52,719 bases of DNA from Candidatus Rifleibacteriota bacterium (GTDB lineage: Bacteria > Muiribacteriota > Ozemobacteria > Ozemobacterales > Ozemobacteraceae), in contig JBMOKV010000522.1 in NCBI GenBank assembly GCA_049325495.1, positions 1 to 52,719 of the forward strand, in the 5' to 3' direction. Each line of letters begins with the position of its first letter. The stretch's first letter is position 1. Both the position numbers and the translations under genes were made by a program. Below the pieces are notes generated by a model. That model made no database searches. It saw nothing but the letters and a program-made list of their open reading frames with translations, and was not told the origin of the DNA. This document shows, one piece after another, positions 1 through 52,719 of this stretch.

Positions 1-127
1 TTTTCAGGCTGTGGCTCTGCAGAAAAGAAAGTCGAGCCGGTTGAGCTGAAAACCTCTGTTAAAATCAAAGCTGATGCTGATAATGAGAAGCTGATACTGG
101 GGGCCCTGTGGATCATGCAGAACCGAA
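1..127 (+). repeat. Exact 127-bp direct duplicate of 1041-1167 at the window start (probable assembly artefact)
   Basis: 1-127 (ttttcaggct...gcagaaccgaa) is identical to 1041-1167; the copies diverge at 128/1168 (ttg vs ccc). Confidence 0.95.
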
Positions 128-867
128 TTGCCTTCATTTCCCCCCTCCGGGTAAAAGGCGAGCAGACATGATTTGCTGTCGTAGCCCACAAATCCCGACG
201 GAATAATGGAAACTCCATTGGCAATTCCAAGAACCACGGCACCGTTGGTGGTGAGAGTGTTGGCTGTGCAGAGCGCCCAATTTGCAGTTCCTTCTTCAAA
301 ATCGTGGTTTTTCAGATAGAACGGGCTAATGCTTTCCGTCGCAGTTTTAAGTGCATTTTCGTTTCCATAATAAAGCCAGTAGTCGGTAGTGACCGATGGG
401 TTGGCATTTGCCTCAAACAGCAGGGTTACCGGAGTGGTTTTATTATCTACCGGTTCTTCGAAATTCAATATACGAAAGTGAACCAGATTGCCATTTGCAT
501 CGGTCAGGCGCAGGTCGCTCCAGTCGCTTTTGGCACCGCTTATCTGCTCGATATTCAGCTGGATTTTTTCCGAATATCGTTGCCTGGCCCTGGTTTCGGT
601 AAGCGAAATTTTACGTTTCAGGGAAAAAACCCGGCCCGTATCCGTTGCCAGAATGTTCCCAGAGTTGCCGTCCCGTCCGGGGTTGGTGTTATATAGCCTG
701 ATATAGTTACTGGCCGCGCCATCAGGGTCATTGGCTCTTACGTCGGTCAGGGTTCCGCTTAAAAAATCGGCATTGCTCGAGATTTTGTAGGAAGCTGCAG
801 CTGCAGGCCGGCAAATTAATACCGCCAGAATCAGGACATAAAAAATTAATTGTCCAGGTTTTGGCAA
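128..867 (-). CDS. Secreted DUF2341-domain protein, N-terminal part only (truncated at the 127-bp duplicate)
   Basis: TTG start at 867 with AAGGGGG RBS; signal peptide (LIFYVLILAVLICRPAAAA); DUF2341-like motifs DWSDLRLTD...YWLYYGN. The C-terminus of the called ORF 4..927 is just the antisense of the duplicated 127 bp. Confidence 0.7.
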
Positions 868-989
868 ACAGATCCCCCCTTTACGATGGTAAAAAAATAT
901 TCGGGAATATGCAAATAGAAACTTCATTCAGAAAGCAATTATGTTATTTTTTAATTGCTGATTACAATTTTTGAAAAGGATCTTTTGTT

Positions 990-1532
990 GTGAAAATTAA
1001 AGTTGTTGGGATTCTGGTTCTTTCGCTTCTTTCTTTATTTTTTTCAGGCTGTGGCTCTGCAGAAAAGAAAGTCGAGCCGGTTGAGCTGAAAACCTCTGTT
1101 AAAATCAAAGCTGATGCTGATAATGAGAAGCTGATACTGGGGGCCCTGTGGATCATGCAGAACCGAACCCCTGACTTTTTCAAGCTGGTCGATCAGAATG
1201 TAAAAGAAATCAGGCAAAGCACCGGCCAATTTACCACCGGTCCGGTAAAAACCATTGAGGGAACCGGCAGAATTGAGTTTCAAAAGTTTTCTGGCCACTA
1301 CAATGAATATAATATCGCAGATTTTCTGGTTCATGAGGCAACTCATATTGTTGACCAGAAAAAGGGGTTGCCACTGACCCGTGTCGCAGAAATAAGGGCC
1401 AGAGAAACTGAAATCGCTTTTCTTAAAGAGCTTGCAAAGGCAGAGAATCGAAGTTTCGATCAGATTATCAACTTCGTAAAGAAAGAAATCGACCAGATTA
1501 AAGCAGGAAAGCTCTATTCTGATCTTGATTAG
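990..1532 (+). CDS. Lipoprotein with HExxH zinc-metallopeptidase-like motif
   Basis: Lipobox LFFSGC after a hydrophobic N-terminus; FLVHEATH motif with a downstream Glu (AEIRA). Confidence 0.65.
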   Translation: MKIKVVGILVLSLLSLFFSGCGSAEKKVEPVELKTSVKIKADADNEKLILGALWIMQNRTPDFFKLVDQNVKEIRQSTGQFTTGPVKTIEGTGRIEFQKFSGHYNEYNIADFLVHEATHIVDQKKGLPLTRVAEIRARETEIAFLKELAKAENRSFDQIINFVKKEIDQIKAGKLYSDLD

Positions 1533-1558
1533 CATCTTAAATTTAAATGAGGAAACTT

Positions 1559-2503
1559 ATGAGTAATTTTTTTGATTGGATAAAGGAAAAAATAAATGAA
1601 ATCATGCCAGGCGAGGAAGATAAAAAAGGTTCGGTAAAGCCGATTAATGTTGCTTCTCAGCCGGTAAAACCTGGTAAAACTCCGATTCGCCAGGCAGCAG
1701 CAAGCCCTCAGGGTGAACCGGCACCGAAAAATGATAAAGCTGAAAATGAAATTTTTAAAAATTCATTGGGAATGGAATTTTGCCAGATTCCCTCTGGGCA
1801 GTTTTTCATGGGTTCAACCGTAATGGAAAATGAACAGCCCCTTCATCGGGTTCACATCAGTAAAAATTTCTATCTGGGAAAGCATACGGTAACCCAGCAG
1901 CATTTCATCGACATTATGGGCTACAACCCAGCTTATTCGCAAGGGGAAAAATTGCCGGCACTCAACATGCTTGCTGCTGCAGAGCACGATGAAGCCTTTT
2001 TCTCAAAAAATCCACCGCCGGAACAGCCTGATTTCATTCCTGACCTGCCGGTTGAAAACCTGACCTGGGAAGAAGCAACCGAATTCTGCAAAAAGCTTTC
2101 GGCTAAAGAGGGGCGTATTTATCGTCTGCCCACCGAAGCAGAATGGGAATACGCCTGCCGTGCCGGCACTTTGAAAGAATTTTACTGGGGAAAAAGCATG
2201 GATGAGCGTTTCTGCAATTATGCCAACATTTTTGCAATTCGTTCGGGTCGTCGTGGTGAAAACCCATGGGGGCTTTGCGACATGCTGGGCAACGTCTGGG
2301 AATGGTGCAGCGACTGGTATGGCCCATATTCTGATGCTGAAGCAACCGACCCGGCTGGCCCTTCTTCCGGCACTGAAAAAGTTTATCGCGGTGGGTCATA
2401 CGATATCGATATCGATACCAATTGTCGCTGCGCCAGCCGCTTTGCCGATTCACCTGCCAACCGCCGCCCCGATGTTGGCTTTCGCGTATTGCTTGAAAAG
2501 TGA
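1559..2503 (+). CDS. Formylglycine-generating enzyme (FGE/SUMF1)-domain protein
   Basis: Motifs IPSGQFFMGS, YRLPTEAEWEYACRAG, NPWGLCDMLGNVWEWC, RGGS, GFRV; GAGGA RBS before ATG 1559. Confidence 0.9.
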   Translation: MSNFFDWIKEKINEIMPGEEDKKGSVKPINVASQPVKPGKTPIRQAAASPQGEPAPKNDKAENEIFKNSLGMEFCQIPSGQFFMGSTVMENEQPLHRVHISKNFYLGKHTVTQQHFIDIMGYNPAYSQGEKLPALNMLAAAEHDEAFFSKNPPPEQPDFIPDLPVENLTWEEATEFCKKLSAKEGRIYRLPTEAEWEYACRAGTLKEFYWGKSMDERFCNYANIFAIRSGRRGENPWGLCDMLGNVWEWCSDWYGPYSDAEATDPAGPSSGTEKVYRGGSYDIDIDTNCRCASRFADSPANRRPDVGFRVLLEK

Positions 2504-2524
2504 GAGGTGGATTCTTAGCTGAAT

Positions 2525-3040
2525 CTAATGCTTGAAAAAATCCTGGTGGTATTCCCGTTTTTCCACCTGATGGCTGTTCCAGTTATTATAGTCTGGCCTG
2601 GTTAACTGCTGTGCTATGCCCGTAAATAAGCATAGACTGATTGAATAAAAAGGCCATCCCGGAAAAGCAAGTATGGCAAAGATTAATAAAACGGTCTGCA
2701 TTGCAAGAATGGCGAACGAAATTCGCCGATAGTTTTCCAGCTGTTCGTTGAGAAAATCATGGTCGCAATTTCTAAAACTGCCTATTTTCACAATTTTTGC
2801 CTTGAGCAAAAAGAATCTTGCAGCCCGGAATATGACGGGCAGACAAAACGCAGTGAGCAGCCAGTAAAGATTGAATTGCTCAAGCGCTTTTTCTTTGAGT
2901 GAAGGGGTTGAAACCGCAGTTATGGCCATAATTATCAAGGATATGGCGAAGGCTGTTCCAAAAAAACGATGTGCCCGAACCAGAGTTTTACAGGCCTCAT
3001 CAAAGCAGTCTATTTCAAATACGCGAAACATTGCTGCCAT
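2525..3040 (-). CDS. Hypothetical membrane protein (about 4 TM)
   Basis: Only the C-terminal part of ORF 2525..3610 (from MAAMFRVF) is plausible, with hydrophobic segments; the rest is antisense to the ACT/DUF711 genes. Confidence 0.55.
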   Translation of the reverse strand: MAAMFRVFEIDCFDEACKTLVRAHRFFGTAFAISLIIMAITAVSTPSLKEKALEQFNLYWLLTAFCLPVIFRAARFFLLKAKIVKIGSFRNCDHDFLNEQLENYRRISFAILAMQTVLLIFAILAFPGWPFYSISLCLFTGIAQQLTRPDYNNWNSHQVEKREYHQDFFKH

Positions 3041-3166
3041 GATATCATGGTGACGAATTTCTTTCGAATAAACTTTTTTGCCTCTGAAGTATAAATCTGC
3101 TATATTGCGGGGTACCGAAAAAACGCTGATTTCTAATTCATCGCATCCGCACCCAGGAGGTTCCAG

Positions 3167-3454
3167 GTGAACCAGAATCAAAAGGAACAGGTAGTTATCA
3201 CTGTGCTCGGCGCCAACAAGCCCGGCATTCTTGCCGGTATTACCAGAGCTATTGCCGATGCCAATGTCAACGTTGAAGACGTAAGCCAGAAAATCATGCA
3301 GGATCTGTTTGCCCTGATGATGATGACCGATTTTTCTTCGGCCAATTGCAGTTTTGAAACCTTTCAAAGCCGCATGCAGGAAGTCGCCGATCAGCTCAAG
3401 GTCAAGATTTTCATTCAGCACGAAGATGTTTTTCGCTTCCAGCACCGCCTGTGA
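3167..3454 (+). CDS. ACT domain protein (UPF0237 family)
   Basis: VITVLGANKPGILAGIT...NVEDVSQKI...QHEDVF pattern; AGGAGG RBS; canonical partner of the downstream DUF711 gene. Confidence 0.9.
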   Translation: MNQNQKEQVVITVLGANKPGILAGITRAIADANVNVEDVSQKIMQDLFALMMMTDFSSANCSFETFQSRMQEVADQLKVKIFIQHEDVFRFQHRL

Positions 3455-3466
3455 GGGAGTCATAAC

Positions 3467-4828
3467 ATGCTTTTTTCTCTTGAAGAAGTCATTGAAACCA
3501 TTTCTCAGGTCGGTGTCGAAACCTTCGATATCCGCACCATAACCTGTGGAATTAACCTGCACAGCTGCATCGACCCCGATGTGAACCGCTGTGCTGAAAA
3601 GGTTTACCAAAAGGTGGTCAAGATTGCCAAAGATCTGGTGCCAACCGCCCGTGCCATTGAAAAGAAATTCGGCATTCCCATCGTGAATAAACGCATTTCT
3701 GTTTCACCGGTTGCTCATCTGGCCGGAGCTTTCACCGAGCCTACCGCCGTTCCCATAGCCTATGCTCTCGATCAGGCAGCCAAAGACCTGGGAATCGATT
3801 ACGTCGCAGGCTTCAGTGCCCAGATTCAGAAAGGCATTACCCGCGGCGACCAGATTCTTCTCAACTCTATACCAGATGCCCTTTGCCAGACTGATCGCGT
3901 ATGTTCTAGCGTTAACATCGGCAGTTCTCAGGCAGGCATCAACATGGATGGCGTATATCGCATGGCCGAAATAGTTAAAGAAGCGGCCGAGCGCTCTAAA
4001 GACAAAAATGGTCTGGCCTGTGCCAAGCTTGTAGTGTTCTGCAACGCTGTTGAAGACAACCCCTTTATTGCCGGTTCATTCCACGGACCGGGTGAAGGCG
4101 AAGCCATTTTAAATGTGGGAATTTCAGGCCCCGGCGTCGTTCGCGCCGCTCTGGCAAAGGCCGGAAACCTCAGCTTTGGTGAACTTTCTGAGCTGATCAA
4201 AAAGATCAGTTTTAAAATCACCAGAGTTGGTGAGCTTGTCGGTCGCGAAGCCTCAAAAGCCACCGGCATACCATTTGGAATTATCGACCTTTCGCTGGCC
4301 CCAACCCCGGCCGAAGGTGATTCCATCTCCGATATTCTAGAATTGATGGGGCTCGAACGCACCGGATGCCACGGCACTACTGCCGCCCTGGCAATGCTCA
4401 ATGATGCGGTTAAAAAGGGCGGCATGATGGCCGCAACTTATGCCGGCGGTCTGTCTGGCGCTTTCATTCCATTAACCGAAGACGCGGGAATGTGTCGGGC
4501 CGTTGAAGCGGGTGCTTTGAATATTCAAAAACTCGAGGCCATGACCTGTGTCTGCTCGGTTGGTCTCGATATGGTTGCAATTCCCGGAGATACCCCGGTA
4601 GATGTTATTGCCGGTATTATTGCCGACGAAGCTGCAATCGGCATGATCAATCACAAAACAACCGCCTGTCGTCTCATTCCGGTTCCGGGAATGGTCGCCG
4701 GCGACGTGGTCGATTTCGGAGGGCTGCTGGGAAAGGGCCCAATTATCGCAGTCTCGAAGGAGATGCCTACGGTTTTTGTCAGACGTGGCGGCCGCATTCC
4801 GCCACCGGTTCACAGTATGAAAAACTGA
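3467..4828 (+). CDS. PFL-like UPF0210/DUF711 family protein
   Basis: DIRTIT.GI, VNKRISVSP, KLVVFCNAVEDNPF, EAMTCVCSVGLDM, RGGRIPPP motifs. Confidence 0.92.
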   Translation: MLFSLEEVIETISQVGVETFDIRTITCGINLHSCIDPDVNRCAEKVYQKVVKIAKDLVPTARAIEKKFGIPIVNKRISVSPVAHLAGAFTEPTAVPIAYALDQAAKDLGIDYVAGFSAQIQKGITRGDQILLNSIPDALCQTDRVCSSVNIGSSQAGINMDGVYRMAEIVKEAAERSKDKNGLACAKLVVFCNAVEDNPFIAGSFHGPGEGEAILNVGISGPGVVRAALAKAGNLSFGELSELIKKISFKITRVGELVGREASKATGIPFGIIDLSLAPTPAEGDSISDILELMGLERTGCHGTTAALAMLNDAVKKGGMMAATYAGGLSGAFIPLTEDAGMCRAVEAGALNIQKLEAMTCVCSVGLDMVAIPGDTPVDVIAGIIADEAAIGMINHKTTACRLIPVPGMVAGDVVDFGGLLGKGPIIAVSKEMPTVFVRRGGRIPPPVHSMKN

Positions 4829-4845
4829 ATTATGGTTCTTTATCG

Positions 4846-4886
4846 CAGCCCTGAAAACCAGATGACGGTTTTCGGGGCTGTTTTTT
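4846..4886 (+). terminator. Rho-independent terminator after the ACT-DUF711 operon
   Basis: cagccctgaaaacc / ggttttcggggctg stem followed by T6. Confidence 0.8.
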
Positions 4887-4890
4887 AAAT

Positions 4891-7839
4891 ATGGCTGTAA
4901 ACAAAAAAAAATCTGGAAAAGGCTTTTTTAATACCCTGCTGTTGATTCTGGCAGTTTGCATTCCTTTTTTTTCAGCAGCCTTTTATCTTGATAAGGTTAA
5001 TCAGGATCAGATTCAGCGAGTTCTTATGACTGAAAAAGCCCGGGTTATTTTTGAAATGAATCGATTTTCAGACGCTCTTGATCCGGCGAGATACATTGAA
5101 AAATGCATGAGTTTGACCGAAGAAAAACTCGCTTTGCGATCTGGTCTTATATCTGAAACAGACCCGCGTCTTTTCGATCGGCAGACTTCAACAAAAATTA
5201 AATCCTTCATCTGGAAAAACTTCCAGTTGAAGCCCGTTCTTATTGCTTCAACTGGTTTTGCCGGGCGTGATTTCTGGGCAGAATTCTCTGATGACTTCCA
5301 AAGCTTTGCGGCAGATGATCTGCAGGTTTTGAAGAATACTCTCTGTTCCTATCTGATTCTCAAGGTCATGCAGCGCAACCTGTACCAGAACTCTGAAATT
5401 TACGAGCGTTTACAGAAACTGATGATTGATGGTGAGAACGTTTTTGAAATTAACCGGGAAAAAATCGATGGAATTTTAAGCGATTTTTTGGCTCCTGCCA
5501 TACATTATCCAGAATATCCGGGAAACTGCGAAGAAATTTTTACCACCAGGTTTTCTTCCGACAAAATTTTTCTTTATTACAGCGGCAGTAGCGCCGGCAA
5601 CCTTTTCTATGGCGGCTATTTCATAGTTTTTGCAACCCGAGATCTTCCCTATCAGAAAATTTTATCGGATGCGTTGAAATCTTCCGGTGGTATTAAGCGG
5701 GCAATCGTGAACCATGGCGGTGAATTGAATGAATTGCTGGTAGAAGATTCAGCGGATATAGATTGCTACCGGGAGATACCCGGATATGTTAATTTATCAA
5801 AGCTAAAATTTAAACAAAATTTTGAAAAATCAGTTTTTTACTTGAAAACTTCCTGCTCTAAAAGTCTTGTTCTGGAAGACTTGAAGTGGTTCAATGCCAA
5901 CCTTGGTTTTATGCAGCGCATGGTCATTCTATTCATTTCAGGCATTTTAGTTTTCTCATATCTTTTTGGAATTCATGCACCCGGCAAACTTCGAGGTAAA
6001 TTTCTTTTTCTGGTCGGACTTTCAGTAATGCTTCCTTATGCAATCACCGGCTATTTCTCAGGTTTGACACTTGATTATGTCGATGGAATGAGGGAAAGAG
6101 AAAGTCTTGTCGCGGCCGAAAACCGACTTTTTGAAATAAGTCGGTCAGTAGAGGATTGTTCTCTTAAGCGGCAGTTGATCGTGCTTGAAGCAAAAAAAAG
6201 AATCGCCGACCTTTTATCGGCATGGCAGAATAAGCCCTCCGATCCTCTTGATCCAGCATCTTATCCGGGGCTCATACCCCAGTCACTGTCCGATGAGTTT
6301 ACGGTTTTTGATGCGGCCGGCGACGTGAGAGTTTTTCACAAAAATCCTGATCGATTCAGGGAGCCATATAAACTGGTAAGATTCCTGGGATACACCTACC
6401 TTGACAACATGGGGGTTCTCAAGCGGAAAAGTGGAAAGGTTAAAAGAGAGCTTGAGTTGGCCGGCCTTGCCTCTGGTTTTGCCTCCAACCTTCGTCGTGA
6501 TTACCTGGAGGGTCGAAACTTGCGTTTTGAAGGTGTAGAAATTATGAATCTTGCCAAGTTTAACCCCCTTCTGCGCATGTTTTTTCTCGTCTTCTCTCCA
6601 AAAATGCCGAAAGGTTCGCCAATAAATGCCATTGCCCTGGTTATTCTCAATGATCGGTTTTTGACCCAGCTTTTTGAGATTCTTTCTGTGCCAGGTAATC
6701 GCCTTTTTTCTGAGCAATCTAAGGGATTATCGCTTACGTATGTTCTGGGTATGAGAAATCACGAAAATTCTCTGGAAAAATGGTGGCCAAACAATGATCG
6801 CAACAGTGAAAAGCTGATTGATCTGTTGAAATTTGCCACATTAAGGGGCTACAGTGGCAGTGAAGTGCAAAAAATCGGGCAGATTTTTTCTGGGCGAATC
6901 TGGCAATATGATGCTGATTCCAAGTATGTTATTGCCGGAATTTTTTCTTCAGAACCCGACAATCTGTTGCGCCTGCTTTTTTATCTGTTTCCTTCAGCTG
7001 CGCTGGTCTTTTCTTTTATCAGCCTGCTGTTTCTCGGAGATTTTCTTGTAGAATTTTTTGCACGGCCAGTTACTGCATTTATTCCTGCATTGAAGGAAAT
7101 CAAAGAGGGAAATTACCAGGTAAGAATAAATATGGATGCCGGTGATGAGCTGGATCTTCTTTCTTCATCATTCAATCAGATGGCCGAGGGGTTGCAGCAG
7201 CGGGAAAGAATGCGAAGGTTCATTCCGGGCCAATTGTTTCAAAGAGTCGAGGATTCTGGTGCCGCAGACAAAAGAAGTTTACAGCGCCGGCATTTGTCGT
7301 TGCTTGCTTCTGATATTAGAGGGTTTACAACCTTGAGCGAAAAAGAAAAACCCGAAGATATGGTTAACTGCCTGAATGATTATTTTTCTGCAATGGAAGA
7401 GGCAGTTGTGGCTAATGGCGGAGAAATAGAAAGATTTATCGGCGATGCAATTATCGCGGTTTTCTATCCGGATAAGAATTTGAGTTCTGCATTTAAAGCT
7501 TTGAAAGCTGCATTGAAAATGAAAGAATGCCTCGAAACTTTTAACCGGCAGCGAAAAGAAAAGGGGCTTTTCCAGATTTTGAACGGAGTTGGAATCGTCA
7601 CCGATTATGCCTGGGTTGCAACTACGGGAATTCGTTCGGGTCGGCGAGTTCATATGGTGTTTGGCGAAATTGTGGCAAGGGCAAATCGACTTGAAGCTTT
7701 GACTGCAAATTTGGTCGGAAGCCGCATTGCTTTGTGTGAAAATACCAGAAATGCAAACCCTCAGGTTGCTTTTAAAAAGATCGATACTGATCAGGCTGTT
7801 TTTCAACCTGAAATAGACGGGGTTGCCCATGGCAGTTGA
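4891..7839 (+). CDS. Membrane HAMP + class III cyclase, type A1 (metal-binding half)
   Basis: TM segments, HAMP (PVTAF...GDELDLLSSSFNQMAEGL), ASDIRGFT and ERFIGDA; lacks the DK, T..N and KGK residues. Confidence 0.9.
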   Translation: MAVNKKKSGKGFFNTLLLILAVCIPFFSAAFYLDKVNQDQIQRVLMTEKARVIFEMNRFSDALDPARYIEKCMSLTEEKLALRSGLISETDPRLFDRQTSTKIKSFIWKNFQLKPVLIASTGFAGRDFWAEFSDDFQSFAADDLQVLKNTLCSYLILKVMQRNLYQNSEIYERLQKLMIDGENVFEINREKIDGILSDFLAPAIHYPEYPGNCEEIFTTRFSSDKIFLYYSGSSAGNLFYGGYFIVFATRDLPYQKILSDALKSSGGIKRAIVNHGGELNELLVEDSADIDCYREIPGYVNLSKLKFKQNFEKSVFYLKTSCSKSLVLEDLKWFNANLGFMQRMVILFISGILVFSYLFGIHAPGKLRGKFLFLVGLSVMLPYAITGYFSGLTLDYVDGMRERESLVAAENRLFEISRSVEDCSLKRQLIVLEAKKRIADLLSAWQNKPSDPLDPASYPGLIPQSLSDEFTVFDAAGDVRVFHKNPDRFREPYKLVRFLGYTYLDNMGVLKRKSGKVKRELELAGLASGFASNLRRDYLEGRNLRFEGVEIMNLAKFNPLLRMFFLVFSPKMPKGSPINAIALVILNDRFLTQLFEILSVPGNRLFSEQSKGLSLTYVLGMRNHENSLEKWWPNNDRNSEKLIDLLKFATLRGYSGSEVQKIGQIFSGRIWQYDADSKYVIAGIFSSEPDNLLRLLFYLFPSAALVFSFISLLFLGDFLVEFFARPVTAFIPALKEIKEGNYQVRINMDAGDELDLLSSSFNQMAEGLQQRERMRRFIPGQLFQRVEDSGAADKRSLQRRHLSLLASDIRGFTTLSEKEKPEDMVNCLNDYFSAMEEAVVANGGEIERFIGDAIIAVFYPDKNLSSAFKALKAALKMKECLETFNRQRKEKGLFQILNGVGIVTDYAWVATTGIRSGRRVHMVFGEIVARANRLEALTANLVGSRIALCENTRNANPQVAFKKIDTDQAVFQPEIDGVAHGS

Positions 7840-10720
7840 AAAGATCATCATCCGGCGTCAAATAAGCTGGGGGCTTTTGTTTGTCCTTTGGCTGCTTCTG
7901 TTGGCAATTCCAGCTGTTTTTCTTGATTTTTCTCTTGCATATTTGTTCAAGTTTTCATTTGAAAGAAATTGTTCGGCGAAAAAATCCTGGCTGGTGAATG
8001 AAATAGAATTGTTTCGCCAGAAAATCGATGCGGAAAAATTTTTGCAGAGTAAGCTTATTGAATTTTTCCACAGTCGCGATTTTATGGCAGAAAGTCTCAA
8101 TGCTGCCGAAATCGCCAGAAGTTTTCAAAAAAAATCCGGGATAATTCCCTCGGCGGTTTTTATTAATGATTCTGAATTGAACGATCAGGTGTGTTTTTTT
8201 GTCAAAGAAGAATTTTTTAATAAGATTGGCTTTATTGGCAGATCCTTAACCCGAAAATACATGAATTCCCGTCAACTTCAGGAAAAACTTTTTTCCGACA
8301 CCGAAATTTCCGGTGACGAGCTGGTGTCAAACCGGATCAGGCAACAGATCGATGAAGCTGACCTTTTTTTAATGAAGCAGTTTTCTCTGGTTTCCCCATG
8401 CCCGGTTATGTCTGGGCAGGTTTTCTCATCAGTTTCTGCCAGAGCGAACGATCGCCTGTTTTTCTATTATGGCTCTCTTCCGTCTGTCAATACGGGGATA
8501 ATGATGATCTTTTCAGGGATGGATCTTGACCTTAAGAAAATTTTAAAAGAAAGTTTGATTTCTGACTCTGCGTTTATACAACGATCTTTTGCTTTGAAGA
8601 AAATGATTGCAGATGATCTTGTTCAGCCAGAAGCAGAAAAAATTACCGAGTTCGTGAGCAACGAAAAAGGCATTCAACTTCAGGCACCTTTGCCACAGCC
8701 TTTTTTGTCTTTGTTAATACAGAATTCCGGGTTCTATCCCCATAGAATCGAGCAGTTTCGTCAGTTTTTGCCGATTCTGAAAGTGTCTATTCATTCTGAC
8801 CAGTTACAGCACCCACTGAAAAGATGGCATGGGACTATTAAATCTCTCAGCAAATCAGCGGTTTTGGCGGGGTTGCTTTTTTGTTTTTATTTCGGACTGT
8901 TTGGTTTTTCCTTAAAAGCAGGAGTCAGACAAAAAGCAGTGTTTGGAATCGCGATGATTGCCTGGCTTCCACTTGCCATGATGATGGCATCATACCTGAG
9001 CTGGCGTGAAATTTCCCTGGTGCGCTACGGTTTCGAAACCGATGACCGATTATCGCAAATCGCAAATGATATGGCACTGCGCTTTGATTCTTTTCTTTTG
9101 AAACAGCAGAAAATGACCCGTAAGATTGCAGATAAAATTGAAGAGATTGTCAATTCTGACAAAGATTCTCTTACCGGTTTAATAAACAGAGAAATCTCTT
9201 CTACTTTTGCCAGAGAGGCTTTTTATGATGTCGTTGATCGTGAAGGGGTTTATGTAAAAACCGGCAAAGCTCTGGTAAACCCGGAAGCCGACCGCAGCGA
9301 AAATTTCATGAGACATGCGTTGGCAGTAAGTCTCTTGCAGGCAGTTTCTTATAAAAAACAGTCAAAGATTGAAAAATTTTCCAACTACGAAGACCAGGGC
9401 CTCTTCAGGCCAAATCCAGAATTTATCAACTCTCTGTTGAACAAGAAAACCAGACTTTTTACTTTTAAATCATTCAATTCAAATTATGCCTATACTTTAG
9501 AACCGGTTTCTTCTGCAAAAATAGGAACAGTGAAAAGTTTTATCTGTCTGCGTTTTGAAAAAGACGAGTTGATAAGGCAGTTTATTAAAACTTTTGAAAG
9601 CTTCGAACAAGATGGAATTGAATTGAATTTTGTAAAATATCGTGAAAATATTGGTGTTTTCAGATACGAACCAATGCGTAATTTTTATAGTTTATCTGAA
9701 CTTCAGCCGATTCTTGATCTTGTGCTGACCACAAAAAGATCGCGATTGGTTGATCTTAAAAATTCCCGAAGTCTGATTTTTTTTATTCCTGATTATCCGT
9801 TTTTGATTATCTGTCAGTCTCAGAAAAAAATTGGAGAAAACGACCGGAAAATGGTTTTTCTGGTGATTTTTTACATGACTTTTCTTGTGTTTGTTATTTT
9901 CAGACTTTTCGGCAGTCTTTATGTTACGCCGTTAATGCAACTGTCACAGGTTGCCAGAGATGTGGCAGATGGCAATTATTACAGTTCTGCCAGCATAAAC
10001 ACATTCGATGAATTTTTTCAATTGAATAAAACATTTGATTTAATGATAAAAGGTGTGATTCAGAAAGAAAAACTGTTGCAGTTCGTTTCATCTGATGTTG
10101 CACAGGCCGTAAAAAGCAACGATGATTCATCGCTTTCTCCGGGAGGTGAAAGGGTCGAGGCAACTATTGCTTTTATTACCATCGCTGGTATCGAACAGAT
10201 GCTCGAAAACACTGATTCTGAAAAGCTTCTGGATATTCTTGAAACATTCATTGCTGCAGGAAACAAAATTGCTGCGCAAAATAATGGTGTTCTGGATAAA
10301 GTTATCGAAAATACACTTATGCTGGTATTTCGCGGTATGGCAAATGGGCAATCTGATGCTTTAAGGGCATGCACCTCGGTTTTGCAGATGCAGAAACTCA
10401 TGGCACAAGAAAATATGCCTATTCAGGCGGGTATTGCCAGCGGTTTCGTCGTTTCGGGTAAGATTGGTTCGCGATCAGGCAAACTTGATTTTACCGTTAT
10501 CGGTGACCCGGTAAATCTGGCGGCAAGGCTGAAAGGTCAGGCTTGTAAAGCTTGCCAGACCGGCATTCTGATAAGCGCTTCAGTTATCAGAAAGGCGCGT
10601 GGTATGGTTAAGGTGAATTTTATCGAGCGGGTCAGCCTGAAAGGAAAAACCCGAAAATACCAGCTTTATGAGCTTGTTTCTTTAAGAGTGGCAACGAATT
10701 GCGAGGAGAAACCGTGTTGA
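7829..10720 (+). CDS. Membrane HAMP + class III cyclase, type B1 (substrate/transition-state half)
   Basis: HAMP (PLMQL...DEFFQLNKTFDLM); GGERVEATI, DKVIEN, DFTVIGDPVNLAARLK, LKGK; both metal Asp lost (FITIAG, IENT). ATG 7829 overlaps the A1 stop. Confidence 0.9.
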   Translation: MAVEKIIIRRQISWGLLFVLWLLLLAIPAVFLDFSLAYLFKFSFERNCSAKKSWLVNEIELFRQKIDAEKFLQSKLIEFFHSRDFMAESLNAAEIARSFQKKSGIIPSAVFINDSELNDQVCFFVKEEFFNKIGFIGRSLTRKYMNSRQLQEKLFSDTEISGDELVSNRIRQQIDEADLFLMKQFSLVSPCPVMSGQVFSSVSARANDRLFFYYGSLPSVNTGIMMIFSGMDLDLKKILKESLISDSAFIQRSFALKKMIADDLVQPEAEKITEFVSNEKGIQLQAPLPQPFLSLLIQNSGFYPHRIEQFRQFLPILKVSIHSDQLQHPLKRWHGTIKSLSKSAVLAGLLFCFYFGLFGFSLKAGVRQKAVFGIAMIAWLPLAMMMASYLSWREISLVRYGFETDDRLSQIANDMALRFDSFLLKQQKMTRKIADKIEEIVNSDKDSLTGLINREISSTFAREAFYDVVDREGVYVKTGKALVNPEADRSENFMRHALAVSLLQAVSYKKQSKIEKFSNYEDQGLFRPNPEFINSLLNKKTRLFTFKSFNSNYAYTLEPVSSAKIGTVKSFICLRFEKDELIRQFIKTFESFEQDGIELNFVKYRENIGVFRYEPMRNFYSLSELQPILDLVLTTKRSRLVDLKNSRSLIFFIPDYPFLIICQSQKKIGENDRKMVFLVIFYMTFLVFVIFRLFGSLYVTPLMQLSQVARDVADGNYYSSASINTFDEFFQLNKTFDLMIKGVIQKEKLLQFVSSDVAQAVKSNDDSSLSPGGERVEATIAFITIAGIEQMLENTDSEKLLDILETFIAAGNKIAAQNNGVLDKVIENTLMLVFRGMANGQSDALRACTSVLQMQKLMAQENMPIQAGIASGFVVSGKIGSRSGKLDFTVIGDPVNLAARLKGQACKACQTGILISASVIRKARGMVKVNFIERVSLKGKTRKYQLYELVSLRVATNCEEKPC

Positions 10721-13680
10721 ATTCTGATGTTGCGATGAAAACAAAATTGCAGCCCGGCTCTCAAAATCGTATTTCGAATATTCTTCTAGGCTTAACCCTT
10801 GTTCTTTTAATTTTGCTGCCCGCAAATTTCATTGCAGAGGGTATTGCCGGTGCGGCAAAGCAGAACTTTGAGCGCCAGAAAGTATCTGCTCTGCTTGAAC
10901 TTCAGCATGAGTTGCTGCGCTTTAAACTTGACCTTATACCCAGATACCAGGCTGAAAGTATTATTAGAGATGTGGAAAAAGCCTGCGGTCTTGTACCGCT
11001 GGGGCAGAAGGTGCCTAACTTCGGATCCGGGCAGTTTCCAGACGTTTATAATGATTCGACCCTTGCACAGATGCTGGCAAAATTTAAATTACTGCATGAT
11101 GTTGAACCGGTTTTTCTGCTTACTGCATCAGCTGATCTGGCAAAAATTAAAGCTTTTTACAGTAATGATCTGAAAGACCTGCCGGAAAGTGACAAAAAGT
11201 CGCTTGAAGCAAACGTTGCATGTTGCATTACCGACTTGAGTGCTCTAAAGAGTGTGGTTAACGATCCTTTGGCCGAAGAACGTTTTTCGCAGCTTTTCAA
11301 ATCTGCCAGAGGGTCATACAAAAACCAGTCAGATTCTCTCTATGTCGTGTTGAGAAAGGTATTTTCAGAATTATACTGCAATCCCCGATATCATGGCAGC
11401 ACCTACGAGATTTGTGGCGACCGTTTTGGCAGCCTGCGAATGTTTCTGCATTATAATCGCATGAAAGAAAGGGAAAAATTTTACGGTGGATATTTTGTGG
11501 TATTGGCAAGCAAGGATTTAGAACCGGAAACCCTGATGAAAAAAGCTTTGAGGCCCGCAATTCCTGGTCTGATCAGAGGTTTTGGCGACCAGGCAAAATT
11601 CGACAAGGCCAGTCTTTATCTTGAAAGTTTGACTTCCGGGGAAATTTTCGGCTATTCAAGGCTTTTTAATGAAAATTTTAAGATTCCCGAAAAAATCTTT
11701 GTATCCAGATCTTTGAATGAAGAAATCAAAAGATATAAACAAATTAAAACAAATGTTTCAATGGCAAAAAAAATTGTTCTTTTGATTTCAATTTTTCTTC
11801 TGGCTGCAATAGCTCTCAGGGGTTGGCCAGACCCTGGTCGATTGAAACTCCAGCTTCTTTTGATGATCAGTCTGATAGTTCTGATTCCGTATGTGGTTCT
11901 CGGCTACTTGTCTTTCATGCTTCTTGATGGCATCGACAAACTTAGACCTGAAGAAGCAAGGGCTGAAATTGAAAGACACCTTTATGAACTTGAAAGATAC
12001 TATGAAGACCAGAAACTGCAGCATTTAGCAAGATTGTTTGCCGGAAAACAGCGGCTGATTACTCATATGAGCGATTCGGATAAAAATTTTGATGAGCTTG
12101 ATGCCCACAAAATTGTGGAGTCCGATTTTCATGGCAATTTTTTCTTTTATCGAGATGATGGCTATTCTCGCAAGTTTGCCTCAGGGGTAATACAAAGCAA
12201 ACGTTCTCTTCGGCTCTATGAACAGATTAGCGCAAGTATTCTGTCTAACCTTGGTTTTCTCGACAAAAATTCAGGTAAAGCAAAGAAAGATCTCGAATTT
12301 TCCAGCCTGACCGATGGATTTTTGTCCGAATCAAAACGAGGATTTCTGGAACACGAAATTTTTACCAGAGAAGGTGTTGAGGTCGTTGATTTCAGCAAAG
12401 TTGACGATTTTTCCCGAATTGTTTTCTTTCTGATTCCGCAAAAAAATAAAGTGAATTCAACGGTTAAGGGATTGGTGATTGCGCCGGTAGCCGATATAAA
12501 CACCAACATATATCAGCAGCACAATTTCAAGGATTCCGTTTTTTTCAAGCATACTTTGTTTTCTCAGGCAAACCTTTCATTGGGAATGAGGAGAGGAAAC
12601 GATACTCTAAGTCAGTGGTGGCCTGATAAAATTGGTTCAAGCAGCAATTTGAAGCGATTGCTTGATTTTTCATCAATTACTCATAGTAGTGGTAGTCTGG
12701 TCAAAAATGGTGAGCGCAGTATTGATATAGATAAATGGCTGTTTAAAAAGGGTGAATCAATGGTTTTTGCTGCTCACATTCAAAGCAATTCAAATATTGC
12801 CATTGAACTTTATGCCAGAATCTTTCCGCTGCTGCTGTTTCTTTTTTCACTGATCTCTCTTTTTCTTTTTGCCGACCTGCTGGATTCGCTGTTTATCGCA
12901 CCGGTCTATGGGCTATCTAAAGCTGCCAGACTCATTGGTCTGGGAAATTACCAGGTGCGACTTCAGGTTGCCGGACAGGATGAGCTTGCTGAATTGTCCA
13001 AGTCGTTCAATCAGATGGCTGACAGTCTTGCTCAGCGTGAGAAACTCAGGCGTTTTATTTCTGAGGATCTTTTTCAGCAGATCAAGGTTCAAAAAAGCAA
13101 TTTTGAAGCTCAGAAGCTGACATGTAGAAACCTGACTGTTCTTGCTTCTGACATTCGTGGTTTTACCGCGATTTCAGAAAAATATAATCCAGAAGAGGTC
13201 GTCAGTCTTTTAAATGATTATTTTACTGAAATGGAAGCCGCCATTACTGCATATGGTGGGCATATCGTCAGATTTGTCGGCGATGCAGTAATAGCAGCTT
13301 TTTACCATGACGATCCTGAGATCTCTACCATGAATGCGGTTAAGGCGGCCTTGAAGATGCGAGAAGCCCTGATGGATCTTAATCGGCGGCGCCTGGAACT
13401 TAAGCTTTTTACTATAGAAAATGGAATCGGTATTGCATCTGGCCAGGCTTTTGCCGGCGTTGCCGGTGCTGCACAGGGACGAAAGGTATTCTGTGTTGTC
13501 GGTGACTTGACAATGAGAGCTGAAGAGCTTGAGGCGATGAGCAAAATGTCCAATTTCAACCGAATCCTGTTGTGCGAAAAATCCGCTGAATGTGCCCGCA
13601 ATTCTTTAAAACTGGTCAGGCTTGAAACAAAAAATGATTCAGCGCCAGTTTATGATCTGGTTGGAGCCTGCGATGTCTGA
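10714..13680 (+). CDS. Membrane HAMP + class III cyclase, type A2 (metal-binding half)
   Basis: GTG start with GAGGAG RBS overlapping the B1 stop; HAMP (QDELAELSKSFNQMA); ASDIRGFT, VRFVGDA; degenerate FCVVGDLTMRAEELE; no KGK. Confidence 0.9.
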   Translation: MLNSDVAMKTKLQPGSQNRISNILLGLTLVLLILLPANFIAEGIAGAAKQNFERQKVSALLELQHELLRFKLDLIPRYQAESIIRDVEKACGLVPLGQKVPNFGSGQFPDVYNDSTLAQMLAKFKLLHDVEPVFLLTASADLAKIKAFYSNDLKDLPESDKKSLEANVACCITDLSALKSVVNDPLAEERFSQLFKSARGSYKNQSDSLYVVLRKVFSELYCNPRYHGSTYEICGDRFGSLRMFLHYNRMKEREKFYGGYFVVLASKDLEPETLMKKALRPAIPGLIRGFGDQAKFDKASLYLESLTSGEIFGYSRLFNENFKIPEKIFVSRSLNEEIKRYKQIKTNVSMAKKIVLLISIFLLAAIALRGWPDPGRLKLQLLLMISLIVLIPYVVLGYLSFMLLDGIDKLRPEEARAEIERHLYELERYYEDQKLQHLARLFAGKQRLITHMSDSDKNFDELDAHKIVESDFHGNFFFYRDDGYSRKFASGVIQSKRSLRLYEQISASILSNLGFLDKNSGKAKKDLEFSSLTDGFLSESKRGFLEHEIFTREGVEVVDFSKVDDFSRIVFFLIPQKNKVNSTVKGLVIAPVADINTNIYQQHNFKDSVFFKHTLFSQANLSLGMRRGNDTLSQWWPDKIGSSSNLKRLLDFSSITHSSGSLVKNGERSIDIDKWLFKKGESMVFAAHIQSNSNIAIELYARIFPLLLFLFSLISLFLFADLLDSLFIAPVYGLSKAARLIGLGNYQVRLQVAGQDELAELSKSFNQMADSLAQREKLRRFISEDLFQQIKVQKSNFEAQKLTCRNLTVLASDIRGFTAISEKYNPEEVVSLLNDYFTEMEAAITAYGGHIVRFVGDAVIAAFYHDDPEISTMNAVKAALKMREALMDLNRRRLELKLFTIENGIGIASGQAFAGVAGAAQGRKVFCVVGDLTMRAEELEAMSKMSNFNRILLCEKSAECARNSLKLVRLETKNDSAPVYDLVGACDV

Positions 13681-16543
13681 TAAAACAATCAAAACCAGCG
13701 TTTCAATTTCTGCCGTTACCATTTTTCTGTGCTGGTTGACCGTGTTTCTTTTTCCGGCCGTAACTTTCAGACTATGCCTGGATTGGTTGTTTGACCTTAC
13801 TTACCAGACTGGCTGCCGTGCCGCCCAACGCGAAATGGTAAATGAAATGACCGCCTTCAGAGATCAGGCTCGCACTGTTCCTTCTCTTGAACGCATGTTG
13901 AGAGATTTTTGCAGAGAAAACACTCATACAGCAGATGTTCAGAACCCGGAAAAATTCAGGGAAAGATTGTTAAAAACTTATGGAATACCAGCTGCCTTAT
14001 GTATAACCCATGGAAAAGACTCCGAAGAACTTGAATTCTTTATTCAAAAGGATTTTTCAGACAGGATCAAAGTTTTTCCAAGAAAGCTTACCCAGAAAGC
14101 GCTTTTTGCTTTTAATAATCAACATCAGCATTGCTTTTTTTCAAAGAAAAATGAGGCGGCGACAAAAAGAATATTTGAAAAAGATGGCTCCCAGGAAGTT
14201 TTTCGCTCGGCAAGGTTGTTTCTCAAACAGCATTTTGCTCTGATAGCTGAAATGCCTCTATTGGAAGATCGCGTTATAAAAACCATTTCCGGCAGGTTGG
14301 GAGGCCCGGTCTATTTTTATTATCATGCTTTTCGCGAGAATATAAATGGGAGGCCGGGAATCAGTAATGGTGTTTTGCTGCTGCTGGCAGGTAATCAACT
14401 GAACTATCGCCAGATTCTTGAGAATTCTCTGGTTTCTGAAAATGCCAGAGTAACCAGAAGTTTTGCTCGACTTCCGGTAATCTTGCCTGGACAGTATCGC
14501 AATGACAATTCCATTTTCAGTCATTTCGTAACCGGGCCAGAAGGTTTTACACTCAAGGGAATGTTATCTCAGGAAATGGTAGCTGATTTAATTCAAAGAG
14601 GCACTTTGTTTCCCTTGAAGTTTTCTCAAACTCTCGAAAGAATGCCGGTTCTCGAAGTTACCACAGGCAGAGCTTTAATGCAGCACCCACTAACCCCTTA
14701 TAACCGTCTGATTAATCTGCTGTTACGCCTTTTTGTGGCTGGTGGTGGGATTTTTCTTCTTCACATGTACTTCTTTGGACTGCAGTTTCTGAAAGGCGTG
14801 CGTCAGAAAATTATCATTGGTTTATTCTTTATTCTGCTTCTGCCCGGTAGCCTGGTTTTGGTTGCCATGCTTACCTGGTTCGAATCTGGCCGGCTGGAAT
14901 CAAGGTATTTAACCGAAAATCGGCTGAAAAATATCTCTGAATCATTTCAGCAGAAGTTTCAGGATTATCTTACTTCGGCCCAGTTTGCCACCCTGCAACT
15001 GACAAAAAGAATTGAAGAAAAGGCTGCCAGAATCGGTTCAAAAGAGCTTGAAGCTGAATTGCAGAAATTTCTTGAAAATTCAGATGCGCACATGATTGGC
15101 TGTGATGATCTTGTCTATGGCCCGTTTTACTTATCTACTTCAGAAGCAAAAGGTGTTTTTAAGAATGAAGAAGACATGCTTAAAACCACTTCCCGGACCG
15201 TTCTTAATTCATTCAGACACGATGGCGGGTTCGATATCAATCTTGCCGACGCAGGCAACAGTTTTACCACAGTTCACCCATCATTTATAAATGAAATTTT
15301 GAGTTTTTGGGGAAGACTTGTGGAGTTTGGCCGGTTTTCGACTGGCAACAGGTTTTCAATCGTACCTGTTCTTTTTCCCGGAATGTCTTCACCGCGCGCA
15401 TTTATTATTGCATGCTTTTCTCAGAAAAATCTGATCAGGGGATTTGTCAGAAACAAAATACAGGGTTCCTATGATTTTCCCGGTTTGAAAATATTCTTTT
15501 TTGAAAAACAAGTGGGTGGCCACCGTTTCTTCGATGGTGGCTCAGGTAAAACCGTAACCGATTCTGCCACGGTAAAATCTTTGGATGATGCTTTGAAAGG
15601 CAGCGATATAATTGTGAGTGATTTTTCGGGAGGAATTAGATTTCAGCAGGTTCTGGTCGATTTTCCGGTGATTCTGCAGATTGATGGTCATTTTCCGAGA
15701 ACTGGTTCTGACAGAATCAGTGATTTTGCTTTGCTTGCCACATTGGCAATTTTGTTGTTCTCATTTGCCTGGATATATTTTGGGCGCATTTATCTTGAGC
15801 CGGTTCACGAATTCACCCGGATTACCAGACTGCTGTTTGCCGGAAATTACCAGGTTAGTCCGAATATTTTTTCGGTCGATGAATTTGGTGAACTTAAAAA
15901 AGCATTTGATTCGATGATTGAAGGCATTTATCAGAAGGAAAAAATGTCACAGTTCGTTTCTGCAGAAGTATTGCAGACCATCAATGACGAAAGTTCCGCA
16001 ACCTTTCAACCTGATGGCGAGAGAATCGAGGCAACCATATCATTTGTAAGATTTCCTGCCCTGAATCTGCTCAAAGATCCCGAAAAAATTGCCGAAAAAA
16101 TTGGCCAGATCATTGAACTGGTTGAAAAAGCCGCGGCCAGCCATGGCGGCATAATTGATAAAATTATTGAAGACACGGTAATGCTTGTTTTCAGAAAACC
16201 ATCATCACATGCTGTTTCATGCTGTAATGCATTAATCGAAATCAAGGAAAGGGCTGAGCAGCTTGAAATGAAGATTGAGGCCGGCATTGCAACCGGAGAA
16301 GTGGTAATGGGCCGGATTGGTTCGCGCCTGGGAAAATTGGATTTTACCGTGATCGGCGATGCGGTCAACCTTGCTGCGCGACTGAAAGCGCATGGTAAGA
16401 AAGCGGTCGCCACCGGCATAATCATTGCCCCGTCAACCATCAGAAAAGTTAAAGGTCAGGCCCGGGTCGCTTTTATCGACCGGGTTGAAATAAAAGGTAA
16501 AAGCAGAGCTTTTCAACTTTATGAGCTTGCCGGCTTAAGGTAG
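13673..16543 (+). CDS. Membrane HAMP + class III cyclase, type B2 (substrate/transition-state half)
   Basis: ATG 13673 with GGAG RBS overlapping the A2 stop; HAMP (DEFGELKKAFDSM); FVRFPA (first Asp lost), DKIIED, DFTVIGDAVNLAARLK, IKGK. Confidence 0.9.
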   Translation: MSDKTIKTSVSISAVTIFLCWLTVFLFPAVTFRLCLDWLFDLTYQTGCRAAQREMVNEMTAFRDQARTVPSLERMLRDFCRENTHTADVQNPEKFRERLLKTYGIPAALCITHGKDSEELEFFIQKDFSDRIKVFPRKLTQKALFAFNNQHQHCFFSKKNEAATKRIFEKDGSQEVFRSARLFLKQHFALIAEMPLLEDRVIKTISGRLGGPVYFYYHAFRENINGRPGISNGVLLLLAGNQLNYRQILENSLVSENARVTRSFARLPVILPGQYRNDNSIFSHFVTGPEGFTLKGMLSQEMVADLIQRGTLFPLKFSQTLERMPVLEVTTGRALMQHPLTPYNRLINLLLRLFVAGGGIFLLHMYFFGLQFLKGVRQKIIIGLFFILLLPGSLVLVAMLTWFESGRLESRYLTENRLKNISESFQQKFQDYLTSAQFATLQLTKRIEEKAARIGSKELEAELQKFLENSDAHMIGCDDLVYGPFYLSTSEAKGVFKNEEDMLKTTSRTVLNSFRHDGGFDINLADAGNSFTTVHPSFINEILSFWGRLVEFGRFSTGNRFSIVPVLFPGMSSPRAFIIACFSQKNLIRGFVRNKIQGSYDFPGLKIFFFEKQVGGHRFFDGGSGKTVTDSATVKSLDDALKGSDIIVSDFSGGIRFQQVLVDFPVILQIDGHFPRTGSDRISDFALLATLAILLFSFAWIYFGRIYLEPVHEFTRITRLLFAGNYQVSPNIFSVDEFGELKKAFDSMIEGIYQKEKMSQFVSAEVLQTINDESSATFQPDGERIEATISFVRFPALNLLKDPEKIAEKIGQIIELVEKAAASHGGIIDKIIEDTVMLVFRKPSSHAVSCCNALIEIKERAEQLEMKIEAGIATGEVVMGRIGSRLGKLDFTVIGDAVNLAARLKAHGKKAVATGIIIAPSTIRKVKGQARVAFIDRVEIKGKSRAFQLYELAGLR

Positions 16544-16593
16544 ATTTGTCTTTATCGCTGTTTATTAAAATGCACGAAAGGAATCCTCAGGCT

Positions 16594-16956
16594 ATGGAGA
16601 ATCAGAACGTTCAACAGCCTTCGGAAAATGAAAATTCCTATGGTTTGTTTCTGCCGGTTGAATTCAGTGGTTTCAGGGTATTTTTCTGGTATTCTTTCGT
16701 ATTTTTGATTTTTTCCTTGATGGCATCTGTAGTTTTGAACAGCATAAGACCAGATGGCACTCTGGTAGTGGTTTTTGGTTACCTGAATTCCTTATGTTTT
16801 GGATTTGCCTTCTTGTATGAAAACCGGATTCGCTGGTTCAAGGGAAAGGTTTATTCAGCTCTTTTCATTTTCTGTCTGGTTTTATGGGCGCTTTTTTCAA
16901 TAGTTCTCGCCTTTTTATTCCTGATAAATACCATATTTGTCGGTGGATTGCATTGA
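16594..16956 (+). CDS. Small membrane protein (about 3 TM)
   Basis: Three hydrophobic stretches; immediately downstream of the cyclase cluster; start codon uncertain. Confidence 0.55.
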   Translation: MENQNVQQPSENENSYGLFLPVEFSGFRVFFWYSFVFLIFSLMASVVLNSIRPDGTLVVVFGYLNSLCFGFAFLYENRIRWFKGKVYSALFIFCLVLWALFSIVLAFLFLINTIFVGGLH

Positions 16957-16986
16957 TCATCGCCGACTTGCCAGTTGTTTCAAAAT

Positions 16987-18147
16987 TTATTTTGCCTGTA
17001 GCACAAATTTCAACGGCAGCAGGATTCTCTTTTTCCAGGATCCCTCTGAGTGAGTGCCACCGGGAAATTCTTTATAAACCAGTCCTTTGAAACCAGGGGC
17101 TTTTTCTCTCAGCGTTGAGTTAAGCTTTCTACTGAATTCGATAGCTTCCTCGCCCTCGCGGGTGCCCATGTCAACCCAGATGCGACCCTTATACTTTTCA
17201 ATCTGATTTTTGAGAAGCCAGTCGATTATTCCGCCATTCGCCCACCAGATCGATGGTGATATCGCCATGATGCCAGAAAAGGTTTGAGGCCTTGAAATTC
17301 CGATGTATAGAGAAATCAGTCCGCCCAGCGAAGAGCCGCCGATAAAGGTGTTGTTTCTATCGGTCAGGGTTCTGAATTTTCGATCTATCTCTGGCTTTAG
17401 CTCTTCAACGATGAAACGGGCATAATTTTCCCCATCGCCACCCTTGTGTTTCGGGTCAGGGAAAGGCGTATATTCACTCATGCGGTCTGCCGTGTTGGCA
17501 ATGCCTACGATAATCGCTGCCGGCAGCAAACCATTTTCGATTCCTTCGCTCATTGCCTCATCAACGCCCCAGTCCACGCCTCCGAATGAGGTGCCCGGAT
17601 CGAACAGATTGCCACCGTCATGCATATAAATTACCGGGTATCGCAATGATCTTGACGAATCATAGCTTCTGGGAAGCCAGACGATGATATCTCTGGCCGG
17701 CTTCAGAAACTTTGATTTGAACTGGCGGATAATTTTATAATTTCCAGTGATCTGCGGCTGATGTTCAGGTGATTGAATCTGATCTGCCCAAGCTTCAACC
17801 TGGCACTTTTCCTCGATTCGATCGCCAGAAACTCTGATTTTTCGATTGGGTTTTTCATGACCCTGGGAAGTTTTTTCAACACTGGCAAAACTGCCGCGGG
17901 TGAACTTGAATTCAAGGTCGAGGCCGGGGTTGAAATCGCCATTGAAGCTGAAAAGATTGGGGCCTATTTCCCGCAATCTGATACCTGAGCCGTTCCAGTC
18001 GGAAAGCTGTGGCTGATTGCCGGTAATGCAAACCGGTTCACCATCTGGTGTTGATGCGGGCACGGTTACAACCAGATTTACCTCGGTGGCGGATACGGCA
18101 AAAGAGAAAAAAATGGCGAGTACAAGCGCGTAGCGAAAATATTTCAT
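16987..18147 (-). CDS. Secreted CBM20-like domain + alpha/beta-hydrolase (putative esterase)
   Basis: Signal peptide; CBM20-like ITGNQPQLSDWN...EFKFTRGS; esterase motifs YPVIYMHDGGNLF, GGSSLGG nucleophile elbow, C-terminal HSE. Confidence 0.85.
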   Translation of the reverse strand: MKYFRYALVLAIFFSFAVSATEVNLVVTVPASTPDGEPVCITGNQPQLSDWNGSGIRLREIGPNLFSFNGDFNPGLDLEFKFTRGSFASVEKTSQGHEKPNRKIRVSGDRIEEKCQVEAWADQIQSPEHQPQITGNYKIIRQFKSKFLKPARDIIVWLPRSYDSSRSLRYPVIYMHDGGNLFDPGTSFGGVDWGVDEAMSEGIENGLLPAAIIVGIANTADRMSEYTPFPDPKHKGGDGENYARFIVEELKPEIDRKFRTLTDRNNTFIGGSSLGGLISLYIGISRPQTFSGIMAISPSIWWANGGIIDWLLKNQIEKYKGRIWVDMGTREGEEAIEFSRKLNSTLREKAPGFKGLVYKEFPGGTHSEGSWKKRILLPLKFVLQAK

Positions 18148-18333
18148 GGCACTTCTCCAGCGTTGATTGTCGTAATTATATATCTATTTTCTGGGCAAAG
18201 CCAACCTGATTGATAGATTTTGAACTTGCCGGCAAAGTTTCAGGCATGAAAAAAATAAGCTGGTTCAGCATCGTTTTACCGGTTATAATCTCAATAAAAA
18301 GACACCAACAGGATTTCTGCGAAAGGAAGTTTT

Positions 18334-19491
18334 ATGATTGACAGCGGTTTTGCCTATCTGGCTGCACTGCTTTTGACGGTTGCAGTAGTTGTGCAGCTGG
18401 ATAAAAAGTATGAAAAATTTTTCAGTTATGTTCCAGGAATCGTGGTCATCTATTTTCTGGTGATGGTTTTTGCCAATGTGGGTCTCTGGAAACAGTCTGA
18501 TGAAGTGAATCTTTATTACAAACATGTTAAGGCAAACATACTGCCGATAATGATTTTTCTCATGCTGCTGCGCTGTGATCTGAAAAAAATATTTAAACTC
18601 GGCCCGCGCATGCTGCTCGGTTTTTTTTCCGCTTCCCTAACCATCTGTATCGGTTTTGTCGTCACTTATGCCATGTTTAAGTCGTGGTACGAGCCCCATA
18701 CCTGGAAAACCTTTGCTGCTCTTTGCGGCTCATGGATGGGTGGCACCGGCAACATGGTCGCGATTCAGGCGGCTCTTGGAGTTTCAGATTCTCAGATGGG
18801 TTATACCCTGATGATGGATTCCATCAACTATTCGGTCTGGGTAATGATTCTGCTCACCATTGTTCCCTATGCGCATCGGTTCAACCATTGGGTTGGCGCC
18901 GATACCAGCGCTATCGATGAGGTTGGTCAACAATTGTCTGGTGAAGAAAAACCGCCAGAAGAGCCGATGAACTTCGGTCACCTGTCTCTGCTGGTTGGAA
19001 GCAGCTTTTTTGTCGCGGCGGTTTCGCGATATTTTGCCGGCTTTTTTCCGGTCTCTGCTTTTCTCAGCCTGGAAACCTGGACAATTCTAATCGTTACTGC
19101 TGCCGGAGTGATTGCAGCTATGACCCGTCTTGGCCAGGTTTCCGGTATTTCCCAGCTTTCAAGCCTGAGTCTTTATACTATAGTTGCTCTGGTAGGCTCA
19201 AGAGCAAATTTTTCAGAGCTGTCACAAGCGCCTTTTTACATTTTTTCGGGTTTTGTAATTCTGGCAATTCATGTTTTACTGCTGGCTCTTATTGCCCGGT
19301 TGTTCAAACTCGACCTTTTTACCTGCGGTGTTGCAAGTCTGGCAAATATTGGCGGAGTAGCATCGGCACCGATTCTTGCTGCGGCCTACAGCGAAGCTCT
19401 GGTTCCGGTGGGAATTTTGATGGGCATGCTTGGGTATGTTATCGGAACCGGGGGCGGTTTACTGGTCGGCAAGATTCTGTCGGCGATTTAA
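18334..19491 (+). CDS. DUF819 family multi-pass membrane protein (putative transporter)
   Basis: About 10 TM; GSWMGGTGNM and ASLANIGG...SAP motifs typical of DUF819. Confidence 0.85.
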   Translation: MIDSGFAYLAALLLTVAVVVQLDKKYEKFFSYVPGIVVIYFLVMVFANVGLWKQSDEVNLYYKHVKANILPIMIFLMLLRCDLKKIFKLGPRMLLGFFSASLTICIGFVVTYAMFKSWYEPHTWKTFAALCGSWMGGTGNMVAIQAALGVSDSQMGYTLMMDSINYSVWVMILLTIVPYAHRFNHWVGADTSAIDEVGQQLSGEEKPPEEPMNFGHLSLLVGSSFFVAAVSRYFAGFFPVSAFLSLETWTILIVTAAGVIAAMTRLGQVSGISQLSSLSLYTIVALVGSRANFSELSQAPFYIFSGFVILAIHVLLLALIARLFKLDLFTCGVASLANIGGVASAPILAAAYSEALVPVGILMGMLGYVIGTGGGLLVGKILSAI

Positions 19492-19503
19492 CGGGAGAAT
19501 TAG

Positions 19504-20901
19504 ATGAATAAAATAATTAAAGTAATTGTTTTAAAAATTTGTTTTGTAATTGTTGCTTTCCATTCCGTTTTGGCAGGTGAGGCTTCTGTTATGCAATACG
19601 ACCTGAATATTCCCGGTGTGACTCTTGAAATGCTCAATGCCGATTTCTGGGTAAATCTCAATGATAACCACGATGACCTGATAATGGATGAAGAAGAAAT
19701 TCAGCGTTTCAATCGAAATAATCTGCGCCAATGCAAGGTATTGAAAGATCTGCGAAATTACAAAAAAATCCTTTCGGGCGATGAGGTGCGCAGTTTGATC
19801 GCCAAAGTCAGCTCAAGACCCGAAAGCAAGCGCTATCTGAATGGGCAGCTCCTGGGTTCTGAATACTTTGCCACCCTCGAAGAGAATTTGAACACTTTTG
19901 CCGTTCCTGAAATCGTTACCGCCCGATACGGCATAACCGTAAAAAGAACAGAAATGCGAGCCTTTCCGACTTTTGACCGGGTTTTTTCTGAGCCCGATGA
20001 CATTGAGACCGACCGTTTCATCGAAACGGCACTTTATCCTGTTGAACCTCTGGTAATTCTGCACCAGAGCCTTGATCAGAAATGGTTTCTGGCTCAGGCC
20101 TACAACTATCTGGCATGGGTTCCCGTCGAAGCGGTGGCTTTGACCAGTCGCAAAGAGCTTTTCGATTATGTCGATGCCAAACCATTTCTTGTTGTAACCG
20201 GCAAAGGTGTTCTGACCGCTTTTAACCCGGTTAATCCTGACATATCAGAACTACAGCTCGACATGGGAGTACGTGTTCCTCTGGCAAAACGCGAAGAGAT
20301 TCCTCTTGATATCGATGGTCAGCACCCGGCAGGAAACTATGTGGTGAAACTTCCGGTTCGCGACGGCAAAGGAAAATTGCAGTTCAAGCTTGGTCTTATC
20401 GCAATGGCCGATGATGTTAGAGCCGGTTACCTTCCCCTGACCAGACGAAATATTATCAAACAGGCTTTTAAATTTCTCGGCCAGCGCTACGGCTGGGGCG
20501 GGATGTTCAACACCCGTGACTGCAGTGCCTTTATCATGGATAATTTTCGCAGCATGGGTGTTCTTCTACCGCGAAACGCCGGAGAACAGGGAAAGATGTC
20601 GTTCGGTGTCACCCACGAATTTACCAGGGATATGACGGTTGAGCAACGATCTGCTGTTTTCGACCGGCTTTCTGCGACCCCGATTTATATGAATGGCCAT
20701 GCAATGCTGTTTCTCGGAAAATTTGAAGATGATTATTACATTATTCACGATTTCGCAGGCTTTCGTGCCCCTGACGAAAGCGGAAAAATGAAATCCTCCA
20801 AAACCCGATGCGTCTTTGTCACCCCCTTGCTGAAAACCTTTCTTTCAAGCGGCAAAAAATATATCGAAGGGCTTTATGCAGCCCGTGAATTCAATTTTTG
20901 A
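19504..20901 (+). CDS. SH3 + NlpC/P60 gamma-D-Glu-diamino acid endopeptidase (YkfC-like)
   Basis: Signal peptide; SH3-like region; YGWGG...RDCSAF (Cys), GHAML (His), IIHD. Confidence 0.88.
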   Translation: MNKIIKVIVLKICFVIVAFHSVLAGEASVMQYDLNIPGVTLEMLNADFWVNLNDNHDDLIMDEEEIQRFNRNNLRQCKVLKDLRNYKKILSGDEVRSLIAKVSSRPESKRYLNGQLLGSEYFATLEENLNTFAVPEIVTARYGITVKRTEMRAFPTFDRVFSEPDDIETDRFIETALYPVEPLVILHQSLDQKWFLAQAYNYLAWVPVEAVALTSRKELFDYVDAKPFLVVTGKGVLTAFNPVNPDISELQLDMGVRVPLAKREEIPLDIDGQHPAGNYVVKLPVRDGKGKLQFKLGLIAMADDVRAGYLPLTRRNIIKQAFKFLGQRYGWGGMFNTRDCSAFIMDNFRSMGVLLPRNAGEQGKMSFGVTHEFTRDMTVEQRSAVFDRLSATPIYMNGHAMLFLGKFEDDYYIIHDFAGFRAPDESGKMKSSKTRCVFVTPLLKTFLSSGKKYIEGLYAAREFNF

Positions 20902-20919
20902 GAAATTACGGAGCACAGA

Positions 20920-22008
20920 ATGAAAATTACCAATATTAAAACCGGTGTGATTTCGATACCTTTGATAACCCCTTTTAAAACTGCGTTAAGAACAATTAAC
21001 AGCATAGGTTCGATGGTGATAGCCATAGAAACCGACGATGGAGCTGTTGGTTTTGGCGAAGCTCACCCGACCGGCCCGATTACCGGCGAATCAATGGGAA
21101 GCGTGCGCGGCGCAATACATGAATTCATTGTTCCCAAACTTAAAGGAAAAGATATTGCCAATCTTGAAGACACACTCAACAGCCTCGACCATGCTCTGGT
21201 AAAGAATACAAGTGCCAAAGCCGCGGTTGAAATGGCAGTGTTCGACCTGTTTGGAAAACTTTATCGCATTCCTCTTTATCGAATGCTCGGCGGCTACCGT
21301 CAGCAAATTGAAAGCGACCTTACAATAAGTGTTAATAGCCCTGAAGAGATGGCTGCTGACACCCAATTGGCCATTAATCGAGGTTTTCGCATTCTGAAAG
21401 TCAAAGTCGGTCTCGACCCGGAACTTGATATTCGCAGAATCAGAGCGGTTCGCGAAGCAGCCGGGCCCCAGGCGGTGATCAGAGTCGATGCAAATCAGGG
21501 CTGGTCGGTCAGAGATGCCGTGCGAATCATGAAAACACTCGAACAGGCACAGCTCAATATTGAGCTGGTCGAACAGCCCGTAATTGCCCACGATTTCGCG
21601 GGTCTCAAAGAGGTGAAAGATCGCATCGATACGCCGGTTCTTGCCGATGAAGCAGTTTTTTCGCCGGTCGATGCCCAGACCATAATCGATATGAGAGCCG
21701 CTGATTTTATCAATATCAAACTGATGAAAACCGGTGGTTTGAGGGCGGCTTTGAGAATCTGCGCCCTGGCCGAAATGCACGGCGTCGAATGCTTTATGGG
21801 ATGCATGATGGAAAGCAAGCTAAGTGTTACTGCTGCTGCCCATCTTGCCTGTGCCCGTTCGATCATTACCCGATGCGACCTTGACAGCCCCGCCCTTTGC
21901 AAAACTGATCCGATTCAGGGTGGTGTCGAAATCGACGGCCCTTGGCTGAAAGTAACCGAAGCCCCGGGTCTGGGAATTGAATCGATAGACGGTGTAATCT
22001 GGGACTGA
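20920..22008 (+). CDS. ykfB: L-Ala-D/L-Glu epimerase (enolase superfamily)
   Basis: PFKTALR, KVKVG, DANQGW, EQP, DE, NIKLMKTGG, GCMMES, DLD motifs; next to NlpC/P60. Confidence 0.9.
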   Translation: MKITNIKTGVISIPLITPFKTALRTINSIGSMVIAIETDDGAVGFGEAHPTGPITGESMGSVRGAIHEFIVPKLKGKDIANLEDTLNSLDHALVKNTSAKAAVEMAVFDLFGKLYRIPLYRMLGGYRQQIESDLTISVNSPEEMAADTQLAINRGFRILKVKVGLDPELDIRRIRAVREAAGPQAVIRVDANQGWSVRDAVRIMKTLEQAQLNIELVEQPVIAHDFAGLKEVKDRIDTPVLADEAVFSPVDAQTIIDMRAADFINIKLMKTGGLRAALRICALAEMHGVECFMGCMMESKLSVTAAAHLACARSIITRCDLDSPALCKTDPIQGGVEIDGPWLKVTEAPGLGIESIDGVIWD

Positions 22009-22142
22009 AAAAAAATATAAAAATTGTTACTTTTGATTTGATCGTTACGTATTAGTCCTCACAATGCAAAAATCACTTTCATTGTACAGAGTTTTTGTCT
22101 ATAATTATCCATAAGTAGTATAAGGAGTATAAGAGGTTTGCT

Positions 22143-23147
22143 ATGAAGAGACTGAATTATGTATTAAGTATTGCTCTGTTGCTCGTTCTGGCCGCTTTTT
22201 CAGCACCGGCTTTCGCTGACATCGATCAGCCTGATTATCAAAAAACCCATTATCCTGATTTTGCCGTTTCCGGTAAAACCTACGATAAGACCCAGACCGA
22301 AGAATTCACCATGGATTGCGCCGTTAATAACATCATCATTTCAGTTGATGCCGATGTCGCAAAAAATGCCATGTTCAGAGGCTATGTTCGATTTCAGTAT
22401 GCCCAGAGCGGCAAATGGACGAACTATCTTGCTTTCGACGGTGAATACCATTTTTCTTCAGTTAACACCGTATCAGCTTACCAGATGATGTTTGTGGTTA
22501 CCGACCCCGAAAAAGGCGATACCAGACTCAATGCCGTTACCGTTAATGGCAATTACATTGCCGAAGAAGCCATGGAATATTTTATTCAGAAGCCACTTCC
22601 TTTCTCTCCTCAAAAGGTAGTTGCAAAGCCCGCTACTGTCAGTCGCGCAGCCTGGGGCGCAAGACCACCGAAAAATTCTTACACTCAACATCAGGTTCAG
22701 CGCCTGATCGTTCACCACAGCTGGATTCCCAATCAGTCTCAGTATAAAGGTGCAACCAGCATTCGCGGCATTCAGAGCTACCACATGGATGACCCCAAGA
22801 CCAAATGGTCCGATATTGGCTACCATTTCCTGATCGGGCCTGAAGGAACAATCTATGAAGGTCGCCCCGAAACCGTCGTTGGTGCCCATTGTTCGCCCAA
22901 TACCAACTCAGTTGGCATCTGCCTGATCGGCGATTATGACCCGGGTAAAGATCCGATCCCTCCGGTCATGGAACAGTCGCTTCTCAAGATTCTCAACTGG
23001 CTTGCTTCCAAATACAATGTTGACCCGCGGGTTAACCTTTACGGGCATTGCGATTTTTCAACCAAATCATGCCCCGGCAAAAACGTTTATGATCGGTTGC
23101 CCCAGTATAAAGAAGCCATTTTGAAAGAAATCGGCGAAAACAAATAA
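22143..23147 (+). CDS. Secreted N-acetylmuramoyl-L-alanine amidase (Amidase_2/PGRP-like) with an extra N-terminal domain
   Basis: Signal peptide; SRAAWGA, IVHHS, WSDIGYHFLIG...EGR, GAH, GHCD...SCPG zinc-amidase motifs. Confidence 0.9.
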   Translation: MKRLNYVLSIALLLVLAAFSAPAFADIDQPDYQKTHYPDFAVSGKTYDKTQTEEFTMDCAVNNIIISVDADVAKNAMFRGYVRFQYAQSGKWTNYLAFDGEYHFSSVNTVSAYQMMFVVTDPEKGDTRLNAVTVNGNYIAEEAMEYFIQKPLPFSPQKVVAKPATVSRAAWGARPPKNSYTQHQVQRLIVHHSWIPNQSQYKGATSIRGIQSYHMDDPKTKWSDIGYHFLIGPEGTIYEGRPETVVGAHCSPNTNSVGICLIGDYDPGKDPIPPVMEQSLLKILNWLASKYNVDPRVNLYGHCDFSTKSCPGKNVYDRLPQYKEAILKEIGENK

Positions 23148-23158
23148 TTGTTTGAAAG

Positions 23159-23190
23159 AAAAACCCCCTCGGATGAGGGGGCTTTTTTTT
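23159..23190. terminator. Bidirectional terminator between the amidase and pilT
   Basis: A-run, ccccctc-ggat-gaggggg stem-loop, T8. Confidence 0.8.
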
Positions 23191-23264
23191 ATGCCTGAAA
23201 ACTTGAAAAAGGCCTGCAAAACTATTGAAAAAAGTGGCCGGTTTTTAATGTGAGATAGATCTTA

Positions 23265-24719
23265 TCAATAATCTCTGGGTTTGTACTGTTCGAAAGCCTT
23301 TTTGTCAAAGGCGCGGCGATAGGCTTCCTGTGGTGAAATCTTGCGCTGCTTTACCAGATCCATCAGTGATTGATCCATGGTCTGCATTCCCATCTGCTTG
23401 CTGGTCTGCATGATGGAAGGAAGCTGGAAGGTCTTGTTCTCGCGAATCAGGTTCGAAACTGCTGGAGTATTGATGAGAATCTCCAGGCAACACGCGCGGC
23501 TCATACCATCAATGGTTGGAATAAGTTGTTGGGCAACTATTCCCTGTAATGCGTCGGCAAGCTGGGTTCTGATCTGATCCTGCTGATGTGCGGGAAAAAC
23601 GTCGACGATACGATCGACTGACTGCGCTGCAGACGGAGTATGCAGGGTGGCAAACACAAGATGGCCGGTTTCTGCTGCGGTTACTGCCAGTGAAATCGTT
23701 TCGTAGTCGCGCATTTCGCCGACCAATATGATGTCGGGGTCTTCGCGCAATGCCGATCTAAGCGCATTAGAAAACGATCTGGTATTTGGCCCGATTTCAC
23801 GCTGATTTACCAGGCAGGTTCGGTGGCGATGCACAAATTCTATCGGGTCTTCGATGGTCAGAATGTGATCCTGGCGCTCGCTGTTGATCTGGTCTACCAT
23901 TGCCGCCAAGGTGGTTGATTTGCCTGAGCCGGTGGGGCCGGTTACCAGTATCAGCCCTTTGTTGCGTCTTGCAAGGTCGCCAAGAACTGCCGGTAGTTTC
24001 AATTCGCCAAGAGATTTAATATTGGTCGGAATTACGCGAAAAACTGCGCCTAACCCCATTCTGGTGAAGAATACGTTGCAGCGGTAGCGGGCTACGCCTT
24101 CGAGTTCGTACGAAATGTCGAGTTCAAGATCGCGTTCCAGACGTTCGCGATGTTCGTTACTCAAAAACTGGAAAATCAGTCGTCTGGTTTCTTTGGCAGT
24201 CAGAATGGCAAGTTCGGTGGGCCAGAGCTTGCCCTGCAGGCGCAGCATTGGCGGAGCCCCTACGGTGAGATGAAGGTCAGATCCGCTTTTTTCAACAATC
24301 AGCTTCAGCAGATCATCGATGCTGTATTCCCCTTCTTCTTCATTATTGGCTCCTGCTCTCGCCTGACCAGAACTGGTTCGGGATGCCGAAGACGGAATGC
24401 CGGTCGGGCGCGGAGCTGCAGCTGGCGGTTGTGATGTGGCAGTCGGCGCACCGGTTGGGGCAGCAGGCCTTGGTTGGGGTGCTCCGGAAGGAACGCCGGT
24501 CGGGGCTACAGGTCTGGGTGCTGCAGGCTGAGATGGAGGGGTTGGCGCTGAAGGAGCAGCGGGCCTTGGAGGCGCACCGGCATTGCCGGCCGGTGGCCCT
24601 GCTGGCCTTGGAGCCTGGGGCTGTGCTGGAGCCGGTGTCGGACTTCGCGGCTTTTCGCCTTTGTCAGAACCATCGTCGGAATTGCCGCCAAAAAGTTTGC
24701 CGAAAAAATTATCATTCAT
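23265..24719 (-). CDS. pilT: Type IV pilus retraction ATPase with a Pro/Ala-rich N-terminal extension
   Basis: SDLHL, GPTGSGKSTT, TIEDPIE, LREDPDIILVGEMRD, TLHT, NLIRE, GMQTM. Confidence 0.93.
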   Translation of the reverse strand: MNDNFFGKLFGGNSDDGSDKGEKPRSPTPAPAQPQAPRPAGPPAGNAGAPPRPAAPSAPTPPSQPAAPRPVAPTGVPSGAPQPRPAAPTGAPTATSQPPAAAPRPTGIPSSASRTSSGQARAGANNEEEGEYSIDDLLKLIVEKSGSDLHLTVGAPPMLRLQGKLWPTELAILTAKETRRLIFQFLSNEHRERLERDLELDISYELEGVARYRCNVFFTRMGLGAVFRVIPTNIKSLGELKLPAVLGDLARRNKGLILVTGPTGSGKSTTLAAMVDQINSERQDHILTIEDPIEFVHRHRTCLVNQREIGPNTRSFSNALRSALREDPDIILVGEMRDYETISLAVTAAETGHLVFATLHTPSAAQSVDRIVDVFPAHQQDQIRTQLADALQGIVAQQLIPTIDGMSRACCLEILINTPAVSNLIRENKTFQLPSIMQTSKQMGMQTMDQSLMDLVKQRKISPQEAYRRAFDKKAFEQYKPRDY

Positions 24720-24722
24720 AGA

Positions 24723-26393
24723 TCAGAAGAGCCTCATAAATTCTTCGAGACTGGTTTCGCCGGCCAGCAGAAGGGCGAGGGCCTGTTCTTCCAGGCTTTT
24801 GATTCCCTGTTTGCGGGCAAAATTGTTGAAATCCTGGTAGTTTTGCCGGTTTATGATCATCTGGCGCAAAGTCGGGCTGTCGGGAATAAATTCGATTATC
24901 AGAGATCGGCCTGAATAGCCGGTCTGATTGCAACCTTCACAGCCTTTTGCCTGGTAAACTGTTTTGGTTAAATCTTCAGGAGCCAGGCGCGGCTTAAGTT
25001 CTTCCGGGGTTGCCACAGCTTCGCGACAATTGGTACAGATTTTTCGAACCAGGCGCTGGCAGACGAATCCACAAAGGGATGATGCAATAACCACCGGGTC
25101 TACTTCGGTATGGATCAGTTTTACAATCGCACTTGCCGCATCATGGGCAAGATATGATGCAAGAAGTGTTTTGCCTCCGAGACCCGCAAAACCTATTTCT
25201 TCTGCCAGCTCCGCTTTTTCGATGTGGTCAATGTAAATAACATCGGCATCCAGTAATAATGCCAGTTTTAGACCTGAAATGTGGTCAGCTACGCTTCCGG
25301 AGCCTACCTGAATTTGTGTTGTTCGTGGCAAAGTTGCAACTACCGGCTGTTCAACTGTGACAATTTTTTTATCATCGGCATTGTAACTGCTTAACAGGCA
25401 GTACTGGGTGGTGGTTCGCCCCGATTCGCGCGGCCCGGTAACGTAAAGAACTCCATGGGTTGAGTGCAGGGTTCTTCCAACCAGCTCCAGTTCGGTGCGA
25501 CCACTGCGGCCAAGCTGGTCGGTGATGCTGCCAAAATCGCTGAGCTTGAGAATAACCATTTCCCCATTGATGGTCGGGTAAAAAATCGACTGAACGTTGA
25601 CCTGGCGGCTGGAAACCGTGACTCGAAAATGCCCGACCTGAACGATTTCTCTTATGGTTTCGGTGTTGTCTGGAAGCTGCGAAAGTTTTTTCAGGCGTGA
25701 AATCACTTCGTGGTGAACTTTCATCGGCACTTCGATTTTCCGTGAAAGAACGTCGTTTGAGCGAAATCTTATGATGACGCCCTTTTCCGATGGTTCAAAA
25801 TGAATCCGGGTGACTCGGTTGATAATCGCCTGCCCGAGAATGTAATTGATGACTTTTTCAGGGCCTTCCATGCCTTTGGGAATGCCCCGTTCGATCGTCT
25901 GTTTTTCTGAGGTGTCAAGCTTTTCATAGGCCTGGGTTGCGACCTTTTCACTGACTTCAACCGGCCCATAGATTGCTGAATAGGTTTGTTCAAAGTCAAA
26001 AAGGGTGCAGATCGAAACAGAAATGCTGACGCCGTATTTTCCTTCAAGAAATTCAATCGGTCGCGAGTCGAGCGGGTCGACCATACAGACGCTGAGCTGA
26101 TTTCCTGCTTTGTAAAGCGGTATAAGGCGGTGGTCGAGGGCGAATTCTGGAGTCACCATCTGCATGACTTCGTTATCAACTATTCCTGGGTTAAGATGAA
26201 TGAAAGATATATTGAGCTGGTTTCCCAGTGCCCAGATAATATCATCCTCGGTTACCAGACCCAGTTCAGATAAGGCTTCGCCGAGTTTCAGGCCCTTGTC
26301 ACGCTGAAAGGTCAGCGCCTGTTTCAGCTGCTCTTCTGAAATCAGGTTACAGTCAATTAGAATATCGCCCAGACGTTTTTTTTGTGTATTCAT
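24723..26393 (-). CDS. MshEN-domain GspE/PilB-like protein with degenerate ATPase motifs
   Basis: N-terminal RLGDILID...LKQALTFQ / KLGEAL...ALGNQ; GPRESGRTTT, VEQPV, DADVIYIDH; QRLVRKICTNC...CEGCNQTGYSGR retained. Confidence 0.85.
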   Translation of the reverse strand: MNTQKKRLGDILIDCNLISEEQLKQALTFQRDKGLKLGEALSELGLVTEDDIIWALGNQLNISFIHLNPGIVDNEVMQMVTPEFALDHRLIPLYKAGNQLSVCMVDPLDSRPIEFLEGKYGVSISVSICTLFDFEQTYSAIYGPVEVSEKVATQAYEKLDTSEKQTIERGIPKGMEGPEKVINYILGQAIINRVTRIHFEPSEKGVIIRFRSNDVLSRKIEVPMKVHHEVISRLKKLSQLPDNTETIREIVQVGHFRVTVSSRQVNVQSIFYPTINGEMVILKLSDFGSITDQLGRSGRTELELVGRTLHSTHGVLYVTGPRESGRTTTQYCLLSSYNADDKKIVTVEQPVVATLPRTTQIQVGSGSVADHISGLKLALLLDADVIYIDHIEKAELAEEIGFAGLGGKTLLASYLAHDAASAIVKLIHTEVDPVVIASSLCGFVCQRLVRKICTNCREAVATPEELKPRLAPEDLTKTVYQAKGCEGCNQTGYSGRSLIIEFIPDSPTLRQMIINRQNYQDFNNFARKQGIKSLEEQALALLLAGETSLEEFMRLF

Positions 26394-26450
26394 AATGGCA
26401 ATAATTTACCTGAAAATTCATCGGTAGAGCAAGTTTTTATTAAAACAGGC

Positions 26451-26481
26451 AAAAAAATAAGGCCGCCCATCAAGGACGGCC
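26451..26481 (-). terminator. Terminator of the HU gene
   Basis: Minus strand ggccgtcc-ttgat-gggcggcc followed by a U-rich tail. Confidence 0.7.
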
Positions 26482-26499
26482 CAATTTTTTTGATCGAAA

Positions 26500-26784
26500 T
26501 TATTTCTTTTTGTTGTTGATCATTTCGCGCAGTTCTTTGCCAGGCACGAATTTAGCAACTTTGCATGCGGGGATTTTGATGGGTTTTTTGGTCTGTGGAT
26601 TGATTCCAGTTCTGGCTTTGCGGTTAGAAACCTTGAATGAGCCAAAACCTACCAGACGGACGTCGTCAGCTTTTTTCAATGCTTTTTTGATGATGTTCAA
26701 AGTTGCATCGAGAGCCTGAGCAGCCTGGGTCTGGGTCATGTTGGTGGTTTTTGCGATTTCGCGCACGAGTTCGATCTTTTTCAC
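26500..26784 (-). CDS. hup: DNA-binding protein HU
   Basis: GTG start with AGGAGG RBS; KIELVREIA...VRLVGFGSF...RKARTGINPQT...KFVPGKELRE. Confidence 0.95.
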   Translation of the reverse strand: MKKIELVREIAKTTNMTQTQAAQALDATLNIIKKALKKADDVRLVGFGSFKVSNRKARTGINPQTKKPIKIPACKVAKFVPGKELREMINNKKK

Positions 26785-26873
26785 TATGAGGATCCTCCTG
26801 AAACGTAGTAGAGAACGAAGATAAAACAATCGTACCAGCAGCTTTTCGCTTTGTCAATAGGGTCAAGAAAAAA

Positions 26874-28031
26874 TTATCTTTTAAGATTCTCTAAATCTCT
26901 AAGTTTTTGCACCAGCGCCCGGTGTTCTTCCCTGAGCCCAAGCAGCTCTGATTGCAGACTTGCGACCGCTCTCTGCTGTACAGAAGAGCCAGAAGATTTT
27001 ACAATTATTGAATTCATTTCCAGTTCTTTTTGTCGCATTTGACTCTGCACTCTAAGTATTCGGTTGCGCGTGTTTGCATATTCCCGGTCAAGGTCGTTGC
27101 GGTTACGAATCAGCTTCGCCGGTATGACATGCTGACCAAGCTCGCGATTGTGCCCATCTTTGTGCATTTCTTCTTTTTCTTCAAAGCGTCCACCGATGAC
27201 CGAATCCTGCTGCAGAGTCTGCTCGCGAAGATGGTCGAGGAAAGCGGATCGCTGCCTGGCAAGAATGATCGGGTTGCGTGCCGCGATGGCTTTTTCTTCG
27301 CGAAACTCACCGCTGATAACCTGTTCGACCGGTGGCAGCGTAATCGGCTCGGTTTCAATTTCCGGCCTTATGGGGGGAAGTTTTTGCGCAGGCTCGGCCA
27401 GCAGTTTGGGTGCTGCCGGCAGATCGCGGCTTTCCCATTCACTGATCAGCGCCGCTTCAATAGTTGAAGATTGAAAGCGCTCCGGGCTTTCGGCAATTTT
27501 GTCTTTCTGGGTGAGTTTGGTTAACATGCCGTTTTGCAGCACCAGTTGTCGGTTGCGCTGATCTTCGGCGGCTCTCACCGCCACGATTCCAGAAAATACC
27601 CGGATATCGGTGTGTCCGTAGCGGTCCACATTCACATCGAATGAAGTGCCCAGAACTGTGCATGAACCCAGGGGCGTAAAGACTTTGAACATGTCTGAGC
27701 GGCGTCTTACCTTGAGCCAGACATTTCCCAGCTTCAGCTGTATTCCGCTGCGCATGATAGTGATCATTGCGTTGTTTTTTAGTCTGACGATGGTGCCGTC
27801 GGGGTAAAACAGTTCTCCTCTGCCACTGCCTTCAACATTGATCAGATCACCAGGCCTGACTTCAACCGGCTGGGTGCTTTGTAAAGCCAGCCACGTAGAA
27901 CCGCCGGTGCGTGACAAGACTGCTCGGCCTTCGATGGTCTTGAATAGAAATTTGTCATGCTGCGCCGAAACAATTCCTGAAATCATCAGCATTGCAAGAA
28001 CCGCAATCAGAAAAAATCTTTTATTGATCAT
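26874..28031 (-). CDS. Secreted FecR-domain protein with coiled-coil C-terminus
   Basis: Signal peptide; GDLI..., DGTIVRL, FKVFTP...VLGTSFDV, VFSGIVAV FecR pattern. Confidence 0.8.
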   Translation of the reverse strand: MINKRFFLIAVLAMLMISGIVSAQHDKFLFKTIEGRAVLSRTGGSTWLALQSTQPVEVRPGDLINVEGSGRGELFYPDGTIVRLKNNAMITIMRSGIQLKLGNVWLKVRRRSDMFKVFTPLGSCTVLGTSFDVNVDRYGHTDIRVFSGIVAVRAAEDQRNRQLVLQNGMLTKLTQKDKIAESPERFQSSTIEAALISEWESRDLPAAPKLLAEPAQKLPPIRPEIETEPITLPPVEQVISGEFREEKAIAARNPIILARQRSAFLDHLREQTLQQDSVIGGRFEEKEEMHKDGHNRELGQHVIPAKLIRNRNDLDREYANTRNRILRVQSQMRQKELEMNSIIVKSSGSSVQQRAVASLQSELLGLREEHRALVQKLRDLENLKR

Positions 28032-28050
28032 AGTCGATAGTACTCCAGAT

Positions 28051-28070
28051 AATTAAACATTTGTTTAATT
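28051..28070. promoter_or_regulatory. Perfect 9-bp inverted repeat (candidate operator)
   Basis: AATTAAACA-tt-TGTTTAATT, just upstream of the FecR gene RBS. Confidence 0.4.
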
Positions 28071-28208
28071 CATTTTATTGTCATTGACCATGGCAAATCT
28101 GCTGATAAGCTGTCTGGGCATTTCTTCTGCGTCTTCATTCTTCTCATTTCCAGATTCTAAAAGCCTGATAATTTGCTTTGTCCCACTCAACGGCCGGCCT
28201 TGTTTCAT
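28065..28208 (-). CDS. Possible 47-aa small protein
   Basis: MKQGRPLSGTKQIIRLLE...NKMN* with AAGAGG RBS; below the ORF-track cutoff; no recognisable family. Confidence 0.3.
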   Translation of the reverse strand: MKQGRPLSGTKQIIRLLESGNEKNEDAEEMPRQLISRFAMVNDNKMN

Positions 28209-28422
28209 GATCGCCTCTTACTTCGGCAATCAGGCAGACCGTCTCTTTTGTTCCGGCTACTTTGTCTTTAAAGAATGATTTTTGAGATAGTTTTCCAGAT
28301 TCAGTTTGATAGATCGCAGTTTTACCTTTTCCTGCTTAACTAACCTGCTAATAATAACAGCTAATAATTCATTGTACAATTACTTGTTTCAAACTTTAGG
28401 TTGTGATATACTAAATCAGCCA

Positions 28423-28507
28423 GCCGGAATGGCGGAATTGGCAGACGCACGGGACTCAAAATCCCGCGCCCCTTAAAGGCGTGTCGGTTCGACCCCGACT
28501 TCCGGCA
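28423..28507 (+). tRNA. tRNA-Leu(CAA), CCA not encoded
   Basis: Acceptor gccggaa/ttccggc; D-loop GGCAGAC; anticodon stem cggga/tcccg with loop CTCAAAA; long variable arm; T-loop GGTTCGACCCC. Confidence 0.95.
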
Positions 28508-28540
28508 CTGATTTAGGGTTTAGCAGGATAAAATAAACTC

Positions 28541-28575
28541 CACAAAGCCCCGTGAAAAGCGGGGCTTTGTGTTTT
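28541..28575 (+). terminator. Terminator downstream of tRNA-Leu
   Basis: cacaaagccccg / cggggctttgtg stem followed by tttt. Confidence 0.75.
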
Positions 28576-28599
28576 GCGGTCACTCTGAAAAAGTATTTA

Positions 28600-29040
28600 T
28601 TATAAAATCTGATTGATTTTATCTGCCCAATTAATATCTGATAGCTCCCGGAATAAGTCGGTAATATCAAATTGTTTGTTTCCTGCGATTCTATACATTC
28701 TCTGGTTTGTAGTTTTTTCGGTAATCGGGCCGTATTGCTTCTTATATGAACCTATCTTTACGAAATCAAAACAATACATCCAGTTTTCTACTGGGCAGTC
28801 TCTGCCCGAATATAAACAGGTTTTAAGGCCCATCTGCCTGGCTATGTTACAAAAAACGGCAAATTCCCCATGTTCTAGCGCAGTATTTTTACCCTCACCG
28901 AGAAAACAAATACCAGTAATTTTTGTTCGATATAGCTGAACCAGCTGAGAAAAGCATTCAATCAAATCAGAACCGATGGGTTGCCACAGTTCTTGTGAAT
29001 GACAATCTGCACATCGGTTTTGACTTGCAAAAAACAGACA
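28600..29040 (-). pseudogene. nrdG: Anaerobic ribonucleotide reductase activating protein (radical SAM) remnant
   Basis: The frame upstream of the called TTG reads ASQNRCADCHSQELW (2 of 3 CxxxCxxC Cys); then ICFLGEG, KTCLYSG, VKIGSY...TTNQRMY. The 5' end is replaced by IS66 sequence. Confidence 0.7.
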
Positions 29041-29747
29041 GCCGCACCACTCTCGGTTTTGTAAAACAAACTGTTTTTCCTGTGCGGAATAGCTGTTTTA
29101 ATCAACCTTTCAGCAGGGTTGTTATCTAATGGCGCGCCAGGCACCTTCAGAAACATTGTCAGCGCCTTCCAGTGATCGATCATGTATCTGTAAGCCTGAT
29201 TCAAAGGACTGTTTTTCTCGACATCTTTGTTTTCAAGCCTTGCAAGAGCAAATTCTTTAATTTCATCCATTGGTGCTCTGCTGTGCTTCTGGTGATATTC
29301 CAGACGCTGAACATCGCTCATTTCCTGTTGTTTTATTAGTTTTTCATTTTTATAGATCAATGCAATGCGGCTGATGACATACATTGCATCATCAGGATAA
29401 GCCTCTTCGCAATCGATGAAATTTCGACGGGCATGAACCAGAAATAAAGTGACTACGGTTAAATGGTTTTTTGGAAAATTTCTAGATAATGCGTCTGTCA
29501 TCTGCATTGCCGGTTCTAGCGATTCATCTCGCTTGTCGAGAAGAATACCAAGGTTTTCGCCGGCGTGTTTCCCGCCGGTAAAGAAAAGGTGTATTTCTTT
29601 TCCTTCCCGTCTTGCGACAATGGCTGTAGTAAATATGCCGACTCTTTCCCCGGCTTCTTTGCGCTTTTCTTTTTCTTTAAGCAACTCAAGAATTTTTGCT
29701 GGAGTATCATCGACGAATAAAAGAGGCCAGCCGGCAGCCAGTCGCCG
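29041..29747 (-). mobile_element. IS66-family transposase internal fragment (no ends)
   Basis: VDDT, MTDA, VHARRNF, HWKALTMFL...PLDNNPAERLIK...RKNSLFYKT are DDE_Tnp_IS66 motifs; no N-terminus and no accessory genes. Confidence 0.85.
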
Positions 29748-30905
29748 CTTGTCATGCAGGGCGCGAATAATTTCGAGTTCCAGCAGGCGCAGCTCACGAT
29801 AGGCAATGACCAGAAAGTTGCCGCAACCGCAGGCAGGGTCGAGAAATTTAAGCGAACGCAATTTCTGGTGAAACTCGGCCAGCTTGCTCTTGTTGCTTTT
29901 AACTTTATTAAACTCTTCCCAGAGCGCGTCGAGAAACAACGGCTTTATCAGTTTCAAGATGTTTTTTTCGCTGGTATAGTGAGCACCAAGATTGCGCCTG
30001 GCAGTTTTATCCATGATTGACTGAAACAAAGAACCGAAAATTGCCGGTGAAATACGGCTCCAGTCAAGAGCGCAACAATCAAGCAGGGTCTGGCGCATTT
30101 TGCTATCGAAGCTGGCATTTGGCAGCAATTCTTCAAAAAGCTTTCCGTTGACGTAAGGAAAAGCTGCCAGCTGTTCATCAAGATTCTTGAGGCGCTTGTT
30201 TTCAGGCGTGTTCAATACCTGAAACAGAGCTGCAATGTGGTATGCCAGGTCTGAACCATCTTCGTTTGTTCGTTCTTCAACGTAGTCCTGAAAGGTTTGA
30301 CGTTCAAAAATTCCGGTGTCTTCAGCAAATAAACAAAAAAGAAGGCGCACCAGATAAAGTTCGAGCTGGTGTCCGTCATAGCCTATTTCTTTAAGCTGGT
30401 CATGCAGTCGCCCCATGTTTTCGGCGGCCTTGATATTAACCGGGTCTTCCTCGCGGATCTTGTGTTTCTGGTAACCGGCCACAAAGCCAAAAAGCCTGAT
30501 GTTTTTGTGCAGGTCTTTGAGGTCGAACTCGTGCTGCTCGTTTTCTTCCAAGTCATAGAGGCGGAATCTGCCAAAGTCAGAGACAAGAATATATTTTGGC
30601 AGGTCGCGTTCCTGAATGCCTGGAAAATAATCAAGAGCTTGCTTGTAAGCACGATCAAGATCCTTGCCGCGTGATTTATGTTCGACCAGGAGAATGCCTT
30701 TCCAGAAAAGGTCAATGAAACCCTGTTTTTCGCCAAGTTTCTTTACTGGCTCTTCAAAAGAGGCTACACGTTTGCGGGAAATGCCAAAAATATTGAAGAA
30801 GCCATCCCAAAATGATTTGGCTTCGGCGTCTTCTGATGTTTCGGTTTCCCATTCTTTCGAAAAGGCAATTGCGCGACTTTTGATCTCGTTCCAACTCAAA
30901 GGCAT
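29748..30905 (-). pseudogene. MmeI-like Type IIL restriction-modification enzyme, N-terminal part only (fused in frame to IS66)
   Basis: MPLSWNEIKSRA..., FIDLFWKGILLVEHKS nuclease motif, RLLFCLFAEDTG, GAHYTS, LDPACGCGNFL (motif I); motif IV (NPPF) and the target-recognition domain are absent. Confidence 0.88.
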
Positions 30906-31027
30906 GATTGTTACTCTCTGTTAAGACTGATTTTTGTTATAACTCGGGCTATTGTTCGTTAGAGTTCATTAAATCACAATCTGGTATATCATGCAATTTC
31001 TGCCATTTTTCTATAGCGCAAAGACTC

Positions 31028-31055
31028 TTGACAATAGTATTATATACGGTATCAT
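31028..31055 (+). promoter_or_regulatory. Sigma70-type promoter of hicAB (probably leaderless)
   Basis: TTGACA-16 bp-TATCAT; ATG of hicA only 6 nt after the -10; no SD. Confidence 0.6.
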
Positions 31056-31061
31056 TAAAGT

Positions 31062-31279
31062 ATGGCCAAGGCAGAAAAAACGATAGAGAAAATGCGCAAC
31101 AATCCGCGCGATTGGCGCATTGCCGACTTAACCGCCATTGCTGCCAGATATGGAATCGTCTGGAGGCAAAACGGCACAAGTCATGTGCAGTTTGTGTTTC
31201 TCTGACTGTTCCGGCACACAGGCCGATAAAGCCTGTCTATGTGCAGAAGTTTCTTGTTTTTATCGAGGTATATCTATGA
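31062..31279 (+). pseudogene. hicA: HicA toxin, frameshifted
   Basis: MAKAEKTIEKMRNNPRDW...NGTSHVQFVFL* then continues in another frame as LTVPAHRPIKPVYVQKFL...*; that stop overlaps the hicB ATG (ATGA). Confidence 0.8.
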
Positions 31280-31647
31280 AAAAAGCTGAATTGGACAAAT
31301 ATCCTTTCGAGATTCGCACGCTTACCAAAGAAGAGGGCGGCGGCTTTCTCATCAGTTACCCTGACTTCAACGAGTGCATATCTGATGGTGAAACGATTGA
31401 AGAGGCCATCGAAAACGGGCGCGATGCTCTCAAGGGTTTGATTCAGACTTTGCAGGAGCTTGGCAAGCCGATACCAAAACCTTACAGCGCAGACAAATAC
31501 AAGGAGATTGACGCAAGTGGCAAGTTTGTTCTCAGGCTCACCAAAACGCTACACTCAAAGCTCATCAAACTAGCCAGGAAAGAAAATGTCAGCATGAACT
31601 TTCTGGCAGCTTCTTTAATAGCAGAAGGAATCGGTCGAAAAGAATAG
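31276..31647 (+). CDS. hicB: HicB antitoxin
   Basis: YPFEIRTL...GGGFLISYPDFNECISDGETIEEA...SGKFVLRLTKTLH...ENVSMN; GAGG RBS. Confidence 0.9.
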   Translation: MKKAELDKYPFEIRTLTKEEGGGFLISYPDFNECISDGETIEEAIENGRDALKGLIQTLQELGKPIPKPYSADKYKEIDASGKFVLRLTKTLHSKLIKLARKENVSMNFLAASLIAEGIGRKE

Positions 31648-31714
31648 TGCCCGGTCAAAATGATTCACCTGCCGGGCAAAAAAAGGTAGGGAAAAATCGA
31701 ACACGAGGCACAAA

Positions 31715-31738
31715 ATGGTGTAACTTTATGGTGTAACT
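31715..31738 (+). repeat. Tandem 11-bp direct repeat ATGGTGTAACT x2 (integrase arm-site-like)
   Basis: 31715-31725 and 31728-31738 are identical, with a 2-bp spacer, at the distal edge of the islet. Confidence 0.5.
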
Positions 31739-32021
31739 CTCGAAGTCTGAAAGTTAAAATCTTGAACTAAAATTTGTGTTTTCACCTGTTCTCCCAACAT
31801 GGCGGAATCTTGATACAAAAATTTGGATGTCGGCGTGTCTTAAGAGGTGATTGTTAAAAATTTCTTTGTATGCCTGATTGTTAAAGATAAATAGTGAAAT
31901 TAACAGCTTGGATATTAAACAGCCTTTCCATCATCTGCTTTTATATTTTTTAATCTAATTTAGCTTAAACAGCCATAGTTCATGCGATTCATGTTTTGAA
32001 AAAAACTGATATAATTCAAAC

Positions 32022-32378
32022 GTGAATATAAAAAAATCACTGCTTGTTATTGTTGTTCTGTTTTCTTTTATTGCCGGGTTCTGGCTTGAAGAAACAGAAA
32101 CTTCGCTACGACGGATAGTTGAAGGAAATCCAGGCTTAAGCGAAAATGTTATTGCCGTTGACCTGGTTTCCAATTATCAGCTTCCAGAAAGCCCGATCAG
32201 AATTACTCGGGTTTTTGATTTCAAAGCCGCGTTTTTCATAACTGATGCAGATTTTTCCAAAGATTGTCGCCAGTTTCATCAGGAACTCAGGCGCTGCAGA
32301 ATTTTCAGGCCTGAGGTATTTTCAACACCCAGAGACTGGAATATGACCAATTCGAATTTTCCCCGATGTGATGGATAA
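32022..32378 (+). CDS. Hypothetical protein with N-terminal hydrophobic segment
   Basis: Signal/anchor-like N-terminus; no family recognised. Confidence 0.35.
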   Translation: MNIKKSLLVIVVLFSFIAGFWLEETETSLRRIVEGNPGLSENVIAVDLVSNYQLPESPIRITRVFDFKAAFFITDADFSKDCRQFHQELRRCRIFRPEVFSTPRDWNMTNSNFPRCDG

Positions 32379-32447
32379 GATTCCTTTCAACAGTTAATCA
32401 ATCGGTCTGGTTTTTGGTGCGAATTAACTATTGAAAGGATTTTTCCC

Positions 32448-32582
32448 ATGAATGAACAGAACAAAAATGAATCAACCCCCATAAAAAGCGAAAGCCCGAC
32501 AACGGTAATCTTCAACATTGTTGTTACCACAGCTATTTCTCTGATTGCAGGGGTTTTATTAATGTATTTCGGCCTCATTTGA
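32448..32582 (+). CDS. 44-aa small protein with a C-terminal TM helix
   Basis: AAAGGA RBS; MNEQNKNESTPIKSESPTTVIFNIVVTTAISLIAGVLLMYFGLI*; not in the ORF track. Confidence 0.55.
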   Translation: MNEQNKNESTPIKSESPTTVIFNIVVTTAISLIAGVLLMYFGLI

Positions 32583-32627
32583 TTTTTTTCTATTCACCTT
32601 AACAAATCTAAATACACGGAAACAGCT

Positions 32628-33590
32628 ATGATATTTAAACTTGAATTCGGAGTTTTTGAAATTCTGGCAATGATCGGGGCCGGCCTCTATCTTCTTACCA
32701 TTGCTGCAGACTGGCTGGTAAACGGCGCCGCAAATCTTGCCAGAAGAATCGGTGTTTCGCCTTTGGTGATAGGTTTAACCGTGGTGGCATTCGGCACTTC
32801 CATGCCGGAAATGGTAGTCAGCGTTGATGCCAGTCTTGCCGGAAACCCGGGGATTTCAGTTGGCAATGTTGTCGGTTCGAATATCTTCAACATTGCCATG
32901 ATTCTTGGTATCGCAGCGCTTATAAGCCCCATTTCATGCAGTAGAACCGCAGTAAAACGTGATGTTCCAATTATGATCGGTGTGTCTGGTTTGATGTGGT
33001 ATTTATCGAGCGATCGACTGATTTCCAAATATGAATCCATCTTTCTTTTTACAATTCTTATTGCTTACACCCTTTTCAGTTATATAAAGTCAAGCCCTGA
33101 TGAGGTTCAGGTCGATGAATTGTCTGATACTTCCACTACTCTGTTTTCCGAAATCAAACTCATTGTCTTTGGTTTGATTGCCATGATCGCCGGTTCAAAA
33201 CTCCTTCTTCATGGATCGGTGGCGGTTGCAAGAGTGGCGGGAATCTCTGATGAAGTAATAGGCCTGACTCTTATTGCCGCCGGAACCTCACTTCCCGAAC
33301 TTGCAACTTCAGTTGTTGCTGCCCTTCGAGGCCAGGCAGACATAGCCATTGGCAACTGTGTCGGGTCGAATATTTTCAACATTCTCGGCATTCTTGGCGT
33401 CGCCGGAATGATTTTGCCTCTTGAAGTATCTGAACACATGGCCAATATTGACTGCCCCATCATGTTTGTCATCGCCCTTGGCTGTCTGCCCATAATGAGC
33501 ACCGGTTTAAAAATCACGCGATTTGAAGGTATAATTCTGCTGACTGCCTATGTGGCATATACCTGGGTGCTTTTCCAGACTCCGGTTTAA
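32628..33590 (+). CDS. Calcium/sodium antiporter (YrbG family)
   Basis: Two alpha repeats, GTSMPE...GNVVGSNIFN and GTSLPE...GNCVGSNIFN. Confidence 0.93.
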   Translation: MIFKLEFGVFEILAMIGAGLYLLTIAADWLVNGAANLARRIGVSPLVIGLTVVAFGTSMPEMVVSVDASLAGNPGISVGNVVGSNIFNIAMILGIAALISPISCSRTAVKRDVPIMIGVSGLMWYLSSDRLISKYESIFLFTILIAYTLFSYIKSSPDEVQVDELSDTSTTLFSEIKLIVFGLIAMIAGSKLLLHGSVAVARVAGISDEVIGLTLIAAGTSLPELATSVVAALRGQADIAIGNCVGSNIFNILGILGVAGMILPLEVSEHMANIDCPIMFVIALGCLPIMSTGLKITRFEGIILLTAYVAYTWVLFQTPV

Positions 33591-33611
33591 ATTTGCGTCA
33601 GATGGTCGGGG

Positions 33612-34430
33612 GTGTCATTGAATACAAACTTGAAAACGCTTAGAATCGGTAATCAGACCAATTGTCACATACCGGCCATGCTGCCATTCGAATTCGCATT
33701 GAAACATAATTTTGACGCATTCGAATGGTTCAGCGACCCGGGCCGTGATGGCTGGAATGAAAAGCTTTTCGACAATAGTCAGTTGCAGAATATCAGGGAA
33801 CAAGGCCGCAAGAATGATATTCGCTTCAGTGTTCATGCCCCATGGCGTGCTGACCCAACCTGCGAAAATGGCCGGAATGAAATTCTTGAAAGTATCTCTT
33901 TTGCGGAAAAAATCGGCGCGGGTCTGGTCAATTTTCACATTTTCCCAGAGAAAGAATGTTGCCGGTATGTCGAGGCTATAATACCACTTCTGCAAAAAGC
34001 ATCAGCCGCAAAAATTCAACTCAGTCTTGAAAATGTTCCACAATGCTCACCTGAATACATCAATCAATTATTTGAAATTTTGCAGAATAACTCGCAATTT
34101 TTTTCTATGATCGGTCTTTGCCTGGATATCGGACATGCAAACCTTTTCCCGGAAACCAGGAGACATTTCAATGAATATTTGCGACGAATCTCAGGAAATG
34201 TCAAAATTCTTCATCTGCATGCCCATGAAAATTTCGGCGACACCGATCAGCATTTACCCCTTTTTACCGGTCCGTCTGCAAGTGATGAAAATTGTCTGAA
34301 ACATCTTGTCAGTCAACTTAAAGAAAGAGCTTTTGCTGGTTCTGTGGTTATGGAGCAGTGGCCTCAGCCTCCTGAAATACTGGTCAAAACAAGAAAACGT
34401 CTGCTCGAAATCTGGAATGATGGCGGCTGA
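33612..34430 (+). CDS. Sugar phosphate isomerase/epimerase-like TIM barrel (AP_endonuc_2)
   Basis: SVHAP, LENV, LDIGHA, HLHAHEN...DQHLP, VMEQW. Confidence 0.85.
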   Translation: MSLNTNLKTLRIGNQTNCHIPAMLPFEFALKHNFDAFEWFSDPGRDGWNEKLFDNSQLQNIREQGRKNDIRFSVHAPWRADPTCENGRNEILESISFAEKIGAGLVNFHIFPEKECCRYVEAIIPLLQKASAAKIQLSLENVPQCSPEYINQLFEILQNNSQFFSMIGLCLDIGHANLFPETRRHFNEYLRRISGNVKILHLHAHENFGDTDQHLPLFTGPSASDENCLKHLVSQLKERAFAGSVVMEQWPQPPEILVKTRKRLLEIWNDGG

Positions 34431-34982
34431 TTATTGTTTCCTCCATTTTAAATCAACGGGAATTTTCATGGTCAGCATTCTCAGGTTCTGATCCTGAAAA
34501 AGTGGCCCGTAAAGCTGGCGGGTATAAAGCACCAACGGCAGTTCGAAATTACACATGAATACCTGAATTTCATTGACGTCACATTCGTCATCTTTCATGA
34601 ATTCATACTCCCCGGAACTGGTTCCTGTGTAAGTAGGACTGCCGCTCGACCCTCCACCAACCGATGTTTCTTCACCGTTAATCAGTCCCTTGGCGAATAC
34701 ACATGCCTGACCGGCGGACTTAATTGAATAATTGAACTCGATCTTGATTTTTTCTCCGGGTTTAAGCACCGCAGGAGGCATTGGATCTATTCTGGTGATT
34801 TCAAGCCGGTCGCCGGACGTATTTTCAATCATTGGAAGAGACGCACTCATACTGGCTACAGTCTGGATCAGATGAATGCCTTGCATCGTTTTAATGCGGT
34901 TTTCCAGAAAAAGATAACCTCCGCCCAGTATCAAAGCCGGAAGAAAAAAAATCAACAGAATCAGGATTTCGAATTTTTTCAC
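34431..34982 (-). CDS. Hypothetical membrane-anchored protein
   Basis: N-terminal TM followed by a beta-rich domain. Confidence 0.6.
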   Translation of the reverse strand: MKKFEILILLIFFLPALILGGGYLFLENRIKTMQGIHLIQTVASMSASLPMIENTSGDRLEITRIDPMPPAVLKPGEKIKIEFNYSIKSAGQACVFAKGLINGEETSVGGGSSGSPTYTGTSSGEYEFMKDDECDVNEIQVFMCNFELPLVLYTRQLYGPLFQDQNLRMLTMKIPVDLKWRKQ

Positions 34983-35156
34983 TTTTCATTACCCCTACAA
35001 ATTGTCCTGGTTTGGTAAAATCGACAAAACTTCAGCAATTCACCCATATTCTAACGCAATCAAATGGTTAAGTGAAGCTGTTGAGTCGTTCCAGTTTGAT
35101 TTTAACCGCAGATTCAGGGTATTATGCATCAGCATAAATAAAGCAGGAGTACGGTA

Positions 35157-35528
35157 ATGGGAGTTACGGGCCGCCTGGAAGAAAACCTGGTAATTTTTAC
35201 CCTTGAAGGTGAAAACACGGTTGATCAGGCGAAAAAAGCCTTTTCTTCGGTTTTTTCAGTGGATAACCTTGAAGGCAACCTTCCCGTTCTGGTTGATGCC
35301 AGAAATTCCCAGCGCAACCGTGGCTTGTCTGAAGTGGCAGGATTCGCAGAAGCACTGTTGCATTATCGCGAAATGATCGGCAGCAAATGCGCTCTGGTGA
35401 TCAGCGAGCAGCGCCAGAACCCCCTGGGACTTGAGAGAAGTCTCGCCGCATTTTCCCTGCGCGAAAAAATTCAGTTTGGACTGTTTTTCGATCTTGAATC
35501 TGCAAGAAGCTGGCTGAAAGAAAGCTGA
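35157..35528 (+). CDS. SpoIIAA-like (STAS/SEC14-like) protein
   Basis: VLVDAR...KCALV...FFDLESARSWL pattern; AGGAG RBS. Confidence 0.65.
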   Translation: MGVTGRLEENLVIFTLEGENTVDQAKKAFSSVFSVDNLEGNLPVLVDARNSQRNRGLSEVAGFAEALLHYREMIGSKCALVISEQRQNPLGLERSLAAFSLREKIQFGLFFDLESARSWLKES

Positions 35529-35537
35529 ATCGAGGGT

Positions 35538-36044
35538 TTGAATATGGTGATGATAGCCAGGTTTTTTTTACTGTTGGGATTTGCAATCATTGCTTCTGAA
35601 TTGAGAGGCAATCCCATTGCGATGGAAGACCTCGATCCTTTTTCAAGTTTAAGTTCTGTTGCCATTGGTTTTGCCCTGCTGCTTGAAAGCATTGTCGTTG
35701 CATGGGTTATTCGTTTAAAAATTGCCCGAAGAGCCCTTTTCGTTTTTGTCTGGGTTTTAATGAACTTATTCTCATTTTCCATTTTCCGGGTTATGTGCTT
35801 TTTTATTATTGGCGCTCATGAGCTGGACTTGATAATCATTCTTCTGATTTTAGCCGAGCTGCTGGTTATGTTTACCGAAGCCCTGTTTTTATTTGTTGCA
35901 TCACGAAAAGATCGACGAATCTTTCTGGAATCTCCCACTTTCAGGGAATGCCTTAAGGCCTCTGTTGCAGGCAATCTGGTTTCTATAATTGCCTATATAC
36001 CAATGATGATTAATTCAGATGCACTGGCTGCTTTTAACGCTTAA
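35538..36044 (+). CDS. Hypothetical membrane protein
   Basis: Multiple TM segments; LLLES, MNLFSF, AELLV, GNLVS repeat-like pattern. Confidence 0.65.
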   Translation: MNMVMIARFFLLLGFAIIASELRGNPIAMEDLDPFSSLSSVAIGFALLLESIVVAWVIRLKIARRALFVFVWVLMNLFSFSIFRVMCFFIIGAHELDLIIILLILAELLVMFTEALFLFVASRKDRRIFLESPTFRECLKASVAGNLVSIIAYIPMMINSDALAAFNA

Positions 36045-36177
36045 CCAGATTTCATTTAGTTAAAATAAAAAAAAGTTTCTGATGTACCTTGCGGGGTTTT
36101 TGTTTGATCATTACACTTAAAAATGTCCGGACTTTAGCATTCCCGGATAAGCAGAATAAGTATCAGGGAGACCGAGA

Positions 36178-37548
36178 ATGAAACGAGTATCAAGTATTTT
36201 AATCGCAGCGGCTCTGATTTTTGCCTCATTTTCCTCAGTTAACGCAGCCCCCCCGGTAAAAGAATGGACACTGGCAGTATTTTTGAATGCTGACAACAAT
36301 TTGGATCCGTTTGGCGTAGAAGACCAGCAGGAAATGGCCCGCGTCGGCTCAAGCGATTTTCTCAACATCGTTTCATTGATCGACCGTGAACATGGTCCCG
36401 CCCAGATCAACTATATCGAAAAGAACAATATCAAGAAGATCAAAGACATGGGCGAAATGGACATGGGCGATTATCGCCAGCTTGTCAATTTCATGAAGTT
36501 CGTAAAAGAAAACTATCCGGCAAAACGTTACTGCCTCACCGTCTGGAATCACGGCTCAGGATGGAAAAACAAGAACGTAAACGCTGTCGTTCGTGGTATT
36601 TCATATGATGATTCATCAAACAATCACATCACCAACGCTCAGCTGTCAGTTGCCCTCAAAGAAATCAACAGCGTAATCGGCAAAAAAGTTGATATCGTTG
36701 AATTTGATGCCTGTCTGATGCAGATGGTTGAAGTTGTTCATGCCTGCAAAGATTATTGTGATTATATCGTAGCCTCTGAACAGACCGAACCTGGTAAAGG
36801 CGCTCCCTATGACGATATCCTCAAAGGCGTTAAACCCGGAATGAACGCCGAAGCCTTCTCCCGCAACTGGGTAAAAGCATTTCTGGCTTCATACAATGGT
36901 GGAAGCCAGGGCTATGATGAATCAACCCAGTCTGCAATCGACTGCTCAAAATTCGGTCCCCTGATGGATGCACTTAGCGGTTTTGCAAAAACTGCCATGG
37001 CCGGCAAATATGCCAAAGACTTTGGCGTTGCCCTTCGCCAGGTTCAGAAATATGAATATCCTGAAAACATCGACCTGATTCACTTTGCAACCCTGCTCAA
37101 GGCCCAGCTGAAGAACGACGAAGCAATGAAAACTGCCTGTGATAAAGTTCTTGCCGCTGCTGGTGCTCTGGTAATCGAAAATGGTTACACCGGTTATTCG
37201 ACCAAGAATTCAAAAGGCATTGCAATTTATCTGCCCTCAAGCTTTATGATTGAAGCAAAATATCGCACTCTGAGCTTTGCAAAAGATAGCATGTGGGATG
37301 AAATGCTCGATTCTCTCCTGCATCGCGATGTTACCGACAAAATCGTTGACGATGTTAAAGCCGGCAGTCTCGAAGCTCTCAAAAAGATCGTCGCATTTGC
37401 TGAACGCAATCCCGATGAAAAAGGTCTGTATCGCTTCATCATTCGTGAACTCAAATTCGAATTCCTTCAGGAAACCAAAGTTGCTTCAAATCTTGAAGTT
37501 GAATTCAACGAACTGGTTGATCGCCTTACCAAGGCTGCTGTAGAGTAA
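36178..37548 (+). CDS. Secreted clostripain-family (C11) cysteine peptidase, copy 1
   Basis: Signal peptide; WTLAVFLNADNNL, WNHGSGW (His), FDACLMQ (Cys), ASEQTEPG. Confidence 0.92.
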   Translation: MKRVSSILIAAALIFASFSSVNAAPPVKEWTLAVFLNADNNLDPFGVEDQQEMARVGSSDFLNIVSLIDREHGPAQINYIEKNNIKKIKDMGEMDMGDYRQLVNFMKFVKENYPAKRYCLTVWNHGSGWKNKNVNAVVRGISYDDSSNNHITNAQLSVALKEINSVIGKKVDIVEFDACLMQMVEVVHACKDYCDYIVASEQTEPGKGAPYDDILKGVKPGMNAEAFSRNWVKAFLASYNGGSQGYDESTQSAIDCSKFGPLMDALSGFAKTAMAGKYAKDFGVALRQVQKYEYPENIDLIHFATLLKAQLKNDEAMKTACDKVLAAAGALVIENGYTGYSTKNSKGIAIYLPSSFMIEAKYRTLSFAKDSMWDEMLDSLLHRDVTDKIVDDVKAGSLEALKKIVAFAERNPDEKGLYRFIIRELKFEFLQETKVASNLEVEFNELVDRLTKAAVE

Positions 37549-37560
37549 AATTCCCGAAAA

Positions 37561-37590
37561 AAAACCGGCTGGCAATGGCCAGCCGGTTTT
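37561..37590 (+). terminator. Terminator after clostripain 1
   Basis: aaaaccggctggc-aatg-gccagccggtttt. Confidence 0.75.
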
Positions 37591-37662
37591 AAGCTTTCTT
37601 TAAGAATTTGAAAGTTTGTATTGAGTATTTGTCTGCCAGTATAAAGAATTTTTTCGAAGTCC

Positions 37663-37691
37663 TTGACATCGTACCCTCTGGTTTTTATAAT
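37663..37691 (+). promoter_or_regulatory. Consensus sigma70 promoter of clostripain 2
   Basis: TTGACA (37663-37668), 17 bp spacer, TATAAT (37686-37691); AAGGAG RBS downstream. Confidence 0.85.
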
Positions 37692-37737
37692 GGTAAGACT
37701 TAAGTAGTATAAGCGTTTCCTATAAGATTAAGGAGTA

Positions 37738-39093
37738 ATGAGAATGAAACGAGTAATGAGTATTTTTGTTCTGGCTTTGATCGCTTTCGCTTTTTGTTCA
37801 CCCGCAGCAGCCGCTGAAAAAGAATGGACATTCATGGTTTTTTTGAATGCCGACAACAATCTTGATGCTTTTGGCGCTGATGATCTGCAGGAAATGGCCC
37901 AGGGCGGCGGTTCTAATGAATACCGCAATATCGTGTGCCTCATCGACAGAGAACATGGCCCCGCCACTCTCAACTATGTCAACCCCACCGGCCCCGAAGT
38001 CGTTAAAGACATGGGCGAACTTGACATGGGCGACTACAAAGAATTTGTAAAATTCGTAACCGAAACTGCCAAAGCTTACCCCGCAAAAAATTATGCCGCC
38101 ATCATCTGGAACCACGGCTCAGGCTGGAAAGATGCCCATGGCGACATCATCAAAGGCATTTCTTACGATGATTCTTCAAATAACCACATCACCACCGGTC
38201 AGCTGACCATTGCTCTCAAGGAAATCGAAGCCAACCTTGGCAAAAAACTCGACATCCTTGGTTTTGATGCTTGTCTGATGCAGATGATCGAAGTTGCTTA
38301 CGCAGTTAAAGATCATGCCGCTTACCTGGTCGCTTCTGAAGAAACTGAACCGGGCGAAGGCTGGTGCTATGACGATCTCGGCAAAGCCTGGAAAAAAGGC
38401 ATGAGCGCTGCTGAACTGGCTTCTCTGATCGTAACCGAATATGCCGCTTCCTATAATGGTGGCAGCGCCGGTTCTTCTTCTACCACTCAGTCTGCTCTCG
38501 ATTGTTCAAAAATCGACAACCTCAGAGATGCCATCAACGGTCTGTGCAAAACCGTTATCGCCGGCAACTTCTCAGCTGAATTCAAAGCCGCTCTCAACAG
38601 CGTTCAGAAATTCTATTACAGAACCAACATCGACCTTGGCCATTTTGCCAAGTTGACCAAAAACACCATCAAAGACGAAGCTTACCAGACTGCCGTTACC
38701 AAGCTGGAAAAGGCTCTCGAAGAAGTTATCGTAAAGAACGGTCTCAGCGGCTACAACACCAAGAACGCCACTGGCCTCGCCGTTTACTTCCCCACTTCTT
38801 CATACAGCTTCGCAGCTCAGTATAAAGAACTGGCTTTTGCCCAGGAAACCATGTGGGAACAGATGGTAAAAGATTACTACGTTAAAGCCAATGCCAAGAA
38901 AATTCTGGCCGGCGTTGCCGAAGGCAATGTTGATGCTCTCAGAGAATATGTTGCTACCGCTAATGAAAAGAACCGCAGTGTAAGCAACGAACTGATCAGC
39001 CAGATCAACTTCGCCGTATTCGCCGAAGGCAATGTTGATACCAACACCCAGAACAACGTTCGCACTCTGGTTAACGAACTGAAAACCAAATAA
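37738..39093 (+). CDS. Secreted clostripain-family (C11) cysteine peptidase, copy 2
   Basis: Signal peptide; WTFMVFLNADNNL, WNHGSGW, FDACLMQ, ASEETEPG; paralog of copy 1; start may be 37744. Confidence 0.92.
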   Translation: MRMKRVMSIFVLALIAFAFCSPAAAAEKEWTFMVFLNADNNLDAFGADDLQEMAQGGGSNEYRNIVCLIDREHGPATLNYVNPTGPEVVKDMGELDMGDYKEFVKFVTETAKAYPAKNYAAIIWNHGSGWKDAHGDIIKGISYDDSSNNHITTGQLTIALKEIEANLGKKLDILGFDACLMQMIEVAYAVKDHAAYLVASEETEPGEGWCYDDLGKAWKKGMSAAELASLIVTEYAASYNGGSAGSSSTTQSALDCSKIDNLRDAINGLCKTVIAGNFSAEFKAALNSVQKFYYRTNIDLGHFAKLTKNTIKDEAYQTAVTKLEKALEEVIVKNGLSGYNTKNATGLAVYFPTSSYSFAAQYKELAFAQETMWEQMVKDYYVKANAKKILAGVAEGNVDALREYVATANEKNRSVSNELISQINFAVFAEGNVDTNTQNNVRTLVNELKTK

Positions 39094-39109
39094 GTTTTTA
39101 AGTTAGTTC

Positions 39110-39148
39110 AAAAAACTCTGCAGATTAATTTCTGCAGAGTTTTTTTTT
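39110..39148 (+). terminator. Terminator after clostripain 2
   Basis: aaaaaactctgcaga / tctgcagag followed by T9. Confidence 0.85.
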
Positions 39149-39149
39149 G

Positions 39150-39665
39150 CAAAAGTTTTTAAGCTTCACTTTTTGTAATGCCCGTATTTTGCCAACTGCC
39201 AAAGGTGCCTGCCGGTCACAGCACGTCCATGAGTTTGAATTTTCTGGTTAAAGCCCGGGAAGCCATAATTAGGCTGTCCCATAGGACGGAATATCAAATG
39301 GAACGGTCATTGAGACAGAATTTCTGTTTGGCCGCAGGATAGCGATGGACTCGTAAAATGACCATTATCGCTGCGGACAGCCCTGATTTGTTCCGGTGGG
39401 CTTCAACCATCGCCTGGCAAAGCCAGGCTCAGTTACCGTCTAAGTAATTTTTACTGTTTTTGAAATAATCAACAGTAAAACTCATCCAATGGGAACCGGC
39501 AACTCATAACCTGGTGGCTTCAAAATAGCATCAAACAAAAGAGGCCACCAGGCCCACAAAGTGCCCAACCGAATTTACAAGGCTTGCCTGTTCTCATACG
39601 CTAGGCCTGTTCATTCGCATCGAAACACCAGAGATTCATCGAGTTTTGCACATTTCAACCAGAAA
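39150..39665. ncRNA. Candidate large structured RNA/element (unclassified)
   Basis: No ORF of 60 aa or more; enclosed by two terminators; many nested complementary segments (see findings). Confidence 0.4.
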
Positions 39666-39666
39666 C

Positions 39667-39693
39667 AAAAAAGCCACCGGTGACGGCGGCTTT
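39667..39693 (-). terminator. Terminator of the 39735-40037 gene
   Basis: Minus strand aaagccgccg-tcac-cggtggc followed by T6. Confidence 0.75.
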
Positions 39694-39734
39694 CAAATTT
39701 AAGAGGAGTTTTATGGAGAAAGCTAGGTGTTAAG

Positions 39735-40037
39735 CTAGTTACGAACCTTGTTTTTCATATTGTCGAGAACGGCTTTCAGGGTCTTTACGTCTTCTTTCAT
39801 TTCCTTTATCTGCATCATAATAACCTGAGCCTGTTCCTGGGCCTCGGGACCGCCCTCTTCATTCAGTTTGCGGAGTTCTTCATAAGCTTCGGTGATTTTC
39901 TGATTCAGTTCGCTGATTTTCTGACCCACTTCAAACATTTCATGTTTTGAAGCTGCCTGCAGCATAGAACCACAAAGAGCGAACACAAAAAGAACCAGGG
40001 CGATACAGATACTTCTTTTATTAATCAGATTGTTCAT
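39735..40037 (-). CDS. Small secreted coiled-coil protein
   Basis: ATG 40037 with GGAGG RBS; signal peptide, then an E/K/Q-rich helical region. Confidence 0.7.
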   Translation of the reverse strand: MNNLINKRSICIALVLFVFALCGSMLQAASKHEMFEVGQKISELNQKITEAYEELRKLNEEGGPEAQEQAQVIMMQIKEMKEDVKTLKAVLDNMKNKVRN

Positions 40038-40150
40038 GAAAAACCTCCGTGTAATGTTGTTCTTAATATTAATCGGAGTTTTTTCAAAAAAGTTTAGAGC
40101 AAAAACAAACAAATTTAAAAAAATTTAAACTTCAACAAACAAAGGCAAAC

Positions 40151-41239
40151 TTAAAAGGACGAAACGATGGTGCCGCCGGCAACCAGACAGTCGCCCCGGT
40201 AAAAAACCGCCGATTGCCCTGGGGAAATTGCATAGACCGGTTCCTGCAGCTTGACCTTCCATGATTGCGCGTCCGCTGAAATCAGGCGGCAGTTGACCGC
40301 TCTGGTTTTATAGCGAATCTGGACCTGGAACTCATCGCCAGGTTGCGGTGTCTCGATCAGAGAATTCATCTTCTGCACCACAAACTTGTTACCCATCATC
40401 TGTTCGCGTGGGCCCACATGAACTTCACGACTGGCTGCATCGATGCGACAGACATACATTTTAATTCCGTGCCCGCCGCCCACTCCTTTGCGCTGGCCAA
40501 CGGTGAAGTTCATATAACCATCGTGCTTGGCAAGAGTCCGGCCGTTTGGGCCGATGATCAGGCCAGGCTGAAAGCCTGGATGATCGGCGGGCAGATGCTC
40601 GCGCAGAAAGGTCATATAATTGCCATCAGGAACAAAGCAGATTTCCTGAGATTCAGGCCTTTTTGCGTTTGCCAGGCTGGCGGTCTCGGCGATTGCACGA
40701 ATTTCCGGCTTGCTGTAACTCCCAACCGGCAGAAGAAGGTGCGGTAATACCCTGGTTGGAACTTCCCAGAGAAAATATGACTGATCTTTTTGCGGATCAG
40801 CCCCTCTTTTCAGGAGAAAGTTTCCGGCGTCATCCTTTTCTATAGAGGCATAGTGACCGGTTGCAAGGAAATTGCAGCCATAACTGCGGGCTTTTTCCAA
40901 CAGATAGGGGATCTTGACCGTGGCATTGCAGCGGACACAGGGATTCGGAGTTCGACCAGCTGCATATTCGGCGACGAAATTGTCGATTACTTCCTGCTGA
41001 AACGATGTGGAAACATCAAGAACCATGTGTGGAATCTTTAGCTGAGCCGCAACTTCTCTGGCAGCATTCACTCCTTCAAGGCCACAACAGGCTTTAGGCC
41101 CTGCCTCACCCTGATAGCAGAAAGTTTTCAGGGTAACGGCCATCACTTCATATCCCTGGCGCTGCAGCATAATTGCGGCTACCGATGAATCTACGCCACC
41201 TGACAGGGCAACCAGAACTTTTTTTGCTGATTCATTCAT
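40151..41239 (-). CDS. mnmA: tRNA 2-thiouridine(34) synthase
   Basis: ALSGGVDSSVAA, GRTPNPCVRCN, ATGHYA, KDQSYFL, ESQEICF, TVGQRKG, PGQSAVFY. Confidence 0.97.
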   Translation of the reverse strand: MNESAKKVLVALSGGVDSSVAAIMLQRQGYEVMAVTLKTFCYQGEAGPKACCGLEGVNAAREVAAQLKIPHMVLDVSTSFQQEVIDNFVAEYAAGRTPNPCVRCNATVKIPYLLEKARSYGCNFLATGHYASIEKDDAGNFLLKRGADPQKDQSYFLWEVPTRVLPHLLLPVGSYSKPEIRAIAETASLANAKRPESQEICFVPDGNYMTFLREHLPADHPGFQPGLIIGPNGRTLAKHDGYMNFTVGQRKGVGGGHGIKMYVCRIDAASREVHVGPREQMMGNKFVVQKMNSLIETPQPGDEFQVQIRYKTRAVNCRLISADAQSWKVKLQEPVYAISPGQSAVFYRGDCLVAGGTIVSSF

Positions 41240-41257
41240 AATTTTATTTTAAACAAA

Positions 41258-42160
41258 TCAATGAAGGATTTGCTTTCGTGAAAAAATCAGAACCGCCAGC
41301 AGATAAAACAGAGCTGCCCACGCAAATGAAGACCCCAGGCTTGCCATCACGTCTCCATCGAAAATGTTGATGCGTCCGTCGAGAATTTTTTCGATACGCG
41401 AAATGGAAAAAAGATCCGAAAGGTGGCGAGAAAAGACCCATTGGGCCGCATCGTTGTACCAGACGTCGAGTTTTCCCAGAAAATTGGTTGCGATCATGTA
41501 AAAGGTGTGCAAGCCCATCAATACGCTCAAACTCGAAAATGACATGATGATTGCCGATTCAAAAAACAATGAAAAAAGTATGAAAAAACCGATCAGCATA
41601 AGATTGCCTGCAAAAGTCATGAAAAGCAGCTGTGCCGCAGCCGAGGTGCTGACAATGAACGATGGCTTCTCAACATTCAATTGTTCAGGCAGCACGCCCG
41701 TGTTCAACAAACCGCTGTTCTGGGTCATGCCACGGGCGACGATCAGATCTGCCTGCAGAAATAGACCGCCGATAGTCACGGCCAGCAGTAAAAACAGCAT
41801 GATTGAAACCGTTTTGGCGGTAATAACCTGCCAGCGCTGAACCGGGGTAATCAGAAGCATTTTCATATAGCCCCGGCTGAACTCGGTGGAAAAACTGTCA
41901 CCGATTACCAGCGCCAGAAAGAATGGCGCAATGTATGAAAAAAGCTTGATATGGGCTGTGAACAGGCCCTGAACGACTTCGTAAAGCACGTTGAATTGCA
42001 CTTCACCAAAACCGAAGCTTTTGAATTTAACATAGGCGACGATCAAAGCCAGACTGGCTACCAGCGGAACCACATTTAGTGCAATCAGAAACAGCAATGC
42101 CTTTTTGCGGTTCAAGATCTTTTTTAGTTCAAACATCAATAAAACCAGCATTCTGCGCAT
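41258..42160 (-). CDS. ABC-2 type transporter permease
   Basis: About 6 TM; DSFSTEFSRGYMKMLLITPVQRWQVITAK motif. Confidence 0.88.
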   Translation of the reverse strand: MRRMLVLLMFELKKILNRKKALLFLIALNVVPLVASLALIVAYVKFKSFGFGEVQFNVLYEVVQGLFTAHIKLFSYIAPFFLALVIGDSFSTEFSRGYMKMLLITPVQRWQVITAKTVSIMLFLLLAVTIGGLFLQADLIVARGMTQNSGLLNTGVLPEQLNVEKPSFIVSTSAAAQLLFMTFAGNLMLIGFFILFSLFFESAIIMSFSSLSVLMGLHTFYMIATNFLGKLDVWYNDAAQWVFSRHLSDLFSISRIEKILDGRINIFDGDVMASLGSSFAWAALFYLLAVLIFSRKQILH

Positions 42161-42162
42161 GG

Positions 42163-43086
42163 TCAATTCCCCTTTTCTTCGCTGGTAAGCTTGATGAAGG
42201 TTTCCTCAAGCGAAGCTTCGTGCGGAATCAGGGCAGATACCTTGATTTCAGCCGCAACCAGTGCCTGGTTGATTCGGGGTGACATTTCTGACTTCATGGT
42301 CAGCATCAGACCCCGTGGCCCCTCTGACCATTGCAGGCCTTCAAAGGTTTTTAGAACCTCGATCGCTTTGCCAAAAAACTCGTCGGGCATTCTGACTTCC
42401 CAGGTTTCCTGGTGCCCCGAAAGAATCTCACCAACATAGCCTTCTCTTGCCGTGCGCCCACGATCGATGATCACCACATAATCACAAAGCCTTTGAACTT
42501 CATCGAGCAGGTGGCTCGAAAGAAAAATCGTGGTTTTCTCTTCAGAATGAATACGCTGCAGAATTTCACGCATCTGAACTCGTCCAGCGGGATCCATGCC
42601 ACTGGTTGGTTCATCGAGAATCAGCAGCCTGGGCTTGTGCAGAATACCGAATGCCACGCCCAGACGTTGCTTCATTCCCGATGAAAAAGTGCCAAAACGC
42701 TGGTGAGTTGCATCTTTTAGCCCGACCAGAGCTATTGCTTCAAGAATGCGGTCGTTGGTGACCGGTTTGTATAAAGAACCAAACCAGTACAGGTTCTCCA
42801 TTGCTGTCATCGTCTCGATGAAGGTGGGGTTTTCAACTACCGCTCCTATTTGCTCGACCGCCTTGCTGCGACCACCGGGAAGTGGTTCTCCAAGCATCAC
42901 TATTTCGCCCTGCAACAGAGGTACCAGACCCATGAGAATGCGCAGTGTCGTAGTTTTTCCCGCCCCATTCGGGCCGAGAAAACCTGAAATGCTGTTCATT
43001 GGCACGTTGAAGCTCAGGTCGTTCAGTACTTTTTTCCGGCCGAAGCTTTTGTTTAGCTGGTTAACTTTTATGGCTGTTTCCTGCAT
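42163..43086 (-). CDS. ABC transporter ATP-binding protein (BcrA-like exporter)
   Basis: GPNGAGKTT, FSSGMKQRLG, ILDEPTSGMDP, SSHLL. Confidence 0.95.
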   Translation of the reverse strand: MQETAIKVNQLNKSFGRKKVLNDLSFNVPMNSISGFLGPNGAGKTTTLRILMGLVPLLQGEIVMLGEPLPGGRSKAVEQIGAVVENPTFIETMTAMENLYWFGSLYKPVTNDRILEAIALVGLKDATHQRFGTFSSGMKQRLGVAFGILHKPRLLILDEPTSGMDPAGRVQMREILQRIHSEEKTTIFLSSHLLDEVQRLCDYVVIIDRGRTAREGYVGEILSGHQETWEVRMPDEFFGKAIEVLKTFEGLQWSEGPRGLMLTMKSEMSPRINQALVAAEIKVSALIPHEASLEETFIKLTSEEKGN

Positions 43087-43094
43087 TTTTGTGC

Positions 43095-44249
43095 CTATGC
43101 CTTTTCGTAAAGTTCATGGTAAAGCTCTTTACCGAGAACTTTGAGGATTACCGCTACCGGAACCGCCAGCAACATTCCCGGGATTCCGGCAAGACTGGCT
43201 GCGATGGCCAGCGAAAGCATGACGACCAGCGGATGCAGGCCTGCTTTTTCGCCGACAACATTTGGTTGCAGATACCAGCCGTCAATGGTTTGAACGATGG
43301 CGATCGCAATGGTGACCTTGATCAGTACCGAAACCAGTGCCGAGGTGAAACCATACTGGGCAATTGCAATGAACAGGGCCAGAATAACGGTAAACAATCC
43401 GCCAAGGTAGGGAATGAAGTTCGCAACCCCCGATAATGGCCCGAGAAAAAGAAAAAAACCTATTCCCGAAATCCACAGACCGATCGTCATCAGAACCGCA
43501 AAAATCGTATTGGCCAGCAGTTGTCCTCTTAACAGAGAATTGAGCTGGGCATCTATTTTGGCAAATGTGTCAAGGGTTCGCTCGCGAAAATCAGGGGGCA
43601 ACAGCATTTTAAAGCTGTTGAAAATCTCATCCATGTCGAGCAGGATATAAAAAACCAGGATGGGGATCAGAACCATGTTTACCATGCCTGAAAAGGCGGT
43701 CGCAACGAAACCCATCAGCCTTTTAAAACCGGAAACGATCCCATCTTTAACGACGACAACGCCGTTGGCTGCCAGTTCTCTTATCTTGTCGCCGTTAATG
43801 AACTCTTTTAAATAATCATTCAAATATTCGTTTAAATATGGGACACTGGCTGTTTTTTCATAAAGGCTGGTTCCAGCCTCTTTGAGATTATCGGTAATCC
43901 GATTTACATCGAGATTGGCGAGTTTGTTGAACATCTCGCCCGCTTCTGAAAACATGGAAATGGTGAATGGCACGATGAACAGCGTGAAAATTAAGATTCC
44001 ACAGGTAAAGACGGTAAGAACCGCCCATGGCCGGGGAAATTTTCGATCGACCAGAATTCTTACCAGAGGGTTGAGAACATAGGCCAGAACCAGTGAAATG
44101 AGAAATGGGGCGATGACATGTGACAGGTAATAACAGATAATGGCAGTAATGATAAAGCCCGCGCTGATCAGGATGTTTTTGATTCGCGCCCGGTTTGGGT
44201 CAATTGGCGGATTCTGGGCAGGCTTGTTTTTTCCGGCGTCTTTTTTCAT
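43095..44249 (-). CDS. AI-2E family (PerM-like) transporter
   Basis: AYVLNPLV, RGQL, NFIPYLG, QPNVVG...LHPL, GMLLAVP. Confidence 0.9.
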   Translation of the reverse strand: MKKDAGKNKPAQNPPIDPNRARIKNILISAGFIITAIICYYLSHVIAPFLISLVLAYVLNPLVRILVDRKFPRPWAVLTVFTCGILIFTLFIVPFTISMFSEAGEMFNKLANLDVNRITDNLKEAGTSLYEKTASVPYLNEYLNDYLKEFINGDKIRELAANGVVVVKDGIVSGFKRLMGFVATAFSGMVNMVLIPILVFYILLDMDEIFNSFKMLLPPDFRERTLDTFAKIDAQLNSLLRGQLLANTIFAVLMTIGLWISGIGFFLFLGPLSGVANFIPYLGGLFTVILALFIAIAQYGFTSALVSVLIKVTIAIAIVQTIDGWYLQPNVVGEKAGLHPLVVMLSLAIAASLAGIPGMLLAVPVAVILKVLGKELYHELYEKA

Positions 44250-44252
44250 CGG

Positions 44253-45191
44253 TTATACCACATTTCTCATATTGACCCGGGCCCCATAGATTTTGAGAAT
44301 AAGTTCTATTTCCCCTTTTCCCATGTTGAGGCTGCGGGCGATCTGGGGAACGGTAACCCCCTGGTGAGCCATCTGCAAAACATCGTAAACCGGTGTTCCA
44401 GGAATCGGTTCGGGCAAAGAAGATTCCAGAGATGTATCGAAGTCGGTTTTTTTGGCTGGCATGCGTGCAGTCGTTTCTATGCTTGCAGGCTTAAGTTCGG
44501 TTATTTTATCTGAATACTGATAGGCGTTATCTTCCTTTTCGCCTGCTTTAACAATAAATCTGTTCGATGAAATCGGGTTTTCACGGGCCGGTCTAATCGG
44601 GATTACCCGTTCGCTTTTTTCTGGTTTGGCTGGAGGCTCAAGCTGTTGTTCAAGAAAATTGAGCTGACGGTTTACCTGGCGGGTTACCTCTTCTTCTATC
44701 ACGTTTCGTATGGCTTTATAATCGATTTCGGGGTTTCCCAGTTCGGGCAGGGGGCGGTCTTCTACTTCCTGCAGGCGTTCGGCTATGAGCCTGATCTGGT
44801 TCTGCATGGTTTCAATCGTTTGTTTGATCTCATTCTTGATGCGTCGTTCGTTTTGAAGGTCAGAAACATCGGTTCCGACTCCCAGGTTGACCTTTTTTTT
44901 CAGATCCGCTGTCGTTTCATCGAGTTCTTTAAGAAAGTCGTTCACTCGCAAAATTTTCTTGTCGGCAATCGTGAGCAGTTCTGAAAGATCTTCACTCTGC
45001 TTTTCAATTACCTTCATGTTGTGACTTGAAGCGAGCTCCATTTCGTCGATCAACTGATTGAATGATAACTCGAGGGCCCGCATTTCTTCATGAAGCTTCA
45101 GGTAATGGCGTTTGCCGAAAAATCTGCCGATCCAGAAGGCCGCAATTACCAGAAAAATTGCACAGACTGATAATTGAACTGCTATCCACAT
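44253..45191 (-). CDS. Membrane-anchored coiled-coil protein with C-terminal HTH-like motif
   Basis: N-terminal TM, coiled coil, C-terminal QIARSLNMGKGEIELIL. Confidence 0.7.
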   Translation of the reverse strand: MWIAVQLSVCAIFLVIAAFWIGRFFGKRHYLKLHEEMRALELSFNQLIDEMELASSHNMKVIEKQSEDLSELLTIADKKILRVNDFLKELDETTADLKKKVNLGVGTDVSDLQNERRIKNEIKQTIETMQNQIRLIAERLQEVEDRPLPELGNPEIDYKAIRNVIEEEVTRQVNRQLNFLEQQLEPPAKPEKSERVIPIRPARENPISSNRFIVKAGEKEDNAYQYSDKITELKPASIETTARMPAKKTDFDTSLESSLPEPIPGTPVYDVLQMAHQGVTVPQIARSLNMGKGEIELILKIYGARVNMRNVV

Positions 45192-45264
45192 TGGCTGGCT
45201 TAACCTCTATATTGGTAGTGGGTTCACTACGGAATTGTTGTTAATGAACCGATAGCATGGTACC

Positions 45265-46266
45265 ATGCCTGCTATGTTAAAATCCAAGAAATTTTGGGGA
45301 TTTCTTGTAAGTATTTTCTTCCTTTGGCTGGCCTTGCGAAAGGTCGATTGGAAGGCGGTTCCGACAACCCTTTCTGCCCTCGATTATTCCTGGCTTGCAC
45401 TTTTTATTTTGTCATACACCCTGGAACACATTGCCAGAGCTTATCGCTGGCGCGCCATACTGCCGGGAAAGCCGCTCAAAATGAAGCATGCCTACTTCGG
45501 TATCGTGCTCGGCTACTTTTTCAATAATTTGCTTCCCGCACGCGCCGGAGAATTTGTCAGGGCCTTTTATCTTAAGAAGAAAAACACTGCCCCGGCTTCT
45601 GAAGTTTTTGGTTCAGTGGTTTTTGAACGATTTCTCGATGGAATAATCATTGTCACTCTTATCGTTTTTTCTTTGAATTATTTCCCTACCACGCCAATGG
45701 TGCAGAAAGCCAGCATTTCTGCGATTGTCTTTTATGCTCTTGTCTTGTGTGGCATTCTATTGCTGCAGTTTCGCCGCAGTCTCTTCGAAGAAATTACCAG
45801 GCGTCTCTTTTCCCTTTTCCCACAACGCACCGCACATTTTCTCAATCACGCAAGAGAGTCTTTCATCAATGGTCTTGGTCTGATTGCCAGACCAAAACTG
45901 TTTTTTCGAGCGATCATTCTTTCTGTAGTTTCCTGGTCATTTTCCATCGCAACATATTACATTTGTTTGCAGATGTTTAATCTGAATCTGGGAATAAGCG
46001 AAGCGATGCTGCTTATCTGCGTTCTTTCCGTTGGTGCCATGATTCCTACCAGTCCGGGCATGATCGGAATTTACGAATACTGTAGTGTGATAGCTCTGCA
46101 CGGAATTCTTGGCCAGACTGAAGAAATTGGTGCGCTTTTCGGCCTGGTCACCCATTCGCTTGGCTATTTTTACATTCTGATTGCCGGTTTCGTGATTTTG
46201 ACCATCGAAGGCCTTTCAATGACTGATCTACAGAAAGAGCAGGATCTTCAAACCATTTCCGGGTGA
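45265..46266 (+). CDS. Lysylphosphatidylglycerol synthase TM-like (UPF0104 flippase-like) protein
   Basis: RAYRW, NNLLPARAGEFVR, VFERFLD, PTSPGMIGIYE. Confidence 0.88.
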   Translation: MPAMLKSKKFWGFLVSIFFLWLALRKVDWKAVPTTLSALDYSWLALFILSYTLEHIARAYRWRAILPGKPLKMKHAYFGIVLGYFFNNLLPARAGEFVRAFYLKKKNTAPASEVFGSVVFERFLDGIIIVTLIVFSLNYFPTTPMVQKASISAIVFYALVLCGILLLQFRRSLFEEITRRLFSLFPQRTAHFLNHARESFINGLGLIARPKLFFRAIILSVVSWSFSIATYYICLQMFNLNLGISEAMLLICVLSVGAMIPTSPGMIGIYEYCSVIALHGILGQTEEIGALFGLVTHSLGYFYILIAGFVILTIEGLSMTDLQKEQDLQTISG

Positions 46267-46330
46267 AACTTTGCCCTAAATCTTCCTGAGAAAATGCCGA
46301 TATTTTTTTTAGCTTCACAGGAGGTCGGGT

Positions 46331-46867
46331 ATGAACACCCTGAAAAAAACCGGAAAACCAAAAGGGCAGTTCGGACTGTTTATTTTCTTTGTCTGCGGAC
46401 TGTTCTTTCTTCAGATCGTATTTGCCTTTACCATTCATGGTGATATCGGCCCTCAGAACGACATCATTCCATGCATCGACAAACCCGCTTCGCCATTTCT
46501 CGTGGGCCGCATTGACAGCCTGGTCAGCAGTTCAAAGCTTCAGGTTAATCGAAAAGTGGTGCCCGAAGGGGCTTTTTCCCCTGCTTCCCGCGAGATTATC
46601 GATGAACGCGTGGTCATGATAGAAAATACCCCAAGCGGGGCTGATGGCCAGACTGTGGTCAGAAAGACCGATGAAGAGCGTTTCTATCATTACACCATTC
46701 GTTCGGGCGATACTCTTGAAAAGATTTCGCGTCAGCTTTATGGAAACGGTCGCATGGTTCAATCAATTGTTCGCATCAATCGCATTGCTGACGAAAAAAC
46801 ACTGCCGCTTGGCGGGTCATTACTGGTTCCCAGAAGTGGTCTGCTCAATTCAATAAAGGTTCTTTAA
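46331..46867 (+). CDS. LysM peptidoglycan-binding protein
   Basis: N-terminal TM/signal; YTIRSGDTLEKIS...IVRIN...LPLGGSLLVP. Confidence 0.88.
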   Translation: MNTLKKTGKPKGQFGLFIFFVCGLFFLQIVFAFTIHGDIGPQNDIIPCIDKPASPFLVGRIDSLVSSSKLQVNRKVVPEGAFSPASREIIDERVVMIENTPSGADGQTVVRKTDEERFYHYTIRSGDTLEKISRQLYGNGRMVQSIVRINRIADEKTLPLGGSLLVPRSGLLNSIKVL

Positions 46868-46876
46868 GCAAAACTA

Positions 46877-48451
46877 ATGTTCTCTAACTTTTTCAAGCCG
46901 CTTAATCTAATCTGCATCACTCTATATGTCGTTTTCATGATTCTTGCCATGAATTCGAATGCAGTCGATGCTCTGGTTTTCTTTGTTTCCGAAGAGCAGG
47001 GAACCCCGGTTTACACTGCCGGTCGAGCAGCCAGGGTGAAAGTCGGTAACCGGATCAAAAATGATGCTGCGGCAGAACAGCTGGTTGCAATTCAATTCAA
47101 GCCCGCATTGATCACCGAAAAAGTAGAAGAACTGGTCAAAATTCCTGAACCTCAGATTACCAGAATAGTTAAAGAAAAAACCGCTCAAGAAACGGCTGAT
47201 TCTGCGCCCGTTTCTGAACTGGAAATGAAAAGCGCGGTGCCGGTGCCGATATTGACCGCAGCGGTTACGCAGGTTGTCACTTCAGACCCTGAAGAAAAGC
47301 CCGCAAAAGAGGATGTTGTCCAGGAAATGCCGGTGAAAACCGGACCAAAAACATCTGGCACTCCTTCTGCCCTGGCTTACATCAAAGCGGTAGCTGAAAA
47401 AAAATGGGAATACGCTGAGCTGCTCGACCGCTACATCGTGAGATATGACAAAGAAACCTATATTGTTCTCACAATCAGGCCAACCCTGCAAAAACAGCTT
47501 GAAGAAATTTTCAGAAAATACTCAACCCGCATTGGAGCAAGCATTATTCAAGATCCCGCCAGTGGTGAGATTCTTGCAATGACTTCCTGCCACAAAAATC
47601 AGACTCTCAGCATCGAATCAGACCAGTACAAAACAGAAAACTGGGCTTTGAAAGCCACATTCCCCGTCGCTTCAATTTTTAAAATCATTACTGCCGCTGC
47701 CGGCATTGAAACTGGAAAAATAACTCCCAACAGCAATTTTATTGCCTGGAAAAAATCCTATATGAAAGTCTGGAAAGCTTTCGCCCGGTCGCATAACGGA
47801 GTTTTCGGCAAAATTGCCCTGAAAACCGGACGTGCCGCCCTTGAAAAATATATGGATGCTTTTGGCTTCAATAAAACCCTGTTTTTCGACCTGCCCGTTG
47901 GCAAATCGATTGCTGACCTGCCAACTCAGAATCTCGCCCTTGGCCAGGCAGCTGCCGGTCTGAACCGCGATTTTCTCGTAAGCCCCATGCATGTAGCAAC
48001 CATCGTTTCGACCGTCTTGAATCGTGGTAAAACCATGAAGCCTTATCTGGTCGATTACGTGGTAAGAAAAAACCAGGTTATTTTTCGCAGAAAGCCTTTT
48101 CAGATTGCACAGCCAATCAAAGATTCCACTGCCCGCGACATTTACAAAATGATGTATACCACCACCTCGGTTGGCACGGGCAAAAAAGGCTTTGGCGGCT
48201 ATAAGAAATGCCCCGACCTGGCTCGTATCTGTGGCGGCAAAACCGGCACACTTACCGGCGCTTCCCCTCATTATCTCTACACCTGGTTCGGTGGCTTCAC
48301 CAAGGCTACCGGTCGCGATATGTGTATTGTTACTCTGGTGGGGCAGCAGAATCATGGCGGAACCAAAGCATCATCAATTGCCGGTCAAATTGCCTACGAA
48401 CTTTATCTGAGTCGCCAGAAAACCGGAAAACAGAGGCTTGCGTCGAAGTAA
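46877..48451 (+). CDS. Penicillin-binding transpeptidase-domain protein
   Basis: DPASGEILAM, SxxK (ASIFK), SxN (SHN), KTG (GKTGT). Confidence 0.88.
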   Translation: MFSNFFKPLNLICITLYVVFMILAMNSNAVDALVFFVSEEQGTPVYTAGRAARVKVGNRIKNDAAAEQLVAIQFKPALITEKVEELVKIPEPQITRIVKEKTAQETADSAPVSELEMKSAVPVPILTAAVTQVVTSDPEEKPAKEDVVQEMPVKTGPKTSGTPSALAYIKAVAEKKWEYAELLDRYIVRYDKETYIVLTIRPTLQKQLEEIFRKYSTRIGASIIQDPASGEILAMTSCHKNQTLSIESDQYKTENWALKATFPVASIFKIITAAAGIETGKITPNSNFIAWKKSYMKVWKAFARSHNGVFGKIALKTGRAALEKYMDAFGFNKTLFFDLPVGKSIADLPTQNLALGQAAAGLNRDFLVSPMHVATIVSTVLNRGKTMKPYLVDYVVRKNQVIFRRKPFQIAQPIKDSTARDIYKMMYTTTSVGTGKKGFGGYKKCPDLARICGGKTGTLTGASPHYLYTWFGGFTKATGRDMCIVTLVGQQNHGGTKASSIAGQIAYELYLSRQKTGKQRLASK

Positions 48452-48468
48452 ACCAGTAATTTTACAAT

Positions 48469-48501
48469 AAAAAAGAGGCTGATTATCAGCCTCTTTTTTT
48501 T
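48469..48501. terminator. Bidirectional terminator between the PBP and Clp-like genes
   Basis: aaaaaagaggctga-tta-tcagcctc followed by a T-run. Confidence 0.85.
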
Positions 48502-48526
48502 CCTATTCCGAGATTTTCGGTTGGGT

Positions 48527-49975
48527 TTATTCTTCTTCCTGCTGAATCGGCGGATCGTTGAACTTCGGCAGTACTGGCTGCGGAGCGTTTGGATCTGCTT
48601 CTTTCACTTCGAATTTCCCAATCACTTTGAATTCGGCGCAGTCTTCTCCATCGCTGTCTTTGCTGCATTGAGCAGAAATTTCATCGCCTTTGCTGAAATT
48701 ACCCATGAGAATTGATTCAGCAAGAGGGTTTTCGATGTAGCGATGAATGGTTCGTCGCAGTGGGCGGGCGCCATATTTCAGGTCAGTGCCCTTGTCAACC
48801 AGGAAAGTCTTGAGTTCATCTGTGAAATCAAGTTTCATGTTGAGCCCTGAAACTCTTTCTGATACTTCCTGGAGCAGGATTTTAAGAATTTCAAGGTTGT
48901 CTTCTTTGGTCAAAGCGCGGAAAACGATAATATCGTCGATACGGTTCAAAAATTCCGGTGGGAATTTCTTTTCAAGGCTCTTTCTCGTGATCTTTGCCTT
49001 CTTTTCATGCGAAAGGTCTTCGAGCTTCTCATTTACCTTGCCTGGTGAATCATCTACCACTCTGAAACCTGGGCGGCTTTCTTCGGTAGTGACATCACTC
49101 ACGCCTACGTTGGTAGTAAGAATGATGACGCATTCGCGGAAACTTACTGTTTCGCCTTTGCTGTCGGTCAGAATGCCTTCATCGAGCAGCTGCAGCAGAA
49201 GGTTGTGCACCTTTTCGTGGGCTTTTTCAATTTCATCAAAAACCACGACGCCATTAGGTTTGTTTTTTACCGATTCGGTCAGATAGCCACCTTCATTATG
49301 CCCGATATAGCCGGGAGGCGCACCGATAAGTTTGGCATATTCATGGCTCATGGCAAATTCAGAGCAGTCGATACGCACCAGGTCGTTTTCACTGCCGGTC
49401 ATGAATTCGCACAGGGCCTTGGCCAGCTCAGTTTTACCGACACCGGTCTGACCGACGAAAATAAAGCTGCCGACTGGGCGTTTCGGGTTTTTAAGGCCGA
49501 CTTTGGCTTTTCTGATTGCCTGTGCCACAGCGGTCACCGCTTCATTCTGCCCGATAATTCTTTTGCGCAGATGATTTTCGATTTCCATAAAACGCTGCTG
49601 CTGAGCTTTCGCTTCATCAGTGGCTTCAGAGCCAAGCATCGGTATGGCTCCGCTTTTGGCGGCGTTTTCGTCAACCTGAATCGTTACTTCCTTGATGTCA
49701 AGAGTCGGATTGACCTTGACACAAAGGTTGTAGAGTTCCTGTTCGATGATTTCGCCCAGAAGCGGATATTCGTTGTTTCCAAAAACCAGCGGCGCAATCT
49801 CATCGAGATAATTCACTACAGAGGCATTTATTATAAGCCGCTTGTAAGATTTCTTGTCGGTTATCTTGATGTTTTTAAACAACTGTTGTTTCTGCTCCGG
49901 TGTGAAGGAACGTATGGCAACAAAGCGGTCTAAAGATTCACAGAATTTCATCTTGATTCCGGGTGTGGAATCCAT
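48527..49975 (-). CDS. Clp/Hsp100-type ATPase with only the D2 (AAA_2 + ClpB_D2-small) module
   Basis: IIGQNEAV, GQTGVGKTE, RIDCSEF, GAPPGYIG, FDEIEKAH, PEFLNRID, YGARPLRR; no D1 module; AGGAGG RBS. Confidence 0.88.
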   Translation of the reverse strand: MDSTPGIKMKFCESLDRFVAIRSFTPEQKQQLFKNIKITDKKSYKRLIINASVVNYLDEIAPLVFGNNEYPLLGEIIEQELYNLCVKVNPTLDIKEVTIQVDENAAKSGAIPMLGSEATDEAKAQQQRFMEIENHLRKRIIGQNEAVTAVAQAIRKAKVGLKNPKRPVGSFIFVGQTGVGKTELAKALCEFMTGSENDLVRIDCSEFAMSHEYAKLIGAPPGYIGHNEGGYLTESVKNKPNGVVVFDEIEKAHEKVHNLLLQLLDEGILTDSKGETVSFRECVIILTTNVGVSDVTTEESRPGFRVVDDSPGKVNEKLEDLSHEKKAKITRKSLEKKFPPEFLNRIDDIIVFRALTKEDNLEILKILLQEVSERVSGLNMKLDFTDELKTFLVDKGTDLKYGARPLRRTIHRYIENPLAESILMGNFSKGDEISAQCSKDSDGEDCAEFKVIGKFEVKEADPNAPQPVLPKFNDPPIQQEEE

Positions 49976-50074
49976 GAGAACCCTCCTGAGGGTACGTTTT
50001 TCCCATTGACAAGAACTGCACGATGGGGTATAGCTATTGTAACACTAACCTTACTGCAAGGCAATACCTGTAAA

Positions 50075-51493
50075 ATGTTTATTAGGTCAAAAGAAGCTGA
50101 AGAACTCTTTGACAGGGGAATTAATTATTTCCGCGCCGGTTTTTATGCCGCCGCCATTCAAGAATTCAAGGCTGTTAAAAAAACCGAACCCGATTATCCG
50201 AATATCGATCATTTTCTTGAAGCAGCCCATAAGAAGAATAATGAAATCTCCGGTAAGCTCGAAAACTTTATCGAAGAAAACTTTGACGAAGAAATAAAAG
50301 AACTTTCCGAAGAACTGACTTTCGAAGACTCATCCCACCTTGGCCGTAAGGTAGAATCTCTTCTCAAAAAAGATCGGGTGATAGAAGCTTTGAAAATGCT
50401 GGAAAAGGCAGAAGCCATCGTTCCCGATTCCAAGCCTCTGCTTCTGCTGATGGCCAATGTTCAGCGCCGCCTTGCCAGACTGGAAGATGCCGAAAAAACC
50501 TTGCAGCGTGCATTGCTGATTTTCCCCGGTGATACGGATATTCTGAACAATCTTGGCAATGTTTTTCTGGCCCGCAGTTTTTATGCTGATGCAGAGGATG
50601 CCTTTCGTGAAGCTTTGCGGCATAACCCTGACGATCCCAGAATTCTCAATAATATTGCCTCTCTCAACATGCAGACCAGCCGCCTTGATGAGGCTGAGCG
50701 TAACCTCAGGCGTGCCCTCAAGATCCGGCCAGACTGGCACAAAGTCAGACAGAACCTTGAAAATCTGCAGACCAGAATGAACGCCCTGGATCAGGAAATC
50801 GAGACTCTTAGAAAAGAATTTGTTGAACATCCGACTTATCTTGATATCGGGCTGGCTCTCGGAAAAGTCCTGTTCTTCAGAGGTTATTTTTCTGAAGCGA
50901 AAAGTACCCTGCGCAATGTTCTTAAAAAAAATCCCGCTCTTATTGCCGCTTATTTCTACCTCGGCATGGTGCACGAAATGAATGGCGATTCAGAGAAAGC
51001 CATCGAATATTATCGCGAGATGGTTATTCGCTCCGGCAAAGACAACCGGCCCGAATTTCTGAACTTCGAAAGCCTGATGAAGCAGGAATTTTTTGAAGAA
51101 GCACTTTCTGAGCTGAAAAAAATTGCGGTTCTCGATCTCGATCTTGCTTCCAGCCGAATCAATCTCGGAATAAAATATTTTGAAGACTGTCAGTGGCAGG
51201 GTGCTATCAGACACTTCGAAGAAGCGGTTAAGATTAATGACCGCTATCCCGATGCCTTCTACTGGCTGGCATTAACCAATATTCAGCTCGGCGAAACAGC
51301 CAGAGCAAAAGAACTGTTAGAAAATGCGCTTGAGCTTAACCCGGATTACGCCGATGCCCATTTTCAACTGGGAATGCTGCTCAAAACCCGGGCCCGAAAA
51401 AAAGCCAGAACTCATCTTGATAAGGCTTTGAGCCTGAATCTTCGCCCCTCCTTCGCCAACGTGGCCCAGCAGATACTTAAACAGCAGAAATGA
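50075..51493 (+). CDS. Tetratricopeptide repeat protein
   Basis: Multiple TPRs (e.g. LNNLGNVF...AEDAFREALRHNP; ALELNPDYADAHFQLG). Confidence 0.9.
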   Translation: MFIRSKEAEELFDRGINYFRAGFYAAAIQEFKAVKKTEPDYPNIDHFLEAAHKKNNEISGKLENFIEENFDEEIKELSEELTFEDSSHLGRKVESLLKKDRVIEALKMLEKAEAIVPDSKPLLLLMANVQRRLARLEDAEKTLQRALLIFPGDTDILNNLGNVFLARSFYADAEDAFREALRHNPDDPRILNNIASLNMQTSRLDEAERNLRRALKIRPDWHKVRQNLENLQTRMNALDQEIETLRKEFVEHPTYLDIGLALGKVLFFRGYFSEAKSTLRNVLKKNPALIAAYFYLGMVHEMNGDSEKAIEYYREMVIRSGKDNRPEFLNFESLMKQEFFEEALSELKKIAVLDLDLASSRINLGIKYFEDCQWQGAIRHFEEAVKINDRYPDAFYWLALTNIQLGETARAKELLENALELNPDYADAHFQLGMLLKTRARKKARTHLDKALSLNLRPSFANVAQQILKQQK

Positions 51494-51514
51494 GCACTGA
51501 TGGTGTAGCAATAT

Positions 51515-52719
51515 ATGGATCAAAATACCTTTAAAACATTTTTCCCGGGCTTTCCGACTGATGATGAATCAATCGAGAAGCTTGGCCGTATGCTGGCAAC
51601 CCAGGAATTGCTGGATATCGCCTCTTTTGCTCAGTTGCGCACTCAGCACGCTGATAATCGGGCTCTGGTCGAGGCTATTGCCGCAGTTGAAAAAATAACC
51701 CCACCCATTCTGGCAAAAATTGAAGCCGATATTTTAAATGTTCCTTTTGTTAATCTTCTTGAAACCTCGATTTCTGCAGAAAATTTCAAGCTGATTGATA
51801 TTAATATAATCAAAAGTAAAAAAGTAATTCCAATCAAAATCTCTGGCCAGGAGCTCCTTACCGGAGCAATCAGCCCCGGGGACCCGGATATTTTTACGGT
51901 TGCAGGAACCACCAATTCATCACTGGCAATCAAGCCTGCCAAAGTTCTTGCTGACCATTTCGACTCAAAGCTTGCACAGATGACTGGTGACAAGTCCGCC
52001 AAAAATGCAAAAAAAGGTCAGAAGAAAAGACTTGGCGACATTCTGATCGATTCGAAATACATTACCGAAGCCCAGCTCTCAGAAGCTTTGCAGGGTGCCA
52101 AAAACGAAAAACTGCGTATGGGCGCATATCTGGTTAAACACGGCTTTTTGTCAAACAAACAGCTGTCGATCGCCCTTTCGAAGCAGTTCGATATTCCTTT
52201 TATCGATCTCGATGAAAACCTGGTTGACCCGGTGTTGGCAACCCTTTTGCCGAAAAAACTGTGTTATGAGCAGATAATGTGCCCGGTTAAACGTGAAAAC
52301 GGTAAACTGGTTATGGCCATGACCGACCCAACCGACATCATTACCATCGATCACGTTGAAATGATGACCGGTATGAGAATCTCACCGGTGGTCAGCTCTG
52401 AATTGTCGATTATTGCCGCACTGGGCAACCTGTATGGCGAAAATATCGATGCCCTGGCAGATTCTATCGGTGGCGCCGGTTCCACCGGTCAGGACGATGA
52501 TGGAATGCCGGACATGGGCGAAGATGATGCGCCGATCATCAAGCTGGTCAACCTTATTCTGACTCAGGCCGTTCAATTGAACGTTTCCGATATCCATATC
52601 GAAATTTATGAACATGAACTTCGGGTTCGCTTCCGCCAGGATGGAACTTTGAAATTGCACATGACTCCGGCAAAAGCAGCGCACGCCGGGGTAATCAGCC
52701 GCATCAAGGTTATGTCTAA
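51515..52719 (+). CDS. pilB: GspE/PilB-family assembly ATPase, N-terminal part (runs off the window end)
   Basis: Open frame from ATG 51515; KKRLGDILID...RMGAYLVKHG MshEN, AMTDP, APIIKLVNLIL..., SDIHIE, RVRFRQDG, VISRIKVM. The ATPase core lies beyond the window. Confidence 0.85.
   Translation, partial: MDQNTFKTFFPGFPTDDESIEKLGRMLATQELLDIASFAQLRTQHADNRALVEAIAAVEKITPPILAKIEADILNVPFVNLLETSISAENFKLIDINIIKSKKVIPIKISGQELLTGAISPGDPDIFTVAGTTNSSLAIKPAKVLADHFDSKLAQMTGDKSAKNAKKGQKKRLGDILIDSKYITEAQLSEALQGAKNEKLRMGAYLVKHGFLSNKQLSIALSKQFDIPFIDLDENLVDPVLATLLPKKLCYEQIMCPVKRENGKLVMAMTDPTDIITIDHVEMMTGMRISPVVSSELSIIAALGNLYGENIDALADSIGGAGSTGQDDDGMPDMGEDDAPIIKLVNLILTQAVQLNVSDIHIEIYEHELRVRFRQDGTLKLHMTPAKAAHAGVISRIKVMS

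Follow-up and report, generated by a model that had tools for sequence, protein, structure and literature searches.

Class III cyclases assemble their active site at the interface of a head-to-tail dimer, and the locus described here raises the question of what such an enzyme becomes when its catalytic residues are divided between neighboring genes. The window, i.e., the whole 52,719-nucleotide stretch of a Candidatus Rifleibacteriota contig that was analyzed, carries four class III cyclase genes (A1, B1, A2, and B2, in that order) on the + strand. The encoded proteins are about 970-990 aa long, have four predicted transmembrane (TM) segments each, and are produced from frames whose stop and start codons overlap. 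The favored answer, to which a probability of roughly 0.85 is assigned, is that they are membrane receptor adenylyl cyclases in two paralogous pairs, which would be active solely as A/B heterodimers.

The type-A subunit A1 (4891..7839, +, 982 aa) harbors a HAMP domain at about 7087-7200 and a cyclase domain at about 7294-7755. The type-B subunit B1 (7829..10720, +, 963 aa counted from the ATG at 7829) has four TM segments, two periplasmic modules (about 7937-8818 and about 9014-9838), and a cyclase domain at about 10157-10654 that is preceded by a divergent HAMP region. A2, the second type-A subunit (10714..13680, +), starts at either the GTG at 10714 or the ATG at 10735, and its HAMP and cyclase domains lie at about 12913-13032 and about 13126-13596, respectively. 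The second type-B subunit, B2 (13673..16543, +), starts at the ATG at 13673 and has its cyclase domain at about 16046-16507.

The stop codon of A1 (7837-7839) overlaps the start of B1 (ATG at 7829) by 11 nt (7829..7839, +), which suggests translational coupling. At the next junction (10704..10720, +), an AGGAG at 10704-10708 precedes the in-frame A2 GTG at 10714, in overlap with the B1 stop codon at 10718-10720. At the last (13663..13680, +), a GGAG precedes the ATG of B2, which overlaps the A2 stop codon (13678-13680) by 8 nt. All four frames are long and intact as described in an earlier note on this DNA, and the three junctions overlap as it had stated. No Shine-Dalgarno sequence was found before A1. 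Immediately before A1 (4845..4890, +) lies a hairpin resembling a terminator, with a 15-bp stem and a T-run that runs up to the start codon; it could close the upstream DUF711 gene or be a leader.

From the N terminus, each subunit has TM1 and a first periplasmic module, then a TM2-TM3 hairpin and another periplasmic module, and finally TM4, HAMP, and the cyclase domain. All four proteins match PF00211 above the cut-off, with E values of 4.6e-12 (A1), 4e-10 (B1), 7.9e-16 (A2), and 3.8e-9 (B2). HAMP (PF00672) is matched in A1 and A2 between the last TM segment and the cyclase domain; the corresponding region of B1 and B2 falls below the Pfam threshold, shows a weak match to a histidine-kinase HAMP, and is modeled as a helix-loop-helix (671-750). 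The B1 model superposes onto CyaB (3r5g) with a TMt of 0.81 and an rmsd of 2.5 Å. When the complete B1 model was compared with known folds, all matches were to cyclases, and the sensor region was modeled separately. Among PDB folds, this sensor model matches dCache ligand-binding domains best (E about 1e-4, probability 1.0, TMt about 0.5, rmsd 8-9 Å); sensors of the dCache type combine a long N-terminal helix with tandem PAS-like modules. At least one of the B1 periplasmic modules is predicted to adopt a dCache-like fold; no Pfam Cache domain is matched. As a separate observation, the B1 sensor falls mainly into Rifleibacteriota clusters in the ESM Atlas, where dCache_3 and CHASE9 (score 0.90) also emerge as weak leads.

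The catalytic residues were mapped by alignment to P. aeruginosa CyaB (3r5g) and by an HMM alignment of all domains, and are given here in seven columns (D1 D2 / K T N R / KGK-Lys). In these, A1 reads D D / R M A R / gap, with the KGK segment absent and the Arg retained, and A2 reads D D / R C M E / E. B1 reads T N / K T N R / K, and B2 reads R D / K T N R / K, retaining its second Asp in the sequence IIED. Both metal-binding Asp residues are present in A1 and A2 and missing as a pair in B1 (Thr, Asn) and B2 (Arg, Asp). Conversely, the base-specifying Lys and Thr together with the transition-state Asn and Arg are complete in B1 and B2 and incomplete in A1 and A2. As judged from these alignments, the full class III residue set appears only across an A/B pair. 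The Lys/Thr specificity pair of B1 and B2 is the same as that of CyaB in the alignment; class IIIb is defined by a second specificity residue that is Thr instead of Asp.

The motifs quoted in the earlier note (SDIRGFT, ERFIGDA, VRFVGDA, FITIAG, DKVIEN, FVRFPA, and DKIIED) are all present in the translations, and the reciprocal residue loss that it proposed holds in the alignment to CyaB, which adds the detail that A1 keeps its Arg and B2 its second Asp (the note gave the latter as GD>ED). The replacements of Lys by Arg and of Thr by Met or Cys, which it listed for A1 and A2, do not generalize: many A paralogues retain Lys and Thr. Among genome paralogues and fusions, the consistent A-type loss is that of Asn and/or Arg plus the KGK segment.

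On this basis, A would supply the two metal-binding Asp residues, and B would supply the Lys and Thr that specify adenine, the transition-state pair Asn/Arg, and the Lys that binds phosphate. The A/B dimer would thus contain one complete site for the conversion of ATP to cAMP and one degenerate pseudo-site. An A/A dimer would lack the Asn/Arg side and a B/B dimer the metal site. The overlapping stop and start codons would favor co-synthesis of cognate partners, and in sister loci the same two halves are joined in a single chain of about 2000 aa. A heterodimeric HAMP could integrate the inputs of two different periplasmic sensors. Heterodimerization, a lack of activity in the homodimers, cAMP as the reaction product, and this two-input integration are all predicted properties. 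The Arg of A1, the second Asp of B2, and the Lys/Thr or one of Asn/Arg retained in many A paralogues may allow weak homodimer activity in some members.

A model of the A1+B1 complex scores 0.83, versus 0.00 for the best control, a pass that is expected from the likeness to solved cyclase dimers; the mark is attained by 58 of 80 solved complexes and by 2 of 110 mismatched pairs. At least 90% of contacts are shared between runs, with a partner pLDDT of at least 83. The modeled interface includes the region of Lys142, Thr207, Asn214, Arg218, and Lys256 of B, and the score does not separate a heterodimer from a homodimer.

The earlier note had recognized two pairs. Both are real, and the host genome (G000, a Ca. 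Riflebacteria MAG) holds about twenty, plus fusions. It encodes 71 cyclase domains, about 22 of A type and about 22 of B type, such that the half-site type accounts for approximately two thirds of them. Same-strand neighboring cyclase domains in this genome form 22 pairs, 19 of which are A/B, none A/A, and none B/B. None of 100,000 label shuffles reached 19 A/B pairs (maximum 13), a frequency that is not a true probability because the paralogues are non-independent. The neighbor pattern is far beyond chance.

With 677 contigs and 86% completeness, the MAG is fragmented, and contig edges truncate several of the A or B genes. The A gene on C265, the B genes on C406 and C445, and the genes on C219, C384, and C667 are partnerless in appearance and are cut by contig ends. 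The B gene on C217 has no recognizable A neighbor and is possibly a true orphan; the gene upstream of it is divergent, and the one downstream runs off the contig. Labels derived from residues were misassigned at C603 (a gap) and C667 (a truncation).

The arrangement recurs in other genomes, as the strict A-B adjacency put forward for survey would predict. In family f1, an A gene lies directly upstream of the B1 homologue in 18 of 18 testable loci. Pairs in family f10 (12/12) and in families f2 and f3 together (5/5) are likewise A/B, in the order B then A. No same-strand pairs were seen in f11 (5 genomes), f4, or f6-f9, as judged by spacing in coordinate tables. Four single cyclases with short Pfam matches are canonical. 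As a protein-database query, B1 alone gave only 7 matches because of the low sensitivity of the word filter; an alignment query and a fused protein recovered more. Among the best 120 of 1095 matches to the A-type profile, the named outsiders (from Leptospira, Turneriella, Leptospiraceae, Desulfuromonadaceae, and Polyangiaceae) are canonical or differ by Lys>Asn only.

Many f1 genomes also encode uninterrupted A-B fusions of about 2000 aa, one of which lies on contig C278 of the host genome. These fused relatives have 2 x 4 TM segments, the whole sensor-HAMP-cyclase unit being duplicated, and all 10 full-length examples have the order A then B. The A-B type makes up 96 of 113 long database proteins. 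In 94 fused proteins, classified by position only, the first domain (CHD1) carries both Asp residues in every case (94/94 each) and the KGK Lys in none (0/94), with Thr in 1, Asn in 7, and Arg in 14. CHD2 has the first Asp in 1 of the 94, the Lys in all 94, the KGK Lys in 92, and Thr, Asn, and Arg in 93 each. The degenerate second site combines a Lys from CHD1 (93/94) with an acidic residue from CHD2 (93/94).

Fixed partnership is not the only arrangement that half-sites could serve. Any A might instead pair with any B among the approximately twenty paralogous pairs, giving a combinatorial signaling mesh. Such promiscuity would suit the presence of more than 40 half-site subunits in one genome, the cyclase and HAMP interface regions being the best conserved parts of both types, and a nearest-neighbor concordance of partners of only 9/16. 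It is at odds with the start/stop overlap at every junction in the window, with the conservation of covalent A-B fusions, and with the sensor regions of A and B, which track their own type. For 16 cognate pairs, the distances among A subunits and those among B subunits also correlate, with r = 0.70, a value that none of 20,000 shuffles equaled, although both this mirror-tree signal and the adjacency are also expected from simple tandem co-duplication, with paralogues as non-independent samples. Free exchange of partners is regarded as improbable, with perhaps a slim chance of being correct, although some cross-pairing may occur.

A still less likely reading, held to be very improbable, is that the proteins are pseudoenzymes, i.e., catalytically dead receptors or scaffolds that, as homo- or heterodimers, modulate the canonical cyclases or signal through another output. 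Each domain alone is indeed without essential residues, and the same genome encodes 22 canonical cyclase domains with all residues. However, all 43 A-type HAMP+cyclase sequences have both Asp residues, and all 43 of the B type have Lys, Thr, Asn, and Arg, with a conservation of at least 90% for the KGK Lys; the fusions retain the same division. A dead domain would have no reason to retain an exact complementary half-site. Furthermore, canonical domains are not regular neighbors of the pairs, with a single case on contig C326. Between the fused orthologues of G000 and G014, dN/dS is 0.052 for HAMP+CHD1 and 0.060 for HAMP+CHD2, values that are approximate because dS (about 0.8-1.5) is near saturation. 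Purifying selection on both cyclase domains, which had been proposed as a check (dN/dS<1), is thereby apparent.

That the pattern stems from decayed genes (pseudogenes), from errors in assembly, or from residues lost by chance as the family rapidly expanded has next to no probability: the MAG is fragmented and two of its B genes look broken (that on C513 is split by one stop, and that on C463 has its cyclase domain cut short), but the four frames in the window are intact, selection is strong, and independent assemblies covering four families of the phylum show the same pattern, as do about 100 representatives of database clusters. The proposal of the earlier note that A and B together form one working site and that the homodimers are inactive is the reading retained; adjacency, fusions, residue invariance, selection, and co-divergence all support it, as does the A1+B1 model within the limits given above.

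The design resembles that of the mammalian adenylyl cyclases AC1-9 (class IIIa, C1/C2), in which the Asp residues come from the first domain and the base-specifying, transition-state, and phosphate-binding residues from the second, leaving one active and one degenerate site. The Asp-bearing domain likewise comes first in the fused proteins, both that on C278 and the 94 from the database. In contrast to the mammalian transmembrane enzymes, which are single polypeptides with 2 x 6 TM segments, the window encodes the halves as separate genes with four TM segments each, and each half has two large periplasmic modules and a HAMP. The second specificity position also differs, being Thr in B1 and B2 rather than the Asp of class IIIa.

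By sequence (E 1e-15 to 1e-19) and by fold, the closest solved structures are CyaB and other bacterial homodimers (3r5g, 2w01, and 1wc0). A and B share the same best PDB matches, which are bacterial CyaB/Cya2-type domains; no mammalian transmembrane cyclase chain is among the PDB matches of either at E 0.001. In addition, A and B group with canonical paralogues encoded in the host genome. The A/B division thus evolved separately from mammalian C1/C2, and the mammalian-like division claimed in the earlier note stands as a matter of design, i.e., of reciprocal residues, but not of descent. The CyaB-type enzymes share the Lys/Thr pair and differ in carrying all residues on each subunit, with two sites per homodimer.

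Two cyclase domains per chain are also a feature of the sAC-like C1-C2 enzymes, and bacterial sAC-like enzymes with two domains were reportedly described by Kobayashi in 2004. Comparable layouts occur in a genome of the same phylum (G065), which has a tandem A-then-B arrangement in a 1550-aa frame, and in the database protein P0115, which combines two cyclase domains with an ATPase domain; the window proteins, in contrast, are separate membrane receptors. A laboratory precedent for the division itself is Rv1625c, for which a section of PMC4821796 relates that the D300A and R376A mutants (Guo et al. 2001) are each inactive and that their heterodimer is active. As in A and B, one subunit has lost a metal-binding Asp and the other the transition-state Arg. 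However, these are point mutants of a natural homodimer, whereas the A/B division is natural, multi-residue, conserved, and genome-wide. Natural enzymes in which two different subunits must pair for activity include the soluble guanylyl cyclase α/β and the chytrid RGC/NeoR, according to passages in PMC8815786 and PMC7655827; these differ from A/B in being eukaryotic and cGMP-making, with H-NOX or rhodopsin sensors, and the papers searched describe no counterpart in bacteria.

In the accepted picture, as outlined in parts of PMC9552081, PMC4821796, and PMC5699072, the class III cyclases of bacteria are homodimers whose two sites are equivalent, and the asymmetric design with one active site arose in eukaryotes by duplication and fusion. 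A passage in a 2022 review (PMC9552081) describes fused dimeric class III cyclases as unknown in bacteria. No natural bacterial half-site heterodimer was found in the literature searched; older class III reviews may mention degenerate bacterial domains. A bacterial phylum with natural half-site pairs and conserved fusions would run against this homodimer picture.

More tentatively, and with the odds somewhat against it, the phylum may have reinvented the mammalian adenylyl cyclase design independently, with all stages coexisting, from canonical homodimers through operon pairs in both orders to fusions of about 2000 aa and tandem forms. Each A/B unit would then be a two-input receptor acting on one site via its heterodimeric HAMP, and the second site would be kept as an allosteric pocket. 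Homodimer, heterodimer, and fusion states could be compared among living relatives, which would offer a tractable, G-protein-free model for why asymmetry evolves, what purpose a degenerate site serves, and how two membrane sensors act on one catalytic center. For annotation, a protein labeled “adenylate/guanylate cyclase domain-containing protein” can be half an enzyme. The host genome also contains 13 cNMP-binding domain matches, which are candidate effectors.

The region 4891–16543 is filled by four ORFs on the + strand that encode neighboring class III cyclases: A1 (4891–7839, 982 aa), B1 (7829–10720, from an ATG), A2 (from a GTG at 10714 or an ATG at 10735 to 13680), and B2 (13673–16543, from an ATG). 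Each carries a C-terminal match to Pfam PF00211 (E = 4.6e-12 for A1, 4e-10 for B1, 7.9e-16 for A2, and 3.8e-9 for B2), and HAMP is matched by Pfam in A1 and A2. A1 and A2 share 31% identity over 845 residues and B1 and B2 share 30% over their full length, whereas the likeness between A and B is confined to the HAMP and cyclase domains (22% identity); on these alignments, the locus is an ancient duplication of an A–B pair. Stop and start codons overlap at all three gene junctions, and a Shine–Dalgarno-like GGAG or AGGAG precedes two of them. The flanking genes are unrelated, with a DUF711 gene upstream and an esterase downstream on the opposite strand.

Positions in the active site of class III cyclases serve metal binding, base specificity, transition-state stabilization, and phosphate binding. 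Alignment to CyaB from Pseudomonas aeruginosa (3r5g), a comparison suggested in the earlier note, as well as to other solved bacterial cyclases and to an HMM, bears out the residue mapping of that note. At the two Asp positions (Asp1 and Asp2), A1 and A2 both harbor D and D, while the Lys, Thr, Asn, and Arg positions are occupied by R, M, A, and R in A1 and by R, C, M, and E in A2; the lysine of the KGK motif is a gap in A1 and E in A2. B1 (T and N) and B2 (R and D) deviate at the Asp positions and retain K, T, N, R, and the KGK lysine. The assignment of roles is supported by the D300A and R376A mutants of Rv1625c, which, according to the passages on them in PMC4821796, are inactive singly and complement each other. 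When HAMP–cyclase segments of each type are aligned (43 of type A, 43 of type B), precisely the half-site that the type should provide is among the invariant columns.

The metagenome-assembled genome containing the window (4.9 Mb, 677 contigs, 86% complete), which among named organisms is closest to Candidatus Riflebacteria, Rifleibacteriota, and Ozemobacteraceae, encodes 69 cyclase domains by Pfam and 71 by an HMM seeded with the four window domains and iterated over six-frame ORFs. Strict classification of the 71 gives 22 canonical domains with the full residue set, 20 A, 23 B, and 6 odd. When type A is relaxed to both Asp present with any loss among Lys, Thr, Asn, and Arg, A rises to 23 and odd falls to 3 with B (23) and canonical (22) unchanged, two labels (contigs C603 and C667) artefacts of a gap or truncation. 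Same-strand neighbors within 4 kb are A/B in 19 of 22 cases and never A/A or B/B; 14 run A-then-B and 5 B-then-A, the latter including inter-pair junctions. None of 100,000 label shuffles reaches 19 (maximum 13), which is a description rather than a probability because the arrangement is inherited among paralogues. An adjoining or fused B partner accompanies 18 of 22 A-type domains, and the remaining four are cut by contig ends. The B gene on contig C217 may be a true orphan. Two B-type genes look damaged beside intact A genes, one interrupted by a lone stop or frameshift (C513, 3956–6824) and one whose cyclase domain terminates early (C463, 3432–6122); decay of the pairs or misassembly may account for this.

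The two halves can also be covalently joined. In the window's genome, contig C278 carries an uninterrupted frame of 1985 aa (P0012) that contains the whole sensor–HAMP–cyclase architecture twice, with eight predicted TM segments, the A domain first, and the B domain second; three further long frames with a mid-frame A domain are cut by contig ends. Uninterrupted frames of about 1970–2050 aa, often several in tandem, align end to end with P0012 at 27–83% identity in many genomes of family f1 of the phylum, and the first cyclase domain (CHD1) is A and the second (CHD2) is B in 10/10 full-length relatives examined. A collection of 5.8 billion proteins returned 113 long proteins, 96 of them A–B; the organism-named matches over most of the length are all Riflebacteria, annotated as hypothetical, HAMP domain-containing, or adenylate/guanylate cyclase domain-containing. 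In 94 fusions, residues were counted by position only, thereby avoiding circular labelling. CHD1 keeps Asp1 and Asp2 in 94/94, Lys in 93, Thr in 1, Asn in 7, Arg in 14, and the KGK lysine in none. CHD2 keeps Asp1 in 1/94 (Gly in 83), has Asp (55) or Glu (38) at Asp2, and retains Lys in 94, Thr, Asn, and Arg in 93 each, and the KGK lysine in 92. One fused database protein of 1997 aa (P0076) retains the full residue set (DD K S N R) in its first domain, has a B-type second domain, and may be an intermediate with degeneration on one side only.

The co-occurrence of A and B anticipated in the earlier note extends to other genomes of the phylum. In family f1, an A-type domain precedes the B1 homologue on the same strand in 18/18 testable loci, a nineteenth being cut by a contig end. 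The reciprocal signature is found in 12/12 pairs examined in f10 and in 5/5 candidate pairs in f2 and f3 (proteins of about 710–770 aa), in both cases in the order B then A. By gene spacing, no such pairs are seen in f11, f4, and f6–f9, whose domains are partly classified. An f8 genome (G065) carries both domains directly in tandem in a single 1550-aa frame on the − strand (locus L053, G065:C52:86000-93500, ORF 493–5142), with the A domain at residues 218–370, the B domain at 475–614, and a gap of about 100 residues; this is a third, tandem layout of the half-site division in a different family.

In a tree of 69 domains from the window's genome, built with the seven catalytic columns excluded, two short rows left out, and no root inferred, 22 of 23 A-labelled domains form one group (SH-aLRT 85) and 19 of 23 B-labelled domains form one clade (SH-aLRT 92), with modest support overall. 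Three further B domains, from B-then-A pairs, lie beside a canonical domain, and the base is occupied by canonical paralogues about 1000 aa long (C267, C482). This topology fits the view that each half-type arose once or a few times from a canonical ancestor in this lineage and that the pairs were then duplicated.

A complex of the A1 and B1 HAMP–cyclase segments, modelled with ATP and two Mg, scores 0.83, against a maximum of 0.00 among three controls (the complex-score mark is reached by 58/80 solved complexes and 2/110 mismatched pairs), which indicates likeness rather than proof since class III dimers are already solved, and does not distinguish a hetero- from a homodimer. Contact agreement between runs is at least 90%, with a partner pLDDT of 83 or higher. 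Both HAMP and linker helices are part of the interface, together with Lys142, Thr207, Asn214, Arg218, and residues 255–259 of B1. In the full-length B1 model (pLDDT 77), the cyclase domain superposes on CyaB (TMt 0.81). For the separately modelled B1 sensor region (pLDDT 78.7), the best fold matches are ligand-binding dCache domains from histidine kinases and chemoreceptors (E about 1e-4, probability 1.0, TMt about 0.5), covering at least one of the two periplasmic modules, each of which is modelled as a long helix followed by alpha/beta units. Sensor regions of A-type proteins match A-type ORFs alone, and those of B-type proteins B-type ORFs alone, so the two subunits contribute different sensors.

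We propose, with a probability of roughly 0.85, that A and B form a heterodimer with a single complete site for converting ATP to cAMP, in which A would supply its two Asp and B its Lys, Thr, Asn, Arg, and Lys; heterodimerization, product, and sensor logic are all deduced. The dimer would also hold one degenerate site, and A/A and B/B homodimers would be expected to have little or no activity. With some twenty paralogous pairs present, cognate halves would be held together by coupled translation or by covalent fusion, and 13 cNMP-binding domain matches in the genome are possible readers of the signal. Promiscuous pairing of A and B subunits is improbable. Across 16 cognate pairs, the distance matrix of the A members correlates with that of the B members (r = 0.70; 0/20,000 shuffles as high, maximum 0.55), and nearest neighbors agree in 9/16. 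This shows that each pair is duplicated and diverges as a unit, a result that tandem co-duplication could yield by itself. That A and B are pseudoenzymes, each lacking part of the site, is less probable still. The earlier note called for dN/dS below 1, and fused orthologues from the window's genome and G014 (83% identity) give Nei–Gojobori values of 0.078 overall, 0.052 for HAMP and CHD1, and 0.060 for HAMP and CHD2, all approximate because dS is 0.8–1.5. An artefactual half-site pattern is very improbable.

Compared with mammalian C1/C2, to which the earlier note likened it, the proposed A/B heterodimer has the same design; the likeness does not extend to class IIIa membership, as A and B lack specific homology to C1 or C2 and have four TM segments with periplasmic modules and HAMP rather than six TM segments. 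The window's halves are also separate genes, unlike C1/C2. A and B are most closely related to bacterial Lys/Thr cyclases such as CyaB; outside the phylum, the nearest relatives among the best 120 of 1095 A-profile matches are canonical dCache–HAMP–cyclase proteins about 610 aa long, from Leptospira and other taxa. Eight proteins of this architecture and size (P0195, P0199, P0202, P0203, P0210, P0218, P0229, and P0238; one named Desulfuromonadaceae) have Asn for the base-specifying Lys and keep every other residue, a variant that differs from the half-sites. The closest functional precedent in the text consulted is the engineered Rv1625c pair (PMC4821796). Bacterial class III cyclases are described as homodimers in the relevant passages of PMC9552081, where fused dimeric species are said to be unknown in bacteria, and likewise in those of PMC4821796 and PMC5699072. 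A search of full-text literature found no natural bacterial half-site heterodimer, passing mention in subscription reviews or supplements being possible, in agreement with the earlier view that such a pair is apparently uncharacterised.

Several further features lie in the window. A strong terminator-like hairpin with a T-run (4845–4890, + strand; 15-bp stem, 8 G-C pairs) runs right up to the A1 start codon at 4891, just 3′ of a promoter-like site at 4809–4836; it could terminate the DUF711 gene or act as a regulatory leader for the cyclase operon. A2 and B2 have a Shine–Dalgarno motif and A1 has none. A small, very hydrophobic ORF of about 136 aa (16546–16956, + strand), which has no Pfam match and starts 3 nt past the B2 stop, may be a fifth operon gene. 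At 28962–30905 (− strand), a single 647-aa ORF encodes an IS66-family DDE transposase domain fused to MmeI-type restriction-modification domains, namely the N-terminal domain, the helicase spacer, and the first 56 methyltransferase positions; it looks like an MmeI-like gene interrupted by an insertion sequence. Three T2SSE-type secretion/pilus ATPases are encoded at 23265–26393 (− strand) and 51515–52717 (+ strand), two with MshEN domains, which bind c-di-GMP. Two tandem clostripain-family (Peptidase_C11) genes occupy 36178–39093 on the + strand.

Follow-up and report, generated by a model that had tools for sequence, protein, structure and literature searches.

In animals, heterodimeric class III cyclases with a split site are textbook knowledge, and HAMP cyclases are represented by Rv3645 and Rv1319c. 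In the vertebrate enzymes AC1-9, which have the order TM1-C1-TM2-C2, two homologous class III domains divide the catalytic residues, with the pair of metal Asp residues on one domain and the Lys, Asn and Arg on the other, which leaves one active and one degenerate site. A review places the origin of the animal split-site cyclase in a duplication and fusion in early eukaryotes (PMC9552081). Enzymes of the mycobacterial Rv1625c/Cya type join a membrane anchor through a transducer, either helical or a HAMP domain, to a class III cyclase for which dimerisation is required, and they are homodimers with two nucleotide sites (PMC9433096). Active class III cyclases formed by two different sensor-bearing chains are described for soluble guanylyl cyclase alpha/beta and for chytrid rhodopsin-cyclases (PMC8815786, PMC8196705). 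Finally, GlnX from Corynebacterium glutamicum has four TM helices and two periplasmic domains per chain; this topology was confirmed with PhoA/LacZ fusions, and the authors take it to be a sensor duplication imitating a dimeric receptor (PMC9769921).

The window analysed here (the whole stretch of 52,719 nucleotides) belongs to the MAG of an uncultured Riflebacteria-type bacterium (85.7% complete, 677 contigs) and contains four consecutive receptor genes, termed A1, B1, A2 and B2. The A-B pairs exhibit the same division of catalytic residues as AC1-9, but the halves are encoded by four separate ORFs in a bacterial host, and the membrane module is predicted to comprise 4 TM helices, two large periplasmic dCache-like domains and a HAMP domain instead of 6 TM bundles. 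The anchor-transducer-cyclase plan is shared with HAMP-linked cyclases and with Rv1625c/Cya; unlike those enzymes, each of the four receptor chains has lost half of the residues, and its gene adjoins that of a fixed partner. By sequence, the nearest solved catalytic domains are bacterial (2w01, 3r5g and photoactivated cyclases). The A-B design resembles the two-chain requirement of soluble guanylyl cyclase and the rhodopsin-cyclases, which are eukaryotic enzymes with haem or rhodopsin sensors and lack a periplasmic double-sensor scaffold. The topology of GlnX is predicted for the window chains as well, but its domains are four-helix bundles of ~155 aa with almost no cytoplasmic output, whereas those of the window are ~300 aa long, alpha/beta in the predicted models, and followed by a HAMP domain and an enzyme. 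A survey of the literature on cyclase heterodimers, on this sensor layout and on Riflebacteria revealed no natural bacterial split-site heterodimer.

Layout of the locus and of the four chains

The following features of the locus were delineated:

3467..4828, forward strand: DUF711 gene, conserved, which anchors the locus on the left
4845..4881, forward strand: terminator-like hairpin (15-pair stem, then a T run) between the DUF711 gene and A1
4891..7839, forward strand: A1, 982 aa, from the ORF list, Pfam, hydropathy, structure models and cyclase alignments; TM1 at aa 9-36, periplasmic domain 1 at ~37-336, TM2/TM3 at 337-389, periplasmic domain 2 at ~390-691, TM4 at 692-724, HAMP at 733-770, cyclase at 802-955
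4999..5898, forward strand: A1 periplasmic domain 1, predicted dCache-like fold (long stalk helix plus two modules of the alpha/beta type)
6058..6963, forward strand: A1 periplasmic domain 2, predicted dCache-like fold
7823..10720, forward strand: B1, 965 aa as the longest ORF; cyclase at aa 779-944
10699..13680, forward strand: A2, 993 aa as the longest ORF; HAMP at aa 739-778, cyclase at aa 810-966
13622..16543, forward strand: B2, 973 aa as the longest ORF; cyclase at aa 809-962

The likely start of B1 is the ATG at 7829, inside the 3' end of A1, and that of A2 is the GTG at 10714, which is preceded by GAGGAG and overlaps the 3' end of B1; an alternative start of B2 (ATG 13673) gives an 8 nt overlap with the A2 stop. 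According to which starts are chosen, the overlap between neighbouring receptor genes is 7-59 nt; they form a tightly packed four-gene unit, by appearance co-transcribed and probably translationally coupled, whose start is marked by the hairpin. A promoter scan returned 27 sites against a mean of 21.1 in shuffled sequence, i.e. not above expectation. The neighbours (DUF711, an esterase, DUF819, NlpC/P60, an MR/MLE epimerase and an amidase) exhibit no functional link to the receptors.

A preliminary description of this DNA had pointed out that A1 resembles A2 and B1 resembles B2. All motifs it quoted are found in the translations, and the similarity is real and far beyond chance: in BLASTP comparisons A1 and A2 share 31% identity over 845 aa (E 4e-114), and B1 and B2 share 30% over 965 aa (E 2e-135). 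Between A1 and B1, identity is 22% in the HAMP-cyclase part (E 4e-13), with a weak N-terminal match (E 2e-4). Profile comparison reveals homology along the whole sensor halves of A and B (hhalign probability 99.7%, E 3.9e-26, 571 columns), and by this measure they have a common origin.

Pfam places HAMP and Guanylate_cyc matches at the C-terminus of all four chains, the HAMP matches of B1 and B2 being weak, and finds no match in the first ~690 aa of any of them. The PF00211 scores are 46.3 (A1), 40.0 (B1), 58.6 (A2) and 36.8 bits (B2), with a cut-off of 21.9, while for HAMP (PF00672, cut-off 25) A1 and A2 score 30.9 and 36.4 bits, and B1 and B2 score 14.9 and 16.5 bits, below the cut-off but at the expected position. 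Hydropathy indicates 4 TM helices in each of the four chains: TM1 (~10-50), then TM2 and TM3 (~340-420), which form a hairpin whose short loop is rich in Lys and Arg, and finally TM4 (~675-740), immediately N-terminal to the HAMP position; B1 has the same layout of 4 TM helices and two large domains as A1. The order proposed earlier (TM, ~300 aa, TM-TM, ~300 aa, TM, HAMP, class III cyclase) is seen in all four chains, with a putative HAMP domain in B1 and B2, and both large domains, then suspected to be extracytoplasmic, are predicted to be periplasmic from hydropathy, the positive-inside loop and the position of the HAMP domain.

The suggestion that the large domains may be Cache-like was pursued by predicted fold for the two domains of A1, and Foldseek matches for both are dCache domains almost throughout. 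The model of domain 1 (m76ca0a51bb5a, pLDDT 91.1), for which every Foldseek match listed is a dCache ligand-binding domain, has 9heh as its best (E 1.3e-4) and aligns with Tlp3 (6w3o_A) over 204 of 244 residues (Z 6.8, rmsd 8.8, VIA). The model of domain 2 (m1110522ce1ad, pLDDT 82.1) aligns with Mlp24 (6ior_A) over 208 of 241 residues (Z 8.0, rmsd 6.3, VIA) and with Tlp3 (6w3o_A) over 223 of 244 (Z 6.7, VIA). Both domains are dCache-like by these predictions, with matches of middling strength (Z 6-8, rmsd 6-10 A). Like the A1 domains, the dCache domains of Tlp3, PctA, Mlp24, DctB and LuxQ have a long N-terminal helix and two PAS-like modules, and ~200-220 of the ~240 target residues in such domains of chemoreceptors and sensor kinases align; the window chains differ in that two such predicted domains occur in one chain, with a TM hairpin between. 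At the sequence level, Pfam Cache models match none of the 39 family members at E <= 0.05, and A1 domains 1 and 2 lack sequence similarity to each other (hhalign probability 0.4%), so that an internal duplication is undetectable by sequence. A wide VIA search with the domain 1 model was dominated by hits on its long hairpin of helices (60-120 aligned residues) and is uninformative about the alpha/beta part. The ESM Atlas, with all scores <0.9, provided leads to CSS-motif, CHASE4 and dCache clusters, which we do not count as evidence. Paralogs with a PP2C output scored about -4 to 51 bits against the A and B sensor-type profiles and showed no consistent pattern.

Division of the catalytic residues between A and B

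The full class III set comprises two metal Asp residues, a substrate Lys plus Asp/Thr, and a transition-state Asn and Arg. It is present in no single window chain and is complete only across an A-B pair. At these positions A1 has D R D M A R (both metal Asp kept, Asn lost, Arg kept), A2 has D R D C M E, B1 has T K N T N R (both metal Asp lost, Lys/Thr/Asn/Arg kept) and B2 has R K D T N R (second metal Asp kept); A chains have both metal-binding Asp residues and lack the transition-state Asn, while B chains lack the first metal Asp and keep Lys, Thr, Asn and Arg. When aligned to solved cyclases, A1 places SDIRGFT and FIGDA on the metal motifs and an Ala at the Asn position, while in B1 the two Asp are replaced by Thr and Asn, and the T, N and R are retained. 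The reciprocity of the degeneracy is imperfect, as the Arg is still found in A1 and the second metal Asp in B2.

The same division recurs throughout the genome. Cyclase domains of 69 ORFs could be classified as canonical (23), A-like (21; both Asp present, Asn and/or Arg lost), B-like (22; first Asp lost, K/T/N/R kept) or other (3). D96 and D140 are invariant across 21 A chains, as are K131, T196, N203 and R207 across 14 B chains. Two proteins of the same architecture, on contigs C267 and C482, possess the complete residue set, and no family member adjoins either of them, which provides an internal control. Among public relatives, the 143 cyclase domains of 142 representative proteins include 75 A-like, 65 B-like and 3 other domains, and no canonical ones.

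Degenerate cyclase domains can have a regulatory role in other proteins, and A and B might by analogy be non-catalytic homodimers or monomers, i.e. pseudo-enzymes that bind nucleotide or act as scaffolds and adjoin each other only through tandem duplication. We regard this as highly improbable, because random decay would not keep exactly complementary halves, and the losses are reciprocal and conserved (as in the public domains just counted), with the kept residues invariant within each type. The division of the catalytic residues instead makes a heterodimer the expected form. It implies that A and B depend on each other for a single active site, in the manner of the membrane adenylyl cyclases of animals, and that the two partners of a pair probably make cAMP only together. 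Such a dimer would bring four different sensor domains onto one hetero-HAMP and cyclase, as had been proposed earlier, and the split site lends support to that proposal. Lys and Thr at the substrate positions suggest ATP as substrate and cAMP as product.

Pairs, fusions and losses in the genome and its relatives

Adjacent complementary pairs number 17 in the MAG (14 in the order A-then-B, 3 in the order B-then-A), and most are stand-alone two-gene units. A joint tree, built from 17 A and 17 B proteins with 2 outgroup proteins, separates the A from the B chains into clades that mirror each other, i.e. A1 does not group with B1 in preference to A2, the outcome that would have spoken against the preliminary scheme. 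The two window pairs and the pairs on contigs C513 and C463 form a four-member subclade with an SH-aLRT support of 99 in both A and B, and the congruence that had been anticipated between the A and B trees is found (Mantel r 0.765 for 16 pairs, matched by 0 of 10,000 permutations). Whether the A/B split arose only once is neither established nor refuted by the trees (AU p 0.089). On their 28-31% identity, A1-B1 and A2-B2 are old paralog pairs. The nearest relative of A1 is the A gene on C513 (36% identity), not A2, while that of B1 by identity is B2, the B subtree being unresolved within the four-member subclade. Duplication of the pair as a unit is therefore borne out by the mirror-image clades, but not as a single local event, since each window pair is one of 17 and A1 is closest to a gene on C513.

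Not all pairs are intact, as the B gene is disrupted in 2 of the 17 (interrupted on C513, truncated on C463), through either decay or assembly error. In addition, a full-length B-like gene (C217:946-3738) has no recognisable adjoining A partner: the gene upstream is transcribed divergently, and the ORF that overlaps it downstream has no match to any family profile. Its product would be inactive unless a partner is supplied in trans. The MAG also has a complete A-B fusion (C278:5128-11184, 2018 aa, 8 TM helices) with an A-like followed by a B-like cyclase domain. Three further long ORFs in the MAG are ended by contig ends, and open frames of ~2000 aa with two cyclase domains also occur in G014, G009 and P0070. 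The fusions in the MAG and its relatives parallel the single-chain form of AC1-9, with its two membrane modules and two cyclases.

A related-locus search with A1 as query against genome contigs and metagenome contigs returned no relative; the related loci compared here came from genome searches. The DUF711 gene is 96.7% and 98.5% identical in two genomes of the same genus with differing receptor content at the site. In one sister genome, G005, the DUF711 gene is followed by only one pair, orthologous to A2-B2 (45% and 43% identity), and in G002 by a scar that joins A1 aa 1-127 to B1 aa 899-965 (an A1::B1 deletion). Pairs are gained and lost as whole units.

These data also bear on how the four chains assemble. 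It was suggested before that cross-pairing could also yield A1-B2 and A2-B1 dimers; two pairs, made from one operon, would then give four receptors that differ in their sensor combinations. The complementary residues, common to all A and all B, would make any A-B combination chemically competent; the window genes look co-transcribed, G014 has recurrent arrays of 4 and 6 genes of this kind (judged from match spacing), and the solitary B-like protein of C217 might borrow an A chain. However, the fusions fix the partner in cis, gene overlap favours co-assembly of neighbours, A and B co-diverge pair by pair, pairs come and go whole at this locus, the divergence between the two window pairs leaves ample room for interface specificity, and free mixing among at least 17 pairs per cell would scramble signals. 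We consider such cross-pairing unlikely; fusions, overlapping genes and strict co-duplication lean towards cognate A-B pairing.

The tight packing of the operon and the recurrence of multi-pair arrays in relatives (by match spacing) would also fit a higher-order assembly, for instance two heterodimers joined to each other or an array in the membrane, in which the operon encodes a single eight-sensor machine. Each chain already looks like a covalent sensor pseudo-dimer of the kind argued for GlnX (PMC9769921). This is very unlikely given that the sister species has A2-B2 alone at the same locus, that solitary two-gene units predominate in the MAG and that the closest relative of A1 lies on another contig.

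A proposed heterodimeric receptor cyclase and its significance

The explanation we favour, and consider fairly likely from the sequence data, is that one probably translationally coupled four-gene unit encodes two receptor adenylyl cyclases, A1-B1 and A2-B2, each an obligate heterodimer of cognate chains; within it, heterodimerisation itself, cAMP as the product, a ligand-binding role of the periplasmic domains and pairing with the cognate partner only are inferences. Each chain would cross the membrane four times and display two different dCache-like domains in the periplasm, so that a heterodimer would have eight TM helices. Its four distinct sensor domains would all feed into a mixed HAMP four-helix bundle and a mixed cyclase dimer. 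The A chain would provide the two metal-binding Asp residues and the B chain the substrate Lys/Thr and the transition-state Asn/Arg, with a complete active site only at the A-B interface and a degenerate symmetry-related second site, as in animal C1/C2. The family would have grown by duplication, movement, loss or fusion of whole A-B pairs, and the two window pairs most likely sense different signals in parallel. A putative AND-gate logic of the receptor, raised in the preliminary description, is plausible. The receptor frame, in which each chain would have two dissimilar dCache-like domains and the dimer four, appears not to have been described before.

A bolder reading, which we hold to be quite unlikely, is that one family of Riflebacteria invented the animal-type C1/C2 split site independently, mounted it on an eight-helix, four-dCache heterodimeric receptor and expanded it through whole-pair duplication and occasional A-B fusion to dozens per cell, and that partners also mix in multi-pair operons, with the hetero-HAMP computing over four to eight sensors.

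The presence of separate-gene and fused forms in the same genomes makes the route from homodimer through heterodimer to pseudoheterodimer directly comparable within one lineage. It becomes a testable question of signal integration how one HAMP domain and one active site combine the inputs of two or four ligands, and the family constitutes a natural experiment in which at least 17 paralogous dimers are kept insulated in one membrane.

Organization and predicted architecture of the receptor genes

The four receptor cyclase genes of the window form two pairs, A1-B1 and A2-B2, and each successive gene overlaps or abuts the one before it:

4891-7839, plus strand: A1 open reading frame
7823-10720, plus strand: B1 open reading frame
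10699-13680, plus strand: A2 open reading frame
13622-16543, plus strand: B2 open reading frame

B1 probably starts at ATG 7829 and A2 at GTG 10714, which is preceded by GAGGAG, and B2 may start at ATG 13673. The sole strong terminator-like hairpin (4845-4881) lies immediately 5' of A1. Every motif quoted in the preliminary description was found in the translations of these ORFs, and the likenesses proposed there, of A1 to A2 and of B1 to B2, were borne out by alignment (31% identity over 845 aa, E 4e-114, and 30% over 965 aa, E 2e-135, respectively). A1 and B1 share no more than 22% identity, in the HAMP-cyclase part (E 4e-13), and have a weak N-terminal match besides. The Pfam Guanylate_cyc domain was matched in all four proteins and HAMP over the cut-off in A1 and A2 and under it in B1 and B2, with no Pfam match within the first ~690 residues of any of them; further matches in NCBIfam are to sensor kinases, at the level of HAMP only.

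A 136 aa ORF (16546-16956, plus strand) starts 3 nt past the B2 stop codon; its product is hydrophobic and probably a small membrane protein. Pfam assigns it to no family, and tblastn found no paralog elsewhere in the genome. Cell-wall peptide genes assigned by Pfam follow in a row, with no connection to the receptors seen:

19504-23147, plus strand: SH3b plus NlpC/P60 peptidase; enolase-superfamily MR/MLE enzyme; N-acetylmuramoyl-L-alanine amidase domain protein

A hydropathy scan revealed four TM segments in each receptor: TM1 is preceded by a Lys/Arg-rich N-terminus, TM2 and TM3 form a hairpin with a Lys/Arg-rich loop of ~8 residues, and TM4 continues directly into HAMP. As HAMP is cytoplasmic, both ~300 aa domains of each chain should be periplasmic, in agreement with the two probable extracytoplasmic domains described earlier. 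Almost the sole residues conserved across the entire sensor half (39 aligned) are a Pro in TM1 (A1 residue 25, at least 90% conserved) and an invariant Pro in TM3 (A1 residue 382), each usually directly preceded by Leu; the loop between TM2 and TM3 has a conserved Arg-x-Lys motif as well.

An AlphaFold2 model of A1 residues 1-730, calculated from 39 family sequences, had a mean pLDDT of 82.1 and pTM of 0.69, and a separate model of residues 1-362 had 91.1 and 0.85. The preliminary description had asked whether the sensor domains are Cache-like; with both models, Foldseek retrieved from the PDB almost solely double-Cache ligand-binding domains, including those of McpH, Mlp24, Tlp3, TlpQ, PctA, DctB and the HK1S-Z set, at modest E-values (1e-4 to 5e-2). 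In VIA-align, domain 2 was superimposed on Mlp24 (6ior_A; Z 8.0, rmsd 6.3, 208/241 residues aligned) and Tlp3 (6w3o_A; Z 6.7, 223/244), and domain 1 on Tlp3 (Z 6.8, rmsd 8.8, 204/244) and PctA (5t7m_A; Z 6.5, 195/241). Given that these Z values are middling and that Pfam Cache models matched none of 39 family members at E <= 0.05, we regard the A1 sensor domains as dCache-like in predicted fold, not as Cache members by sequence. No mutual sequence similarity was found between domains 1 and 2. The sensor halves of A and B are homologous (571 columns, hhalign probability 99.7%, E 3.9e-26), from which we infer that the B domains share the fold modelled for A1 alone.

Complementary catalytic residues

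We aligned the cyclase domains of the 69 ORFs in the genome that carry one (there are 69 matches to PF00211) and read the residues at the six canonical sites, namely metal Asp 1, substrate Lys, metal Asp 2, substrate Asp/Thr, Asn and Arg. In this order A1 has D R D M A R, A2 has D R D C M E, B1 has T K N T N R and B2 has R K D T N R. Alignment to solved cyclases confirmed the register: SDIRGFT and FIGDA of A1 fall on SDLRGFT and FMGDG of 2w01, and A1 carries Ala where Asn would be; in the alignment of B1 with CyaB (3r5g), Thr and Asn of B1 replace the two Asp, and T, N and R are retained. Over the whole genome the canonical domains number 23, beside 21 that are A-like (both metal Asp kept, Asn and/or Arg lost), 22 B-like (first Asp lost, K/T/N/R kept) and 3 other. 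D96 and D140 are invariant in 21/21 aligned A chains, as are K131, T196, N203 and R207 in 14/14 aligned B chains.

In class III cyclases a full site is built from two subunits, one contributing the Asp pair and the other Lys, Asn and Arg. By this rule, an A-B dimer is predicted to hold exactly one competent site, and A-A or B-B dimers none. The combination of Lys and Thr suggests ATP as the substrate. The genome also encodes 13 cNMP-binding domains (PF00027), so cyclic-nucleotide receptors exist for its many cyclases.

Pairs, fusions and solitary relatives

The genome, a MAG of 4.9 Mb (85.7% complete, 677 contigs, one of which is the window in its entirety), contains 17 adjacent complementary A/B pairs, together with fused and solitary members:

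A then B (14 pairs): C522 (the window) twice, C513, C463, C477, C489, C266, C326, C610, C232, C461, C468, C409, C560
B then A (3 pairs): C403, C433, C599
C278:5128-11184 (locus L022, 5131-11184, minus strand): A-B fusion ORF, a single 2018 aa frame
C267:1379-4513: complete-site relative, 4-TM, two-domain layout, all six catalytic residues
C482:547-3591: complete-site relative of the same layout, all six catalytic residues
C217:946-3738 (locus L025): B-like cyclase (G K E T N R) without a neighbouring partner

The C278 fusion has eight TM segments, four predicted periplasmic domains and two cyclase domains, A-like (DKDAKQ) and then B-like (GKETNR), and so parallels in a bacterium the TM1-C1-TM2-C2 layout known from animals. 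Three more long ORFs of this genome, cut by contig ends, have an A-like cyclase followed by later TM segments. Open frames of ~2000 aa with two cyclase domains also occur in genomes G014 (2 contigs, 58 cyclase domains) and G009 (63 cyclase domains), where evenly spaced matches in runs of 4 and 6 resemble tandem arrays; these counterparts rule out the fusions being assembly artefacts of our MAG.

The complete-site cyclases of C267 and C482 stand alone, with no family member adjacent; these relatives of the paired genes probably act as homodimers. They provide an internal control: the complete site goes with unpaired genes, the split site with paired ones. For the full-length C217 gene, which forms a long branch in the tree, no adjacent A partner was recognised; it is the lone apparent orphan among full-length split-site genes. 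In the two pairs nearest to those of the window the B genes are disrupted (C513:3971-6824 and C463:3435-6125, loci L007 and L008), one being broken between TM4 and HAMP and the other missing the C-terminal half of the cyclase domain, by either pseudogenisation or assembly error.

A further 42 ORFs of at least 800 aa carry a SpoIIE/PP2C phosphatase domain where the cyclase would be (e.g. C556:6942-46882, C585:27290-38932, C598:36734-42599). They mostly have the 4-TM, two-domain layout and are grouped side by side, as pairs or in longer series (10 genes in C556). Sensor profiles of the cyclase family match their sensor halves only weakly and did not sort them into A or B types.

A joint maximum likelihood tree (IQ-TREE quick, LG+G4, 1041 columns) comprised 17 A and 17 B proteins, with 2 canonical ones as outgroup. 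In this tree no A clusters with its own B partner, and three clades on the A side are matched on the B side. A1 is not grouped with B1, so the earlier proposal that the pair was duplicated as a unit stands; the A and B trees, whose congruence was likewise in question, agree, their distance matrices correlating with a Mantel r of 0.765, reached by 0 of 10,000 permutations (16 complete pairs). The two pairs of the window and those of C513 and C463 form a four-member subclade (SH-aLRT 99 for both A and B). Within it A1 is closest to the A gene of C513 (36% identity) and not to A2; the B side lacks resolution, and B2 is nearest to B1 by identity. The AU test (p 0.089) neither establishes nor rejects a single origin of all A-like chains.

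The DUF711 gene, left neighbour of the receptor locus, anchors the same site in two genomes of the genus:

G005:C3 9602-16769 (locus L026): DUF711, then one pair only
G002:C51 2473-4482 (locus L028): DUF711, then an A1::B1 deletion scar

The DUF711 protein of G005 is 96.7% identical (81% for the DNA), and the pair beside it, the A2/B2 orthologs, is 45% and 43% identical to A2 and B2 and 28% and 30% to A1 and B1. In G002, where DUF711 is 98.5% identical, the scar joins A1 residues 1-127 (69% identity) to B1 residues 899-965 (78%), and is followed by a 495 aa regulator-like gene, possibly, to judge from its sequence, a sigma-54-type activator, and another ORF. Whole pairs have thus been gained or lost at this site, and the receptors diverge much faster than DUF711 (25-58% identity, all segments).

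The preliminary description had also envisaged cross-pairing within the window (A1-B2, A2-B1). In its favour, any A is chemically compatible with any B, and C217 holds an apparent orphan; the gene overlaps, the A-B fusions, the pairwise co-divergence of A and B and the gain and loss of whole pairs all point instead to fixed partners, and we consider cross-pairing unlikely.

Distribution and comparison with known cyclases

A word-based search with the A1 sensor half yielded three relatives, the closest (72% identity) from Candidatus Riflebacteria, and a HMMER search with the sensor profile matched representative clusters in numbers of 1037 at E <= 1e-3, of which 286 reach E <= 1e-30. Among the matches listed (149 besides A1), 141 have one cyclase domain, 1 has two and the remaining 7 are short (389-705 aa); their 143 cyclase domains comprise 75 A-like, 65 B-like, 3 other and 0 canonical. 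Organism names, for 4 of 10 clusters looked up, were all of the Riflebacteria type. The profile was also run against the genome collection (E <= 1e-15, with up to 12 candidates per genome scored): of 50 other genomes of the same family 47 have a match, and of 36 from ten other families of the phylum none does.

According to published work, pseudoheterodimeric membrane cyclases are eukaryotic and arose by duplication and fusion of a bacterial monomer (PMC9552081), and a mycobacterial relative is a homodimer with two nucleotide sites (PMC9433096). GlnX offers a precedent for the 4-TM topology with two periplasmic domains, which there are helical bundles, unlike the dCache-like domains of the window receptors (PMC9769921). 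In the literature searched, with subscription journals mostly outside its coverage, we found neither a natural bacterial split-site cyclase heterodimer nor a receptor with two dCache-type domains parted by a TM hairpin, and the titles and abstract openings listed for Riflebacteria held nothing on signalling; such proteins may still be described elsewhere in print.

The window is best read as encoding two cognate, putatively obligate heterodimeric receptor adenylyl cyclases. In each heterodimer, four unlike dCache-like domains would act through a mixed HAMP on a single active site.
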